Source: Caldimicrobium thiodismutans (GTDB taxonomy: Bacteria; Desulfobacterota; Thermodesulfobacteria; Thermodesulfobacteriales; Thermodesulfobacteriaceae). From it: 32,000 nt of DNA. The stretch is from contig NZ_AP014945.1 of the NCBI RefSeq assembly GCF_001548275.1, positions 720,001 to 752,000 on the forward strand, given 5' to 3'. Below, piece by piece: positions 1 through 32,000 of the stretch. Position numbers and translations under genes: made by a program. The notes beneath the pieces were generated by a model that ran no database searches, was not told the DNA's origin, and saw only the letters and a list, made by a program, of their open reading frames with translations. Positions within the stretch are counted from its first letter, which is position 1. The number at the start of each line of letters is the position of its first letter.

Positions 1-485
1 CTGCCTGTTCTGCAATGGAGAGTCTTATTAAATTTGGACTTGACGACTTTTTAAAAGAGGCCTTCTATAAGGGAGTCCCGATAATGGGAATTTGTCTTGG
101 CACACAGATCATTATGGAGGAAAGTGAAGAAGATGGTGGGACAAAAACCCTTGGACTCATCTCTGGTAGAGTGCTCAGGTTTCCCTATCCCCTTATTGAG
201 GATGGTAAGCATTTGAAGGTGCCTCATATGGGATGGAACAGTGTTTCCTGGCTAAAGGAACACCCGCTTTTAAAAGAAGTTGAGCCTGATTATGAATATT
301 ACTTTGTCCACAGTTATTATCCTCAGCCTGAAAATTCAGATATTGTTCTTGGTGTCACATCTCATGGAATAACCTTTCCCTCTGGTCTGGCTTACAAAAA
401 TTTGGTTGCCTTTCAATTTCATCCCGAAAAAAGCGGAAGACCCGGGCTAAAACTGATAAAAAATTTCTATGAATGGAAGGTTTAG
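1..485 (+). CDS. hisH: Imidazole glycerol phosphate synthase, glutamine amidotransferase subunit HisH (5' end outside the window)
   Basis: The frame is open from the window edge. Class-I GATase motifs are present: GICLGTQ (nucleophile Cys), HMGWN, FVHSYY, FQFHPEKSG. Confidence 0.85.
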   Translation, partial: ACSAMESLIKFGLDDFLKEAFYKGVPIMGICLGTQIIMEESEEDGGTKTLGLISGRVLRFPYPLIEDGKHLKVPHMGWNSVSWLKEHPLLKEVEPDYEYYFVHSYYPQPENSDIVLGVTSHGITFPSGLAYKNLVAFQFHPEKSGRPGLKLIKNFYEWKV

Positions 486-487
486 AC

Positions 488-1012
488 CTATTTTTTAATA
501 GGCGCTAATACAGCAATCATCTGTCTTCCTTCGAGCTTGGGTGGAGACTCTACCTGAGCTACTCCTTCAACAGCCTGAAAAATAGCGGCAAAGACTCTAT
601 CTGCCATTTCAGGGTGAGAAAGCTCCCTTCCTTTAAAGACAACCCTTACTTTAACCTTATTTTTATCCTCAAGAAATCTTAAAATGTGTTTAATTTTTAC
701 CTCTAAATCGTGTTTATCTGTCTTAGGGCTTAATTTTATCTCCTTTACCTCCACAACTGCCTGTTTCTTTTTAGCCTCTTTGGCTTTTTTTGCCTCATGG
801 TATAAAAATTCACCAAAATCCATGATTTTACAGACAGGTGGAGTAGCAGAGGGTGCAATTTCAACCAGATCTAAGCCATATTCCTCTGCCATGCGTAAGG
901 CCTCCCTGAGGGGGACTATCCCTATTTGTTTTCCCTCTGGACCTATCAAGCGAACCTCCTGAGCCCTAATTTTTTCATTAACCCTATACTTGTGCTTTAA
1001 ATCCTTTTGCAT
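488..1012 (-). CDS. infC: Translation initiation factor IF-3
   Basis: 174 aa. RVNEKIRAQEVRLIGPEGKQIGIV N-terminal domain, a Lys-rich linker, and C-terminal domain KEIKLSPKTDKHDLEVK. AGGAGGAGGG SD upstream of the ATG. Sits downstream of thrS, as is typical. Confidence 0.9.
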   Translation of the reverse strand: MQKDLKHKYRVNEKIRAQEVRLIGPEGKQIGIVPLREALRMAEEYGLDLVEIAPSATPPVCKIMDFGEFLYHEAKKAKEAKKKQAVVEVKEIKLSPKTDKHDLEVKIKHILRFLEDKNKVKVRVVFKGRELSHPEMADRVFAAIFQAVEGVAQVESPPKLEGRQMIAVLAPIKK

Positions 1013-1114
1013 GCCCTCCTCCTAAATTAATTTTATCACCCCCTTTTGAAGATAGCTCTGGGACCTTTAAGCTGTATCTTTTGATAAAAACTGATAGTAA
1101 AACGCTGAGTTTCA

Positions 1115-3040
1115 TCAAGAGGATAGGGGTTGACTTTCAGCTTTGAGACTTTGCAGAAAATCAGCCAGACTTACACCCTGCATAACTTCACCTGATCTTT
1201 TCCTTATGCTAAGGCACTGAACTTCCTCTTCTTTATCGCCAAGGATGATCATGTAAGGCACCTTTTCAAGCTGAGCAGCTCTAATTTTGTAATTGATCTT
1301 TTCGCTCCTGAAATCTCTTTCCACTCTGAAACCTGTTTTTTTAAGTTCTTGAGTTACCTTTTCTGCATAGGGGATATTTCTATCTGTCAGGGTTAAGACT
1401 TTGATTTGCACAGGAGCAAGCCAGAAAGGAAAGGCCCCAGCATGATGTTCAATTAGAACGCCAAAAAACCGCTCTAAGGAACCAAGAAGGGCTCTATGAA
1501 TCATGATGGGCCGATGAAATTGATTGTCCTCTCCAACATAAACCAGGTCAAATCTTTCAGGAAGATTAAAATCCACCTGAATAGTTGAACATTGCCAGAA
1601 ACGCCCAAGGACATCTTTTATTTTAAGATCAATCTTTGGACCATAAAAAACTCCCTCTCCAGGGTCTATTTCATAGGCCAGGCCTTTATGCTCTAAGGCC
1701 ATCTTAAGGGCCTCTTCAGCTTTATTCCAAATCGCAGGTTCTCCAACAAATTTCTCTGGCCTGGTTGAGAGATAAATCTGATACTCATTAAACCCAAAAA
1801 GTTTAAGAAAATAAATCACCAAATCTAAAACCTTTATTAATTCTTCTTCCAACTGGTCTTCTCTACAGAAAATGTGAGCATCATCCTGAGTAAAACCTCT
1901 AACCCTTAGGAGCCCGTGCAAAACTCCACTTCTTTCAAAACGATAAACTGTTCCCAGTTCACATAGTCTTAAGGGAAAGTCTCTATAGCTTCTTCTTTTT
2001 TGATTGTAAATATAAATGTGAAAGGGACAATTCATGGGTTTTACTTGATAAGTGCGATTTTCCAGTTCCATAGGTGGAAACATATTTTCCACATAAAAAT
2101 CCAGGTGACCTGAGGTCTTCCAGAGGTCTCGTAAGGCAAGATGGGGGGTATAAACCAGCTGATAATCCCTTTTCAAGTGTTCCTCTTTCCAGAAATCTTC
2201 AATTATTTTCCTCACAAGAGCCCCTTTAGGAAGCCAGATAACAAGGCCGGGCCCGATGTCTTCCTCAATGGTAAAAAGTTCAAGTTCCTTTCCAAGTCTG
2301 CGATGATCCCTTTTTTTGACCTCTTCTAACCAATTGAGATAATCTTTAAGAGCCTCTTCAGTAAAAAAGGCCGTGCCATAGATTCTCCAGAGCATGGGAT
2401 TTTTCTCATCTCCCCTCCAGTAAGCTCCTGCAATTGAGAGAAGTTTTATAGCCTTTACCTGTCCTGTTGAAAGAAGATGCGGGCCTCTGCAAAGGTCAAT
2501 AAAATCCCCTTGAGTATAAATGCTAACTCTTTCATCGGGAAGTTCTGTAATTAATTCAAGCTTAAAGTCTTCATGTATCTGGGAAAAGAGCTTTATAGCC
2601 TCCTCTTTGGAGAGCTCTTTTCTCTCTAAAGGCAGATTTTTTTTAATTAGTTCCTTAATTTTTTTCTCAAGCTTTTTTAAATCCTCCTCTGTAAAAGGTC
2701 TCTCAAAGGCAATATCATAATAGAAACCATCTTCTATAGCTGGACCAATGCCAAGTTTTGCTCCTGGAAACAACTCTTTAACTGCCTGAGCCAGAATATG
2801 AGATGCGGTATGCCTTAAGACCTCTAAGGCCTCAGGGGAGTCCTGATAAAGAGGATCAAGTTGTAGCTCTTGAGCGCTATCAGGCAAAGGTGTATGCCAG
2901 TCATAAATCTCGCTATTGAGTTTAAAAGCCAGGGGTAGCTCTTGAGACTTTTTTAATTTTTTAATTTCAGAAAGAAGAACCTTGAGAGGCTGATTAGGTG
3001 GAAGTTGGAATTCTCCCAGATTTTTGATAAGAATTTTCAA
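1115..3040 (-). CDS. thrS: Threonine--tRNA ligase
   Basis: 641 aa with a TTG start. TGS-like N-terminus, editing-domain HTASHILAQA, class-II core motifs (FPLRLCELGTVYRFERSG, GFTQDDAHIF) and a C-terminal anticodon-binding domain. Confidence 0.95.
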   Translation of the reverse strand: MKILIKNLGEFQLPPNQPLKVLLSEIKKLKKSQELPLAFKLNSEIYDWHTPLPDSAQELQLDPLYQDSPEALEVLRHTASHILAQAVKELFPGAKLGIGPAIEDGFYYDIAFERPFTEEDLKKLEKKIKELIKKNLPLERKELSKEEAIKLFSQIHEDFKLELITELPDERVSIYTQGDFIDLCRGPHLLSTGQVKAIKLLSIAGAYWRGDEKNPMLWRIYGTAFFTEEALKDYLNWLEEVKKRDHRRLGKELELFTIEEDIGPGLVIWLPKGALVRKIIEDFWKEEHLKRDYQLVYTPHLALRDLWKTSGHLDFYVENMFPPMELENRTYQVKPMNCPFHIYIYNQKRRSYRDFPLRLCELGTVYRFERSGVLHGLLRVRGFTQDDAHIFCREDQLEEELIKVLDLVIYFLKLFGFNEYQIYLSTRPEKFVGEPAIWNKAEEALKMALEHKGLAYEIDPGEGVFYGPKIDLKIKDVLGRFWQCSTIQVDFNLPERFDLVYVGEDNQFHRPIMIHRALLGSLERFFGVLIEHHAGAFPFWLAPVQIKVLTLTDRNIPYAEKVTQELKKTGFRVERDFRSEKINYKIRAAQLEKVPYMIILGDKEEEVQCLSIRKRSGEVMQGVSLADFLQSLKAESQPLSS

Positions 3041-3077
3041 TGTTTTCTTTTAAATCTCCTTTAGGTGTATATATTAA

Positions 3078-3152
3078 TGGTAGGCGCGGGCGGGATCGAA
3101 CCGCCGACCTCTTGCGCGTCAAGCAAGCGCTCTCCCACTGAGCTACGCGCCT
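3078..3152 (-). tRNA. tRNA-Val: tRNA-Val (anticodon GAC), with encoded CCA
   Basis: The reverse complement AGGCGCGTAGCTCAGTGGGAGAGCGCTTGCTTGACGCGCAAGAGGTCGGCGGTTCGATCCCGCCCGCGCCTACCA folds by hand as a cloverleaf. It has a 7-bp acceptor stem (AGGCGCG/CGCGCCT), D arm GCTC/GAGC, anticodon stem CTTGC/GCAAG with loop TTGACGC, and T arm GGCGG-TTCGATC-CCGCC. Confidence 0.9.
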
Positions 3153-3203
3153 TTCCTTGATAGCTATTTAAAATAACCAAAAAAATTCCTTTGTCAAGAG
3201 GGT

Positions 3204-3218
3204 GTATGCGTCCATATC
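3204..3218 (-). promoter_or_regulatory. Conserved upstream box (copy A), 6 nt upstream of a TTGACAA -35 element for the tRNA-Val/thrS/infC unit
   Basis: The minus strand reads GATATGGACGCATAC-accctc-TTGACAA, followed by an AT-rich -10 region (TATTTTAAAT) before the tRNA. The same box and spacing occur at 20379-20393 and 21028-21042. Confidence 0.35.
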
Positions 3219-3369
3219 TTTTGAGACTCTATAGGATTTTTCTGCCACCTTTTCTGGTTTTCCACCCTTCTTTTTTTGTGAAATGTAGAAATAATATAAA
3301 AGGATAAACTTGTAATTTGAAAAAAGGTGGATTAAATTTTTTTAAAAATTTGGAGCTAACTTTATTGCA

Positions 3370-3996
3370 ATGACCTCTGTTTTTAACAAATTTTCCAAGG
3401 AATACGATTTATGGTATGAAAAAAATCAAGCGGTCTATATCTCAGAGATTTCAGCCATAAGGCCTCATTTAATAAGTGGCCTATCTCTTGAGGTGGGAGT
3501 TGGCTCAGGAAGATTTGCTGAACCACTAAAAATTGATTTCGGGCTTGACCCATCCTTTGAGATGCTTCGGCTTGCTAAAGATAGAAACATAAAAGTTGCA
3601 AAGGGAATTGCAGAAAAACTACCCTTTAAATCCGAAATTTTTAATGTAGTTTTACTCGTAGTAACCATCTGTTTTTTAGAGGATCCCGAGATGGCTCTAA
3701 AGGAAGTTAAAAGAGTATTACAACCAGGGGGGAGAATAATTGTTGGCTTTGTTGATAAAGATAGTTTTCTTGGAAAGATATATCTTGCTAAAAAAGAAAA
3801 AAGCATCTTTTACCGTGAAGCCAAGTTTTATTCTGTAACTGAAGTAAAGGCCTTACTTGAAAAAACAGGTTTCAAACCTAAGCTTTTTACCCAAACCATT
3901 TTTAACCCTCTTGAAGAGATTACCGAGCCTCAACCTGTAAAAGAAGGCTATGGTGAGGGAGGTTTTGTAGTAATTTCAGCTAAAAAGGTTGAATGA
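3370..3996 (+). CDS. Class I SAM-dependent methyltransferase (Methyltransf_11-like)
   Basis: 208 aa. SAM motif I LEVGVGSGRF, and LQPGGRIIVGF after motif II. Its stop overlaps the next start (ATGA), implying translational coupling to the GT2 gene. Confidence 0.75.
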   Translation: MTSVFNKFSKEYDLWYEKNQAVYISEISAIRPHLISGLSLEVGVGSGRFAEPLKIDFGLDPSFEMLRLAKDRNIKVAKGIAEKLPFKSEIFNVVLLVVTICFLEDPEMALKEVKRVLQPGGRIIVGFVDKDSFLGKIYLAKKEKSIFYREAKFYSVTEVKALLEKTGFKPKLFTQTIFNPLEEITEPQPVKEGYGEGGFVVISAKKVE

Positions 3997-4658
3997 GATC
4001 CTCTCTCTCTGTAATTATCCCTACCCTTAATGAAGAAATTTATCTCCCCCTCGCTTTAAAATCCCTTGCAAATATTGAGCTTGATGAAGTAATAGTAGTT
4101 GATGGAGGAAGCGAAGATAAAACCCCGTTCATAGCTAAATCCCTTGGAGCAAGGGTAATCCAGAGTGAAAAGGGAAGGGGAGTTCAACTCAAAAAAGGAG
4201 TAGAAGTTGCCAAGGGTGATCTCCTTTTCTTTATGCATGCTGATTGCAGAATTCTTGACAGAATTAATTTAAAAGATCTATACAAAAAAGGTATAAAAGC
4301 AGGGTTCCTTAACTTAGTCTATGATGGAAATACCTTTTCCCTTAAAGTTCTTGAAAAATTGATTAATCTTCGAGCAAGGCTTCTTCACTTACCCTATGGA
4401 GATCAGGGGCTTTTTGTAGAAAGGGCTCTCTATGAGAAAACAGGAGGCTTTAAAGAATATCCCTTTCTTGAAGACTTTGACCTTGTTTTACGCTTAAGAA
4501 AAATTTTCCCACCCCAACCCTTGCCTGGTAGGATCCTTGTCTCTTCAAGAAAATTCAAGGCTTCATCACCTTTCTTAATAAGCCTTAAAAATAATTACAT
4601 TCTCTTGCGCTTTTTATTTGGAGCATCTCCTGAAAATTTAAAAAAATTCTATAAATAG
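3993..4658 (+). CDS. Family-2 glycosyltransferase, TIGR04283-like ('transferase 2, rSAM/selenodomain-associated'; arsenosugar-associated)
   Basis: 221 aa. SVIIPTLNEE...VVDGGSEDKT and FMHADC GT-A/GT2 signatures. Family assignment is from memory of the family plus the genomic context next to an ArsS-type gene. Confidence 0.65.
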   Translation: MRSSLSVIIPTLNEEIYLPLALKSLANIELDEVIVVDGGSEDKTPFIAKSLGARVIQSEKGRGVQLKKGVEVAKGDLLFFMHADCRILDRINLKDLYKKGIKAGFLNLVYDGNTFSLKVLEKLINLRARLLHLPYGDQGLFVERALYEKTGGFKEYPFLEDFDLVLRLRKIFPPQPLPGRILVSSRKFKASSPFLISLKNNYILLRFLFGASPENLKKFYK

Positions 4659-4683
4659 CTGAGAATTTTTAAAAATTTTCTAT

Positions 4684-4713
4684 TTGACAAAATTAATTTC
4701 TATAGTTTATACT
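4684..4713 (+). promoter_or_regulatory. Sigma70-like promoter for the rhodanese/arsM-arsS operon
   Basis: TTGACA (4684-4689), an 18-nt spacer, then TATACT (4708-4713). It is followed by the perfect palindrome TGCCTTTAAAAGGCA (4720-4734) and an AGAGGAGG SD before the ATG at 4763. Confidence 0.4.
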
Positions 4714-4762
4714 TTTATGTGCCTTTAAAAGGCAAAATAAAAACTTAAGAGGAGGTGCAGAC

Positions 4763-5200
4763 ATGAGAGGATTTTTAGTCAAGGTCTGGGGAGTTATGCT
4801 TTTAGGGCTTATGGCAATGCTTTTTATGGCCAAAGCCTCCTTTGCAACAAATTTTCTTGAACCGCAGGAATTCAAAAAATGGCTTGAAACAGGTAAGAAG
4901 GTTATCATTGTTGACATCCAGCCCCATGAGGACTTTGTAAAGCACCACTTCAAAGGATCAATTGAAACCAATGCCTTCCCCGCCAATAATGATGACCTTA
5001 AAAAAAGGATTGATAAAGCCCTTCCTATAATTATTAACTCAAATGATCCTGTGGTAATTATTTGCCCCAGGGGAAGAAGTGGTGCTCAGAATACTTATGA
5101 TTATTTGAAATCTAAAGGTGTTCCTGAATCAAGACTTTTTATTCTCAAAGGTGGTATGGCTGGCTGGCCTTATCCAGAGCTTCTTGAGAAAGGAAAGTAA
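4763..5200 (+). CDS. Secreted single-domain rhodanese-like sulfurtransferase
   Basis: 145 aa. N-terminal signal peptide (LLGLMAMLFMAKASFA). Rhodanese fold with VIIVDIQPHEDF and active-site loop CPRGRSG. The stop overlaps the next start (TAATG). Confidence 0.75.
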   Translation: MRGFLVKVWGVMLLGLMAMLFMAKASFATNFLEPQEFKKWLETGKKVIIVDIQPHEDFVKHHFKGSIETNAFPANNDDLKKRIDKALPIIINSNDPVVIICPRGRSGAQNTYDYLKSKGVPESRLFILKGGMAGWPYPELLEKGK

Positions 5201-7266
5201 TGGCTGTAGAATCTATTGTGCTTGAGACTTATAAAGGGGCAGCAAGGTCAAAAGAAGTAAAGCTTTGCTGTCCGGTTTCTTATACTCGTCCTGAACTATT
5301 GAAAATTATTCCTTCAGAGATTCTTGAAAGAGATTATGGGTGTGGTGATCCCACTCAGTATGTCCGAGAGGGAGAAGTGGTTCTTGATCTTGGATCTGGC
5401 TCAGGGAAACATTGCTATATGATAGCTCAAATTATAGGTCCAAAGGGTAAAATTATCGGGGTTGATTTTAATGATGAAATGCTTGCCCTTGCAAGAAAAT
5501 ATCAACAAGAGATAGCCAAAAAAATTGGCTATTTAAATACAGAATTTCGCAAAGCTCGCATCCAGAATCTCAAGCTCGATCTTGAAAAGGTTGATAAATA
5601 CCTTCTTGAAAATCCTATAAAAACCTTTGAAGATTTTATTAAATTTGAAGAATTTATAAAATATCTTGAAGAAAATGAACCCCTTATTCCTGACAATTCT
5701 ATTGATACCGTAGTTTCAAATTGTGTATTAAATCTTGTAAGAGATGAAGATAAAGAAAGGCTTTTTAAAGAGATTTATAGAGTTTTAAAACCAGAGGGTA
5801 GGGCAGTAATAAGTGATATTGTTTCTGATGAGGATGTTCCTGAACATTTAAAAAAGGATCCAGAGCTTTGGTCAGGCTGTATCTCTGGAGCCTTAAGAGA
5901 AGATAAATTCCTTGAGGCTTTTTTGAAGGCTGGCTTTATCAGTATAAAAATTCTTAAATATGAGGAAAAACCCTGGCAGGTAATTGATGGAATAGAATTT
6001 CGCTCTATTACTATTGAAGCTGTAAAGGGAAAAAAAGGGGCTTGTATTGATAAAGGGCATACCGTAATTTTTAAAGGGCCATTTATCAGGGTTGAGGATT
6101 CAGAGGGCCATCTTTTTGAACTTGGAAAAAGGGTTGCAGTTTGTGAGAGAACTTTTGAAAACTTAAAAAAATATGCTTATGATTTTTTCATTTTTATTGA
6201 GCCTGTGAAAAAACTTTCTCCAAGGCCTTTTCCTTGTGGTGAAAAAATTATTTATCGCTCTCCAGGGGTTACCAAGGGTGGAAAATGGGAGACCCATTCT
6301 ACAAAAAACACCTGTTGTGTTCAAGAAGAGTTTAAGCCCTTTTCTGAAAAATTAAAGGAACTGGTGATAATACTCACTAAAAGGGATATAGAAATAATTC
6401 AGGTAAATGTGGGTTATAGGTGTAATGAAAGGTGCCTTCATTGTCACCTTTCAGCTGGCCCAAAGGGCCAGCTTATGAATGATAGAGTCTTATCTGCAGT
6501 CATAGAACTCATAAAGAAACACTCAGGAAAAACCCTTGACATAACCGGTGGCGCACCTGAACTTCACCCTCAAATAGTAGATTTTATTAATGAGGTCAAA
6601 CCTTATACCAGAGAAATTTTGTTTAGAACCAACTTTTCAGCCTTACTTAACAAAGAAAATCTAATTGATTTTCTTGCTAAAAAGAAGGTAATAATTATAG
6701 GTTCCTTTCCAAGCCTTGAAGAACATAAAACAGACTTTTTCAGGGGCAATGGCTTTTTTAAAAAAGCCTTTTTAGCTCTCCAAAAATTAAATGAAGCGGG
6801 CTTTGGGAAAACACTTCCCCTTTATCTCATGATAAATCCTGTAGAACTTTCTCTTACAAGAAAAGAAGAGGAGTTAAGGGATGAATTTATAAATTTTTTT
6901 GAAGAAAAAGGGCTATCCTTTACCGATCTTTTGGTGCTCAATAATTTTCCTCTTGGAAGATTTAAAAGATACCTCCAGAAACAGGGAAAACTTAAAGAGT
7001 ATTATCAACTTCTTTATTCAAATTTTAATCCTGAAACCTTAAATAAGATTATGTGTCTCAAATTAATAAATATTTCTCCGGAGGGATCCCTTTATGATTG
7101 TGATTTTAATCAGGCCTTAAAATTAAAAATTAAAACCCCCAAAAATGTTTTTGAACTTCTTGAAGTTGGGCTTAACTCTCTTGAAGGAAAGCCCATTCAA
7201 ACAGGAGATCATTGTTATGCCTGCACAGCCCTTTATGGAACAGGCTGTTTCGGATCTCTTACATAA
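5200..7266 (+). CDS. arsM/arsS: Fusion protein: ArsM-like As(III) SAM methyltransferase (aa 1-~280) plus ArsS-type radical SAM/Cys-rich protein (aa ~380-688)
   Basis: N-terminal half: KLCCPV (C23/C24), RDYGCG (C48), VLDLGSGSG SAM motif, SNCVLNL (C175) and LWSGCISGAL (C227), matching the four conserved ArsM cysteines. C-terminal half: VNVGYRCNERCLHCH (CX3CX2C radical-SAM cluster) and Cys-rich tail HCYACTALYGTGCFG, typical of the TIGR04167/ArsS family. Confidence 0.8.
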   Translation: MAVESIVLETYKGAARSKEVKLCCPVSYTRPELLKIIPSEILERDYGCGDPTQYVREGEVVLDLGSGSGKHCYMIAQIIGPKGKIIGVDFNDEMLALARKYQQEIAKKIGYLNTEFRKARIQNLKLDLEKVDKYLLENPIKTFEDFIKFEEFIKYLEENEPLIPDNSIDTVVSNCVLNLVRDEDKERLFKEIYRVLKPEGRAVISDIVSDEDVPEHLKKDPELWSGCISGALREDKFLEAFLKAGFISIKILKYEEKPWQVIDGIEFRSITIEAVKGKKGACIDKGHTVIFKGPFIRVEDSEGHLFELGKRVAVCERTFENLKKYAYDFFIFIEPVKKLSPRPFPCGEKIIYRSPGVTKGGKWETHSTKNTCCVQEEFKPFSEKLKELVIILTKRDIEIIQVNVGYRCNERCLHCHLSAGPKGQLMNDRVLSAVIELIKKHSGKTLDITGGAPELHPQIVDFINEVKPYTREILFRTNFSALLNKENLIDFLAKKKVIIIGSFPSLEEHKTDFFRGNGFFKKAFLALQKLNEAGFGKTLPLYLMINPVELSLTRKEEELRDEFINFFEEKGLSFTDLLVLNNFPLGRFKRYLQKQGKLKEYYQLLYSNFNPETLNKIMCLKLINISPEGSLYDCDFNQALKLKIKTPKNVFELLEVGLNSLEGKPIQTGDHCYACTALYGTGCFGSLT

Positions 7267-8884
7267 CTGCACTGAATGTAAGATCTGTATAAAAGCCTGC
7301 CCTTTTCTTGAAAAATATGGCCTTCCTAAGGAGATAATTCTTCAGAGAAAAGAAGAGGTTTTTTATTGCACAAACTGTTCAGCTTGTAGTTTCCTTTGTA
7401 AAGAAGGGTTAGATCCTGCAGAGGCTCTCTATTTTCTGAAAGTTTCCCTTCTTGAAGAAGGTTCAACTCTTGGAGAAAAACTTAAAAAAAGTGCCCTTTC
7501 CTTTACCAAGAAAATTCATTCCTTTCCCATTTCTCACTGGGAAAAGGCTGAAAGAATTTTCTGGCCAGGATGTAGTTTATGGGGAACTTATCCCCATTTA
7601 ATTAAAGAGTTATTAAAAATTTTAAATAAATTTTCTGATAAAAAAATAGTTTTGGTTCTTGATTGTTGTCTTGATCCTCTCTATCAAATCGGAGCTTTGG
7701 GGGAGACTAAAAAGGGCTGGCAGGAGCTAAATCAGAGATTTTTGGATTATGGCATTAATGAAGTAATCGTTGCCTGCACAAATTGTTATAAAATTTTTAA
7801 AAGATTTAGCAATAACCTAAGGGTTTTTCATATTCTTGAGATACTTCCTGAGGAAGAATTTCAAAATACCCTCAATAAGCCTTTTTTCCATCTTCCCTGT
7901 CCAGCCTTTAAGGAAATGGACTTAAAAGAAAAAATTGTAGAAAAATTTAAAGATAAAGTGGACAGGGTTTTACCTTATCCTTCTTGTTGTGGAGCAGGGG
8001 GTGGGGCCTATTTTAGTGAGGAAATTTCTGAAAGCTTCCTTGAAAAAACCCTTAAGCTTGCTGGTAAAAGACCCATTTTAACCTTTTGTTTTGGTTGCAA
8101 AAATCGTTTTCTTAAAAAGGGGGAAAGAGCCCTTCACCTGCTTGAAACCCTGAAAGGGATTAAGCCCCTTGAGAGCCATGTTTCTTCAGCTAAAAAATGG
8201 TTTAATCGCATAAAATTTTCTCTTCAGAGAAAAATTACAAGGCCAAAAAGCTTCTTTTTTCTTTTATTTTTTCTTTTGATGCTTATAAGCTTTTACTTTC
8301 AATGGAGAGGTTTTTTAAAGGCCGAAAATTTTGCTGATACTATTAAAGCCTTTTCTGGACATCCCCTTTCTATAATATTATATTTAATAATATATACAAT
8401 TGCTCCAAGCTTTTTTATTTCAAGTCTTGCTTTAACTTTACTTGCAGGTTTTTTATGGGGTCCTCTCTTTGGAGGGTTAATAGCCTTAACAGGGGCAACC
8501 CTCGGAGCAACCCTTTCTTTTCAACTGGCAAGATATTTTTTTAGAGAGTCCCTAAAAACCCGCTTAGGTTTAGAAAAATGGAAATACTTTGATGAAATTA
8601 CAAAAAAACACGGCTGGAAAGCGGTTGCCTTTGTAAGACTTTTTCCCCTTTTTCCCTTTCCCGTGGTTAACTATCTTTTTGGATTAACCTCAATTGATCT
8701 GAAAACCTATGTTATTTGCACCTTTTTCTTTATGGCTCCTGCAGGTTTTGCCTATACAGGCCTTGGCTTCTCCTTAAAAAGCATTCTCTTTGAAGGAAAG
8801 TTCTTTCCCTTATTTCTTGTTCTTGCCTTTCTTTTTACTCTCACTATTCTTTTAAGATATCTTTCCAAAAAATGGAAACTTTAG
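7217..8884 (+). CDS. Fusion protein: 2x[4Fe-4S]/CCG-domain (HdrD/GlpC-like) oxidoreductase plus C-terminal TVP38/TMEM64 (DedA-superfamily) membrane domain
   Basis: Start chosen at ATG 7217 (AGGAG 9 nt upstream); the ORF also opens at 7145. Motifs: CTECKICIKACP and CTNCSACSFLC ferredoxin-type, WPGCSL...LDCCLDP and LPCP...PSCCGAGGG CCG-type. About 5 TM helices follow, with LLAGFLWGPLFGGLIALTGATLGATLSFQLARYF (SNARE_assoc/TVP38 signature). Confidence 0.7.
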   Translation: MPAQPFMEQAVSDLLHNCTECKICIKACPFLEKYGLPKEIILQRKEEVFYCTNCSACSFLCKEGLDPAEALYFLKVSLLEEGSTLGEKLKKSALSFTKKIHSFPISHWEKAERIFWPGCSLWGTYPHLIKELLKILNKFSDKKIVLVLDCCLDPLYQIGALGETKKGWQELNQRFLDYGINEVIVACTNCYKIFKRFSNNLRVFHILEILPEEEFQNTLNKPFFHLPCPAFKEMDLKEKIVEKFKDKVDRVLPYPSCCGAGGGAYFSEEISESFLEKTLKLAGKRPILTFCFGCKNRFLKKGERALHLLETLKGIKPLESHVSSAKKWFNRIKFSLQRKITRPKSFFFLLFFLLMLISFYFQWRGFLKAENFADTIKAFSGHPLSIILYLIIYTIAPSFFISSLALTLLAGFLWGPLFGGLIALTGATLGATLSFQLARYFFRESLKTRLGLEKWKYFDEITKKHGWKAVAFVRLFPLFPFPVVNYLFGLTSIDLKTYVICTFFFMAPAGFAYTGLGFSLKSILFEGKFFPLFLVLAFLFTLTILLRYLSKKWKL

Positions 8885-9498
8885 AGGCCTTAGGCCTTTT
8901 CTTCAAAATCCCTGAAAAGGGAAAAGTAAAAACAAGGCTTGCAAAGGATGTGGGGGAAGAAAGAGCTCTTGAAATATATAAAGAATTACTCTGGAAAACT
9001 GTAAAAATTTCTGAGCATCTCTTTCTTCAAAGAAGAATAAAGCTTTTTGGTTTTTACGAGGGTGAAAGATTAGCCCGGATAAAAAAATTTTTTAACTTAA
9101 ATTTTAACTGGAATTTTCTTCCCCAGAAGGGTAAAGGTCTCGGGGAGAGACTGAAGAGGGCAGGGGAGTTGCTATTAAATTTTGGTTTTGAAAGAATAGT
9201 CTTTATAGGTGCTGATTGTCCTTTTCTATCCCTGGATTATCTCAAATCTGCCTTTGAGAGACTCAAGGATTATCCCGTTGTTTTTGGACCTTCCGAAGAT
9301 GGAGGATATGTCCTGTTGGGATTTAATTTTCTTTTTAAAAATAGACTTTTTCTTTTATTTGATTATTTACCTTTTGAAACAACGAAACTTTTAGATAAAA
9401 CATTAGAGAGACTGAAACCTGAAGATTTTTCTCTTCTTCCAACCCTTTTTGATATAGACACCTTTGAAGATTTTCAAAAATATTTAAAACTGACTTGA
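8872..9498 (+). CDS. DUF2064/TIGR04282-like nucleotidyl/glycosyl-transferase ('transferase 1, rSAM/selenodomain-associated')
   Basis: 208 aa. FFKIPEKGKVKTRLA, GKGLGERL, FIGADCPFL and GPSEDGGYVLLGF match the DUF2064 pattern. Overlaps the upstream gene by 13 nt. Confidence 0.7.
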   Translation: METLEALGLFFKIPEKGKVKTRLAKDVGEERALEIYKELLWKTVKISEHLFLQRRIKLFGFYEGERLARIKKFFNLNFNWNFLPQKGKGLGERLKRAGELLLNFGFERIVFIGADCPFLSLDYLKSAFERLKDYPVVFGPSEDGGYVLLGFNFLFKNRLFLLFDYLPFETTKLLDKTLERLKPEDFSLLPTLFDIDTFEDFQKYLKLT

Positions 9499-9554
9499 CA
9501 AAGTTAAATTTTAGATTAAGTTTCAAGAAAAAATAATTCAAAGGAGGTGGAACT

Positions 9555-10154
9555 ATGTGCACAAAAGTTGGTGGCCTTGCTCCAGATTTTGAGGCTGGTG
9601 CCTATTTTCCCAATGGGGAGATCAAGAAGATTAAGCTTTCTGATTACAGGGGGAAATGGGTTGTCCTTCTCTTTTATCCTGCTGACTTTACCTTTGTTTG
9701 CCCTACAGAGCTTGTTGATGTAGCTGAGAAATATGAGGAACTTAAAAATCTCAATGTGGAGGTTATTGGAATTAGTATTGATACGGTTTTTGTTCACAAG
9801 GTCTGGCAAGAAGTTGAGCTTTCTAAGATGATTAGTGGAGGGGTTCCCTATCCCCTTGCCTCAGACCTTGGGGGAAAGATTGGTCAGCTCTATGGAGTCT
9901 ATGATGAAGCCCTTGGCCTTGATCTAAGAGGCACTTTTATTATAGATCCTGATGGGGTTCTTCAATCTGTAGAGATAAACAATGCCCCTGTAGGAAGAAA
10001 TGCAGATGAATTGGTAAGAAAGATTAAAGCCTTCCAGCATGTAAGAGCAACAGGTGGAAAGGAAGTATGCCCTGCAAAATGGGAACCAGGAAAAACCACT
10101 TTAAAGCCTGGAATTGAGCTTGCTGGAAAGGTTTACGAAGTCTATAAAAAATAA
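9555..10154 (+). CDS. Typical 2-Cys peroxiredoxin (AhpC/Prx1 family)
   Basis: 199 aa. APDFEA...YPADFTFVCPTE peroxidatic Cys motif, and resolving Cys in GKEVCPAKW. AAAGGAGGTGG SD. Confidence 0.9.
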   Translation: MCTKVGGLAPDFEAGAYFPNGEIKKIKLSDYRGKWVVLLFYPADFTFVCPTELVDVAEKYEELKNLNVEVIGISIDTVFVHKVWQEVELSKMISGGVPYPLASDLGGKIGQLYGVYDEALGLDLRGTFIIDPDGVLQSVEINNAPVGRNADELVRKIKAFQHVRATGGKEVCPAKWEPGKTTLKPGIELAGKVYEVYKK

Positions 10155-10170
10155 TTTTAAATTTATCTCC

Positions 10171-10200
10171 GGGGGGTTAAATGCCCCCTTCTTTTTATTT
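10171..10200 (+). terminator. Rho-independent terminator after the peroxiredoxin gene
   Basis: GGGGG(G)-ttaaatg-CCCCC hairpin followed by TTCTTTTTATTT. Confidence 0.6.
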
Positions 10201-10222
10201 ATATTTCAATTAAACTTAATCT

Positions 10223-10678
10223 GTGGATCTTTATTATTTTTCCTATACAGGAACCTCAAAAGAAATTGCCTTAGCTCTTGCCAGAAGATTTAATGCTATT
10301 CCAAAGGAAATAAAGACTTATTCCTTTCCCTATTCTTTTTGGCTTCTCCTTTCCTTTATCCCGGGTTTTGAGATTAGGGCTAACTTTGAGCCACCTCAAA
10401 GCCCTTATGGAGTTCTTGTTTTCCCGAAATGGACCTTTAATTGCCCCCCTGTAACCTATTTTTTAAAAAAAATATCTTTTGAAAAACTTATTCTTATCAT
10501 TACTTATGGAGGCTGGCGTGAAATACCTTATGGAGAATACTATAAAAAATTGGCCTCCAAAAACTGTAAAGAAGTTGAAGTTATATATATCAAAAGAAAA
10601 CTATGGGAAAGAAAAAAAGAGCTCTCATTATTAGAAATTGAAAGGAATATTAAAGAAGTTTTAAATCAGTTTAAATAA
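10223..10678 (+). CDS. Hypothetical protein with a flavodoxin-like N-terminal signature
   Basis: 151 aa, GTG start, no clear SD. DLYYFSYTGTSKEIA resembles the YFSGTGNT loop of flavodoxin-like/EFR1-type proteins. Weak assignment. Confidence 0.4.
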   Translation: MDLYYFSYTGTSKEIALALARRFNAIPKEIKTYSFPYSFWLLLSFIPGFEIRANFEPPQSPYGVLVFPKWTFNCPPVTYFLKKISFEKLILIITYGGWREIPYGEYYKKLASKNCKEVEVIYIKRKLWERKKELSLLEIERNIKEVLNQFK

Positions 10679-10687
10679 AATTACCCC

Positions 10688-10716
10688 TTGACAAATTAAA
10701 ATTTATAAGTATTAAT
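10688..10716 (+). promoter_or_regulatory. Sigma70-like promoter for cas6 (near-leaderless transcript)
   Basis: TTGACA (10688-10693), 17 nt, ATTAAT (10711-10716). The ATG at 10725 lies only ~8 nt past the -10 and has no SD. Confidence 0.35.
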
Positions 10717-10724
10717 TCAATCTA

Positions 10725-11594
10725 ATGAGACTTAAAATAACCTTTTGTCCTGTAGATAAAGATCAGATTATTCTTCCCATTCAATATAATGAAATTTTAC
10801 AGGGATTTATTTATAATTCTCTTGAAAGGGGGCTTGCAGAGAGAATTCACAATTTTGGATTTGAAGACCCTAAAACCAAGAGAAAATTCAAACTTTTTAC
10901 TTTTTCAAGGCTTTTAAGCTTACAAAAGCCCCTTATTAAAAATGGGAATATAGTATTTTCAGGAAGTTTCACTTTTTTTGTAGCCTCTCCTGTAAAGGAA
11001 TTTATTCAATCCCTTGCTCAGAGTATTTTAACAAGAGAAGTTTTAACCCTTGGGAAGGTGAGGGTGCTTTTGCAGTCTGTTGAGGTTATGAGTCCTCCCA
11101 GATATCAGGAAAAAATTTATGTGAGGACTCTTTCTCCTATTACTGTTTATAGCACTTTCAGGAAACCAGATGGAAAAAAGATAACTTATTATTATAGTCC
11201 TTTTGAAGAGGACTTTAGGAAGCAAATTTTAGAAAATTTAAACAAAAAACTTAGATCTCTTGGGAGGGAGGCGGATTTAGATGGCTCAATAAGACCCTAT
11301 AAAGTGAGTTCAAGGAATCAGAGAATTATTTTATATAAAAATATGGTTATTAAGGCTTGGGATGGGGTTTTTGAGTTATGTCTTCCGAGTTTTGAGCCTA
11401 CCTATGAGGAATTGAAACACCTATATCTTTATACAACTTCTTTGCAAAAAACTCGTTTTGAGCCTACCTATGAGGAATTGAAACGGAATGCCTCAATATC
11501 AATTTTTTCTCTTTTTAAAAGTTTTGAGCCTACCTATGAGGAATTGAAACTCGCATCCTCTAAAATATGTAAAACACACCCTAAAATGTTTTGA
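10725..11594 (+). CDS. cas6: CRISPR endoribonuclease Cas6, 3'-truncated (probable pseudogene). The Cas6-like part is 10725-11388; the rest of the ORF is read-through into CRISPR repeats and spacers.
   Basis: MRLKITFCPVDKDQIILPIQYNEILQGFIYN is a typical Cas6 N-terminus. VIKAWDGVFELCLP aligns to the strand just before the Gly-rich loop of Cas6 (compare P. furiosus ...[34 protein letters not shown]). The loop itself is absent, and CRISPR repeat 1 starts at 11389. Confidence 0.7.
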   Translation: MRLKITFCPVDKDQIILPIQYNEILQGFIYNSLERGLAERIHNFGFEDPKTKRKFKLFTFSRLLSLQKPLIKNGNIVFSGSFTFFVASPVKEFIQSLAQSILTREVLTLGKVRVLLQSVEVMSPPRYQEKIYVRTLSPITVYSTFRKPDGKKITYYYSPFEEDFRKQILENLNKKLRSLGREADLDGSIRPYKVSSRNQRIILYKNMVIKAWDGVFELCLPSFEPTYEELKHLYLYTTSLQKTRFEPTYEELKRNASISIFSLFKSFEPTYEELKLASSKICKTHPKMF

Positions 11595-12296
11595 GCCTAC
11601 CTATGAGGAATTGAAACCTCTATATTGAAAATTAAATTAATAGCAGTAAAAACAAGTTTTGAGCCTACCTATGAGGAATTGAAACATCTCTTTTAAGAGG
11701 TTCTGTCTTTCAGCTTCAAGCTGTTTTGAGCCTACCTATGAGGAATTGAAACGCTATAACTCCCGCAAGCCTTTGAGAAAATGGCTCAAGGTTTTGAGCC
11801 TACCTATGAGGAATTGAAACTCCTTTTTACCAGGGGCTCCTTCTCATCAAGCTCTACGTTTTGAGCCTACCTATGAGGAATTGAAACAGTAAACTATTTT
11901 ATCAGAAGATTTTTCTAGCTTTCGTTTTGAGCCTACCTATGAGGAATTGAAACTAATCCTCCTTTTAGATATACATCAGCGATAAATTTTTTTTTGAGCC
12001 TACCTATGAGGAATTGAAACCCAGATTAAGAGATGTTGGCATTGATATTTCCAAAATTTTTTTGAGCCTACCTATGAGGAATTGAAACAAGATATAATGA
12101 AGGTAAAGGATATTTATTCATTTTTGGAGGTTTTAAGCCTATCTATAAGGAGTTGAAACGAGATTTTCAAGATTTTCAAGATGTTCAGTGTTTTCAGGAT
12201 TTTAGGTTTTGAGCCCACCTATATGGGGTTAAATTATGATTTTTCTGGCTATGACTATTTATTTTTGTTTTTAGCCTACCTATAAGGGGTTGAAAT
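11389..12296 (+). CRISPR. CRISPR array 1: 14 copies of the 30-bp repeat GTTTTGAGCCTACCTATGAGGAATTGAAAC (11 intact or 1 mismatch, last 3 degenerate)
   Basis: Repeat starts: 11389, 11455, 11521, 11588, 11656, 11723, 11791, 11858, 11924, 11991 (G1T), 12059 (G1T), 12130 (4 mismatches), 12206 (degenerate), 12267 (degenerate). Spacers are 36,36,37,38,37,38,37,36,37,38,41,46,31 bp. The ATTGAAAC 3' end (the usual 8-nt crRNA handle) and the degenerate distal repeats both indicate + orientation. Confidence 0.92.
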
Positions 12297-12316
12297 CTTA
12301 CAGAAGATGTTATAAT
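12290..12316 (+). promoter_or_regulatory. Extended -10 promoter for the lipoprotein gene, whose -35 comes from the last degenerate CRISPR repeat
   Basis: TTGAAA (12290-12295, inside the repeat 3' end), 15 nt including TGT, then TATAAT (12311-12316), giving TGnTATAAT. The AAGGAGG SD precedes the ATG at 12365. Confidence 0.4.
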
Positions 12317-12364
12317 GATTAAAATTAAGTTTTTCATACACAAAAAACAAAAAGGAGGTGTCTT

Positions 12365-12973
12365 ATGAAAGAAGTGGTTAAGAAGTTTGTAAAGTTTATG
12401 AGGAAGATGGAAGCAAAAAGAGTTTTACTTGGTGTTTTAAGTTTAGCAGGAGCTGGATTTTATTTACAGGGATGTAGTTTAGTGCCTGATCCCACATCGT
12501 GGTTAGTTGATGATATTTATCATAGAAGGGACTGGAAACATGATGAAATCTCCACACTGGGAGCTTCTATTGTAAGAAAAGACAAAAATACCTATGAATT
12601 TACACTTGAATATACTTATTTTAGAAGAGATGATCAAAAAACAGCACCAGCAACTTTAGAAGTCTGGTATAAGGATAAGTCAATTTTTAAAAGAAATGCT
12701 TTTGTAGAAATGAAGTTATTTGATAGAGGTCCAATTCATAGAAAAATGCCAGTTCCCACTGAAACTACTTACCACATAAAACTTCCTGTTGTTCTTAAAG
12801 AAGGAGAATCTATAAAAATAGACATCTACACCAATAACACTATGGCAACTTCTATTTGTAAAATAGGTGAATTAAATGAAAAAACACCCTGTGATCATAA
12901 AACATCTCATAAATCCACATTTGGATTACCAGTTAACAAAGAGAAAACAACAAAAGAAAACAAAAACGAATAG
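12365..12973 (+). CDS. Hypothetical lipoprotein
   Basis: 202 aa. Signal peptide with lipobox LLGVLSLAGAGFYLQGC. No recognisable domain. Lies between array 1 and array 2. Confidence 0.6.
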   Translation: MKEVVKKFVKFMRKMEAKRVLLGVLSLAGAGFYLQGCSLVPDPTSWLVDDIYHRRDWKHDEISTLGASIVRKDKNTYEFTLEYTYFRRDDQKTAPATLEVWYKDKSIFKRNAFVEMKLFDRGPIHRKMPVPTETTYHIKLPVVLKEGESIKIDIYTNNTMATSICKIGELNEKTPCDHKTSHKSTFGLPVNKEKTTKENKNE

Positions 12974-13048
12974 AAAAAAAAGTAGCCTTAATGTAATCAA
13001 GCTATCTTAGAGTAATACAAAGAAATTTATATAGAAATAAACAAAAAA

Positions 13049-13210
13049 GTTTTGGGCCTACCTATGAGGAATTGAAACCTGAAGATGATTTTGAGCGTAA
13101 CAGGAAATTTCTTGTTTTGAGCCTACCTATGAGGAATTGAAACATTGATATCTTCCCATATTTCAGGAAAGTCTTCCTCGGTTTTAAGCCTATCTATAAA
13201 GAAAGGGTGG
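13049..13210 (+). CRISPR. CRISPR array 2 (remnant): 2 near-perfect repeats plus 1 truncated degenerate repeat
   Basis: Repeats at 13049 (A7G), 13114 (perfect) and 13181 (GTTTTAAGCCTATCTATAA..., identical over 19 nt to degenerate repeat 12 of array 1). Spacers are 35 and 37 bp. An AT-rich, leader-like stretch lies at 12974-13048. Confidence 0.75.
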
Positions 13211-13299
13211 TAAGAAGTAGTTAAAAATTTTCTTTAGTCTTAAAAGATTTGGACTTATCCATACACTTGACAAAAATAATTTTTTGTGATATTTAAAAA

Positions 13300-13330
13300 G
13301 TGTTGAGCATACCTATATAGTATTGAAAAC
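13300..13330 (+). repeat. Orphan degenerate CRISPR repeat
   Basis: GTGTTGAGCATACCTATATAGTATTGAAAAC matches about 24/30 of the consensus with a 1-nt insertion. It is preceded by TTGACA at 13266-13271 and an extended -10-like TGTGATATT. Confidence 0.5.
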
Positions 13331-13424
13331 TTAACTTATTTAGAGGCAGCCGAAGGTGATAAGAATGCTTGAAGTAGGATAGGGAGTAAGAGGTAAAGAG
13401 AACAAGAAAAAAGGAGGGGATAGT

Positions 13425-13898
13425 ATGCCAACATGCCCATCTTGCAAGATGGAAACAGCAGCTGGACGATGGTGTTCAGTTTGTCATAGGAACTTGCAAA
13501 ATCCTGAACTTGGAAGGCTTGTCTCGCCAGCGAAGCGCCTTGGAGCTTTCGTCTTGGACATCGTGCTGTTCTTCGTGTTGATGTTAATACTTAGATTGTT
13601 TTTCTCGCCCATTATTAAAAAAGAATCAGATATTGTTTTTTTATCTTTTTTGGTGCTGCTTATGGTCGAGCTGTTGTTTTTTTCGCGGGGGACCACACTC
13701 GGAAAGATGGTGTTAGGAATGAGGGTAGTCAAAACGGATGGGAGGCGCGCAGGCTTCTTTACCATGCTCTTCAGAGAATTGATCGGGAAGTCCATCAGCG
13801 GATTTTTCTTTTCCTTAGGGTTCTTGTGGATCTTACTTGATCGGGAGCGACAGGGCTGGCACGACAAGCTGGCGAGCACATATGTGGTTGAGCGCTGA
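13425..13898 (+). CDS. RDD-family membrane protein with an N-terminal zinc ribbon
   Basis: 157 aa. CPSCK...CSVCH ribbon, then RDD-domain features (RLGAFVLDIVLF..., GTTLGKMVLGMRVV, QGWHDKLASTYVV). GGAGGGG SD. G+C is markedly higher than in the flanks. Confidence 0.75.
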   Translation: MPTCPSCKMETAAGRWCSVCHRNLQNPELGRLVSPAKRLGAFVLDIVLFFVLMLILRLFFSPIIKKESDIVFLSFLVLLMVELLFFSRGTTLGKMVLGMRVVKTDGRRAGFFTMLFRELIGKSISGFFFSLGFLWILLDRERQGWHDKLASTYVVER

Positions 13899-13995
13899 GG
13901 TCGGCTGAGTAATTCAGGTGAATATAGCACTCCTGTGCCCGTTTTCTGAGGTCTATGAGCGAGAGGATGAGTGGTCTGTGCCTGCAGAGCAAAGG

Positions 13996-14013
13996 ATTTT
14001 GAACCTACCTATT
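13996..14013 (+). repeat. Orphan CRISPR repeat fragment (5' half)
   Basis: ATTTTGAACCTACCTAT matches 16 of the first 18 consensus positions; the 3' half is lost. Confidence 0.35.
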
Positions 14014-14039
14014 AAAAATTTATATAGTATTTTATAAAC

Positions 14040-14240
14040 ATGCCTTTTATTATCATCATTTTAAGCATATTTATAGGATATTTTATTGGTGCATTGGTTA
14101 TTTTCATAATTCCTCTCATTCTTTTAAGTTATCTATCCTATTTTACATTTAAGCAAAAACTGGCACTATATATTCAGGTAAGAAGAGAAAGAAGAAAACT
14201 TAAAAGACTTTTAAACGACAGACTAAGTTATATTCCTTAA
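14040..14240 (+). CDS. Small hypothetical membrane protein (2 TM helices, basic C-terminus)
   Basis: 66 aa. Very hydrophobic N-terminal 40 aa, then RRERRKLKRLL. No SD seen. Weak call. Confidence 0.35.
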   Translation: MPFIIIILSIFIGYFIGALVIFIIPLILLSYLSYFTFKQKLALYIQVRRERRKLKRLLNDRLSYIP

Positions 14241-14300
14241 AATTTTTGTAAAAAATTTTAAATTTCTTAAAGCATTATGGGTTATTTACTCAAATTTTTC

Positions 14301-14651
14301 TCAGCGAGCTTTTAAATAAGTGTCTCTAAGATGCTCAGGGAGTAGCTCTGGAGGAAAGATTCCCTCAGCAATTTTATCCAGATGCCACCACCAACGATCA
14401 AGCCCCTCATATTCCCTATCATAAGGTGGGTCCGCTTTATTCCTGATAGCGTTTATAATGGCTTTTTTGTCAAGCTCAATCACCTTGGGGTGGTTATCTA
14501 AACCCGCTTCATGGATTAGGTCTCTTATAGAAAGCCAGGTAGGTGCGGTGTGATAAAAAAAGGCTTGTCCATCCTCTTCATCTATGCCTAATTCCCAATC
14601 TTCTATCCACTCCTTATAGGGTCTTGACTTATAGTATTCTGATAAACCCAC
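14301..14651 (-). CDS. Hypothetical protein (116 aa, acidic, Trp-rich)
   Basis: GTG start preceded by GGAGAGGAAGAGAGG. No recognisable domain. Its start overlaps the end of an upstream start-less ORF. Confidence 0.5.
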   Translation of the reverse strand: MGLSEYYKSRPYKEWIEDWELGIDEEDGQAFFYHTAPTWLSIRDLIHEAGLDNHPKVIELDKKAIINAIRNKADPPYDREYEGLDRWWWHLDKIAEGIFPPELLPEHLRDTYLKAR

Positions 14652-14910
14652 CTCTCTTCCTCTCCTTTACCCATTGTATGAAAGGCTTGTTCAGTCTGTA
14701 AAAACTTTTAATCAAAAGCGCATCATCCTTACTCACCACTATTTTATCACCTTTCTTGAAAATATAGTAATCCCCCTTTTCTGTTCTTTCAACATAGATT
14801 TCATCCGGGCTCTGAACGATCTTTTTTGCTTCTCTGTAGTATTCTTTCGGTGAGCTAAATATGGAATTTTGACTTATAGTATTCTGATATGTAGTAGAGG
14901 AGTTTCGAGC
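14632..14910 (-). pseudogene. Start-less ORF remnant (93 codons) whose 5' end is cut off by an orphan CRISPR repeat
   Basis: Hand translation: ...SSPKEYYREAKKIVQSPDEIYVERTEKGDYYIFKKGDKIVVSKDDALLIKSFYRLNKPFIQWVKERKRGGFIRIL*. There is no ATG, only a late GTG/TTG. The upstream in-frame stop lies inside the repeat at 14911-14913. Confidence 0.3.
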
Positions 14911-14993
14911 TTACCTATGAGGAATTGAAACTTCTAGCAGTAACAGTCAGAATAATCAACATTTTAAACATACCTATGAAGAGGATTTGAAAG
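14902..14993 (+). CRISPR. Orphan mini-array: near-perfect repeat, 29-bp spacer, degenerate repeat
   Basis: 14902-14931 is GTTTCGAGCTTACCTATGAGGAATTGAAAC (28/30). The spacer is TTCTAGCAGTAACAGTCAGAATAATCAAC. 14961-14993 is ATTTTAAACATACCTATGAAGAGGATTTGAAAG (degenerate), and it overlaps the last codons and stop of the minus-strand GGDEF/EAL gene. Confidence 0.5.
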
Positions 14994-17469
14994 AGGTAAG
15001 GGGTAATTGTGGAGAAGGTTTCCCAAGGTGAAAACCCTGACCAAACTCAACTCCAAAGTCCCTTAATTTACTAGCAAGCTCCTCACTCTCTACATATTCA
15101 GCAATGACTTTTATATTCAATCCTTTACAAAGGGTAACTATACTTTCTATAATAGCAAGATCAACAAGAGCTTCTCTGCTAAGTCCTATTACAAAATCTC
15201 CTTCTATCTTAACAAAATCAATTATAAAATGCTTAATATATTGAAAAGAGGAAAAGCCTGCTCCAAAATCATCGATACAGAATTTAAACCCATAATCCTG
15301 AAGATTTCTTATAAATTTTTCTAAAAGGGTTAAATTTTTAACTGTTTCTCTTTCAGTTAATTCAAAAATAATTTTTTCCGAGGGGAAAGAATAATTTTTC
15401 ACAAGTTCTTTAATTTTCTTTAAAAATTCAGGAACAATTAAAACTTTAGGGCTTAAATTAAAGAAAAAATATCCCTGATAATTGGTTTCCTTGGCTAAAG
15501 ATAAAGCCTTTTCCATGTTGATAAAATCCATCTCCATTATAAAACCCATACTCTCTGCAATACCAATAAATCTTTGGGCAGGAATAACTTCATCTTCTAT
15601 TTCTATTCTCATTAATACCTCACACCCAAAAAGCTCTCCGGTTTTAAGGTCATATATAGGTTGAAAATATGGAAGTATCCTTTTATTTTCAACAGCTTCT
15701 TTTACAAGAAGGATGGTATCAGTTATTTCTTTTTGATAACTTAAAATCTCCTCAGCAGTAGGATAAACTATTTTATTTTTTCCTTCTTTTTTAGCTTTAT
15801 ACATTAAAGTATCTGCAAGGGTAAAAAGATCTTTGCTGGTCTCCCCATGATCAGGAAAAATGGCTATTCCTATTGATGTAGTTAGGAAAACCGGTTTACC
15901 ATCTGGTGCCTCTATTTTGAAATTGGATAGGTTTTCTTTAATTCTTTCAGCAACTGATACTCCCTGTGTAAGGTCACACAAGGGAAGTATCAAAGTGAAT
16001 TCATCTCCTCCATATCTTGCTAAGATATCGCCCTTTCTTTTTATCTCCTCCAAGAATTTAGCAAACTCTCTTAAAAATTCATCCCCAAAGGAGTGACCAT
16101 AGGTATCGTTAATTAACTTAAAGTTATCTAAATCTACTATTAAAAGGGCAAATTTATAATTGTATCTTTTGGCTCTTTCAACCTCATATTCTAACAGTTC
16201 CCAGAAAGTTCTCTGATTATAAAGGTGAGTTAATGGATCACGAGTAGCATAAAATTCAAGTTCTTTAGTATATTTATTTATAGCTCTTATAGAGCCAATC
16301 ACATTTAATAGGGAAATCAAAACAGTTTCAATAGCTATCTCTTGAGTGGAAGTTAATTTTTCATGAGAAAGCCCAATCCCAACAATCCCCCCAATCTTTG
16401 GAGATTCAAGGATTAAACTTTTAGTTTTCAAATAAAAATTCTTGAAAGCCTCTTCAGAATAACTCTCATCTGCTAAAACCACATTGTGAATGAAATTAAA
16501 ATTATTTATTTTGAATTTTTCTAAAAATATTTTTCTAATCATACCTTCCATATCTTCTTTGAAAGATCGTGTAGGATTTTTCAACCAGAAAATCTCAGTA
16601 TCAAAAAGATCTTCCTCTACATAAAAAAGAGCAAAAATTGAAACAATTTCAACAATCTTATTCACCTCAATTAGAAGATTATTAACATAATATTTCCAAT
16701 CTCTTATAAATTCAGAAGTTATAATAAATTTTTCAAGAAGACTTAGTTCAAATTTAAAAAGCTCTCGATCAATAGCAAGCTCTTTCACTTTTCTTAAGAA
16801 GTCATCCGTAATCTCTAAAAGCCCATCAAATTCATAAATTCCTGTTTTTGAACTTGTTAAAAGATCTTCATTCTCAATTAATTCATCAAACTTTGAAGAT
16901 CTTCTTATCCTCTCCTTTAATTCTTCAATGGGTTTTACAAACTTTTTACCTTGAAGTTTCCCTATAAAATAAACTCCAAGCAGAGGAAATAGGGAAAAGA
17001 AAAGAAGGAAAAGTAAAAGAGTCTGATGTATTTCTTTTAAATCCTCTTTAAGAGAATTCTCAAGCACAAGAACCCCAAAAAGATCGCCTTCTGAAATTCC
17101 CCTATGGCAGTTTAAACACATCTTTGTGGCAGTAATATTATATTTTATATAAAGAGTATCTCCTTTCTTAGTAATTATATATTCCTTATATAATGGGATT
17201 TCTTTTACTTCTGAAGGTTTTTCAAGGGTTACCTTTAGTTTGTCAGTTTGAAAAATTCTGAGAAAATTGTCTAATTCTTCACGGGTAAATCCTTTGAGCA
17301 TTCCCTGATATAGAGAAGAAAAAATGGCCTTGGCTTCAATTTGAGATCGGAAAATTAGAGATTTTTCAAAATAGTTTTTTATAAATAAAAAAAGAAAACC
17401 ATAAAGAATTAGAGATAGAAGAAAGTACCCTAAAAGGGTATGAATTAAAAGTTTTTGATGAAGTCTCAT
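14974..17469 (-). CDS. Membrane-bound signalling protein: periplasmic heme-c (CXXCH) sensor domain, TM helix, uncharacterised middle region, GGDEF diguanylate cyclase and EAL phosphodiesterase
   Basis: 831 aa. N-terminal TM helix; MCLNCHRGISEGDLFGVLVLE (a Tll0287/DUF3365-like heme-c motif); a second TM helix; RYGGDEF; then EVLMR...DDFGAGFSS...KIEGDF EAL-domain motifs. Confidence 0.85.
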   Translation of the reverse strand: MRLHQKLLIHTLLGYFLLSLILYGFLFLFIKNYFEKSLIFRSQIEAKAIFSSLYQGMLKGFTREELDNFLRIFQTDKLKVTLEKPSEVKEIPLYKEYIITKKGDTLYIKYNITATKMCLNCHRGISEGDLFGVLVLENSLKEDLKEIHQTLLLFLLFFSLFPLLGVYFIGKLQGKKFVKPIEELKERIRRSSKFDELIENEDLLTSSKTGIYEFDGLLEITDDFLRKVKELAIDRELFKFELSLLEKFIITSEFIRDWKYYVNNLLIEVNKIVEIVSIFALFYVEEDLFDTEIFWLKNPTRSFKEDMEGMIRKIFLEKFKINNFNFIHNVVLADESYSEEAFKNFYLKTKSLILESPKIGGIVGIGLSHEKLTSTQEIAIETVLISLLNVIGSIRAINKYTKELEFYATRDPLTHLYNQRTFWELLEYEVERAKRYNYKFALLIVDLDNFKLINDTYGHSFGDEFLREFAKFLEEIKRKGDILARYGGDEFTLILPLCDLTQGVSVAERIKENLSNFKIEAPDGKPVFLTTSIGIAIFPDHGETSKDLFTLADTLMYKAKKEGKNKIVYPTAEEILSYQKEITDTILLVKEAVENKRILPYFQPIYDLKTGELFGCEVLMRIEIEDEVIPAQRFIGIAESMGFIMEMDFINMEKALSLAKETNYQGYFFFNLSPKVLIVPEFLKKIKELVKNYSFPSEKIIFELTERETVKNLTLLEKFIRNLQDYGFKFCIDDFGAGFSSFQYIKHFIIDFVKIEGDFVIGLSREALVDLAIIESIVTLCKGLNIKVIAEYVESEELASKLRDFGVEFGQGFHLGKPSPQLPLTSFKSSS

Positions 17470-17504
17470 TTTAAAGCATAAAGATTTTAATTATTAATTT
17501 TTTA

Positions 17505-17533
17505 AGTATATAACTACCACCTCTAATTGTCAA
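17505..17533 (-). promoter_or_regulatory. Sigma70-like promoter for the GGDEF/EAL gene
   Basis: The minus strand reads TTGACA (17533-17528), 17 nt, TATACT (17510-17505). Confidence 0.35.
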
Positions 17534-17743
17534 TATCTAATTGCAAATTCTCCAAAGATGAGCTCAGGGCTTTTGCCTTATTTTAAACCCCACTTTTTTG
17601 AGTTTTCAAAAAAGCATTAAACCTTAAGATTTCTATTTTACATAATATATCTTATCAGAAGTTAAGATGACCTCATTTCTTTTTCTACTCCTCAGGCTCA
17701 CTGGAGAAAAAGACTTTTATTAAGAGAGATTTAAAAAATTGAT

Positions 17744-18976
17744 TTAAGCACCATATTTTGTAAGACGGCCTGCATGAGCAAGTAACAATTGCATAAGCTT
17801 GAAACTCGGAAAGATCCCAAGTTCCCCCTTTAAACACTCCCTCTCTGTTAATCTCAGGGATAAACCACCAAGGCAATAAGGAGAGTTTATAAGCACTGGC
17901 ACGGGATGCCAGGAGTGAGACTTCATTATACAAGGTGTTGAGTGATCTCCTGTAATTGCCAAAACATTAAAATTTAATGAGACTATTTCTAAAAAATGCC
18001 TATCAAATTCTTCAATTACCGAAATTTTTCCTTCATAATTTCCATCTTCCCCATAGGAATCAGTTTTTTTAATGTGAACAAAGAAAAAATCGTAATCCTG
18101 CCAGGCCTCTTTAAGAGTTTTTACCTCTGCATCAATGGATTCACCCTCAAAAGTAATTAAATCCATTCCTACAAGCCTTGCAAGCCCCTTATACATTGGA
18201 TAAACTGCAATACAGGCGCTTTTCAGACCGAACTTTTCTGGAAAGGGTTCCAGGGCAGGCTTTACTGAAAATCCACGCAACAAAACATAATTTGCCTTTG
18301 GTTCATTTTTCAGCAATTTGGCAGCCTCTTCAATAAATTTTCTGGCAATTAGTGCAACCTTTTCGGCCTCTGGATTTTCACCAGTTGGAAGTAAGGGAGG
18401 CTTTTCTGTGCTCTGGGGATCTGTATCATTTATTTTTTCAAAAAAATGAGAAAGCTTATAGGGAAATCTTAGAATAAGGGAAAAACGATGTTCTTTACCT
18501 GAACATAAAATGACCTCGGCTTCATCAATCTTTTTAATATTTTCAGATAAATATTTAATTAATCTTTTGTTTTCTTCTGTGGGTATTCTACCAGCCCGTC
18601 TGTCAATTACAATTGGAAGACCATTTTCATATTTGACTGTAGCAAAGTTGCCCCGGATAGCCACATCTGTATCTTTAACTTCAAGCCCTACTCCAACTGC
18701 CTCAAGGATGCCCCTTCCAATTTCATATTTTAATGGCTCGTATCCAAAAATACCTAAATGCCCAGGGCCAGAACCTGGAGTTATTCCATAATCAACAGGG
18801 ATGTGAAGACCGGTTGCTGACCTGGATGCAAGGTTGTCTAAGTTAGGGGTTTTGGCAAGCTCTAAAGGGGTTTTGCTATCTTTTACAGGTAAGTCCCCTA
18901 CCCCATCAAGAACAATTAAAATAATTTTAGATTGGGCATCGTTCTTTATCAATTTTTTCAGACCTTCCATCCTCAT
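17744..18976 (-). CDS. apgM: Cofactor-independent phosphoglycerate mutase, archaeal type (ApgM)
   Basis: 410 aa. ILIVLDGVGD, TPNLD, GSGPGHLGIFGY and ITGDHSTPC metalloenzyme-superfamily motifs characteristic of ApgM. Confidence 0.85.
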   Translation of the reverse strand: MRMEGLKKLIKNDAQSKIILIVLDGVGDLPVKDSKTPLELAKTPNLDNLASRSATGLHIPVDYGITPGSGPGHLGIFGYEPLKYEIGRGILEAVGVGLEVKDTDVAIRGNFATVKYENGLPIVIDRRAGRIPTEENKRLIKYLSENIKKIDEAEVILCSGKEHRFSLILRFPYKLSHFFEKINDTDPQSTEKPPLLPTGENPEAEKVALIARKFIEEAAKLLKNEPKANYVLLRGFSVKPALEPFPEKFGLKSACIAVYPMYKGLARLVGMDLITFEGESIDAEVKTLKEAWQDYDFFFVHIKKTDSYGEDGNYEGKISVIEEFDRHFLEIVSLNFNVLAITGDHSTPCIMKSHSWHPVPVLINSPYCLGGLSLRLTERECLKGELGIFPSFKLMQLLLAHAGRLTKYGA

Positions 18977-19136
18977 CCCCCATAGTCATCTCTTCTTTCA
19001 TTTGTTCTATTTCTTTTTGATATTCCTTTACAGGCCTTTCTATGCCGCAGGTAAGACACCTTACCCGGGCATTTGCTCATTTACCACAAATAACAGCCTT
19101 TCCACCACAATAATGGCAAGTTAAAAAGATATCCAA
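18927..19136 (-). CDS. Candidate small selenoprotein (69 aa, zinc-ribbon-like, CxxU) with an in-frame TGA at 19077-19079. Alternatively a 19-codon ORF or a pseudogene.
   Basis: The TTG start lies 5 nt after a GAGGGGG SD. Translation: MDIFLTCHYCGGKAVICGK-U-ANARVRCLTCGIERPVKEYQKEIEQMKEEMTMGDEDGRSEKIDKERCPI. A SECIS-like hairpin lies at 19042-19072. See findings. Confidence 0.35.
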
Positions 19137-19138
19137 AT

Positions 19139-20302
19139 TTACCCCCTCTGACTCAAAAGGGTATGAATAAGATTATCTGGGTTTGCTTCTATTTCTTCTG
19201 TGATAAAAACTCTTATTCCCTGGCTGGTTAGCTCATCAGCAACAGAAGTATTTGAAGCATGAAGAAGGATATGGGTTGCTACCTGCTCCTGTAAAAAGTC
19301 AACAAGAGCTTGATTTTCAGGCTTTTTGGCTACATCTTTTACTAAAAGTTTATTATTTTCAATATCATAAAGGGCAAAAAGGTCAAACTTCTCTGGATTA
19401 GCCTCAAATTTCTGAGGAGTTGCAATTGGAACAGCGATTCGCATGTATTTTTCTTCTAAAACCTCTTTATGCATCTCTTCAGTTGCTGAAATTATGTTTC
19501 TGATAACCTCTTCAAAGGCTTGAGCTGTTAAACTCTCTGGATAAGCCCCGACAATAGGCTTTCCTCTATCACCTGTATCAACCACTCTTGGATCAACGGG
19601 GATCTTTCCCAAAAATCTAATACCCATTTCCTCGGCAAGTTTTTGACCCCCTCCCCTTTTAAAAAGATCAAGAGGTTTTCCACAATGGGGACAGATAAAA
19701 CCGCTCATATTTTCAATAAGCCCCAGAATACGCATCTTAACTTTCTGACAAAACTTAATAGATTTTTTAACATCTATCAGGGATACTTCTTGAGGGGTGG
19801 TTACAATAAGGGCATAGGCATCTGGGATAGTTTTGGCCACAGTAAGAGGTTCATCCCCTGTGCCGGGAGGTGCATCAATTACAAGATAATCAAGTTCACC
19901 CCAATCGATATCACCAATAAATTGCCGGATAGCCGAAATCTTTATAGGGCCTCTCCAAATAATAGCTGAATCCTCAGCAGGAAGAAGAGGTTCAATGGAG
20001 AGAAATTTAAGATTTGGTGAATACTTTATAGCCCCAAGTCTTCCATCAGGTCTTCTTGTAAGTTTCAAGTCCCTTGCACCAAGCATTTTGGGAATACTTG
20101 GCCCGTGTAAATCCACATCCAGAAGACCAACCATAAAATCCTGAAGGGAAAGACCAACTGCTATATTTACTGCAACGGTGCTTTTACCAACCCCCCCTTT
20201 GCCTGACATAACCATAATCTTGTGTTTTATTTTAGAAAGCTGTTCTTTTAGTTTTTTATCTTGCTGATCCAAAATGGCACTTTTTTCCTTCTTAACTGAC
20301 AT
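19139..20302 (-). CDS. apbC: Mrp/NBP35 (ApbC) Fe-S cluster carrier ATPase fused to a C-terminal NifX/NifB-like (Nitro_FeMo-Co) domain
   Basis: 387 aa. Deviant Walker A SGKGGVGKST, DAPPGTGDE, and ICPHCG cluster-ligand motif. The C-terminal ~100 aa (RIAVPIATP...LFALYDIENNK...) resemble the dinitrogenase FeMo-cofactor-binding fold. Confidence 0.85.
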   Translation of the reverse strand: MSVKKEKSAILDQQDKKLKEQLSKIKHKIMVMSGKGGVGKSTVAVNIAVGLSLQDFMVGLLDVDLHGPSIPKMLGARDLKLTRRPDGRLGAIKYSPNLKFLSIEPLLPAEDSAIIWRGPIKISAIRQFIGDIDWGELDYLVIDAPPGTGDEPLTVAKTIPDAYALIVTTPQEVSLIDVKKSIKFCQKVKMRILGLIENMSGFICPHCGKPLDLFKRGGGQKLAEEMGIRFLGKIPVDPRVVDTGDRGKPIVGAYPESLTAQAFEEVIRNIISATEEMHKEVLEEKYMRIAVPIATPQKFEANPEKFDLFALYDIENNKLLVKDVAKKPENQALVDFLQEQVATHILLHASNTSVADELTSQGIRVFITEEIEANPDNLIHTLLSQRG

Positions 20303-20378
20303 ATCTCCAAAAACCCCCTTTTCTTTAAGTTTAGTGACAGAATAATTTTAATCCAGCAAAGGGTTTTGTCAAATTCTG

Positions 20379-20393
20379 GTATGCCTCCATATC
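20379..20393 (-). promoter_or_regulatory. Conserved upstream box (copy B), 6 nt upstream of the mrp promoter -35 element
   Basis: The minus strand reads GATATGGAGGCATAC-cagaat-TTGACA-16 nt-TAAAAT, upstream of the mrp ATG at 20302. Confidence 0.35.
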
Positions 20394-20546
20394 TTTTGTG
20401 ACTCAAGAGGATTTTTTCAACTACTTCTGTTGTAGGAAAAAGCATATGAACTTATGCGAAATTCTATTAGCAACCCTGATGGATTAAAGTTTTTTTCCTT
20501 TTTATCCGATAAAATTAAATGATAAAATTTACATGGGGGGCCTCCT

Positions 20547-20900
20547 ATGAAAGTGGAACTTTATAAAAATTTAGTTTTAGATCAGATCAACATAAATACA
20601 GAGATTAAACCTCAAAGAGTTAATCCTCTGGAAAAAGAACTTCAGTCTCAAACTGAAATACATTTAAAAAAAATTGAAAAGGATAAACTCAAAGAGGTAA
20701 CTGAGAGTTTCCAAAAATTTTTAAATCAATTTAATTTAGATGCGAAGATTGTTTATGAAAAGGAGTATAATACCCTTGTAGTTCAAGTATTCAGGAAAGA
20801 TACAGGAGAATTGATTCGACAAATACCACCTCAGGAGCTTCTTGAGATATCCAAAAGACTTCAAGAACTTGTTGGTATTTTATTTAAAGAAAAGGCCTAA
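20547..20900 (+). CDS. flaG: FlaG-family flagellar protein
   Basis: 117 aa. The C-terminal LVVQVFRKDTGELIRQIPPQELLEISKRLQE matches the FlaG signature. Confidence 0.7.
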   Translation: MKVELYKNLVLDQININTEIKPQRVNPLEKELQSQTEIHLKKIEKDKLKEVTESFQKFLNQFNLDAKIVYEKEYNTLVVQVFRKDTGELIRQIPPQELLEISKRLQELVGILFKEKA

Positions 20901-21027
20901 GTATCCTTTATAAGTTTATATCCTTGTAAGATTTATTTTCCCCTTTTCTATACACAAAATTTATAATATTACCCTTCAAAGGGGATCACAACAAGGTGCA
21001 AACAGATAGGTCTGGCCCTACATTAAG

Positions 21028-21042
21028 GATATGGACGCATAC
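21028..21042 (+). promoter_or_regulatory. Conserved upstream box (copy C), 6 nt upstream of the asd promoter -35 element
   Basis: The plus strand reads GATATGGACGCATAC-atatcc-TTGTAA-16 nt-TAATTT, then a GGGAGG SD and the asd ATG at 21108. The box sits inside the 8-bp inverted repeat AAGGATAT...ATATCCTT (21025-21050). Confidence 0.35.
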
Positions 21043-21107
21043 ATATCCTTGTAATCTCCTCAAATTGTGCTAATTTTATCTTTTTAAAAGCACAGGGAGG
21101 CTTAGGT

Positions 21108-22130
21108 ATGGGAGAATATACTGTTGCTGTAGTCGGAGCAACTGGGGCTGTTGGAAGAATGATGATTAGTGTTCTTGAAGAGAGAAATTTTCCTGTAAAA
21201 GAATTAAGGCTCTTTGCCTCTCCAAAATCAAAAGGCTTAACGGTTCCATTTAAAGGAGAGGAAATTGAGGTGGAAGTCCTTGAAGAGACAAAAAGTTTCA
21301 AAGGTATAGACATAGCCTTATTTTCAGCCGGAGGTTCAAGGAGCCTTGAATATGCCCCTAAATTTGCAGAAGATGGAGCTATAGTAATAGATAACTCCAG
21401 TGCCTGGAGAATGGATCCTGAGGTTCCCCTTGTTGTTCCTGAGGTAAATCCCCATGCTATTTCCCAATATAAAAAGAAAGGCATTATTGCCAATCCAAAT
21501 TGTTCAACCATTCAAATGGTGGTTGCTTTAAAACCCCTTCATGATGTGGCAAAAATTAAAAGAATAGTTGTTTCCACCTATCAATCTGTTTCAGGAGCCG
21601 GGCAAAAGGCTATTGAGGAGCTTATGGATCAAATTAGAGCCTGGTGTTCAGGTGAAGCCCTTCCACCACCTAAGAATCTTCCCAAAACTATCGCCTTTAA
21701 TTGTGTCCCTCAGATTGATGTCTTTTTGCCCAATAGATATACAAAAGAAGAAATTAAGATGGTTGAAGAGACTAAAAAGATTATGGAAGATCCAATGATA
21801 AGGGTTACTGCTACTACTGTGAGAGTCCCTGTTTTTTATGGACATGCAGAAACTGTAAATATTGAGACAGAAAAGAAGTTAACTCCTGAATCAGCTATTG
21901 AAATATTAAAAAAAGCTCCTGGAGTTATTGTCCTTGATGATCCTGAAAATAAGGTTTATCCCCTTCAAATAGAGGTAGCTGGAAGAGATGAGGTCTTTGT
22001 AGGAAGAATTAGAGAGGATTTTTCCATTGAAAATGGTTTAAATCTATGGATTGTTGCTGATAACTTACGAAAAGGGGCAGCCACGAATGCTGTTCAAATT
22101 GCCGAAGTTTTGATTGAAAAATATTTATAA
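21108..22130 (+). CDS. asd: Aspartate-semialdehyde dehydrogenase
   Basis: 340 aa. VAVVGATGAVG NAD(P)-binding motif, active-site NPNCSTI, SGAGQKA, and RVPVFYGH. Confidence 0.95.
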   Translation: MGEYTVAVVGATGAVGRMMISVLEERNFPVKELRLFASPKSKGLTVPFKGEEIEVEVLEETKSFKGIDIALFSAGGSRSLEYAPKFAEDGAIVIDNSSAWRMDPEVPLVVPEVNPHAISQYKKKGIIANPNCSTIQMVVALKPLHDVAKIKRIVVSTYQSVSGAGQKAIEELMDQIRAWCSGEALPPPKNLPKTIAFNCVPQIDVFLPNRYTKEEIKMVEETKKIMEDPMIRVTATTVRVPVFYGHAETVNIETEKKLTPESAIEILKKAPGVIVLDDPENKVYPLQIEVAGRDEVFVGRIREDFSIENGLNLWIVADNLRKGAATNAVQIAEVLIEKYL

Positions 22131-22133
22131 GCC

Positions 22134-23234
22134 TTGCAAATCTTTGTTGAAAAATCTGCCCTATCCTATCAATTAACTCAAGAAATTTTGACAAGAGTCT
22201 CCTCCTTTGAAATAATCCCTTCGTATGAGGATTTTCTCTGGGAATTTAGAACTGAAGAAGATCTTATTGCTCTTGGAAAGAAGAGGCTTTTTATTATGGA
22301 ATACAAGGGAGATTTTGTTAAACCCTGTCCAGGAACCAAAAATTATATCTGTTGTGGTTATGAGATCTTTCATATTGGAGAGGGATGTCCCCTTGATTGC
22401 TCCTACTGTATCCTGCAAATGTATTTAAATAGACCAGGGCTAAAGATTTGGGGAAATCTCTGGGAAGATGGATTAGAAACCCTCAAAGAGTATTTAAAAA
22501 TACAAGAAAATACAGGTAGAATTATAAGGATAGGAACAGGAGAGTTTACGGATAGTCTCGCTTTAGAGGGAATAACTCATATATCTGAAAAACTCATTCA
22601 TTTCTGGAATGAAAAAAAACCCAGAGCTGTCCTTGAATTGAAAACTAAGGTGGCTCTCAGTGATGATTTTTTTAAGAAAATTAAAGGAAATCCCAGGGTG
22701 ATATTGGCCTGGTCAGTTAACACAGAAAGGGTTATTCAAACTGAAGAAAAGTCAACTGCACCTCTTTCTGCAAGGCTTGAAAGTGCTAAAAAAGCAATTG
22801 ATAAGGGTTTTACTGTAGCCTTTCACTTTGACCCAATCATATATTATTCAGGAGCAGAACTTGAATATCCTGAGGTATTGAAAAAAATTTTAAAAATTAT
22901 CCCTCATGAAAAAATTGCCTGGATCAGCTTAGGAACCTTAAGATTTCCAAAGGTCTTAAAAAAAGTAGCTGTAGAAAGATTTCCTGAAACTAAAATTTAT
23001 TCCTATGAGTTCATTGAGGGGCTTGATCAAAAAAAGAGATATTTTGTTGATTTAAGAAAAAGGCTCTATAAATCTTTATATAACCTCATAAAAGAGACCC
23101 AGACTGAGATTACTTATTATTTTTGTATGGAGAGTGAAAGAATTTGGGAAGAGGTCCTTGGAATAAAGATAAGTAAAAATGAGGGCTTAGTGGATCGCCT
23201 TGACAAAGTGGCCAAAAGGTTATGCTCATTATAG
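22134..23234 (+). CDS. Spore-photoproduct-lyase-family radical SAM protein (SplB-like)
   Basis: 366 aa with a TTG start. FVKPCPGTKNYICCGY and GCPLDCSYCILQMY (CX3CX2C) as in SP lyase-like DNA repair enzymes. Confidence 0.7.
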   Translation: MQIFVEKSALSYQLTQEILTRVSSFEIIPSYEDFLWEFRTEEDLIALGKKRLFIMEYKGDFVKPCPGTKNYICCGYEIFHIGEGCPLDCSYCILQMYLNRPGLKIWGNLWEDGLETLKEYLKIQENTGRIIRIGTGEFTDSLALEGITHISEKLIHFWNEKKPRAVLELKTKVALSDDFFKKIKGNPRVILAWSVNTERVIQTEEKSTAPLSARLESAKKAIDKGFTVAFHFDPIIYYSGAELEYPEVLKKILKIIPHEKIAWISLGTLRFPKVLKKVAVERFPETKIYSYEFIEGLDQKKRYFVDLRKRLYKSLYNLIKETQTEITYYFCMESERIWEEVLGIKISKNEGLVDRLDKVAKRLCSL

Positions 23235-24469
23235 TATTATTTCTTTTAATAAATATAGCTGGGTGCACTCCTATCTCCAAGGGAACCAAAGAATTTACCT
23301 GTGAGTCCTGTCATGGAGAAGCTCCTTTAAAACTTTCTCATTCTCAACTTTCATGTAAGGACTGTCATGCTGGATCATCTCCTGCAAAGAATAAAGAACT
23401 TGCCCATAAAAACTTAAAAAAAGATTTATCTCCAGAAGAAGTTGAAATCCTCTGTAACCGGTGTCACTCTAAGGAGGTTATGGCTTTTCAAAAGAGTTAT
23501 CATTATACATATGCAGGGGAGTTAAAAGGCATCCTTAGGGGATTTAGTCTAAATTTAAAGATTGAAAACATAAAGAGTCTTCTGCCTTTAGAGGGTTCTT
23601 TTGAAACTAAGGAAGGTCTTTTTGTAGATTTTTTGAAAAGACGGTGTCTAACTTGCCATATCTATAGCAAAGGAGAAAAATATTCAAGAACTCACAGAGC
23701 AAAAGGGTGTTTTAGTTGCCATAGCCCTCATAAACTTGGAAGACCAGGGGATCACGAATGTCTTAGCTGCCATTATGGGACCAAAATTGGGTGGGATTAT
23801 TATGGATACTCGCCTCATCCCTGGTTTGTAGATTATCGTTCCCCTTTTATCCAGGGAAAAAATCCAGAAAGACCTTATGGAATTGAAGCCTACAGATTAA
23901 GGGAGGATATCCATAAAAGTAAAGGTCTTGCCTGTGTAGATTGTCACTCTAAGCAAGAAATTATGTATGGAGAAAAGAAAATTTCCTGTCTTAGCTGTCA
24001 TAAAAACTTTAAAGAAAAAAACTTTCATCAGAAAAAAATTTTACAACAGGTAAGATGTGAAGTCTGCCATGCAAGTTTTATAAGTATGGATGATGTAAAG
24101 GTTTGCTATCTTGAAACAAATCCCAATCTGGAAGAGTGGATTGATCTTTCCATTCAGGAGTCTTCAGAAATTGAGGAAATAATAGGAAAATTTATGGAGG
24201 GTAAAAGGGTTTCCATAAAAATGAAAGATAAATTTACTGATAAAGAAAAAGAAGGCCTCTGGCTTTGCACCCTCGGAAATCGGACCTTTGATAAAATTTT
24301 TCTTGGCAAGGATAAAGAAGGAAGACTTTGCCTCCTGAGAAAAGAGAAACTAACCTTAATTCATGAAAATATAGAAATTACTGGAATCTTTGAAACCTGT
24401 AAAACTTCACACTCCATAGGCAAGGGAGATATTAACAGGGCTTTTAGTGTTTTGAAGGAATTAAAATGA
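23222..24469 (+). CDS. Multiheme c-type cytochrome lipoprotein (9 CXXCH motifs)
   Basis: 415 aa. Lipobox LINIAGC. Heme motifs: CESCH, CKDCH, CNRCH, CLTCH, CFSCH, CLSCH, CVDCH, CLSCH, CEVCH. Confidence 0.8.
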   Translation: MLIIVLFLLINIAGCTPISKGTKEFTCESCHGEAPLKLSHSQLSCKDCHAGSSPAKNKELAHKNLKKDLSPEEVEILCNRCHSKEVMAFQKSYHYTYAGELKGILRGFSLNLKIENIKSLLPLEGSFETKEGLFVDFLKRRCLTCHIYSKGEKYSRTHRAKGCFSCHSPHKLGRPGDHECLSCHYGTKIGWDYYGYSPHPWFVDYRSPFIQGKNPERPYGIEAYRLREDIHKSKGLACVDCHSKQEIMYGEKKISCLSCHKNFKEKNFHQKKILQQVRCEVCHASFISMDDVKVCYLETNPNLEEWIDLSIQESSEIEEIIGKFMEGKRVSIKMKDKFTDKEKEGLWLCTLGNRTFDKIFLGKDKEGRLCLLRKEKLTLIHENIEITGIFETCKTSHSIGKGDINRAFSVLKELK

Positions 24470-25665
24470 AATATCCCCCTGTTATCCTGAATACCAATGG
24501 GTTGAAAAACTACATCCAGGGAAAACTCTGGTTTACCTATAAAGATCTTGACTCCTTTGAGAAGATTAAAGATTCCATTGAACCAGGGAGCCTTGTATCA
24601 CTTTATTCTCAGCACAAGCATTTTCTTGGGCAGGGATATTTTAATTCTCATTCCTATTATAGCCTGAAACTTCTTACCAAAAAAGAAATCTCCATTGATA
24701 TATCCTTTTTTAAAGAAACATTCAAATTAGCCCTTGAATTCAGAGAGAGATTTTTTCCAGGTGAGTCATCCTTCAGGCTTATTCATTCAGAGGGGGATCA
24801 TCTCCCCGGGCTAATTATAGATCTCTTTGATAAAGTTGGAGTAATCCAAATCCATACCCTTGGAATGGAAAGACTAAAATCCATCATAATAGATGCCTTG
24901 CTTCAAATCAGACCCCTTGAGAGTATTGTTTTAAAAAATGACTTTGATAAAAGAAAAGAAGAAAAATTACCTCTTTATGTAGATTTTTATTTAAAGGAGC
25001 CTCAGGACCCCTATCCTATTGAGATGGACGGTATAAAATTTCTTATTCCAATTATCAAAGGGCAAAAAACAGGTTTTTTCCTTGACCAGAGGGAAAACCG
25101 CAGGTTTTTAAGCAGGATTTCCCATGGCCTTATAATTATGGATGGCTTTGCTTATATTGGTGGTTTTTCCTTCTATGCCCTAAAAGGGGGAGCTAAAAGG
25201 GTCTATCTCCTTGAAAGATCAGGTTATGCCCTTGATATTGCCCTTGAAATCGCCAAATTAAATGGATGGAAAGATCAGGTTGTGCCAGTTGAGGGCGATG
25301 TTTTTCAACTTCTTAAAAATCCTGTAGCAAAAGCAAACTTGTTAATTCTTGATCCGCCAGCCTTTATTAAATCCAAAAAAGATTATTTTCAAGGCTATAA
25401 AAAATACAAGGAACTGTATTCCCTTGGTCTCCAATATTTTAAAGCACAGAATGGATTTCTTTTTCTTTTTTCATGTTCTCATTTTTTAAAACTTCAGGAA
25501 TTACTGCTTTTTTTAAAAGAATCTCTTTCTAAATGCAATTTTTCAGCCAAGATCTTTCAAGTATTTCATCAAAGTCCAGATCATCCTATTAATCCTTGTG
25601 TTGAGGAAACGGAATATCTAAAGGGGGTAGCCCTTGAGTTCTCTCATCTTCATGCCCCTCTATAG
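24466..25665 (+). CDS. rlmI: PUA-domain class I SAM-dependent rRNA (cytosine-C5) methyltransferase, RlmI-like
   Basis: 399 aa. RLIHSEGDHLPGLIIDLF, QKTGFFLDQREN, and ILDPPAF motif IV region. Confidence 0.8.
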   Translation: MKYPPVILNTNGLKNYIQGKLWFTYKDLDSFEKIKDSIEPGSLVSLYSQHKHFLGQGYFNSHSYYSLKLLTKKEISIDISFFKETFKLALEFRERFFPGESSFRLIHSEGDHLPGLIIDLFDKVGVIQIHTLGMERLKSIIIDALLQIRPLESIVLKNDFDKRKEEKLPLYVDFYLKEPQDPYPIEMDGIKFLIPIIKGQKTGFFLDQRENRRFLSRISHGLIIMDGFAYIGGFSFYALKGGAKRVYLLERSGYALDIALEIAKLNGWKDQVVPVEGDVFQLLKNPVAKANLLILDPPAFIKSKKDYFQGYKKYKELYSLGLQYFKAQNGFLFLFSCSHFLKLQELLLFLKESLSKCNFSAKIFQVFHQSPDHPINPCVEETEYLKGVALEFSHLHAPL

Positions 25666-26494
25666 TTTCTTTCTGCAATATCTCCAGAAATTCAAGCTGT
25701 GTAATCTCTTCAAGTTTTAGAACCAGGCCTTCCAGATAGATCTTTTGCGGTTCAGAGGGATGATAGAAAAATAAATAAGAATTTCCCCTAATCTCAGGGG
25801 CTAAAAACATGATAATTTCTTTTAGAAAGGTCTCCTTTTTTAGATAATCTTTTAGGAAAAATTTTTCTTCCTTGAGAGTTCTTTCCATCAAGGCCCAGGG
25901 TTCAATATAGTCTCTCCTTACAGAGCCAAGAAGTCTATAATTTTTAAGAAGTATAAATTTAGGATTTATTCCAGCTTTTTTAAGAATAGTATCTGGAGTG
26001 AAGATTAACTCTTTAAAGAGTTGTTTTTTCTTTTTAAAACCTGGATAATCAGAGTAATTTATATGAGATATAATATCAAGTAACTTAACCTTTAAGACAA
26101 AACCCTCACGATAAAGGTCTTTTAAATACTGAAAATTCTTTTCAAGAAATTGCCAGAACCTTTCTTTCAAAAGCTCCTGATGATAGGTCAGTTTTCTTAA
26201 ATTTTGCTCTAAAATATTCAATTCGGTTTTAAGGGTTTTTCTTGATAATCTTTGAAGATAAGCCTTTTTATAATGGATAAAGGCTTGGGGATTTTTTTCG
26301 TAATTTATAGCCTCAAAGGCAAGATTTAATTCCAAAGCCTTTTTAGTATCCCCTCCCCTATCAGGATGATAATGGAGCTGAAGGGTCCGGTATATGGCTT
26401 TAATAATCTTATAAAGGGTCTCATCACTTAATTCCTTTGCAAGCTGAGGAGTAATTCCAAAAATTTCAAAGGGATTTCTTTTAATTTTTTTCAT
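25589..26494 (-). CDS. J-domain (DnaJ-like) protein
   Basis: 301 aa. N-terminal NPFEIFGI...LQLHYHPDRGGD (HPD motif). The remainder is uncharacterised. Confidence 0.7.
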   Translation of the reverse strand: MKKIKRNPFEIFGITPQLAKELSDETLYKIIKAIYRTLQLHYHPDRGGDTKKALELNLAFEAINYEKNPQAFIHYKKAYLQRLSRKTLKTELNILEQNLRKLTYHQELLKERFWQFLEKNFQYLKDLYREGFVLKVKLLDIISHINYSDYPGFKKKKQLFKELIFTPDTILKKAGINPKFILLKNYRLLGSVRRDYIEPWALMERTLKEEKFFLKDYLKKETFLKEIIMFLAPEIRGNSYLFFYHPSEPQKIYLEGLVLKLEEITQLEFLEILQKETIEGHEDERTQGLPPLDIPFPQHKD

Positions 26495-26506
26495 TGTAAT
26501 AATTAA

Positions 26507-27199
26507 TTATAAATCATTTTCAAGAAAATTTCTAAAAAAAAGAAAAAGATTTTCTCTGGTCTGAGTCAACATCTTTTCTGGTCTAAGAGTTGATAGTTTC
26601 CCCAATTCATCGGTGATAAAATGTAAGGCTACTGCTTTTATTTTATAGAAATTGCTAAGGGCATAAAGAGCTGATGTTTCCATATCCATAGCCTGAACCT
26701 TCATTAATTGTAATTTAAAATCATTCAGATTTTTTTCCACAACTTGTGGAGCATCAACTGTAAGGATAGTTCCTATTCTATAAAATATATTAAACTCCCT
26801 TAATAAATTGCTGATTTTTTGAAAAAATTTTTTATCAGTAGAAAAAATTTTCTTATTTTTAAAATAAAACTTACTTGTGCCTTCAAGAGAAAGGGCTTTC
26901 TCTGAAAGTAGGAGTTCTCCCACGACAATAGATGCAAAGGGGCTTTTCCCAGCCCACCCCAAGAATAGGAGCTTTTCAACCCCTTTTTCTTTTAAAAATT
27001 CTATCAAAAGGGCAAGAGCAGGAGAGGAAAGCACTGGCCCAACAAGGAGATTATTACCCCTTAAAAATTTAAAATTAATATTTAACCAGCTAAAATGTTG
27101 CCCTTCTTCAAATTTCTTAGAATAATATTTCCATTCGGGAAGAGGGGCAAAAATTATAGCCTTTCTAATAAAGGAAATTTTTATAGGGGGTAAAAACAC
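26507..27199 (-). CDS. Nucleoside phosphorylase/nucleosidase-family (PNP_UDP_1) protein
   Basis: 230 aa. VGPVLSSPALA, LGWAGK, and AMDMETSALYAL, typical of the MTA/SAH-nucleosidase and purine phosphorylase fold. Confidence 0.6.
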   Translation of the reverse strand: MFLPPIKISFIRKAIIFAPLPEWKYYSKKFEEGQHFSWLNINFKFLRGNNLLVGPVLSSPALALLIEFLKEKGVEKLLFLGWAGKSPFASIVVGELLLSEKALSLEGTSKFYFKNKKIFSTDKKFFQKISNLLREFNIFYRIGTILTVDAPQVVEKNLNDFKLQLMKVQAMDMETSALYALSNFYKIKAVALHFITDELGKLSTLRPEKMLTQTRENLFLFFRNFLENDL

Positions 27200-27214
27200 T
27201 CCTTTATTATAAGC

Positions 27215-27568
27215 TTAATCTTCATCTTCTTCAACTAAGTCTTCAAATACCTCAAAACACTCTTTAACTAAACATTCTTTATCTGGAAAATGACAATTTC
27301 CCTCTTTTCTTTGAGGAATGGGCTTTTCTGGGAGCTTAATTTTGCTTAAGATGTCTTCCACATCCTGAAATTTTTTCTTAAAAATCTCAGGAATGGGGTC
27401 AAGATTCACACCTGCCTTAAATTCATTAAATCTTTCCATAATCTCTTCCGCAACCTCCTTTCTTGATTTACAAACAGAGCATCTTGGATCTTCTTGCTGG
27501 AGTTTAAGAAGGCCTGACATAAAATAAAAAGCCCTGATTTTGTTGATTGTAAGCTTTTCCCTTTCCAT
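27215..27568 (-). CDS. Hypothetical Cys-containing acidic protein
   Basis: 117 aa. GGGGGAGGA SD. CSVC plus C-terminal CHFPDKECLVKEC. No recognisable family. Confidence 0.45.
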   Translation of the reverse strand: MEREKLTINKIRAFYFMSGLLKLQQEDPRCSVCKSRKEVAEEIMERFNEFKAGVNLDPIPEIFKKKFQDVEDILSKIKLPEKPIPQRKEGNCHFPDKECLVKECFEVFEDLVEEDED

Positions 27569-27814
27569 AGTCCTCCCCCCTTACTTAATGTAAGTTTAAG
27601 ATTTAATACTAAATTTAATAAAACTTTTAATAACACTTTTTTAGGGGTTGTGAAAAAAATCTTGAAGCTAATGCATTCCCTTTATTATTGATGGTTGCCA
27701 TTAAAAAGAAATTACTTAAAATAAAATTTATGAAGCTAATTATCAGTAAATATTTAAAAAAAGAGGCTCTCCTCAAAGAAAAGTTAAAACTTTTTATACA
27801 GAAGGAGGTAGACT

Positions 27815-28360
27815 ATGATGAGAATAGAAATTAATAACTCCTTTCTTGAAATTACTCAAGGGGATATAACAGAGCAAGAGGTTGAAGCCATAGTTAATGC
27901 TGCAAATGAGAGACTTATACCTGGTGGCGGGGTTGATGGAGCCATTCACAGAAAAGGTGGCCCTGCCATACTTGAAGAATTAAGGGAAAAATATACCCAT
28001 TGTCCTACAGGTGAGGCAGTGGTTACTGGAGCAGGAAATCTTAAGGCAAAATATGTAATTCATGCAGTAGGTCCTATTTATAAAGATGGAAAAAGGGGTG
28101 AAGCAGAACTTCTTTCCAGGGCTTATAGAAGTGCTCTTGAAAGAGCAGTGGAACTCGGGGTAAAAAGCATAGCCTTCCCTGCTCTCTCAACAGGAGCTTA
28201 TGGCTATCCCATAAAAGAAGCTTCAGAAATCGCTTTAAAAACTATCCTTGATTTTTTAAAGGAAAAAGGAAAACCTGAGCTTGTAAGAATGGTTCTTTTT
28301 CTTGAGGAACATTATAATACTTTTGTAAAAGTCCTTGAGGAATTGAAATCTAACTTATAA
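27815..28360 (+). CDS. Macro-domain protein (O-acetyl-ADP-ribose deacetylase/ADP-ribose-binding, YmdB-like)
   Basis: 181 aa. GDITEQEVEAIVNAAN, GGGVDGAIH, AFPALSTGAYGYP. AGGAGG SD. Confidence 0.85.
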   Translation: MMRIEINNSFLEITQGDITEQEVEAIVNAANERLIPGGGVDGAIHRKGGPAILEELREKYTHCPTGEAVVTGAGNLKAKYVIHAVGPIYKDGKRGEAELLSRAYRSALERAVELGVKSIAFPALSTGAYGYPIKEASEIALKTILDFLKEKGKPELVRMVLFLEEHYNTFVKVLEELKSNL

Positions 28361-29492
28361 AAAATCTTTCAATTTTTTCTGCTGGTTTTTCCAGTCGATA
28401 ATAATTCAAAATATTAATAAAACTTTCAGAATGAAGGGGGTTTTCTTTAAAATAGAAAAGATGGGATGAGCATTTGCAGTCTGAAGAGCCAAAGGCAAAA
28501 ATCAAATCATCGGCAATTTTTGAAAGATCCCTGGCAAGAAGGCATTCAAGATTATCTGAACTAATTATCAAAATGGTCTTGAAAAAGTGCGCTTTTTCTA
28601 AAAGATAATCAATATGCCATCTTTTTTTCTTAGTTTTTCTTAAATGTCTTTTTACCCTTTCTTTTAGATTTTTCCTCCCTGATCCCACATAGATGTAGAA
28701 GCCCTCTCTGAAATCAATTTTTCCAAGATTTCCTACTTCCACACTTTGATTCTTTTCAATTTGTAGAATCAACAGATAGGCTCCACTATTTCTGAATTCC
28801 TCCTTTAGAAAATTTACAGGTATTTTAAGTTTTTTTATTTCTACAATTTCTTCAAGAGAAGGAGAAAATTTTATAGCTAATGCTTCAAACTTTATTTCAT
28901 CAAAGGTTTCAAGAAAGGCCTTGGTGAATTCAAAATCTATATGGTATGCTGGAAGAAAATATTCAACTTCAGGGCTCATAACCACAAAGAGACACCCAGC
29001 AGAAATTCCCTTTTTCTTTAATTCTAAGAGCTCATAAAGATGTCTTGTTCCTCTTTTGGTTTCTGCATCAGGAAACAGGGCAAGCTTTTCTCCAAAGAGA
29101 GTGCAGGTTTTTATCTCAAGATAAAGCTTTTCAGGGGAATTCTTTTTTTCAAGGAGCAAATCAAGTCTTCCTCTGTTAACTCTGGGTTCCTTTTTAAGAA
29201 CCCTGAATTTCTCAAACCCAGGAATTCTTCCTTTTTCAATGAGCCAAGCTATATAATGATTGGTAAGATGGGTATGAAGTAAAACAGGATAGTCTTTTTT
29301 TAAACAGGCTATCACTGTATAGGGATATCTGGCGCTATTGGATTTACTCAAAAGAAGTGTTTTTCCTGGAATAAGAAGTTCCCAAAGTCTTCCTGGATTG
29401 GGAAGATAAGCAAGAGCAGTTTTATCCTCAATTTTTACTCTCACCACAAAACGATTCAATCTCTCAAGAAAAGTTGCAGGAATAAGGGACAT
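28350..29492 (-). CDS. sfsA: Fusion protein: SfsA (OB-fold plus PD-(D/E)XK-like nuclease fold) and a C-terminal DUF123/GIY-YIG-superfamily domain
   Basis: 380 aa. N-terminal FLERLNRFVVRV..., LPNPGRL, RLDLLL, LEIKTCTL and FPDAETKRGTRHL are SfsA motifs. C-terminal GAYLLIL..., FYIYVGSG, RHLRKTKKKRWHIDYL and FGSSDCKCSSHLFYF are DUF123 motifs. Confidence 0.75.
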   Translation of the reverse strand: MSLIPATFLERLNRFVVRVKIEDKTALAYLPNPGRLWELLIPGKTLLLSKSNSARYPYTVIACLKKDYPVLLHTHLTNHYIAWLIEKGRIPGFEKFRVLKKEPRVNRGRLDLLLEKKNSPEKLYLEIKTCTLFGEKLALFPDAETKRGTRHLYELLELKKKGISAGCLFVVMSPEVEYFLPAYHIDFEFTKAFLETFDEIKFEALAIKFSPSLEEIVEIKKLKIPVNFLKEEFRNSGAYLLILQIEKNQSVEVGNLGKIDFREGFYIYVGSGRKNLKERVKRHLRKTKKKRWHIDYLLEKAHFFKTILIISSDNLECLLARDLSKIADDLIFAFGSSDCKCSSHLFYFKENPLHSESFINILNYYRLEKPAEKIERFFIS

Positions 29493-29494
29493 TA

Positions 29495-30340
29495 CTATTT
29501 TTTAAGATAATTTTTTAAGAGTTCTATTGCCTCTTCTTTTTTTATGGGAAGGGCAGGGATCCGATCTCTATAAGGGGAAAAGATCTCCGTAACTATAGGT
29601 GATTTTAAATGTAAAGAGGAAAGATCATCAAATCCAGTAAATAATTCCATTGGAGTTCCATAAAAAACCATTTCTCCTTTTTTTAAAACCACTACTTTGT
29701 CTGCAAAATAGGGAACAAGCTCCACATTGTGGGTAGCTATAATAAAAGAATAGCCTCTTCTTTTCAAATTTAAAAGAAGTTCAAGAAAATTTTTTTCTAA
29801 AATCGGGTCGAGGCCAAGGGTTGGTTCATCAAGGAGAAGGATTTCGTGTCCCATGGCAAGAAGGCCAGCAAGGGCAACCCGCTTTTTCTCACCAAAACTT
29901 AGGCTTTGAATAGACCTTTCTTCAAAACCTGAAAGTTGAACCAGCTCTAATGCCTCTTTTACAGCCTTTTTAATTTTTTCCTCATTAAAGCCCATGTTTC
30001 TTGGACCAAAAGCCACATCTTCAAAAACTCTTTCTGCAAAAAGTTGTTCCTCTGGATTCTGAAAAAGAAGCCCCATTTTGGAGTAAATCTCCCGTGGTTT
30101 AAGTTCTCTGATTTCCCTTCCATATAGAAGAATACTTCCTTCATAATTTTTATAAAGCCCATCAAGAACCTTTAGAAGTGTTGTTTTTCCCGCTCCACTT
30201 GCCCCAAGAAGGGCAATTCCCTCTCCAGATAAAAGCTCAAAATCTATGTTTCTAAGAAAAAAATCATCCCCAAGGGAAAATCTCTTTAATCTAACTTTGA
30301 GTCTTAAAGAATTATCCAAAGAATTATCCATCCTATGCAA
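29495..30340 (-). CDS. cbiO: ECF/cobalt-type ABC transporter ATPase (CbiO/EcfA-like)
   Basis: 281 aa. Walker A GASGAGKTT, LSFGEKKRVALAG signature, Walker B LLLDEP. Confidence 0.85.
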   Translation of the reverse strand: MHRMDNSLDNSLRLKVRLKRFSLGDDFFLRNIDFELLSGEGIALLGASGAGKTTLLKVLDGLYKNYEGSILLYGREIRELKPREIYSKMGLLFQNPEEQLFAERVFEDVAFGPRNMGFNEEKIKKAVKEALELVQLSGFEERSIQSLSFGEKKRVALAGLLAMGHEILLLDEPTLGLDPILEKNFLELLLNLKRRGYSFIIATHNVELVPYFADKVVVLKKGEMVFYGTPMELFTGFDDLSSLHLKSPIVTEIFSPYRDRIPALPIKKEEAIELLKNYLKK

Positions 30341-31002
30341 GCTATGAGAAAATAGAATAAATCTTTTAAATTGAGAGGTTCAAGGGGTAAGAGAATATTT
30401 TTAAAACTAAAGCCCCTTTGATACATACTCTGAAGAATGTTTTCTGAATGGGCTAAGGCTTTAAAAAAGGATGCTTGAACAAGATATCTGAGGGAGTAAT
30501 AGGATTCCTTTATTCCAGAATATCCAAGTCGATTTTTCTGAGAAAGATATACAAGAGAGATATCCTCTCTTAGAAGAGTGATAAACTTGAAACTTAAAAA
30601 CATTAATTCCTGAAACAGGGCTGGAACTTTAAGCCAGTTCATAAGTCTTATCATCTCAAAAAAAGAAAGAGAGGTATAAAAAAAGAGAAAAAGGGTAAAG
30701 GCTGAAAGAACGCGAAGACCCAAGTGAAGATTTTCTTTTAAAGAAAAAAGGGTATTTTGAAGAGAAGAAAAATCAAAGCTTTTTATAAGAACTAAGATAC
30801 TTGCTATAAATAGGGGTTCAAGATAATAATGTAAAAGAGCTTTTAACTTTTTGGCTCTGTTGAGTAAAAGCCCAAAATGAAAGAGAAAGAGAGCACCCAA
30901 GAAAAAGATATTTTTTGAGGAAAGACAAAGGAGAAGGAGAAGGCAAAAGTAGAGAAATTTTATTTTTGAATTTATTTTTGAATTAGGCCCTTTTTCCTTC
31001 AC
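30304..31002 (-). CDS. cbiQ: ECF transporter transmembrane (T) component, CbiQ-like
   Basis: 232 aa polytopic membrane protein lying between the cbiN-like gene and cbiO. Includes the ...LSQKNRLGY... region (Ala-Arg-Gly-like coupling motif area). Confidence 0.7.
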   Translation of the reverse strand: MKEKGPNSKINSKIKFLYFCLLLLLCLSSKNIFFLGALFLFHFGLLLNRAKKLKALLHYYLEPLFIASILVLIKSFDFSSLQNTLFSLKENLHLGLRVLSAFTLFLFFYTSLSFFEMIRLMNWLKVPALFQELMFLSFKFITLLREDISLVYLSQKNRLGYSGIKESYYSLRYLVQASFFKALAHSENILQSMYQRGFSFKNILLPLEPLNLKDLFYFLIACIGWIILWIIL

Positions 31003-31237
31003 TTAAGAGTTTTCTCCAGTAATATCCAGCAACAAAGCCAGAAAGTCCTGAAAGAAGGGCAAAAGCAAAGAGTTCCGTATCCCCTTCAAGCTCAATGAGG
31101 GGTTTTGGTGCCCTTCCCTTCTCTTCTGCAACTTTTTCAATCACTGCTTCATCAAGACCCTTCCACTTCTCTTCTGCCAATGCCTTTGCACTAAAGAGAA
31201 AACTTAAGCCAAGGATTAATACCATAATTTTTTTCAT
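30983..31237 (-). CDS. cbiN: Small CbiN-like (or PDGLE-type) component of the Co/Ni ECF transporter
   Basis: 84 aa. N-terminal signal/TM helix, an extracytoplasmic loop, and a C-terminal TM helix LFAFALLSGLSGFVAGYY. Sits between cbiM and cbiQ. Confidence 0.55.
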   Translation of the reverse strand: MKKIMVLILGLSFLFSAKALAEEKWKGLDEAVIEKVAEEKGRAPKPLIELEGDTELFAFALLSGLSGFVAGYYWRKLLSEGKRA

Positions 31238-31911
31238 TTGACTACCCCTTTTATGGTTTTAAGACCTTCAAAGGCAAAGAGATCTTTTCTTCTTTTGTAA
31301 ATAGCTGTAACTAAAGCACCTGTAATTATAGCCTCAAGTATTCCAAGGGGAACTTGGGTAGGAATAAAGGCAAGTAGCACCTTGATGAAAAGGGATGACA
31401 CAGATTCCTCACCTTTAAGGGCTAAAGCAAGCTGAATAGCGGTTGTAAGATAGGTTATCCAGTCAGCAAGAAGCCCTGCTAAAAAACCCTTCATATAAAG
31501 GGGAAAGCCTAAGTTTTGAGTTAACCGAATCACAAGATAAGCAGAAATACTTCCCATAATAGCCATAGAAAAGGCATTGGCACCAAGGGTTGAAAGCCCT
31601 CCGTGAGCAAGAAATAAAGCCTGAAGGAGAAGCACTATAAAACCTGAAATAATACTTCCTGAAAGGCCAAGCACAAAGACTGCAACTGCAATCCCTACAG
31701 GGTGGGAACAGGTTCCGGAGAAAGGCACAGGTATGGGAACAACTGAAAAGAGAAAAACAAGCGCAGTAATGAAAGCAAAAACTGCCTTTTTCTCAGGATA
31801 ATCCTGAAGATTCCTTTTAAGATTTTTAAAACTTATAGCAAGGGCACCTAAAGTTCCAGCCCACCATAATCCAGCCCATGAAAGAGGCAAAATTCCTTCA
31901 GAAATATGCAT
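31234..31911 (-). CDS. cbiM: Co/Ni ECF transporter substrate-capture component CbiM/NikM
   Basis: 225 aa. The N-terminal MHISEGILP is diagnostic of the family. 6-7 TM helices. GGGAGGAG SD. Confidence 0.85.
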   Translation of the reverse strand: MHISEGILPLSWAGLWWAGTLGALAISFKNLKRNLQDYPEKKAVFAFITALVFLFSVVPIPVPFSGTCSHPVGIAVAVFVLGLSGSIISGFIVLLLQALFLAHGGLSTLGANAFSMAIMGSISAYLVIRLTQNLGFPLYMKGFLAGLLADWITYLTTAIQLALALKGEESVSSLFIKVLLAFIPTQVPLGILEAIITGALVTAIYKRRKDLFAFEGLKTIKGVVK

Positions 31912-32000
31912 CTTCTCCTCCCTTAATGGTAATTTATTTTACCATACCCAAAAATATCAATTTGTCAAGATTTTTTATAGAATTAATCATAGGTATTTTA

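Follow-up and report, generated by a model that had tools for sequence, protein, structure and literature searches.

A gene cluster of Caldimicrobium thiodismutans probably encodes an arsenosugar-type organoarsenical pathway, in which an ArsM domain would channel its product to an ArsS domain of the same protein and tailoring, redox and membrane steps would follow. The cluster was found in a stretch of 32,000 nucleotides (NZ_AP014945.1:720001-752000), which was analyzed as a whole and is called the window here. Clusters of this kind are already known, and three of the genes carry 'arsenosugar biosynthesis' names in RefSeq. Added here are a conserved five-gene core, fusion proteins that link its parts, the exchange of an Hdr-like for a flavoprotein reductase, and sulfur/selenium carriers in related anaerobes.

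Six co-oriented genes fill 3370-9498, all on the + strand, and the peroxiredoxin gene follows them (Table 1). A sequence-only reading of this DNA had placed seven same-strand genes in that span; an ORF check found all seven on the + strand, but the peroxiredoxin gene lies outside the span. The same reading had suggested an anaerobic low-GC genome, which agrees with a GC content of ~0.35 in the window and with a GT2 sequence identical to WP_068513456.1 of C. thiodismutans RefSeq. The ArsM-ArsS and Fe-S/VTT proteins each fall in a 90%-identity cluster with C. thiodismutans proteins.

Table 1 Features of the cluster, numbered from the first nucleotide of the window
Feature	Position	Strand	Description
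MT1 ORF	3370-3996	+	208 aa; class I SAM methyltransferase
GT2 ORF	3993-4658	+	221 aa; TIGR04283 family
Promoter-like site	4684-4713	+	TTGACA-18-TATACT, 11/12 matches; consensus match only
Rhodanese ORF	4763-5200	+	145 aa; single-domain, N-terminal signal-like hydrophobic segment
ArsM-ArsS fusion ORF	5200-7266	+	688 aa; ArsM ~residues 15-335, ArsS residues 392-688
Fe-S/VTT ORF	7217-8884 (alternative start 7145)	+	HdrC/HdrB-like Fe-S module (residues 1 to ~320) plus VTT/TVP38 domain (DedA COG0398-type)
DUF2064/TIGR04282 ORF	8872-9498	+	208 aa; nucleotidyltransferase-like (CofC/MobA-like) features
Peroxiredoxin ORF	9555-10154	+	199 aa; PrxU-type 2-Cys (Cys form), NF040737; peripheral member
Terminator-like hairpin	10171-10189	+	GGGGGG...CCCCC stem, then T run

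The junctions are tight, and all of the overlaps claimed earlier can be read in the sequence. An ATGA at 3993-3996 translationally couples the MT1 gene to the GT2 gene, the rhodanese and ArsM-ArsS genes meet in a TAATG (5198-5202), and the Fe-S/VTT and DUF2064 genes share 13 nt (8872-8884). The ArsM-ArsS and Fe-S/VTT genes overlap by 50 nt (7217-7266) if the latter starts at ATG 7217, a codon with AGGAG ~10 nt upstream that gives a protein of 555 aa, the length of a 100%-identical database protein (P0269). The rhodanese gene has a strong Shine-Dalgarno sequence (GAGGAGG) and is preceded by a 104-nt gap (4659-4762) carrying the best sigma-70-like match that a promoter scan gave in the region. 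The sole strong terminator-like hairpin of the region lies 3' of the peroxiredoxin gene, and a terminator scan of the region found none ahead of that gene. These predicted signals are consistent with two transcription units, and the second unit possibly includes peroxiredoxin. The arrangement is not due to chance, because relatives of 55-77% identity share the gene order although their flanking genes differ; the co-conservation expected earlier was thus borne out by the neighborhood check. Profile searches of the window showed no classical ars genes (arsR, acr3 or arsC), and an adenine-removal gene (nucleosidase or phosphorylase) is absent from the cluster.

The center of the cluster is the ArsM-ArsS protein. 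Its ArsS half scored 302.1 bits against TIGR04167 (cutoff 300), with residues 392-687 aligned to model positions 2-303 of 303; the margin is a narrow one of only 2 bits. The C-terminal, cysteine-rich DUF3641 domain is also present (Pfam, 123 bits), as are the CX3CX2C radical-SAM motif and all family-invariant cysteines. An alignment of 40 family members has 21 invariant columns, and the ArsS half agrees with every one of them. The position occupied in some members by selenocysteine is cysteine here (GTGCFGSL). The ArsM half fell under every curated ArsM cutoff (NF040538, 349.6 vs 500; NF008823, 192.6 vs 263; NF038099, 147.4 vs 400). Its best model, the arsinothricin ArsM NF040538, matched as one continuous stretch spanning an insert. 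Pfam Methyltransf_31 was matched with 103 bits and the PDB matches were ArsM proteins. In comparison with CmArsM (PDB 4FS8 family), the motifs YGCG, SNCV and SGC match C72, C174 and C224, whereas a CC pair at residues 23/24 lies 3-4 residues off the C44 position. By its conserved cysteines and PDB matches the N-terminal half is assigned as an ArsM-type methyltransferase. The proposed fusion thus stood for ArsS on a curated model and for ArsM on cysteines and structural homologues, but not on the curated ArsM cutoffs.

Both transferases belong to the families named for them in the sequence-only reading. The GT2 protein scored 207.8 bits against TIGR04283 (cutoff 182) and keeps all family motifs (DGGSxD, GRxxQ, LxFlHaD, GDQ..F, mED and SxRRW), and the DUF2064 protein scored 157.6 bits against TIGR04282 (cutoff 134) with the motifs PxxGxvKTRL, iGxDcP and DGGY. 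The latter resembles CofC weakly and has a PDB homologue, 3CGX, annotated as a 'putative nucleotide-diphospho-sugar transferase'. TIGR04283 is tied to ArsS in all relatives examined and in 31/80 diverse loci, and TIGR04282 in 32/80. Both are joined to ArsS in one GT2-DUF2064-ArsS protein (P0190), and DUF2064 also occurs in an Fe-S/CCG-VTT-DUF2064 protein (e.g., P0293).

The gene between ArsM-ArsS and DUF2064 does encode the Fe-S/CCG-TVP38 fusion proposed earlier. The invariant cysteines of its Fe-S module form two CxxCxxCxxxC motifs (the dicluster ferredoxin part) and two C...CC...CxxC motifs. Profile comparison with the PDB gave HdrB (2.5e-7 to 1e-5) and HdrC (2e-4 to 7e-3), and the top Foldseek matches of an AF2 model (pLDDT 86) were HdrB (E=1e-4) and LutA (TM-score 0.65). 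The module lies outside NF045663 (110.5 vs cutoff 530). Motif, profile and predicted fold identify this half as an HdrC/HdrB-like disulfide-reductase module. The membrane domain scored 82.6 against Pfam VTT_dom (PF09335, threshold 33.9) and in BLASTP matched E. coli YdjX (30% identity, 6e-18) and YdjZ (31%, 2e-15), similarities that place it in the DedA COG0398 (TVP38/YdjX) subfamily. At aerobic ArsS loci the fusion partner of VTT is instead a flavoprotein disulfide reductase of class I that carries GGDCLNYGCVPSK (19/80 loci). The VTT partner is swapped between non-homologous reductases, Hdr-like at anaerobic and flavoprotein at aerobic ArsS loci.

Three proteins remain: the rhodanese, MT1 and the peroxiredoxin. 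The rhodanese (Pfam Rhodanese, 50.4 bits) is likely periplasmic, in line with the secreted protein first described: an N-terminal hydrophobic leader is found in 8/8 aligned cluster-linked homologues, most with small-residue ends (SFA/LAA/MAA), and the active-site CxRxxxGA is invariant in the same eight. MT1 matches Pfam Methyltransf_11 (68 bits) and reached no curated family, its similarity to DVU_1556 and UbiE being weak. It is classed as not ArsM-like because it has one cysteine. A methyltransferase similar to MT1 adjoins ArsS at another locus (L025, 73 bits); MT1 itself is present in the 74-77% relatives and missing from more distant clusters. The peroxiredoxin exceeds the PrxU cutoff (NF040737, 306.7 vs 270), has Cys as its peroxidatic residue (FVCPTE) and lies 3' of DUF2064 only in the 74-77% relatives.

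Those two relatives (L085 and L086) keep 7/7 genes beside a different left flank. A core of five genes (GT2, rhodanese, ArsM-ArsS, Fe-S/CCG-VTT and DUF2064) is maintained at 61-66% identity with differing flanks, and a Thermodesulfovibrionales genome (55% identity) has YedF and YdjY in place of the rhodanese. The homologues derive from hot-spring metagenomes and MAGs. Elsewhere the parts are linked by fusion, both in the proteins described above and in ArsS-ArsM proteins with the reverse of the order in the window. Genes within 6 kb of ArsS were counted in a set of 50 species-representative loci, each of which had 18 kb or more of context: GT2 was found in 20/50, DUF2064 in 21/50, VTT in 13/50 and ArsM in 10/50. 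In related anaerobes the clusters are extended by a signal-peptide rhodanese, by YedF (TIGR03527, 195-204 bits vs cutoff 110) and by other S/Se carriers, among them a Se_S_carrier protein and an SclA-like cysteine desulfurase. Related clusters also encode a DsrE-like protein and a TsuA-like transporter.

In the pathway that we favor, the ArsM domain would convert As(III) to dimethylarsenite with SAM, and the ArsS domain would attach to arsenic the 5'-deoxyadenosyl radical from another SAM, giving 5'-deoxy-5'-dimethylarsinoyl-adenosine, both steps following the known enzymology of homologues. Adenosylation of DMAs(III) to DDMAA by ArsS has been described (PMC13598754); in the ArsS family adenosylation of dimethylarsenite is known for the cyanobacterial enzyme only. 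Fusion of the two domains probably retains a toxic, labile trivalent intermediate. The TIGR04282 (nucleotidyltransferase-like) and TIGR04283 (GT2) proteins may act as an activate-then-transfer pair through which the arsenoribose unit becomes a riboside or conjugate. Movement of a substrate or product, either across the membrane or within it, would fall to the VTT domain; the HdrC/HdrB-like module would supply disulfide or persulfide reduction, and the exported rhodanese would handle sulfur-bound species beyond the cytoplasm. The Hdr-like module might recycle cysteine pairs oxidised by arsenic methylation or, alternatively, hold arsenic trivalent or free it from sulfur. We infer these roles of the two transferases, the VTT domain, its Hdr-like partner and the rhodanese from fold, motif and neighborhood only. 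MT1 and peroxiredoxin appear to be accessories specific to the lineage. Candidates for the end product are an oxo- or thio-arsenosugar and a lipid conjugate; we found no arsenic speciation for Caldimicrobium in the literature searched.

An unlikely alternative to this pathway is that the cluster serves arsenic detoxification and export only, arsenic being methylated, adenosylated and expelled while the transferases and the VTT-reductase serve export or housekeeping, with no defined arsenosugar or arsenolipid. VTT/DedA proteins are transporter-like (PMC10127716), the hot-spring origin of the homologues would fit, and in Synechocystis arsM mutants are slightly arsenite-sensitive whereas arsS mutants are not (bioRxiv 10.1101/2022.09.23.509062), which puts the genes within arsenic handling. 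However, co-conservation of two dedicated transferase families with ArsS, even in one polypeptide, argues for more ribose chemistry, and the export scheme overlaps the arsenosugar-type pathway rather than excluding it. Far less credible is that the genes are chance neighbors, or that MT1-GT2 and the block from rhodanese to DUF2064 are operons unrelated to each other. The gap with its strong promoter-like site and the loss of MT1 and peroxiredoxin from more distant relatives would suit such a division, but all relatives examined have GT2 together with the second block, irrespective of the flanking genes, and GT2, DUF2064 and ArsS form a single protein in P0190. Chance is contradicted for the five-gene core and possible for MT1 and peroxiredoxin only.

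The substrate might instead be a chalcogen (Se or S). The ArsM-like domain would then methylate Se or S, and the ArsS-type enzyme, VTT, reductase, rhodanese and YedF would make or traffic a Se/S-ribosyl compound. The S/Se carriers, DsrE-like protein and TsuA-like transporter of related clusters speak for this, as do two such clusters in which ArsM was not found within 7 kb, the selenoproteins among ArsS family members (PMC13188914) and the disulfide/persulfide type of the reductase modules. We nevertheless consider it quite improbable. ArsS in the window is covalently joined to a domain that keeps As(III)-binding cysteines of crystallised ArsM, such fusions are known in both orders, and 17/80 diverse loci have ArsM no more than 6 kb from ArsS. 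The Dissulfurispira cluster is one without ArsM, and its ArsS shares 60% identity with an ArsS that adjoins ArsM (L072); arsenic adenosylation is the only biochemistry known in the family. The carriers in related clusters without ArsM close by (YedF, SclA-like desulfurase and Se/S carrier protein) leave open a S or Se role outside the arsenic scheme and justify the earlier caution that the product may be a sulfur or selenium analogue.

A broader proposal can be put forward only tentatively and is rather doubtful as a whole: that a ribose-linked organoarsenical, which might be thiolated or lipid-bound, is produced by strict anaerobes such as this thermophilic sulfur-disproportionator, and that its pathway has two parts not recognized before. 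One would be a DedA/VTT membrane protein permanently joined to a disulfide reductase, Hdr-like in anaerobes and a flavoprotein in aerobes, and the other an extracytoplasmic rhodanese/YedF sulfur relay. If true, the 'missing' late steps of arsenosugar/arsenolipid biosynthesis would be located in this cluster and COG0398 DedA-reductase fusions would gain their first physiological role.

One of the closest known systems is that of Synechocystis sp. PCC 6803, as outlined for its arsenosugar genes arsM and arsS (Xue et al. 2019) and for ArsS in vitro (Cheng et al. 2021). There, as proposed for the window, SAM methylation of As(III) precedes radical 5'-deoxyadenosyl transfer to dimethylarsenite, and arsS is co-transcribed with arsM (bioRxiv 10.1101/2022.09.23.509062). 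In the window, however, one polypeptide of 688 aa contains both enzymes, and its ArsM half belongs to a subtype that has an extra insert and reaches only ~147 bits with NF038099, the model for arsenosugar ArsM of cyanobacteria (cutoff 400). The host is a strictly anaerobic thermophile rather than an oxygenic phototroph. The window has in addition a GT2 and a DUF2064 protein, the Hdr-like-VTT fusion and a secreted rhodanese, none of which was found by tblastn beside ArsS in sampled cyanobacterial loci. The 'rSAM/selenodomain-associated' trio of NCBIfam/TIGRFAMs (TIGR04167, TIGR04282 and TIGR04283), now named arsenosugar biosynthesis proteins, is present in full, above cutoff and adjacent, whereas its definition does not cover the protein that joins VTT to a disulfide reductase, the rhodanese with an export signal or YedF, or the fusion with ArsM, all of which recur in the window and related loci. 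The arsQML arsinothricin cluster of Burkholderia gladioli (PMC8552651) likewise combines ArsM with a radical-SAM enzyme that forms a C-As bond. The ArsM half in the window is closest to the arsinothricin model, yet below its cutoff; its partner is ArsS (5'-deoxyadenosyl) rather than ArsL (3-amino-3-carboxypropyl), and the ArsQ permease is absent from the cluster. HdrBC/HdrD and CCG-domain proteins such as LutA share the dicluster ferredoxin part and two CCG cysteine motifs, but the module in the window has a VTT membrane domain as its fusion partner in place of HdrA or HdrE. Fusions of COG0398 DedA (TVP38/YdjX) to pyridine-nucleotide disulfide oxidoreductases (PMC10127716) contain the same VTT subfamily with a C-terminal flavoprotein, whereas the reductase in the window is an N-terminal Fe-S Hdr-like module. 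The linkage of VTT to a disulfide reductase, to YdjY and to a rhodanese recurs across these fusions, the E. coli ydjXYZ-ynjABCD-ynjE locus and the ArsS-linked loci.

Six of the seven genes that the sequence-only reading had placed in 3370-9498 lie within that span; the seventh, encoding the peroxiredoxin, starts just past its end. The tight junctions described for these genes are present in the sequence. Start and stop codons overlap as ATGA at 3993-3996 and TAATG at 5198-5202, the genes for the Fe-S/VTT protein (VTT being a DedA/TVP38 membrane domain) and DUF2064 share 13 nt (8872-8884), and a 50-nt overlap (7217-7266) joins the ArsM-ArsS fusion and Fe-S/VTT genes if the latter begins at ATG 7217. 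That start was preferred to 7145, which gives a 121-nt overlap, because AGGAG lies upstream as a ribosome-binding site and because the resulting 555-aa product agrees in length with database homologues, one of them 100% identical. Of the promoter-like matches in the region, the best (4684-4713) falls in the 104-nt gap 5' of the rhodanese gene; the sole convincing terminator-like hairpin (10171-10189) lies 3' of the peroxiredoxin gene. No riboswitch or other RNA was found in the cluster gaps with Rfam at the gathering threshold, the only matches being tRNA and CRISPR repeats. The GC content of the window is about 0.35. Directly upstream of the cluster, thrS (TIGR00418, 740 bits, TTG start) and tRNA-Val(GAC) occupy 1115-3152 on the minus strand.

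Features of the window and of comparison loci (L-handles denote genome loci from other organisms)
Feature	Position	Strand	Basis or context
Class I methyltransferase (MT1)	3370-3996	+	ORF listing
GT2	3993-4658	+	ORF listing; TIGR04283
Rhodanese, single domain	4763-5200	+	ORF listing
ArsM-ArsS fusion, 688 aa	5200-7266	+	ORF listing; profile matches
Fe-S/CCG-VTT protein	7217-8884 (alternative start 7145)	+	ORF listing
DUF2064	8872-9498	+	ORF listing; TIGR04282
PrxU peroxiredoxin	9555-10154	+	ORF listing; profile match
Spore-photoproduct-lyase-like radical SAM protein	22134-23234
Multihaem cytochrome c	23222-24469
PUA-domain SAM methyltransferase	24466-25665
VTT-flavoprotein fusion examples	L023 10930-13086; L037, L051, L055, L057, L075, L077, L078		aerobic bacteria, ArsS loci

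The three signature families claimed for the cluster were borne out by HMM search. The GT2 scored 207.8 against TIGR04283 (curated cutoff 182), the DUF2064 protein 157.6 against TIGR04282 (cutoff 134), and the C-terminal half of the 5200-7266 product 302.1 against TIGR04167, the ArsS model (cutoff 300); the peroxiredoxin scored 306.7 against the PrxU model (cutoff 270). CX3CX2C is present in the ArsS half, as are all residues that are invariant across 40 aligned family members, with cysteine at the position of Sec in selenoprotein members. Cysteine likewise occupies the Sec position of the peroxiredoxin and no ORF contains an in-frame TGA, so that hidden selenocysteine genes need not be invoked. 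The proposed ArsM identity of the N-terminal half stood only in part. No curated ArsM cutoff was reached (NF040538, arsinothricin-type ArsM, 349.6 versus 500; NF008823, generic ArsM, 192.6 versus 263; NF038099, cyanobacterial arsenosugar ArsM, 147.4 versus 400), and these thresholds place it outside all of the named ArsM families, the arsinothricin family included, but the As(III)-binding cysteines are kept. In alignment with CmArsM, YGCG, SNCV, and SGC fall on As(III)-binding Cys72, Cys174, and Cys224, and a CC pair lies near Cys44. Arsenic methyltransferases were its sole phmmer matches in the PDB. An insert of about 25 residues breaks alignments to ordinary ArsM and is spanned unbroken by the arsinothricin-type model.

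MT1 is a generic enzyme with a single cysteine. The TIGR04282 protein looks like a nucleotidyltransferase, given its PxxGxvKTRL / GxDxP / DGGY pattern and CofC/MobA-like similarity, and the TIGR04283 protein is a GT2 with DGGSxD, HxD where DxD is expected, ED, and SxRRW. The GT2 is identical to WP_068513456.1 of C. thiodismutans, and the ArsM-ArsS fusion and VTT protein share 90% clusters with THC_0727 (named ArsS) and THC_0728, respectively.

The Fe-S/CCG-VTT architecture recurs in >190 homologues. In a 32-member alignment the invariant cysteines of the Fe-S half form two CxxCxxCxxxC ferredoxin motifs and two C...CC...CxxC CCG motifs, and a profile of this half matched PDB chains of HdrB and HdrC. 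Structurally, the AlphaFold model (pLDDT 86, pTM 0.77) is closest to HdrB and LutA, and the C-terminal VTT/DedA domain shares 30% identity with YdjX and 31% with YdjZ of E. coli. In aerobes the VTT partner at ArsS loci is instead fused C-terminally to a class-I flavoprotein disulfide reductase (at least 19 of the best 80 of at least 600 loci). Strains of Pseudomonas, Microbulbifer, and Caldimonas are among the aerobes with a cluster of ArsS, VTT-flavoprotein, GT2, DUF2064, and ArsM genes (L023, L057, L075, L078). The flavoprotein module carries GGDCLNYGCVPSK and lacks the MerA-type C-terminal cysteines. A MerA-like metal reductase was considered for this partner and rejected, since the module has a CxxxxC disulfide and a His-Glu-type C-terminus without a C-terminal Cys pair and scores below the MerA cutoff. 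As two unrelated reductase modules share a membrane partner and a neighbourhood, the comparison argues for disulfide or persulfide reduction as a probable part of the system. A survey of DedA proteins noted the flavoprotein fusions, called their function unknown, and tied the subfamily to aerobic metabolism; it is silent on ArsS and TIGR04282/TIGR04283 neighbourhoods (PMC10127716). For these enigmatic COG0398 DedA-oxidoreductase fusions the cluster provides a testable context.

The expected co-conservation in related genomes was found. Relatives at 74-77% identity (loci L085 and L086) keep all seven genes, L086 also keeping the thrS flank, which in L085 is replaced by a TetR/RND flank. Relatives at 61-66% retain the five-gene core of GT2, rhodanese, ArsM-ArsS fusion, Fe-S/VTT protein, and DUF2064, and a Thermodesulfovibrionales genome at 55% has the order YedF-YdjY-GT2-fusion-Fe-S/VTT-DUF2064. 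ArsS itself is very widespread, with matches in at least 600 species-representative genomes. Neighbourhoods of the best 80 of these loci were searched by tblastn with several seeds per family, a 6-kb window, and fixed bit thresholds, and the counts are therefore lower bounds: GT2 at least 31, DUF2064 at least 32, VTT at least 21, and ArsM at least 17, with all four undetected at these thresholds in 25 of the 80. Among the 50 loci with at least 18 kb of context the values were at least 20, 21, 13, and 10, and none of the four was detected in 17. The complete gene combination of the window was seen only in Caldimicrobium among the best 80 of at least 600 ArsS representatives. DUF3047, absent from the window, occurs near ArsS in at least 6 of the best 80 (of at least 600) loci; it was noted at L091 (9734-10456) and at several proteobacterial loci. 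One ORF of locus L059 (10858-12360) has GT2 and DUF3047 Pfam matches, which suggests a fusion of DUF3047 to a TIGR04283-type GT2.

Fusion proteins jointly connect all five core families. The ArsM-ArsS order is common to about 50 database clusters, whereas the database proteins P0125, P0136, and P0158 begin with ArsS and end with an ArsM of the ordinary type; P0190 is a GT2-DUF2064-ArsS protein and P0293 an Fe-S/CCG-VTT-DUF2064 protein. Two other radical-SAM arrangements were noted. On scanning, P0055 has a different radical-SAM domain N-terminal to the insert-bearing ArsM subtype, with a weak Rv1681-like match (105 bits) and no DUF3641; P0052 and P0056 have the same Pfam make-up, and these 724-728-aa proteins may represent a third kind of radical-SAM/ArsM pairing. 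An otherwise similar cluster, L092, reads rhodanese-YdjY-GT2-rSAM-[Fe-S/CCG-VTT-DUF2064], and its radical-SAM protein (2485-3483) shares only about 20% identity with ArsS and has no DUF3641 match.

Elsewhere in the window, 10725-12296 holds a Cas6 gene (TIGR01877, 95.8 bits) and, after it, a CRISPR array of about 14 CRISPR-DR2-type repeats (GTTTTGAGCCTACCTATGAGGAATTGAAAC), placed in minus-strand orientation by Rfam. The Cas6 ORF stays open until 11594 and thus takes in three repeats at the start of the array (11389-11550); there are also orphan repeats, at 13049-13143 and 14902-14931. The segment looks like an insertion, because in L085 and L086 the peroxiredoxin gene is followed by one or two small ORFs and a phosphoglycerate mutase gene, with no Cas6 gene called. 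Three overlapping, apparently coupled genes occupy 22134-25665.

Published work describes As(III) methylation by ArsM and redox-neutral addition of a 5'-deoxyadenosyl radical to dimethylarsenite by ArsS, giving 5'-deoxy-5'-dimethylarsinoyl-adenosine (DDMAA) (PMC13598754; bioRxiv 10.1101/2022.09.23.509062). By analogy with the enzymology of these homologues, the ArsM domain would convert As(III) to dimethylarsenite and the ArsS domain would form DDMAA, the fusion plausibly channelling the labile trivalent intermediate. The simplest reading of the motifs is that the TIGR04282 and TIGR04283 proteins would act on the arsenoribose as an activate-then-transfer pair; the cluster contains no gene for an adenine-removing step. 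Speculating from fold, the VTT domain could move substrate or product, the Hdr-like module (the Fe-S/CCG half) could reduce a disulfide or persulfide, and the exported rhodanese could handle a sulfur-bound species such as thioarsenate, a thiosulfate analogue.

The cluster may alternatively serve a sulfur or selenium role. In all eight aligned cluster-linked rhodaneses the N-terminus has a signal-like segment and the CxRxxxGA loop is invariant, and S/Se carriers of ArsS clusters were found in anaerobic lineages only. Dissulfurispira thermophila has ArsS-YedF-rhodanese-GT2-Fe-S/VTT-DUF2064-DsrE-like with a TsuA-like transporter upstream and no ArsM within 7 kb, and at a further locus there are, in addition, an SclA-like cysteine desulfurase and an Se/S-carrier protein. 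The ArsM-less state does not by itself prove a different substrate, because the Dissulfurispira ArsS is 60% identical to that of locus L072, where ArsM adjoins. E. coli K-12 (L093, NC_000913.3 1833401-1840774) has ydjX-ydjY-ydjZ-ynjA-ynjBCD-ynjE (DedA, YdjY, DedA, AhpD-like, ABC transporter, rhodanese), which mirrors the VTT, YdjY, and rhodanese combination of loci L004 and L092 and suggests that ArsS clusters recruited an older sulfur-related module. As ArsS is missing there, the combination may form an independent module. The window's cluster also hints that arsenic is tied to sulfur/selenium trafficking in sulfidic hot springs.

The organoarsenical interpretation of the sequence-only reading stands, and the finding is real. 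To our knowledge, the biochemistry of arsenosugar synthesis has been defined for no more than its first two steps, and in a cyanobacterium only. Arsenic ribosides and lipids occur throughout aquatic food webs, and the cluster and its fusions offer putative late-step candidates for the route from an arsenic-bearing adenosine to these compounds: TIGR04282, TIGR04283, and a disulfide-reductase-linked VTT protein. The cluster comes from a culturable anaerobe and suggests that arsenoribose chemistry is not limited to oxygenic phototrophs; its host, C. thiodismutans, was isolated from a hot spring and is a sulfur-disproportionating, thermophilic autotroph and strict anaerobe. No link between Caldimicrobium and arsenosugars was found in the literature searched. 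Since RefSeq already applies arsenosugar names to the three signature families, the system as such is not of a new kind. As a variant it is distinct: a strict anaerobe combines a fused ArsM-ArsS, whose ArsM half is of an unusual subtype, with an Hdr-like-VTT protein and a secreted rhodanese.

What the first reader, a model, noticed from the sequence alone, without database searches (positions are those of the whole stretch)
11389..14993. CRISPR repeats scattered over 3.6 kb with whole genes occupying 'spacer' positions
After the 14-repeat array the same repeat keeps recurring: 13049, 13114, 13181 (psi), 13300 (psi), 13996 (half), 14902 (28/30) and 14961 (psi). The intervals hold complete genes: the lipoprotein (between 12296 and 13049), the RDD/zinc-ribbon gene (13331-13995), and the small TM protein plus the 116-aa ORF (14014-14901). 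The terminal repeat of array 2 shares the substitutions G6A, C13T and G18A with repeat 12 of array 1, so the pieces share ancestry. At three junctions a repeat abuts a cut or ended coding sequence: the cas6 3' end, the start-less ORF at 14910, and the stop of the GGDEF/EAL gene. This pattern points to repeat-mediated recombination, cargo insertion into an ancestral array, or ectopic Cas1-Cas2 integration. It is not an ordinary array.
Basis: seen in the sequence. Interest (0 to 1): 0.65.

Follow-up and report, generated by a model that had tools for sequence, protein, structure and literature searches.

The report
Wrecked CRISPR locus holding captured genes
This is the remains of a bacterial CRISPR immune locus that lost its cas genes and holds pieces of foreign DNA between leftover repeats, and one piece, a phage gene, sits at the same end of CRISPR arrays in at least three unrelated microbes, so arrays may capture gene-sized DNA.

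Summary
Every listed repeat copy is real: 20-30 of 30 matches, against about 0.35 chance hits of 20 or more per window.

The region is a decayed type I-B-like CRISPR locus. Relatives 96-98% identical have a full-length cas6 followed by cas8b and more cas genes. In the window, homology stops at the first base of repeat 1, so the cas operon, the leader and the leader-proximal repeats were deleted.

The genes in 'spacer' positions are foreign DNA:
- The lipoprotein cassette lies in a mobile-element-like island in a relative.
- The RDD gene has 47% GC against about 29% and 22% beside it.
- The start-less ORF plus the 116-aa ORF are a phage fragment: the C-terminus of a Mu-F/PBECR3 head protein and its downstream partner gene.

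An unexpected result is that this partner gene sits at the trailer end of CRISPR arrays in three other unrelated metagenomic organisms. It is always convergent with the array. In two cases the donors are identifiable phages (85-91% nt identity).

Five joints, here and in those loci, place foreign DNA at or within a few bases of the first base of a repeat; the other side of each insert is imprecise. I infer, at about 35% confidence, an integrase-type joining at repeat borders, followed by erosion and selective retention of the partner gene. The mechanism is not shown.

The parts
10725..11388 (+). cas6 remnant (codons 1-221). It lacks about 28-37 C-terminal residues, including the glycine-rich loop. 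The ORF then reads on into the array.
   Evidence: Pfam, NCBIfam and PADLOC Cas6b matches are truncated at the model's C-terminus. Relatives L011 (258 aa) and L025 (258 aa) are full length and diverge from the window exactly at 11389.
11389..12296 (+). Array 1. It has 14 repeats: 11 intact, then three degenerate trailer repeats at 12130, 12206 and 12267. It has no leader and is fused directly to the cas6 remnant.
12310..12970 (+). Lipoprotein cassette (gene 12365-12973). It is derived from a mobile element, and the protein has only one homologue cluster in 5.8 billion proteins.
   Evidence: Only one homologue was found. The cassette is 93.6% nt identical to L023:9880-10556, which lies in an island with Prim-Pol, two N6/N4 methyltransferases, helicases and iteron-like repeats and has no CRISPR repeats of this family. 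L010 shows the same context.
12971..13048 (.). 78-nt AT-rich stretch of unknown origin, immediately upstream of array 2. It is unrelated to the upstream flank of the same array in relative L024.
13049..13203 (+). Array 2. It has repeats at 13049 and 13114, plus a copy at 13181 that is truncated after 23 nt and resembles the repeat at 12130.
   Evidence: It is shared with L024 from the second repeat onward. The first spacer differs between the two strains.
13300..13329 (+). Degenerate repeat (23/30). It shares G18A and A19T with the repeat at 12206.
   Evidence: It is conserved in L024.
13343..13995 (+). GC-rich foreign segment (47% GC against 29% and 22% beside it). It carries the zinc-ribbon/RDD gene at 13425-13898.
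   Evidence: Composition change points fall at 13343 and 14010. Pfam RDD match. The nearest representative proteins are only 55-57% identical. No viral relatives were found.
13996..14012 (+). Half repeat (the 5' 17 nt). The GC-rich insert ends at its first base.
   Evidence: Present in L024.
14040..14240 (+). Small ORF (66 aa) with a hydrophobic N-terminus and a basic tail. It is convergent with the 116-aa gene. Whether it is a real gene is uncertain.
   Evidence: The only family hit is below threshold. A similarly placed ORF in L038 is not significantly similar.
14301..14651 (-). Intact 116-aa gene of an uncharacterised family with a WWWHLDK motif. In phages it is the gene directly downstream of Mu-F/PBECR3 head proteins. 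It is antisense to the repeats.
   Evidence: No match in Pfam, NCBIfam, PHROGs, PADLOC or PDB. Against L024 it shows 4 synonymous and 1 nonsynonymous changed codons. Promoter-like sites lie at 14702-14673 and 14792-14764 on the minus strand.
14652..14864 (-). Start-less remnant of the C-terminal, PBECR3-like part of a phage Mu-F-like head protein.
   Evidence: tblastx and protein alignment to the C-termini of 433-489-aa phage proteins. Those proteins carry Phage_Mu_F, and one also carries PBECR3 below the Pfam cut-off.
14869..14889 (.). 21-nt exact duplicate (TTGACTTATAGTATTCTGATA) of 14624-14644, the Mu-F stop / partner-gene start. It lies inside the 37-nt slot just upstream of the repeat at 14902. 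It is unexplained.
   Evidence: (family D6). A relative has the same junction.
14902..14931 (+). Repeat variant (28/30; T5C and C10T).
   Evidence: Identical in L007 and L024.
14932..14960 (+). 29-nt spacer. It is conserved in relatives, and no target was found.
14961..14993 (+). Terminal degenerate repeat with a 3-nt insertion. Its reverse complement encodes the last codons and the stop of the GGDEF/EAL gene (14974-17469, minus strand).

Best explanation
The region is the wreck of CRISPR immunity in a Caldimicrobium-like member of the Thermodesulfobacteriaceae.

Shown:
1. A deletion specific to this lineage removed everything from cas6 codon 222 through cas8b, the rest of the cas genes, the leader and the youngest repeats. 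The cas6 stump is now joined to the first base of a repeat, which leaves a leaderless orphan array (array 1).
2. Downstream lies a second, older array with no adjacent cas genes (13049-14993). Its decayed repeats are separated by foreign DNA. This state predates the split from a strain that is 98.7% identical.
3. All three gene-bearing intervals are foreign: a lipoprotein cassette from a mobile element, a GC-rich RDD gene, and a phage fragment made of the PBECR3-like C-terminus of a Mu-F head protein plus its intact downstream partner gene.
4. The same partner gene, with or without a broken Mu-F remnant, sits at the trailer end of CRISPR arrays in three other unrelated organisms. It is always convergent with the array. 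At least two of these captures had independent phage donors.

Inferred:
- Long foreign or chromosomal DNA ends were joined to the 5' border of repeats by an integrase-type (Cas1-Cas2 half-site) reaction, and the other end was resolved imprecisely. I give this step about 0.35.
- Deletions later eroded the inserts.
- The partner gene was kept by selection, most likely as an immunity protein against the injected PBECR3 RNase domain of such phages.

In the window, the arrays can no longer acquire spacers. Array 1 is probably still transcribed from the cas6 promoter. Its transcript would only be processed if another Cas6 exists elsewhere in the genome.
For: cas operon deletion:
- L011 (96% aa) and L025 (98% nt) have a 258-aa Cas6 followed by Cas_TM1802/cas8b and further cas genes. 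Both lose homology to the window exactly at 11389.
- Caldimicrobium contigs L012-L015 keep the synteny of window 3370-10678 and carry at least 10 kb of cas genes after cas6.
- The 32-kb window has no other cas genes.

Foreign inserts: lipoprotein; RDD; phage fragment.

Age of the right-hand part:
- L024 is 98.67% identical over 13049-27301 and has all the same repeat remnants and inserts. It has a different first spacer and a different upstream flank.
- L007 shares the junction of 14902, 14961 and the GGDEF/EAL gene.

Recurrence at array trailer ends:
- L039: a 672-nt insert lies between two perfect repeats and is 85% nt identical to phage L016.
- L037: a 1.75-kb insert lies between the terminal repeat of a 48-repeat array and an outer degenerate repeat. 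It is 90.6% nt identical to phage L035, with a second piece from that phage's baseplate J gene.
- L038: a tandem-fused partner gene lies at the trailer of an array from a different repeat family.

Joints of foreign DNA to the first base of a repeat:
- Window 11388|11389.
- Window 13048|13049.
- L039 5757|5758.
- L037, within 5 nt of 4833|4834.
- Window 13995|13996, by composition.
The opposite sides are imprecise: 13 nt, 13 nt, 90-115 nt, or truncated repeats.

Selection on the partner gene:
- It is intact in all four arrays, while the Mu-F part is truncated or frameshifted.
- Synonymous changes outnumber nonsynonymous ones: 4 against 1, and 29 against 14 changed codons.

Established knowledge:
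- Cas1-Cas2 joins a 3'-OH to repeat borders. The Pyrococcus furiosus enzymes integrate at every repeat and form half-sites at both borders in vitro (PMC6698737).
- Mu-F-PBECR fusions are predicted to be effectors packaged in the virion and injected into the host (PMC5512222).
Against: - No case of Cas1-Cas2 inserting DNA of 0.6-1.7 kb in vivo is known to me.
- The repeats flanking the window's inserts are dissimilar and decayed, so a repeat duplication cannot be shown here.
- Only five joints were examined. Two of them rest on composition or on alignment by eye.
- At 13049 the first spacer also differs between the window and L024, so that breakpoint could lie anywhere in 13049-13113.
- The phage fragment in the window is separated from the repeat at 14902 by 12-37 nt, which includes an unexplained 21-nt duplicate.
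- The function of the partner protein is untested. It matches no known family, and its structure model is poor (pLDDT 52).
- The synonymous excess in L039 against L016 may have arisen in the phage lineage before capture.
- Whether the source genome still has cas genes elsewhere is unknown.
Confidence: 0.55

Rival explanations
1. Illegitimate insertion plus survivorship. Foreign fragments land at random in or near arrays. Only those at the trailer end survive, because they do not block the array, and only those carrying a useful gene are kept. The repeat-edge joints are coincidence, or reflect fragile sites at repeat borders.
For: All four partner-gene inserts lie at trailer ends, where disruption costs least. 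L037 shows clear later erosion by internal deletion. The far-side junctions are imprecise.
Against: Three joints verified against relatives or donors fall on the first base of a repeat within a 66-nt period. That is roughly (3/66)^3 by chance. The orientation is the same in all four arrays.
Confidence: 0.25
2. Homologous recombination through CRISPR sequences. Phages or other mobile elements that carry solitary repeats, mini-arrays or protospacers recombine with the host's repeats or spacers. This places their DNA between repeats, and most of it is later deleted.
For: A 32%-GC viral contig (L003) carries a two-repeat mini-array of this repeat family. A 21-nt exact duplicate of the Mu-F stop region lies in the spacer slot next to the repeat at 14902. 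The idea has been proposed for solitary repeat units (PMC8616872, citing Faure et al. 2019).
Against: The donor sequences run uninterrupted through the junction points and carry no repeat-like sequence there. This holds for phages L016 and L035 and for island L023. The three arrays cut the Mu-F gene at three different codons: about 45, 346 and 362. The window's spacers match none of the fetched phage loci.
Confidence: 0.2
3. An ordinary multi-array neighbourhood. Independent arrays flank genes that were always there, so nothing was inserted.
For: In L024, array 2 has its own upstream flank (psd, dnaB-like) and behaves as a separate array with a strain-specific first spacer. Good-to-degenerate repeat gradients recur three times across the region.
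Against: The lipoprotein cassette lies at another locus in a relative. The RDD segment is compositionally foreign. The third interval is a truncated phage gene plus its neighbour. More distant GGDEF/EAL orthologues have no arrays next to them.
Confidence: 0.07
4. Site-specific integration of a temperate phage into the CRISPR repeat as its attB, like PhiAP1.1 in Streptococcus pyogenes, followed by prophage decay.
For: PhiAP1.1-like prophages integrate into repeats and are usually found at the degenerate terminal repeat (bioRxiv 10.1101/2020.10.09.333658). The inserts here are also at terminal repeats.
Against: The phage-side junction differs in each array, so there is no fixed attP. No integrase remnant is present. 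The donor contigs show head and baseplate genes at the junction, not an att-integrase module. The lipoprotein and RDD inserts are not phage DNA.
Confidence: 0.08

Closest known systems
Orphan or degenerate CRISPR arrays left after cas gene loss (for example E. coli I-F CRISPR4 and Enterococcus faecalis CRISPR2; reviewed in PMC8616872)
   Same: An array persists without functional cas genes while close relatives keep the cas operon. The trailer repeats are degenerate.
   Different: Here the deletion joint is mapped to the first base of a repeat inside a still-recognisable cas6. The leftover repeats are interleaved with gene-sized foreign DNA. No spacers against cas genes were found.
Prophage integration into CRISPR repeats (PhiAP1.1, S. 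pyogenes type II-A; bioRxiv 10.1101/2020.10.09.333658)
   Same: Phage DNA lies between CRISPR repeats, preferentially at the terminal repeat. The result is array rearrangement and spacer loss.
   Different: There is no attP-attB homology, no integrase and no complete prophage. The phage-side breakpoints vary, only a 0.6-1.75 kb fragment remains, and one particular gene is retained each time.
Canonical Cas1-Cas2 spacer integration, including integration at every repeat and half-site products in vitro (P. furiosus, PMC6698737)
   Same: New DNA is joined exactly at repeat borders. In L039 the insert lies between two perfect repeat copies, as a spacer would.
   Different: The inserts are 15-50 times longer than the 35-41-nt spacers. 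They sit at the trailer end or at internal repeats, not at the leader. Only the border at the repeat's 5' edge is precise. One event is an intramolecular deletion.
Virus-borne mini-arrays and solitary repeat units, including RNA anti-CRISPRs (PMC6858448, PMC10651486)
   Same: Isolated or degenerate repeats occur next to genes from mobile elements. A viral contig with a mini-array of the same repeat family exists (L003).
   Different: The window's isolated repeats are chromosomal remnants, conserved in position among strains. They are not carried by the inserted DNA.
Orphan immunity genes of polymorphic-toxin systems, and Mu-F-PBECR polyvalent phage effectors (PMC5512222)
   Same: A toxin-like C-terminal domain is followed by a small conserved partner gene. 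The host keeps the partner while the toxin part is broken.
   Different: An immunity function is only inferred. The location inside CRISPR arrays has not, to my knowledge, been described.

Membership tests
CRISPR array (Rfam CRISPR-DR2 repeat; type I-B-associated) | At least three near-identical direct repeats of 23-47 nt, separated by unique spacers of similar length | tested here: met
   Array 1 has 14 repeats at 61-76-nt spacing with unique spacers of 31-46 nt. Rfam CRISPR-DR2 reaches its gathering score at 15 copies.
CRISPR array (Rfam CRISPR-DR2 repeat; type I-B-associated) | An AT-rich leader upstream of the first repeat and an adjacent adaptation module (cas1, cas2) | tested here: not met
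   Repeat 1 abuts cas6 codon 221. No similarity to the leaders of L005 or L024 was found. The window has no cas1 or cas2.
Type I-B CRISPR-Cas locus | cas6b, cas8b, cas7, cas5, cas3, cas4, cas1 and cas2 present | tested here: not met
   Only a truncated cas6b remains. Relatives have cas6 plus Cas_TM1802/cas8b and more.
Orphan or degenerate CRISPR locus | The array is retained while close relatives have the cas operon at the same site | tested here: met
Prophage integrated at a CRISPR repeat (PhiAP1.1 type) | A fixed attP core identical to part of the repeat, an integrase, and a prophage flanked by split repeats | tested here: not met
   The junction falls at different Mu-F codons in the window, L037 and L039. 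The donors have no repeat-like core, and no integrase is present.
Canonical spacer (Cas1-Cas2 full-site product) | Insert of spacer length (here 31-46 nt) between two identical repeat copies | tested here: not met
   The inserts are about 650-900 nt in the window, 672 nt in L039 and 1.75 kb in L037. The flanking repeats are identical only in L039.
Repeat-like regulatory mini-array (CreA or crRNA-like RNA) | Two repeat-like units flanking a pseudo-spacer that partially matches a cas or toxin promoter | tested here: inconclusive
   The units at 14902 and 14961 with their 29-nt spacer are conserved in L007 and L024. No match of at least 68% was found in the window or in the relatives' cas loci. 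Short seed-only matches were not evaluated.
Toxin-immunity pair (PBECR3 domain plus partner) | The partner gene lies immediately downstream of the toxin domain, and the partner neutralises the toxin | not testable with these tools
   The gene order is conserved: a Mu-F C-terminal match lies upstream of the partner gene in 10 of the 21 metagenomic loci and in the four viral contigs examined. Neutralisation needs an experiment. The PBECR3 hit itself is below the Pfam cut-off (21.6 bits against 30).

The most novel reading that the evidence does not exclude
CRISPR arrays can take up gene-sized DNA. An integrase-type reaction joins long phage or chromosomal 3' ends to the 5' border of repeats, often the terminal one. 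This creates 'giant spacers' and also deletions such as the loss of the cas operon seen here. Hosts then keep useful cargo. In particular, an uncharacterised phage gene (WWWHLDK family, the partner of the injected Mu-F-PBECR3 effector) has been domesticated repeatedly at array trailer ends as an anti-phage immunity gene.
Probability: 0.3. Interest if true: 0.85.

Novelty: new variant of a known kind. Interest (0 to 1): 0.6.

Why it matters
Decay of CRISPR loci and orphan arrays are well known, and so is one case of prophages integrating into repeats.

Three things appear to be new:
- One cas-operon deletion is mapped to the base, ending on the first base of a repeat.
- Every gene in a 'spacer' position can be shown to be foreign DNA.
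- One phage gene recurs at the trailer end of arrays in four unrelated lineages, from separate phage donors, and the joints fall at or within a few bases of the repeat's first base.

If these joints are made by the adaptation integrase, arrays would be sites of gene capture and genome rearrangement, and not only stores of short spacers. It would also give a concrete route by which CRISPR-Cas destroys itself.

The partner gene is also a candidate for a new anti-phage function, namely neutralising an injected phage effector. That can be tested directly.

Tried and rejected
- Exact look-ups of the window's lipoprotein and RDD proteins found nothing.
- More distant GGDEF/EAL orthologues (L008, L009) have no shared synteny and no arrays, so they could not show the ancestral state.
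- No similarity was found between the leaders of L005 or L024 and any part of the window.
- Homology of the lipoprotein cassette beyond 12310 and 12970, up to the flanking repeats, is not significant (p about 0.06 and 0.11). I do not claim that it fills the slot exactly.
- The window's spacers match none of the fetched phage or cas loci, so there is no evidence for spacers against cas genes or against the resident phage fragment.
- Exact searches for the 14902 repeat variant in metagenomes and for the 21-nt duplicate in viral contigs returned nothing. The metagenome collection evidently lacks the JGI sample that holds L024.
- The RDD donor could not be identified. The best representative proteins are 55-57% identical and have uninformative sources.
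- PHROGs, PADLOC, Pfam, NCBIfam and a PDB profile search gave nothing for the partner protein, the lipoprotein or the small membrane ORF.
- The single-sequence AlphaFold model of the partner protein was too poor to search with.
- The similarity between the small membrane ORFs of the window and L038 is not significant.
- I considered that arrays 1 and 2 arose by a segmental duplication, and rejected it. The spacers next to the shared repeat variant are unrelated.

Full report
**1.

The 30-nt unit GTTTTGAGCCTACCTATGAGGAATTGAAAC occurs 11 times at 29-30/30 between 11389 and 12059. Three degenerate copies follow, at 12130 (26), 12206 (22) and 12267 (25). Further copies lie at 13049 (29), 13114 (30), 13181 (20, first 23 nt only), 13300 (23), 13996 (22, 5' half) and 14902 (28). 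The copy at 14961 scores only 17/30 ungapped, but aligns at 24/28 once a 3-nt insertion is allowed.

Markov shuffles of the whole window give 0.35 hits of at least 20/30 and about 0.01 of at least 22/30. There are no copies anywhere else in the 32 kb. Rfam's CRISPR-DR2 model passes its gathering score at 15 copies.

The 3' ATTGAAAC end and the good-to-degenerate gradient both indicate transcription on the + strand. The copies at 12206 and 13300 also share G18A and A19T.

**2. What happened on the left: the cas operon was deleted.**

The ORF at 10725 is a Cas6b. It matches the family models only up to about 30 positions before their C-terminus, and then runs straight into repeat 1.

Two independent close relatives have a 258-aa Cas6 with the glycine-rich loop segment (GLGSKNSQGFG), followed by a Cas_TM1802 (cas8b) gene and further cas genes. 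They are L011 (96% aa) and L025 from MAG GCA_017880035.1 (98% nt). Both lose all similarity to the window at position 11389, the first G of repeat 1: the relatives read ...CTTCCGAG|GGAGCTATT, and the window reads ...CTTCCGAG|TTTTGAGCC.

More distant Caldimicrobium contigs (Cas6 67% identical) keep the complete gene order of window 3370-10678 upstream of cas6, and have at least 10 kb of cas genes after it. The window has no other cas gene.

So a deletion specific to this lineage removed the cas operon, the leader and the youngest repeats. The cas6 stump is undecayed, which suggests the deletion is recent. Array 1 is now a leaderless orphan fused behind the cas6 promoter.

**3. What lies on the right: a second, older array.**

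A JGI contig (L024) is 98.67% identical to window 13049-27301. It contains the same series: two good repeats, the truncated 12130-like repeat, the degenerate repeat at 13300, the RDD gene, the half repeat, the small ORF, the 116-aa ORF, the start-less ORF, the 14902 variant, the 14961 degenerate repeat, and the GGDEF/EAL gene.

Left of its first repeat, L024 has about 200 nt and then psd and a dnaB-like gene. It does not have the lipoprotein gene, array 1 or cas6. Its first spacer (40 nt) also differs from the window's (35 nt).

A relative with 94.7% nt identity (L007) shares the junction of 14902, 14961 and GGDEF/EAL.

The 13049-14993 part is therefore a separate array without adjacent cas genes, and its inserts predate these strain splits. 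The window and L024 diverge at the 5' edge of that array's first repeat, or at most one repeat-spacer unit further in.

**4. The 'genes in spacer positions' are all foreign DNA.**

*(a) The lipoprotein.* It has a single homologue cluster among 5.8 billion proteins. In MAG GCA_017880035.1 the segment equivalent to window 12310-12970 (93.6% nt) lies on another contig. There it is flanked by iteron-like tandem repeats, Prim-Pol, two N6/N4 methyltransferases and helicases, and is followed by an outer-membrane-protein-like gene. No repeats of this CRISPR family occur there. Similarity beyond 12310 and 12970 is not significant.

*(b) The RDD segment.* It has 47% GC, against 29% and 22% on its two sides. 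The composition change points fall at 13343 and 14010. That is 13 nt after the degenerate repeat at 13300, and at the half repeat. The nearest known proteins are 55-57% identical.

*(c) The phage fragment.* The start-less ORF is the last 75 or so codons of a phage Mu-F-like head protein whose C-terminus is PBECR3-like. The 116-aa ORF is the gene that follows it in phages, in the native order. Per PMC5512222, Mu-F-PBECR fusions are predicted to be effectors packaged in the virion and injected into the host.

**5. The unexpected result: the partner gene recurs at array trailer ends.**

I searched metagenomes with the 116-aa protein (21 loci) and viral contigs. This gave about 15 non-redundant lineages of an uncharacterised family with an invariant WWW core inside a WWWHLDK motif. 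The family has no match in Pfam, PHROGs, PADLOC or PDB.

Most members lie in phage contexts: terminase, portal, Mu-F, partner gene, gp25, baseplate J. Three further lineages, from organisms with different GC content, repeats and neighbouring genes, have the gene at the trailer end of a CRISPR array.

- **L039.** Repeat at 5728-5757, then a 672-nt insert, then repeats at 6430, 6502 and onward. Both flanking repeats are perfect. Positions 5758-6323 are 85% nt identical to phage contigs L016, L030, L031 and L033. The homology begins at the very first base after the repeat. That base corresponds to Mu-F codon about 346, the start of the PBECR3-like domain.
- **L037.** An outer degenerate repeat at 4804-4833 is followed by a frameshifted, nearly complete Mu-F gene and an intact 125-aa partner gene. 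Next comes the terminal repeat at 6581 of a 48-repeat array, which has cas1- and cas4-like ORFs (judged from their N-terminal sequences only) on the leader side. The insert is 90.6% nt identical to phage L035. It also holds a 100-nt piece of that phage's baseplate J gene, so a longer phage segment has been eroded. Phage homology begins within 5 nt of the repeat's edge.
- **L038 and L045.** A tandem-fused 227-aa version lies between rho and the degenerate terminal repeat of an array from a different repeat family.

In all four lineages the partner gene is convergent with array transcription and is intact, while the Mu-F part is truncated or frameshifted. Each of the three Mu-F-bearing inserts (window, L037, L039) cuts Mu-F at a different codon. 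L039's copy is closer to a phage (85%) than to L037's copy (74%). These are therefore separate captures and not one inherited insertion.

Synonymous changes outnumber nonsynonymous ones in the partner gene: 4 against 1 changed codons for the window against L024, and 29 against 14 for L039 against L016.

**6. The pattern of the joints.**

Five joints place unrelated DNA directly against the first base of a repeat, in array orientation:
- window 11388|11389 (two relatives);
- window 13048|13049 (L024);
- L039 5757|5758 (four phage contigs);
- L037, about 4833|4834;
- window 13995|13996 (by composition).

The opposite side of each insert is imprecise. There are 13 nt after the repeats at 12267 and 13300. 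In L039 and L037, 90-115 nt of unmatched sequence lie there. The repeats at 13181 and 13996 are cut short.

For three well-verified joints in a period of about 66 nt, the chance of coincidence is of the order of 1e-4.

Joining a DNA 3' end to the 5' base of the repeat is the chemistry of the first Cas1-Cas2 transesterification. The P. furiosus enzymes integrate at every repeat of an array and form half-sites at both borders in vitro (PMC6698737).

I therefore favour, at about 35%, an integrase-type half-site joining of long DNA ends. The second end would be resolved illegitimately. The same reaction can explain both the insertions and the cas operon deletion.

This is inference. No kb-sized Cas1-Cas2 insertion in vivo is known to me, and the sample is small.

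**7. Rivals.**

- *Homologous recombination through phage-borne repeats or protospacers.* It has a precedent as an idea (PMC8616872). Two local hints support it: the viral mini-array L003 of this repeat family, and the 21-nt duplicate of the Mu-F stop region in the slot next to 14902. Against it, the donors carry no repeat at the joints.
- *PhiAP1.1-type site-specific prophage integration into repeats.* This is real in S. pyogenes, and is usually seen at the terminal repeat (bioRxiv 10.1101/2020.10.09.333658). Here the phage-side junctions vary and there is no integrase.
- *Random insertion with survivorship at the harmless trailer end.* This explains the position of the inserts but not the phase of the joints.
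- *An ordinary multi-array neighbourhood with ancestral genes.* This is contradicted by section 4.

**8. Function today.**

The window's arrays cannot acquire spacers, because there is no leader and no cas1 or cas2 nearby. The Cas6 stump lacks its RNA-binding glycine-rich loop. Any crRNA production would depend on cas genes elsewhere in the 1.81-Mb genome (its size is), which I could not inspect.

The one element that looks maintained is the partner gene. Promoter-like sites lie inside the Mu-F remnant at 14702-14673. I propose that the gene neutralises the injected PBECR3 effector of related phages. This is untested.

**9. Verdict.**

Its core, a decaying CRISPR locus, is a known kind of thing. 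The base-level deletion joint, the all-foreign cargo and the recurrent capture of one phage gene at array trailers make it a new variant that is worth a systematic survey.

Noticed in passing
window 3191-3241 and 20379-20418; L007:944-994; L024:6886-6923: A short element of about 40-50 nt is repeated in intergenic DNA, next to a tRNA gene (3081-3152) and near FlaG. In relative L007 it sits exactly where synteny with the window breaks upstream of the GGDEF/EAL gene. It may be a small repeat or MITE involved in rearrangements.
   Followed up: no
L020:10561-12065, and L021; compare L022:10561-10760: In another Caldimicrobium lineage, two small genes (a 189-aa secreted protein and a 121-aa membrane protein) are inserted at the 3' end of a frameshifted cas6, with a direct duplication of about 180 bp of the cas6 3' end. 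A sister genome lacks the insertion. This is a second example of small envelope-protein cargo landing at cas6 or array borders.
   Followed up: partly
L023:17985-18058 (minus strand) and L023:9500-9880: The relative's mobile-element-like island carries a mini-array-like pair of 30-nt repeats from a different family (GTTTGCAATCTACCAATGAAGAATTTAAAT and GTTTACAATCTGCCAAAGAAGAATCTAAAT). They are separated by only 14 nt and follow an AT-rich leader-like stretch. This may be a crRNA-like regulator or an RNA anti-CRISPR. Iteron-like tandem repeats of about 40 nt lie just upstream of the lipoprotein gene.
   Followed up: no
L003:5293-5389; L001:4108 and L002:8449: A 32%-GC IMG/VR contig carries a two-repeat, one-spacer mini-array of the window's repeat family, with stem-loop-like inverted repeats on either side (seen by eye, not scanned). 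A 60%-GC viral contig carries two solitary copies (27/30) in opposite orientations about 20 kb apart at most.
   Followed up: partly
L038:7591-7608: One spacer of the L038 array, which belongs to a different repeat family, begins with CCTATAAGGAATTGAAAC. That is the 3' 18 nt of the window-family repeat in its G18A form. It looks as if a spacer was acquired from another CRISPR repeat, or from a mobile element that carries one.
   Followed up: no
window 13425-13898 against L024: The RDD gene is by far the most diverged stretch between the window and the 98.7%-identical relative. It has about 25 substitutions and compensating 1-nt indels, the proteins are 157 and 149 aa, and there is an 18-nt indel just downstream at 13946. 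This suggests relaxed constraint or recombination.
   Followed up: partly
L026, L029, L038 (loci): The WWWHLDK domain also occurs as tandem double and triple repeats within one polypeptide: 214 aa, an open frame of about 495 aa, and 227 aa.
   Followed up: no
L025:1-9481: In MAG GCA_017880035.1, a type III-B (cmr2-cmr6, csx1-like) module with an NTase/HepT pair lies directly upstream of cas6. It replaces the 5' half of the 151-aa gene that the window has at 10223-10678. The neighbourhood is rearranged on both sides of cas6 among close relatives.
   Followed up: no
L006:2772-3900: In Ca. Thermodesulfobacterium syntrophicum, a solo full-length cas6 is followed by about 1.1 kb with no ORF that looks like a gene, and then by the trailer end of a long array of the identical repeat on the opposite strand. 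That array is convergent with cas6, which is the opposite orientation to the window's array 1.
   Followed up: no

Follow-up and report, generated by a model that had tools for sequence, protein, structure and literature searches.

A member of the OS_HP3/NF041197 selenoprotein family predicted between mrp and apgM in Caldimicrobium thiodismutans

The window, by which we mean the whole 32,000-nt stretch of Caldimicrobium thiodismutans contig NZ_AP014945.1 that was analyzed, contains on its minus strand a short reading frame located between mrp and apgM and interrupted by an in-frame TGA. Direct translation of this frame gives L/M-DIFLTCHYCGGKAVICGK, TGA (19079-19077), then ANARVRCLTCGIERPVKEYQKEIEQMKEEMTMGDEDGRSEKIDKERCPI, TAA. 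The genes and protein features of the locus, in window coordinates, are as follows:

19139-20302, minus strand: mrp, upstream and co-directional (PF10609), encoding an MrpORP-like Fe-S cluster carrier with NBP35/ParA and C-terminal domains
19142-19148, minus strand: Shine-Dalgarno sequence GAGGGGG, within the last mrp codons and 5 nt before the TTG, recognized from the sequence
18927-19136, minus strand: predicted selenoprotein gene, TTG 19136-19134 to TAA 18929-18927, 69 codons plus stop, with Sec as codon 20
19101-19118, minus strand: first knuckle CHYCGG (Cys7, Cys10), C..C invariant across the family
19077-19079, minus strand: UGA codon 20, predicted selenocysteine, modeled at the turn that links beta-strands 2 and 3
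19044-19058, minus strand: second knuckle CLTCG (Cys27, Cys30), from the sequence and the family alignment
18987-19034, minus strand: C-terminal helix P.KEY..EIE..KE, with Y39 and E44 nearly invariant
18936-18938, minus strand: C-terminal Cys67 (ERCPI), from a comparison of tail Cys residues across 127 members
17744-18970, minus strand: apgM, downstream (PF01676 and PF10143), cofactor-independent phosphoglycerate mutase

Re-reading and translating the sequence recovered the reading frame, the TGA, both knuckles, the Shine-Dalgarno sequence and the hairpin where an earlier note on this DNA had placed them. The mrp product scored 418.7 bits against NF041136 (cutoff 450), and the gene ends with TAA at 19141-19139; because the TTG start lies only 2 nt past this stop, translation of the predicted selenoprotein is likely coupled to that of mrp. 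At the other end, gene calling and homology both place the apgM start at 18970 (apgM was called as 408 aa in strain variants L001 and L002), giving a 44-nt overlap with the selenoprotein tail. The mrp-apgM gap, described previously as intergenic space with a hidden coding frame, does hold such a frame but is thus not wholly intergenic, since the tail of the frame extends into apgM.

The window peptide matched NCBIfam model NF041197, "dual CXXC motif small (seleno)protein," over positions 1-44 of 53 (E 3.4e-9, 36.7 bits), and the model was matched by all 11 aligned members (best E 7.8e-12). Annotation pipelines miss the gene because its score falls below the curated NCBI equivalog cutoff of 40 bits, which makes it a putative equivalog, although the cutoff serves annotation and does not mark a biological property; the Caldimicrobium branch straddles this threshold, with sister genes scoring 34.5-40.8 bits. 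Other members scored higher, including those of T. hydrogeniphilum (41.8 bits) and D. widdelii (45.3), D. ovata "OS_HP3 2" (51.6) and the published OS_HP3 prototype (69.3). The OS_HP3 family was first described in 2007 (Zhang & Gladyshev, PMC1976440), NF041197 is listed as OS_HP3 in the table of a 2026 review (PMC13188914), and deep-Sep (PMC12013277) assigns "hypothetical protein DW" to this model as well; experimental verification of any member was not found in the cited literature. The call of a selenoprotein is strongly supported, but the earlier description of it as novel does not hold: the gene belongs to an already catalogued family and is not a new kind of protein.

Like other members of OS_HP3/NF041197 (~55-75 aa, Thermodesulfobacteriota), the predicted protein has a central Sec whose codon is followed at once by a SECIS-type hairpin, and combines a C-terminal helix and the frequently seen C-terminal Cys with an identically spaced block of C-x2-C, 9 residues, U/C, 6 residues and C-x2-C-G. 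In the window this block reads C7-x2-C10, U20, C27-x2-C30; it contains no indels among 127 members, and the same gene architecture was present at > 120 homologous loci. The published D. ovata "OS_HP3 2" sequence (CIFCGGRAELHGRUATAKVACRDCG) shows this motif too, including G-R-U-x-x-A-K-V-x-C-x-x-C-G. Relative to the OS_HP3 prototype, the window gene represents a divergent Thermodesulfobacteriaceae/Caldimicrobium branch (36.7 vs. 69.3 bits), distinguished by a VRCLTCG second knuckle, a class A SECIS with a GUGY tetraloop, a lineage-specific Cys at U-3, its fixed position between mrp and apgM, and an extra Cys at the extreme C-terminus, not ~20 residues past the knuckle.

Related loci were gathered with a hand-made degenerate DNA pattern spanning the invariant codons, which matched the window once where 0 matches were expected. 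Among species-representative Thermodesulfobacteriota genomes, 116 of 118 homologous genes had TGA at the same codon and the other 2 had TGT, encoding Cys. Over all family loci, the Sec column held TGA in 124 of 126 and TGT in 2, with TGG in none; three additional Cys forms of the family had TGC or TGT, and TGA was retained in three strain variants. Homologues thus carried either TGA or a Cys codon at this position, as anticipated for a selenoprotein, and the apical part of the hairpin was conserved in relatives. Well over 100 genomes at species level carried the gene, whereas an exhaustive HMMER search of 5.8 billion predicted proteins, with homologue P0001 as query, recovered nine full-length family members, six of which are there solely through a TGA=Trp code wrongly applied in gene calling. 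The long matches P0002, P0004 and P0011 were rejected as members, being compositionally biased and without the motif.

The frame past the TGA, noted earlier as open in the window, was open in every homologue, across the second CxxCG and on to the end of the helix, and its amino acids were conserved. Compared with 14 relatives, the 30 post-TGA codons showed 5-10 synonymous and 7-14 non-synonymous differences, and the pre-TGA codons were similar; on these counts, the downstream frame is under purifying selection. Because synonymous changes were equally common before and after the TGA, translation appears to continue past it. Elsewhere in the window TGA is an ordinary stop, ending 7 of the 30 large ORFs, including the previously cited example at 3994-3996. 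A systematic scan of the window for other TGA read-through ORFs yielded none that was credible. The PrxU-type peroxiredoxin encoded in the window, considered as a second selenoprotein, was rejected because it is an ordinary Cys form that has a Shine-Dalgarno sequence and ATG of its own; it matches its model only from position 36.

Directly past the UGA, the minus-strand transcript folds into a hairpin with the following parts:

19042-19072, minus strand: full local hairpin, 13 pairs plus one bulged C, from the minimum-free-energy fold
19049-19066, minus strand: conserved core of the predicted SECIS, a 7-bp stem GGGUAAG/CUUACCU with G-U as outermost pair
19059-19056, minus strand: GUGU tetraloop at the apex of the core

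The core stem starts 10 nt and the loop 17 nt after the UGA. Folding of the 71-nt context gave this hairpin (19072-19042) as the minimum-free-energy structure (-22.2 kcal/mol, z = -2.65), and 1 of 200 shuffles of that context was equally stable. By itself the hairpin has an energy of -19.1 kcal/mol, and of the 1,224 TGAs that the two strands of the window contain, only this one precedes a SECIS-type hairpin at or below that energy. Published bSECIS criteria comprise an apical loop of 3-9 nt and an upper stem of 4-16 bp (PMC13188914, Fig. 2 legend), a G among the first two bases of the loop, with G or U usually next, a UGA-loop distance of 16-37 nt and an MFE of <= -7.5 kcal/mol (PMC13188914). 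The window hairpin agrees with all four (loop of 4 nt, GUGU; 13 bp; 17 nt; -19.1 kcal/mol), bearing out the SECIS-type geometry claimed earlier; 74% of family sites passed these criteria, vs. 9.8% of control TGAs. The resemblance to the E. coli fdhF-type SECIS extends to a location in the coding sequence directly 3' of the UGA, a small, G-U-led apical loop 17 nt away and an energy far below -7.5 kcal/mol, but not to sequence, in which the two share no similarity. The fdhF SECIS has a bulged U, whereas the window hairpin ends in a tetraloop without one. A further difference from fdhF-type elements is that a single protein family, NF041197, uses two structurally different hairpin classes.

Owing to these two classes, RNAalifold found no single consensus structure over all members, and classes A and B were analyzed separately. 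In class A, the apical stem was paired in 100% of 20 distinct relatives and the loop was GUGU or GUGC in all 20; at pair 18-27, 13 relatives had A-U, 7 had G-C and none a mismatch. The compensatory A-U to G-C change falls at two codon third positions, and its score was reached by 0 of 500 shuffles. The class B hairpin showed three covarying pairs (0 of 2000 in the shuffle test). Among 20 close relatives, between 3 and 11 lacked pairing at the lower six pairs of the window hairpin, which, from this comparison, are specific to the lineage. The 13-pair hairpin of the earlier note is therefore the minimum-free-energy fold at its site, but its conserved portion is limited to the apical 7 bp and tetraloop. 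Strain variants L001 and L002 carry C-to-T changes in the 3' arm, with one G-C pair becoming G-U and the bulged base altered. The stem was retained in three of five Cys forms and lost in L086, the nearest Cys-form relative. As the codons of the second knuckle also form the loop and 3' arm of the SECIS stem, this stretch would be under dual constraint.

Some of the hairpin's conservation is imposed by the conserved residues VRCLTCG that it encodes, and the GUA/CUU vs. GUG/CUC covariation could partly reflect GC content.

Support for a zinc-ribbon-like fold built from both CxxCG knuckles, as proposed earlier, comes from an AF2 model of a Cys homologue, predicted with moderate confidence (pLDDT 76), which is ribbon-like, with four strands and a helix (residues 38-57) and with the first knuckle adjoining beta-strand 1. 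The best PDB matches of the model in Foldseek were zinc ribbons (best E 0.07, not statistically significant), and a PDB sequence-profile search returned nothing significant. Two CxxC(G) knuckles on beta-hairpins, ~30 residues apart, are also found in ZifS (Thermus, 8yoz) and in the C-terminal ribbons of TFIIS and RPC10, and ZifS likewise has a helix after the knuckles. Matches to the Lar family were weak (PF14354, E 0.005, 17.5 bits vs. a cutoff of 28.6; TIGR03655, E 0.003, 18.0 vs. 39.6), and the Lar resemblance is confined to the level of the zinc-ribbon fold. Unlike the predicted window product, none of ZifS, TFIIS, RPC10 and Lar is a selenoprotein.

The window does read C-G-K-U, the CxxU motif on which the earlier note had placed weight, and this formal motif and the small size are shared with SelW-like/thioredoxin-like CxxU selenoproteins; the modeled zinc ribbon plus helix, however, has no thioredoxin fold. 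Only 6 of the 127 distinct members carry a Cys at U-3, the usual motif being G-[RK]-U, and since it is absent from the other 121, CxxU is not what defines or conserves the family. At least one tail Cys was present in 110 of 127 members (87%), most often 20-21 residues past the CxxCG, compared with 36 in the window. Cys67 may be the counterpart of this fifth Cys of the family and a candidate resolving or ligand Cys. For the C-terminal extension of two Desulfofervidaceae members, no Pfam match was found.

The gene order mrp-selenoprotein-apgM was kept in seven Caldimicrobium-type genomes, all seven with the TGA conserved. Gene neighborhoods outside Caldimicrobium were completely different, and no universal neighbor was found across family loci; a TPR protein occurred at 18 of them and a convergent DsrP/O/J-like trio at ~15. 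Neither selA, selB, selD nor tRNA-Sec was found in the 32-kb window, in the related loci retrieved or in ~30 kb of flanks taken from sister contigs, and Caldimicrobium is not listed in the paper supplements. We infer that this genome decodes Sec, with indirect support from the TGA conserved in the seven Caldimicrobium-type genomes and from the literature on Thermodesulfobacteria: complete selA/B/C/D sets have been reported in Thermodesulfobacteria isolates, and Thermodesulfobacteriota are among the most selenoprotein-rich bacteria (PMC13188914).

Taken with the hairpin, the TGA in 116 of 118 genes, Cys in the remainder and the reading on past the TGA provide strong support, at the level of comparative sequence analysis, for a selenoprotein, against which several other explanations can be weighed. 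The TGA could be a plain stop, leaving a 19-residue peptide or nothing and making the hairpin a regulatory or stabilizing RNA between mrp and apgM; TGA does end other window genes normally, gene callers leave the region unannotated, and the Sec machinery was not seen in the window and flanks. This is very unlikely given that in > 120 species 30 to 50 codons past the TGA stay open and conserved at the amino-acid level, that rare homologues have a Cys codon at the TGA position and that the gene is conserved in unrelated neighborhoods outside Caldimicrobium; moreover, neither a terminator-like site nor an Rfam family match was found for the hairpin. A subtler alternative, which we consider unlikely, is that the same hairpin recodes the UGA but that Cys is inserted by a SelC*-type tRNA(Cys), mimicking tRNA(Sec) and delivered by SelB. 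Thermodesulfobacteria and delta-proteobacteria have been reported to carry selC* tRNA(Cys) genes, a form of which with a UCA anticodon inserted Cys at an opal codon when assayed in E. coli; a later paper addresses SelB-mediated Cys recoding of UGA, and rare homologues tolerate Cys at the position. If Cys were intended, however, TGT or TGC would be simpler, yet TGA is kept in 98% of species; the combination of an opal-reading selC* with a dedicated CysRS* was described in that selC* work only for a Desulfobacterales subgroup, and the window shows no sign of selC*.

Two explanations that invoke a different amino acid are both extremely improbable. A Lar-like zinc-ribbon gene might have become a pseudogene by mutation of TGG (Trp) to TGA, in keeping with the W shown at this position by the closest database protein, P0001, and with the weak PF14354 and TIGR03655 matches, Lar often being aromatic there. 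Those matches lie far below their cutoffs, though, and the HMM favors C over W by 6 bits (36.7 bits with C, 30.6 with W). The reading is ruled out by the DNA of P0001 and the five other homologues shown with W, which in all six cases has TGA, not TGG, at the Sec column; the W arises because gene callers applied the TGA=Trp code. The same six short contigs are what could suggest a genome-wide code in which TGA is a sense codon (code 4 or 25), with an ordinary protein bearing Trp or Gly at position 20. The lineage is Thermodesulfobacteriaceae, and the code-4 calls are artefacts of short AT-rich contigs; stop-codon usage in the window, where the seven ORFs ending at TGA are large, full-length and domain-complete (among them ThrRS and the gene at 3370-3996), rules this code out.

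We therefore favor the interpretation of the gene as encoding a 69-residue OS_HP3/NF041197 selenoprotein with SECIS-directed Sec at UGA 19079-19077, to which we assign a probability of roughly 0.88. Translation would start at TTG 19136, probably coupled to the end of mrp, and the hairpin just past the UGA, with its core 7-bp stem and GUGU loop, would act as a bacterial SECIS, presumably recruiting SelB with Sec-tRNA(Sec) so that Sec is inserted and reading continues to TAA 18927. The product would be a four-Cys zinc-ribbon (rubredoxin-knuckle) mini-domain, with a putative metal in the ribbon, followed by an alpha-helix, and the Sec is predicted by the model to be exposed in a turn between the knuckles. 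The likeliest role for so small a protein would be in redox chemistry or in metal/chalcogen handling, with the Sec paired with a downstream Cys.

A more specific proposal, which we regard as doubtful, is that this is a nearly Sec-obligate family (~98% Sec) built on a four-Cys zinc-ribbon/rubredoxin scaffold, in which an exposed Sec at a hairpin tip of the protein and the conserved downstream Cys form a selenylsulfide redox or metal/chalcogen-transfer site and, in Caldimicrobium, translation is coupled to that of the Fe-S carrier MrpORP. If true, it would represent a zinc-ribbon/rubredoxin-type fold so far uncharacterized for any selenoprotein, and the MrpORP coupling would suggest that in these sulfur-disproportionating thermophiles the protein serves the trafficking of metal clusters or sulfur. 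On the favored interpretation itself, a Caldimicrobium-type thermophile gains one more selenoprotein and the mrp-apgM "gap" becomes coding, while the nine predicted proteins set against a gene in > 100 species-level genomes expose an annotation blind spot. The family may also serve as a compact model for why Sec is kept, given that Cys almost never replaces it, for how a SECIS can be made from the codons of a protein's own, putatively metal-binding knuckle, and for how two different hairpin solutions can serve one protein.

The minus-strand open reading frame at 18927-19136, between mrp and apgM, is a real selenoprotein gene with a SECIS element. It adds an unannotated member to a catalogued family and is not a new kind of protein. 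Its landmarks, read from the sequence, lie where the earlier note had placed the SD, TTG, TGA and TAA:

19148-19142, minus strand, GAGGGGG (SD)
19141-19139, minus strand, TAA stop of the upstream mrp
19136-19134, minus strand, TTG start
19079-19077, minus strand, in-frame TGA (Sec codon)
18929-18927, minus strand, terminal TAA

Translation gives L(M)DIFLTCHYCGGKAVICGK before the TGA and ANARVRCLTCGIERPVKEYQKEIEQMKEEMTMGDEDGRSEKIDKERCPI after it. The supposed intergenic gap does lie between mrp and apgM, but the 3′ end of the frame shares its last 44 nt with the start of apgM (18970, according to homology and to the 408 aa called for this gene in sister contigs); the gene was mistaken for a gap because ordinary gene calling truncates it. 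Of the 30 large ORFs in the window, 7 end at TGA; the organism therefore has the standard code and TGA is an ordinary stop elsewhere, as had been noted. The mrp gene (19139-20302, minus strand) scored 418.7 bits against the MrpORP model NF041136 (cutoff 450); MrpORP is the Fe-S carrier tied to the "orange protein" complex in sulfate reducers. The order mrp, small gene, apgM was kept in seven Caldimicrobium-type genomes only, with mrp 77-81% identical, which assigns the window to that lineage, and the selenoprotein start codon lay 2 nt past the mrp stop in all Caldimicrobium-type genomes examined. Two contigs of GCA_017880035.1 (L001 and L002) encode an Mrp protein identical to that of the window, and carry a HepT/nucleotidyltransferase toxin-antitoxin pair downstream of apgM (12815-13655) where the window has a GGDEF-EAL protein (14974-17469), a strain-level variation at this junction; the presence of three near-identical contigs in one assembly points to co-assembled strains.

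Among 5.8 billion predicted proteins, the sole close relative of the window peptide (P0001) showed W at the critical position. Its DNA has TGA there, which rules out a TGG-to-TGA nonsense mutation, the reading that this W had prompted, and shows that the gene caller applied a TGA=Trp code. An exhaustive HMMER search recovered nine further small homologues with W (five) or C (four) in this column, all five W codons being TGA in the DNA, and searching the protein database with a profile gave the same nine proteins and no others. We then scanned one genome per species with a degenerate DNA pattern that spans the invariant codons and allows TGH at the critical one; the pattern matched once in the window (0 expected) and at least 120 loci overall. 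Two TGT matches, in Janthinobacterium and a Lachnospiraceae, were unrelated chance matches and were left out of the 118 true family members listed, in which the codon was TGA in 116 and TGT (Cys) in 2. The frame stayed open through the second CxxCG knuckle and a conserved Y..[DE]IE..K helix in every member. Nearly all carriers among the loci listed were Thermodesulfobacteriota, including the cultured Thermodesulfobacterium hveragerdense, Thermodesulfobacterium hydrogeniphilum, Thermosulfurimonas dismutans, Desulfacinum hydrothermale, Desulfosarcina variabilis, Desulfosarcina widdelii and strain NaphS2. The homologue comparison that the earlier note had proposed thus came out as TGA or Cys with a conserved downstream frame. 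P0001, P0005-P0008 and P0010 are encoded on short AT-rich metagenome contigs (L003-L008) whose public gene calls used the TGA=Trp code; such calls leave selenoproteins full-length in protein databases, with W at the Sec position, and are recognizable by contig DNA that does not translate to the database protein; a database-wide search for W/TGA discrepancies could act as a selenoprotein discovery screen.

Codon comparisons also point to translation beyond the UGA. Between the window and 14 relatives, the 30 post-TGA codons showed 5-10 synonymous and 7-14 non-synonymous differences, a balance similar to that in the 15 pre-TGA codons, and the TGA was kept in three strain variants from one metagenome assembly. 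No selA, selB, selD or tRNA-Sec was found in the window or the flanks of the sister contigs. Sec decoding in this organism has strong indirect support, because the TGA is conserved across the genus, the phylum Thermodesulfobacteriota is rich in selenoproteins (PMC13188914), and complete Sec machinery has been published for Thermodesulfobacteria isolates. The same paper that reported this machinery described a SelC*-type tRNA(Cys) in the phylum, leaving a small probability that such UGA codons are read as Cys instead of Sec.

Minimum-free-energy folding yields the hairpin at 19072-19042 (−22.2 kcal/mol within 71 nt of context; z = −2.65), a stability matched by only 1 of 200 shuffles; no terminator-like site or Rfam match was found in this region. 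Published criteria for bacterial SECIS elements are a loop of 3-9 nt with G within its first two positions, a stem of 4-16 bp, 16-37 nt from UGA to loop, and an MFE ≤ −7.5 kcal/mol (PMC13188914). The window element lies within all of these limits (GUGU loop, 13 bp, 17 nt, −19.1 kcal/mol), and among 1,224 TGA triplets in the window only the selenoprotein TGA has such a hairpin at that energy. Across the family, 74% of sites passed; of the control TGAs taken at these loci, 9.8% did. Two hairpin classes occur, both in the same reading-frame register. Class A (the window and the Thermodesulfobacteriaceae/Caldimicrobium clade, 20 distinct sequences) has a 7-bp stem with a GUGY tetraloop, completely paired in 20/20. 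One pair, formed by codon third positions on both sides (Val GUA/GUG, Leu CUU/CUC), is A-U in 13, G-C in 7 and mismatched in none. In 500 shuffles, neither the paired fraction nor the covariation score of the real alignment was reached, and when the partner was shifted by 1-3 columns pairing fell from 85% to 24-49%. Of the 13-pair hairpin described earlier, the fold itself and the apical 7-bp stem stood, but the lower six pairs were not conserved in class A. Class B (100 sequences) has three covarying pairs (0/2000 shuffles each). The changes AGG to AGA, CUU to CUC and ACC to UCC abolish the class A stem in L086, the nearest Cys-form relative, and a second Cys form scored below the SECIS threshold; three class-B-like Cys forms retained a stem, which is partly forced by their Cys and Gly codons.

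For family assignment, the read-through peptide was queried with Cys replacing the stop. It matched positions 1-44 of the 53 in NCBIfam NF041197, the model for OS_HP3, a "dual CXXC motif small (seleno)protein" (E = 3.4e-9, 36.7 bits; 30.6 bits with Trp instead of Cys); Pfam gave just weak zinc-ribbon matches (e.g., Lar, E = 0.005). The curated cutoff is 40 bits.

Scores of family members against NF041197
OS_HP3 prototype, 69.3 bits
D. ovata OS_HP3 2, 51.6 bits
D. widdelii (L079), 45.3 bits
T. hydrogeniphilum (L067), 41.8 bits
Caldimicrobium (L083 and L040), 40.8 bits
T. hveragerdense (L018), 38.8 bits
Window, 36.7 bits
Caldimicrobium (L022), 36.3 bits
Caldimicrobium (L027), 34.5 bits

By these scores the window gene falls just below the annotation threshold, as a divergent member of a known family. 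OS_HP3 was introduced as a new selenoprotein family from two genes in Olavius symbionts with a predicted SECIS (Zhang and Gladyshev, 2007; PMC1976440), and in Desulfosarcina widdelii PP31 deep-Sep counted it among the known selenoproteins (PMC12013277). The D. ovata "OS_HP3 2" of the deep-Sep supplement, KCIFCGGRAELHGRUATAKVACRDCGMEINPEQYRDQIENWMETVC, shares the motif of the window protein (PMC12013277). The earlier proposal of a selenoprotein gene with a SECIS is thus upheld by the TGA/Cys column, the open conserved frame and the hairpin, but the NF041197 match to a published family removes its claim of novelty.

The CxxU (C-G-K-U) redox motif suggested previously is not a family feature: only 6 of 127 distinct members have Cys at U-3, where the rest have residues such as K, T, E, Q, V or H, and the conserved motif at Sec is G-[RK]-U. 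An extra Cys follows the second knuckle in 110/127 members, most often 20-21 residues downstream; its window counterpart may be C67 in ERCPI, 36 residues downstream. An AlphaFold model of the all-Cys homologue P0012 (ICGRC vs. ICGKU in the window; alignment of 9 sequences; mean pLDDT 76, core 84-89) has four short strands with both knuckles, then a helix; the Sec-equivalent residue sits in the turn that joins strand 2 to strand 3. Foldseek gave no significant PDB match; the top matches were all zinc ribbons, Thermus ZifS (8yoz) first with a probability of 0.96, then TFIIS, RPC10, primase and topoisomerase I ribbons. A PDB sequence-profile search likewise returned nothing significant. Gene context across the family loci gave no general clue to function: outside Caldimicrobium-type genomes neighbors vary, the commonest being a divergent TPR protein (18 loci) and then a convergent DsrP/O/J-like trio (about 15 class B loci, e.g., L102, L113, L123), by eye a putative DsrP (NrfD-type membrane protein), DsrO (Tat-signal ferredoxin) and DsrJ (small multihaem cytochrome). 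In two Candidatus Desulfofervidaceae loci (L023 and L110) the ORF runs ∼100 residues past the helix into a conserved domain that carries a CLPCE motif and lacks a significant Pfam match (best E = 0.008); as a possible fusion partner, this domain might offer a clue to function. The exposed Sec may have a redox or metal-handling role, with the downstream Cys as its putative partner.

Elsewhere in the window, an arsenosugar-biosynthesis-type cluster (3370-9498, plus strand) encodes a methyltransferase and a rhodanese, a glycosyltransferase that matches TIGR04283 at 207.8 bits (cutoff 182), a transferase that matches TIGR04282 at 157.6 bits (cutoff 134), a 688-aa fusion protein in which an ArsM-like methyltransferase is joined to the radical SAM "(seleno)protein" ArsS (TIGR04167, 302 bits; cutoff 300; Cys form), and a ferredoxin/CCG/DedA-VTT fusion protein; both fusions look unusual. 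A peroxiredoxin (9555-10154, plus strand) scored 306.7 bits against the PrxU model NF040737 (cutoff 270) from model position 36. PrxU is a selenoprotein in some species; the window gene, which has an SD and ATG of its own and no upstream TGA extension, encodes the Cys form (FTFVCPTE) and was rejected as a selenoprotein gene. The region 10725-14931 holds a Cas6 gene (10725-11594) adjoining a fragmented CRISPR array (Rfam CRISPR-DR2, minus strand) with ∼14 repeats at 11389-12296, a pair at 13049-13143 and a lone repeat at 14902-14931; between the blocks lie an ORF without Pfam match (12365-12973) and an RDD-family membrane protein (13425-13898). No cas gene other than Cas6 was found within the window.

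The SECIS stem of the family is built from codons of the protein's own second metal-binding knuckle, at 19044-19066 in the window and at class B loci. The class A stem consists of the V-R-C-L-T codons (GUA AGG UGU CUU ACC), and that of class B is formed by the two UGC Cys codons of the knuckle, which pair with each other's neighborhood (..CUGCA...UGCGG.., e.g., L036 and L013). One protein family thus has two hairpin solutions under a dual coding constraint.
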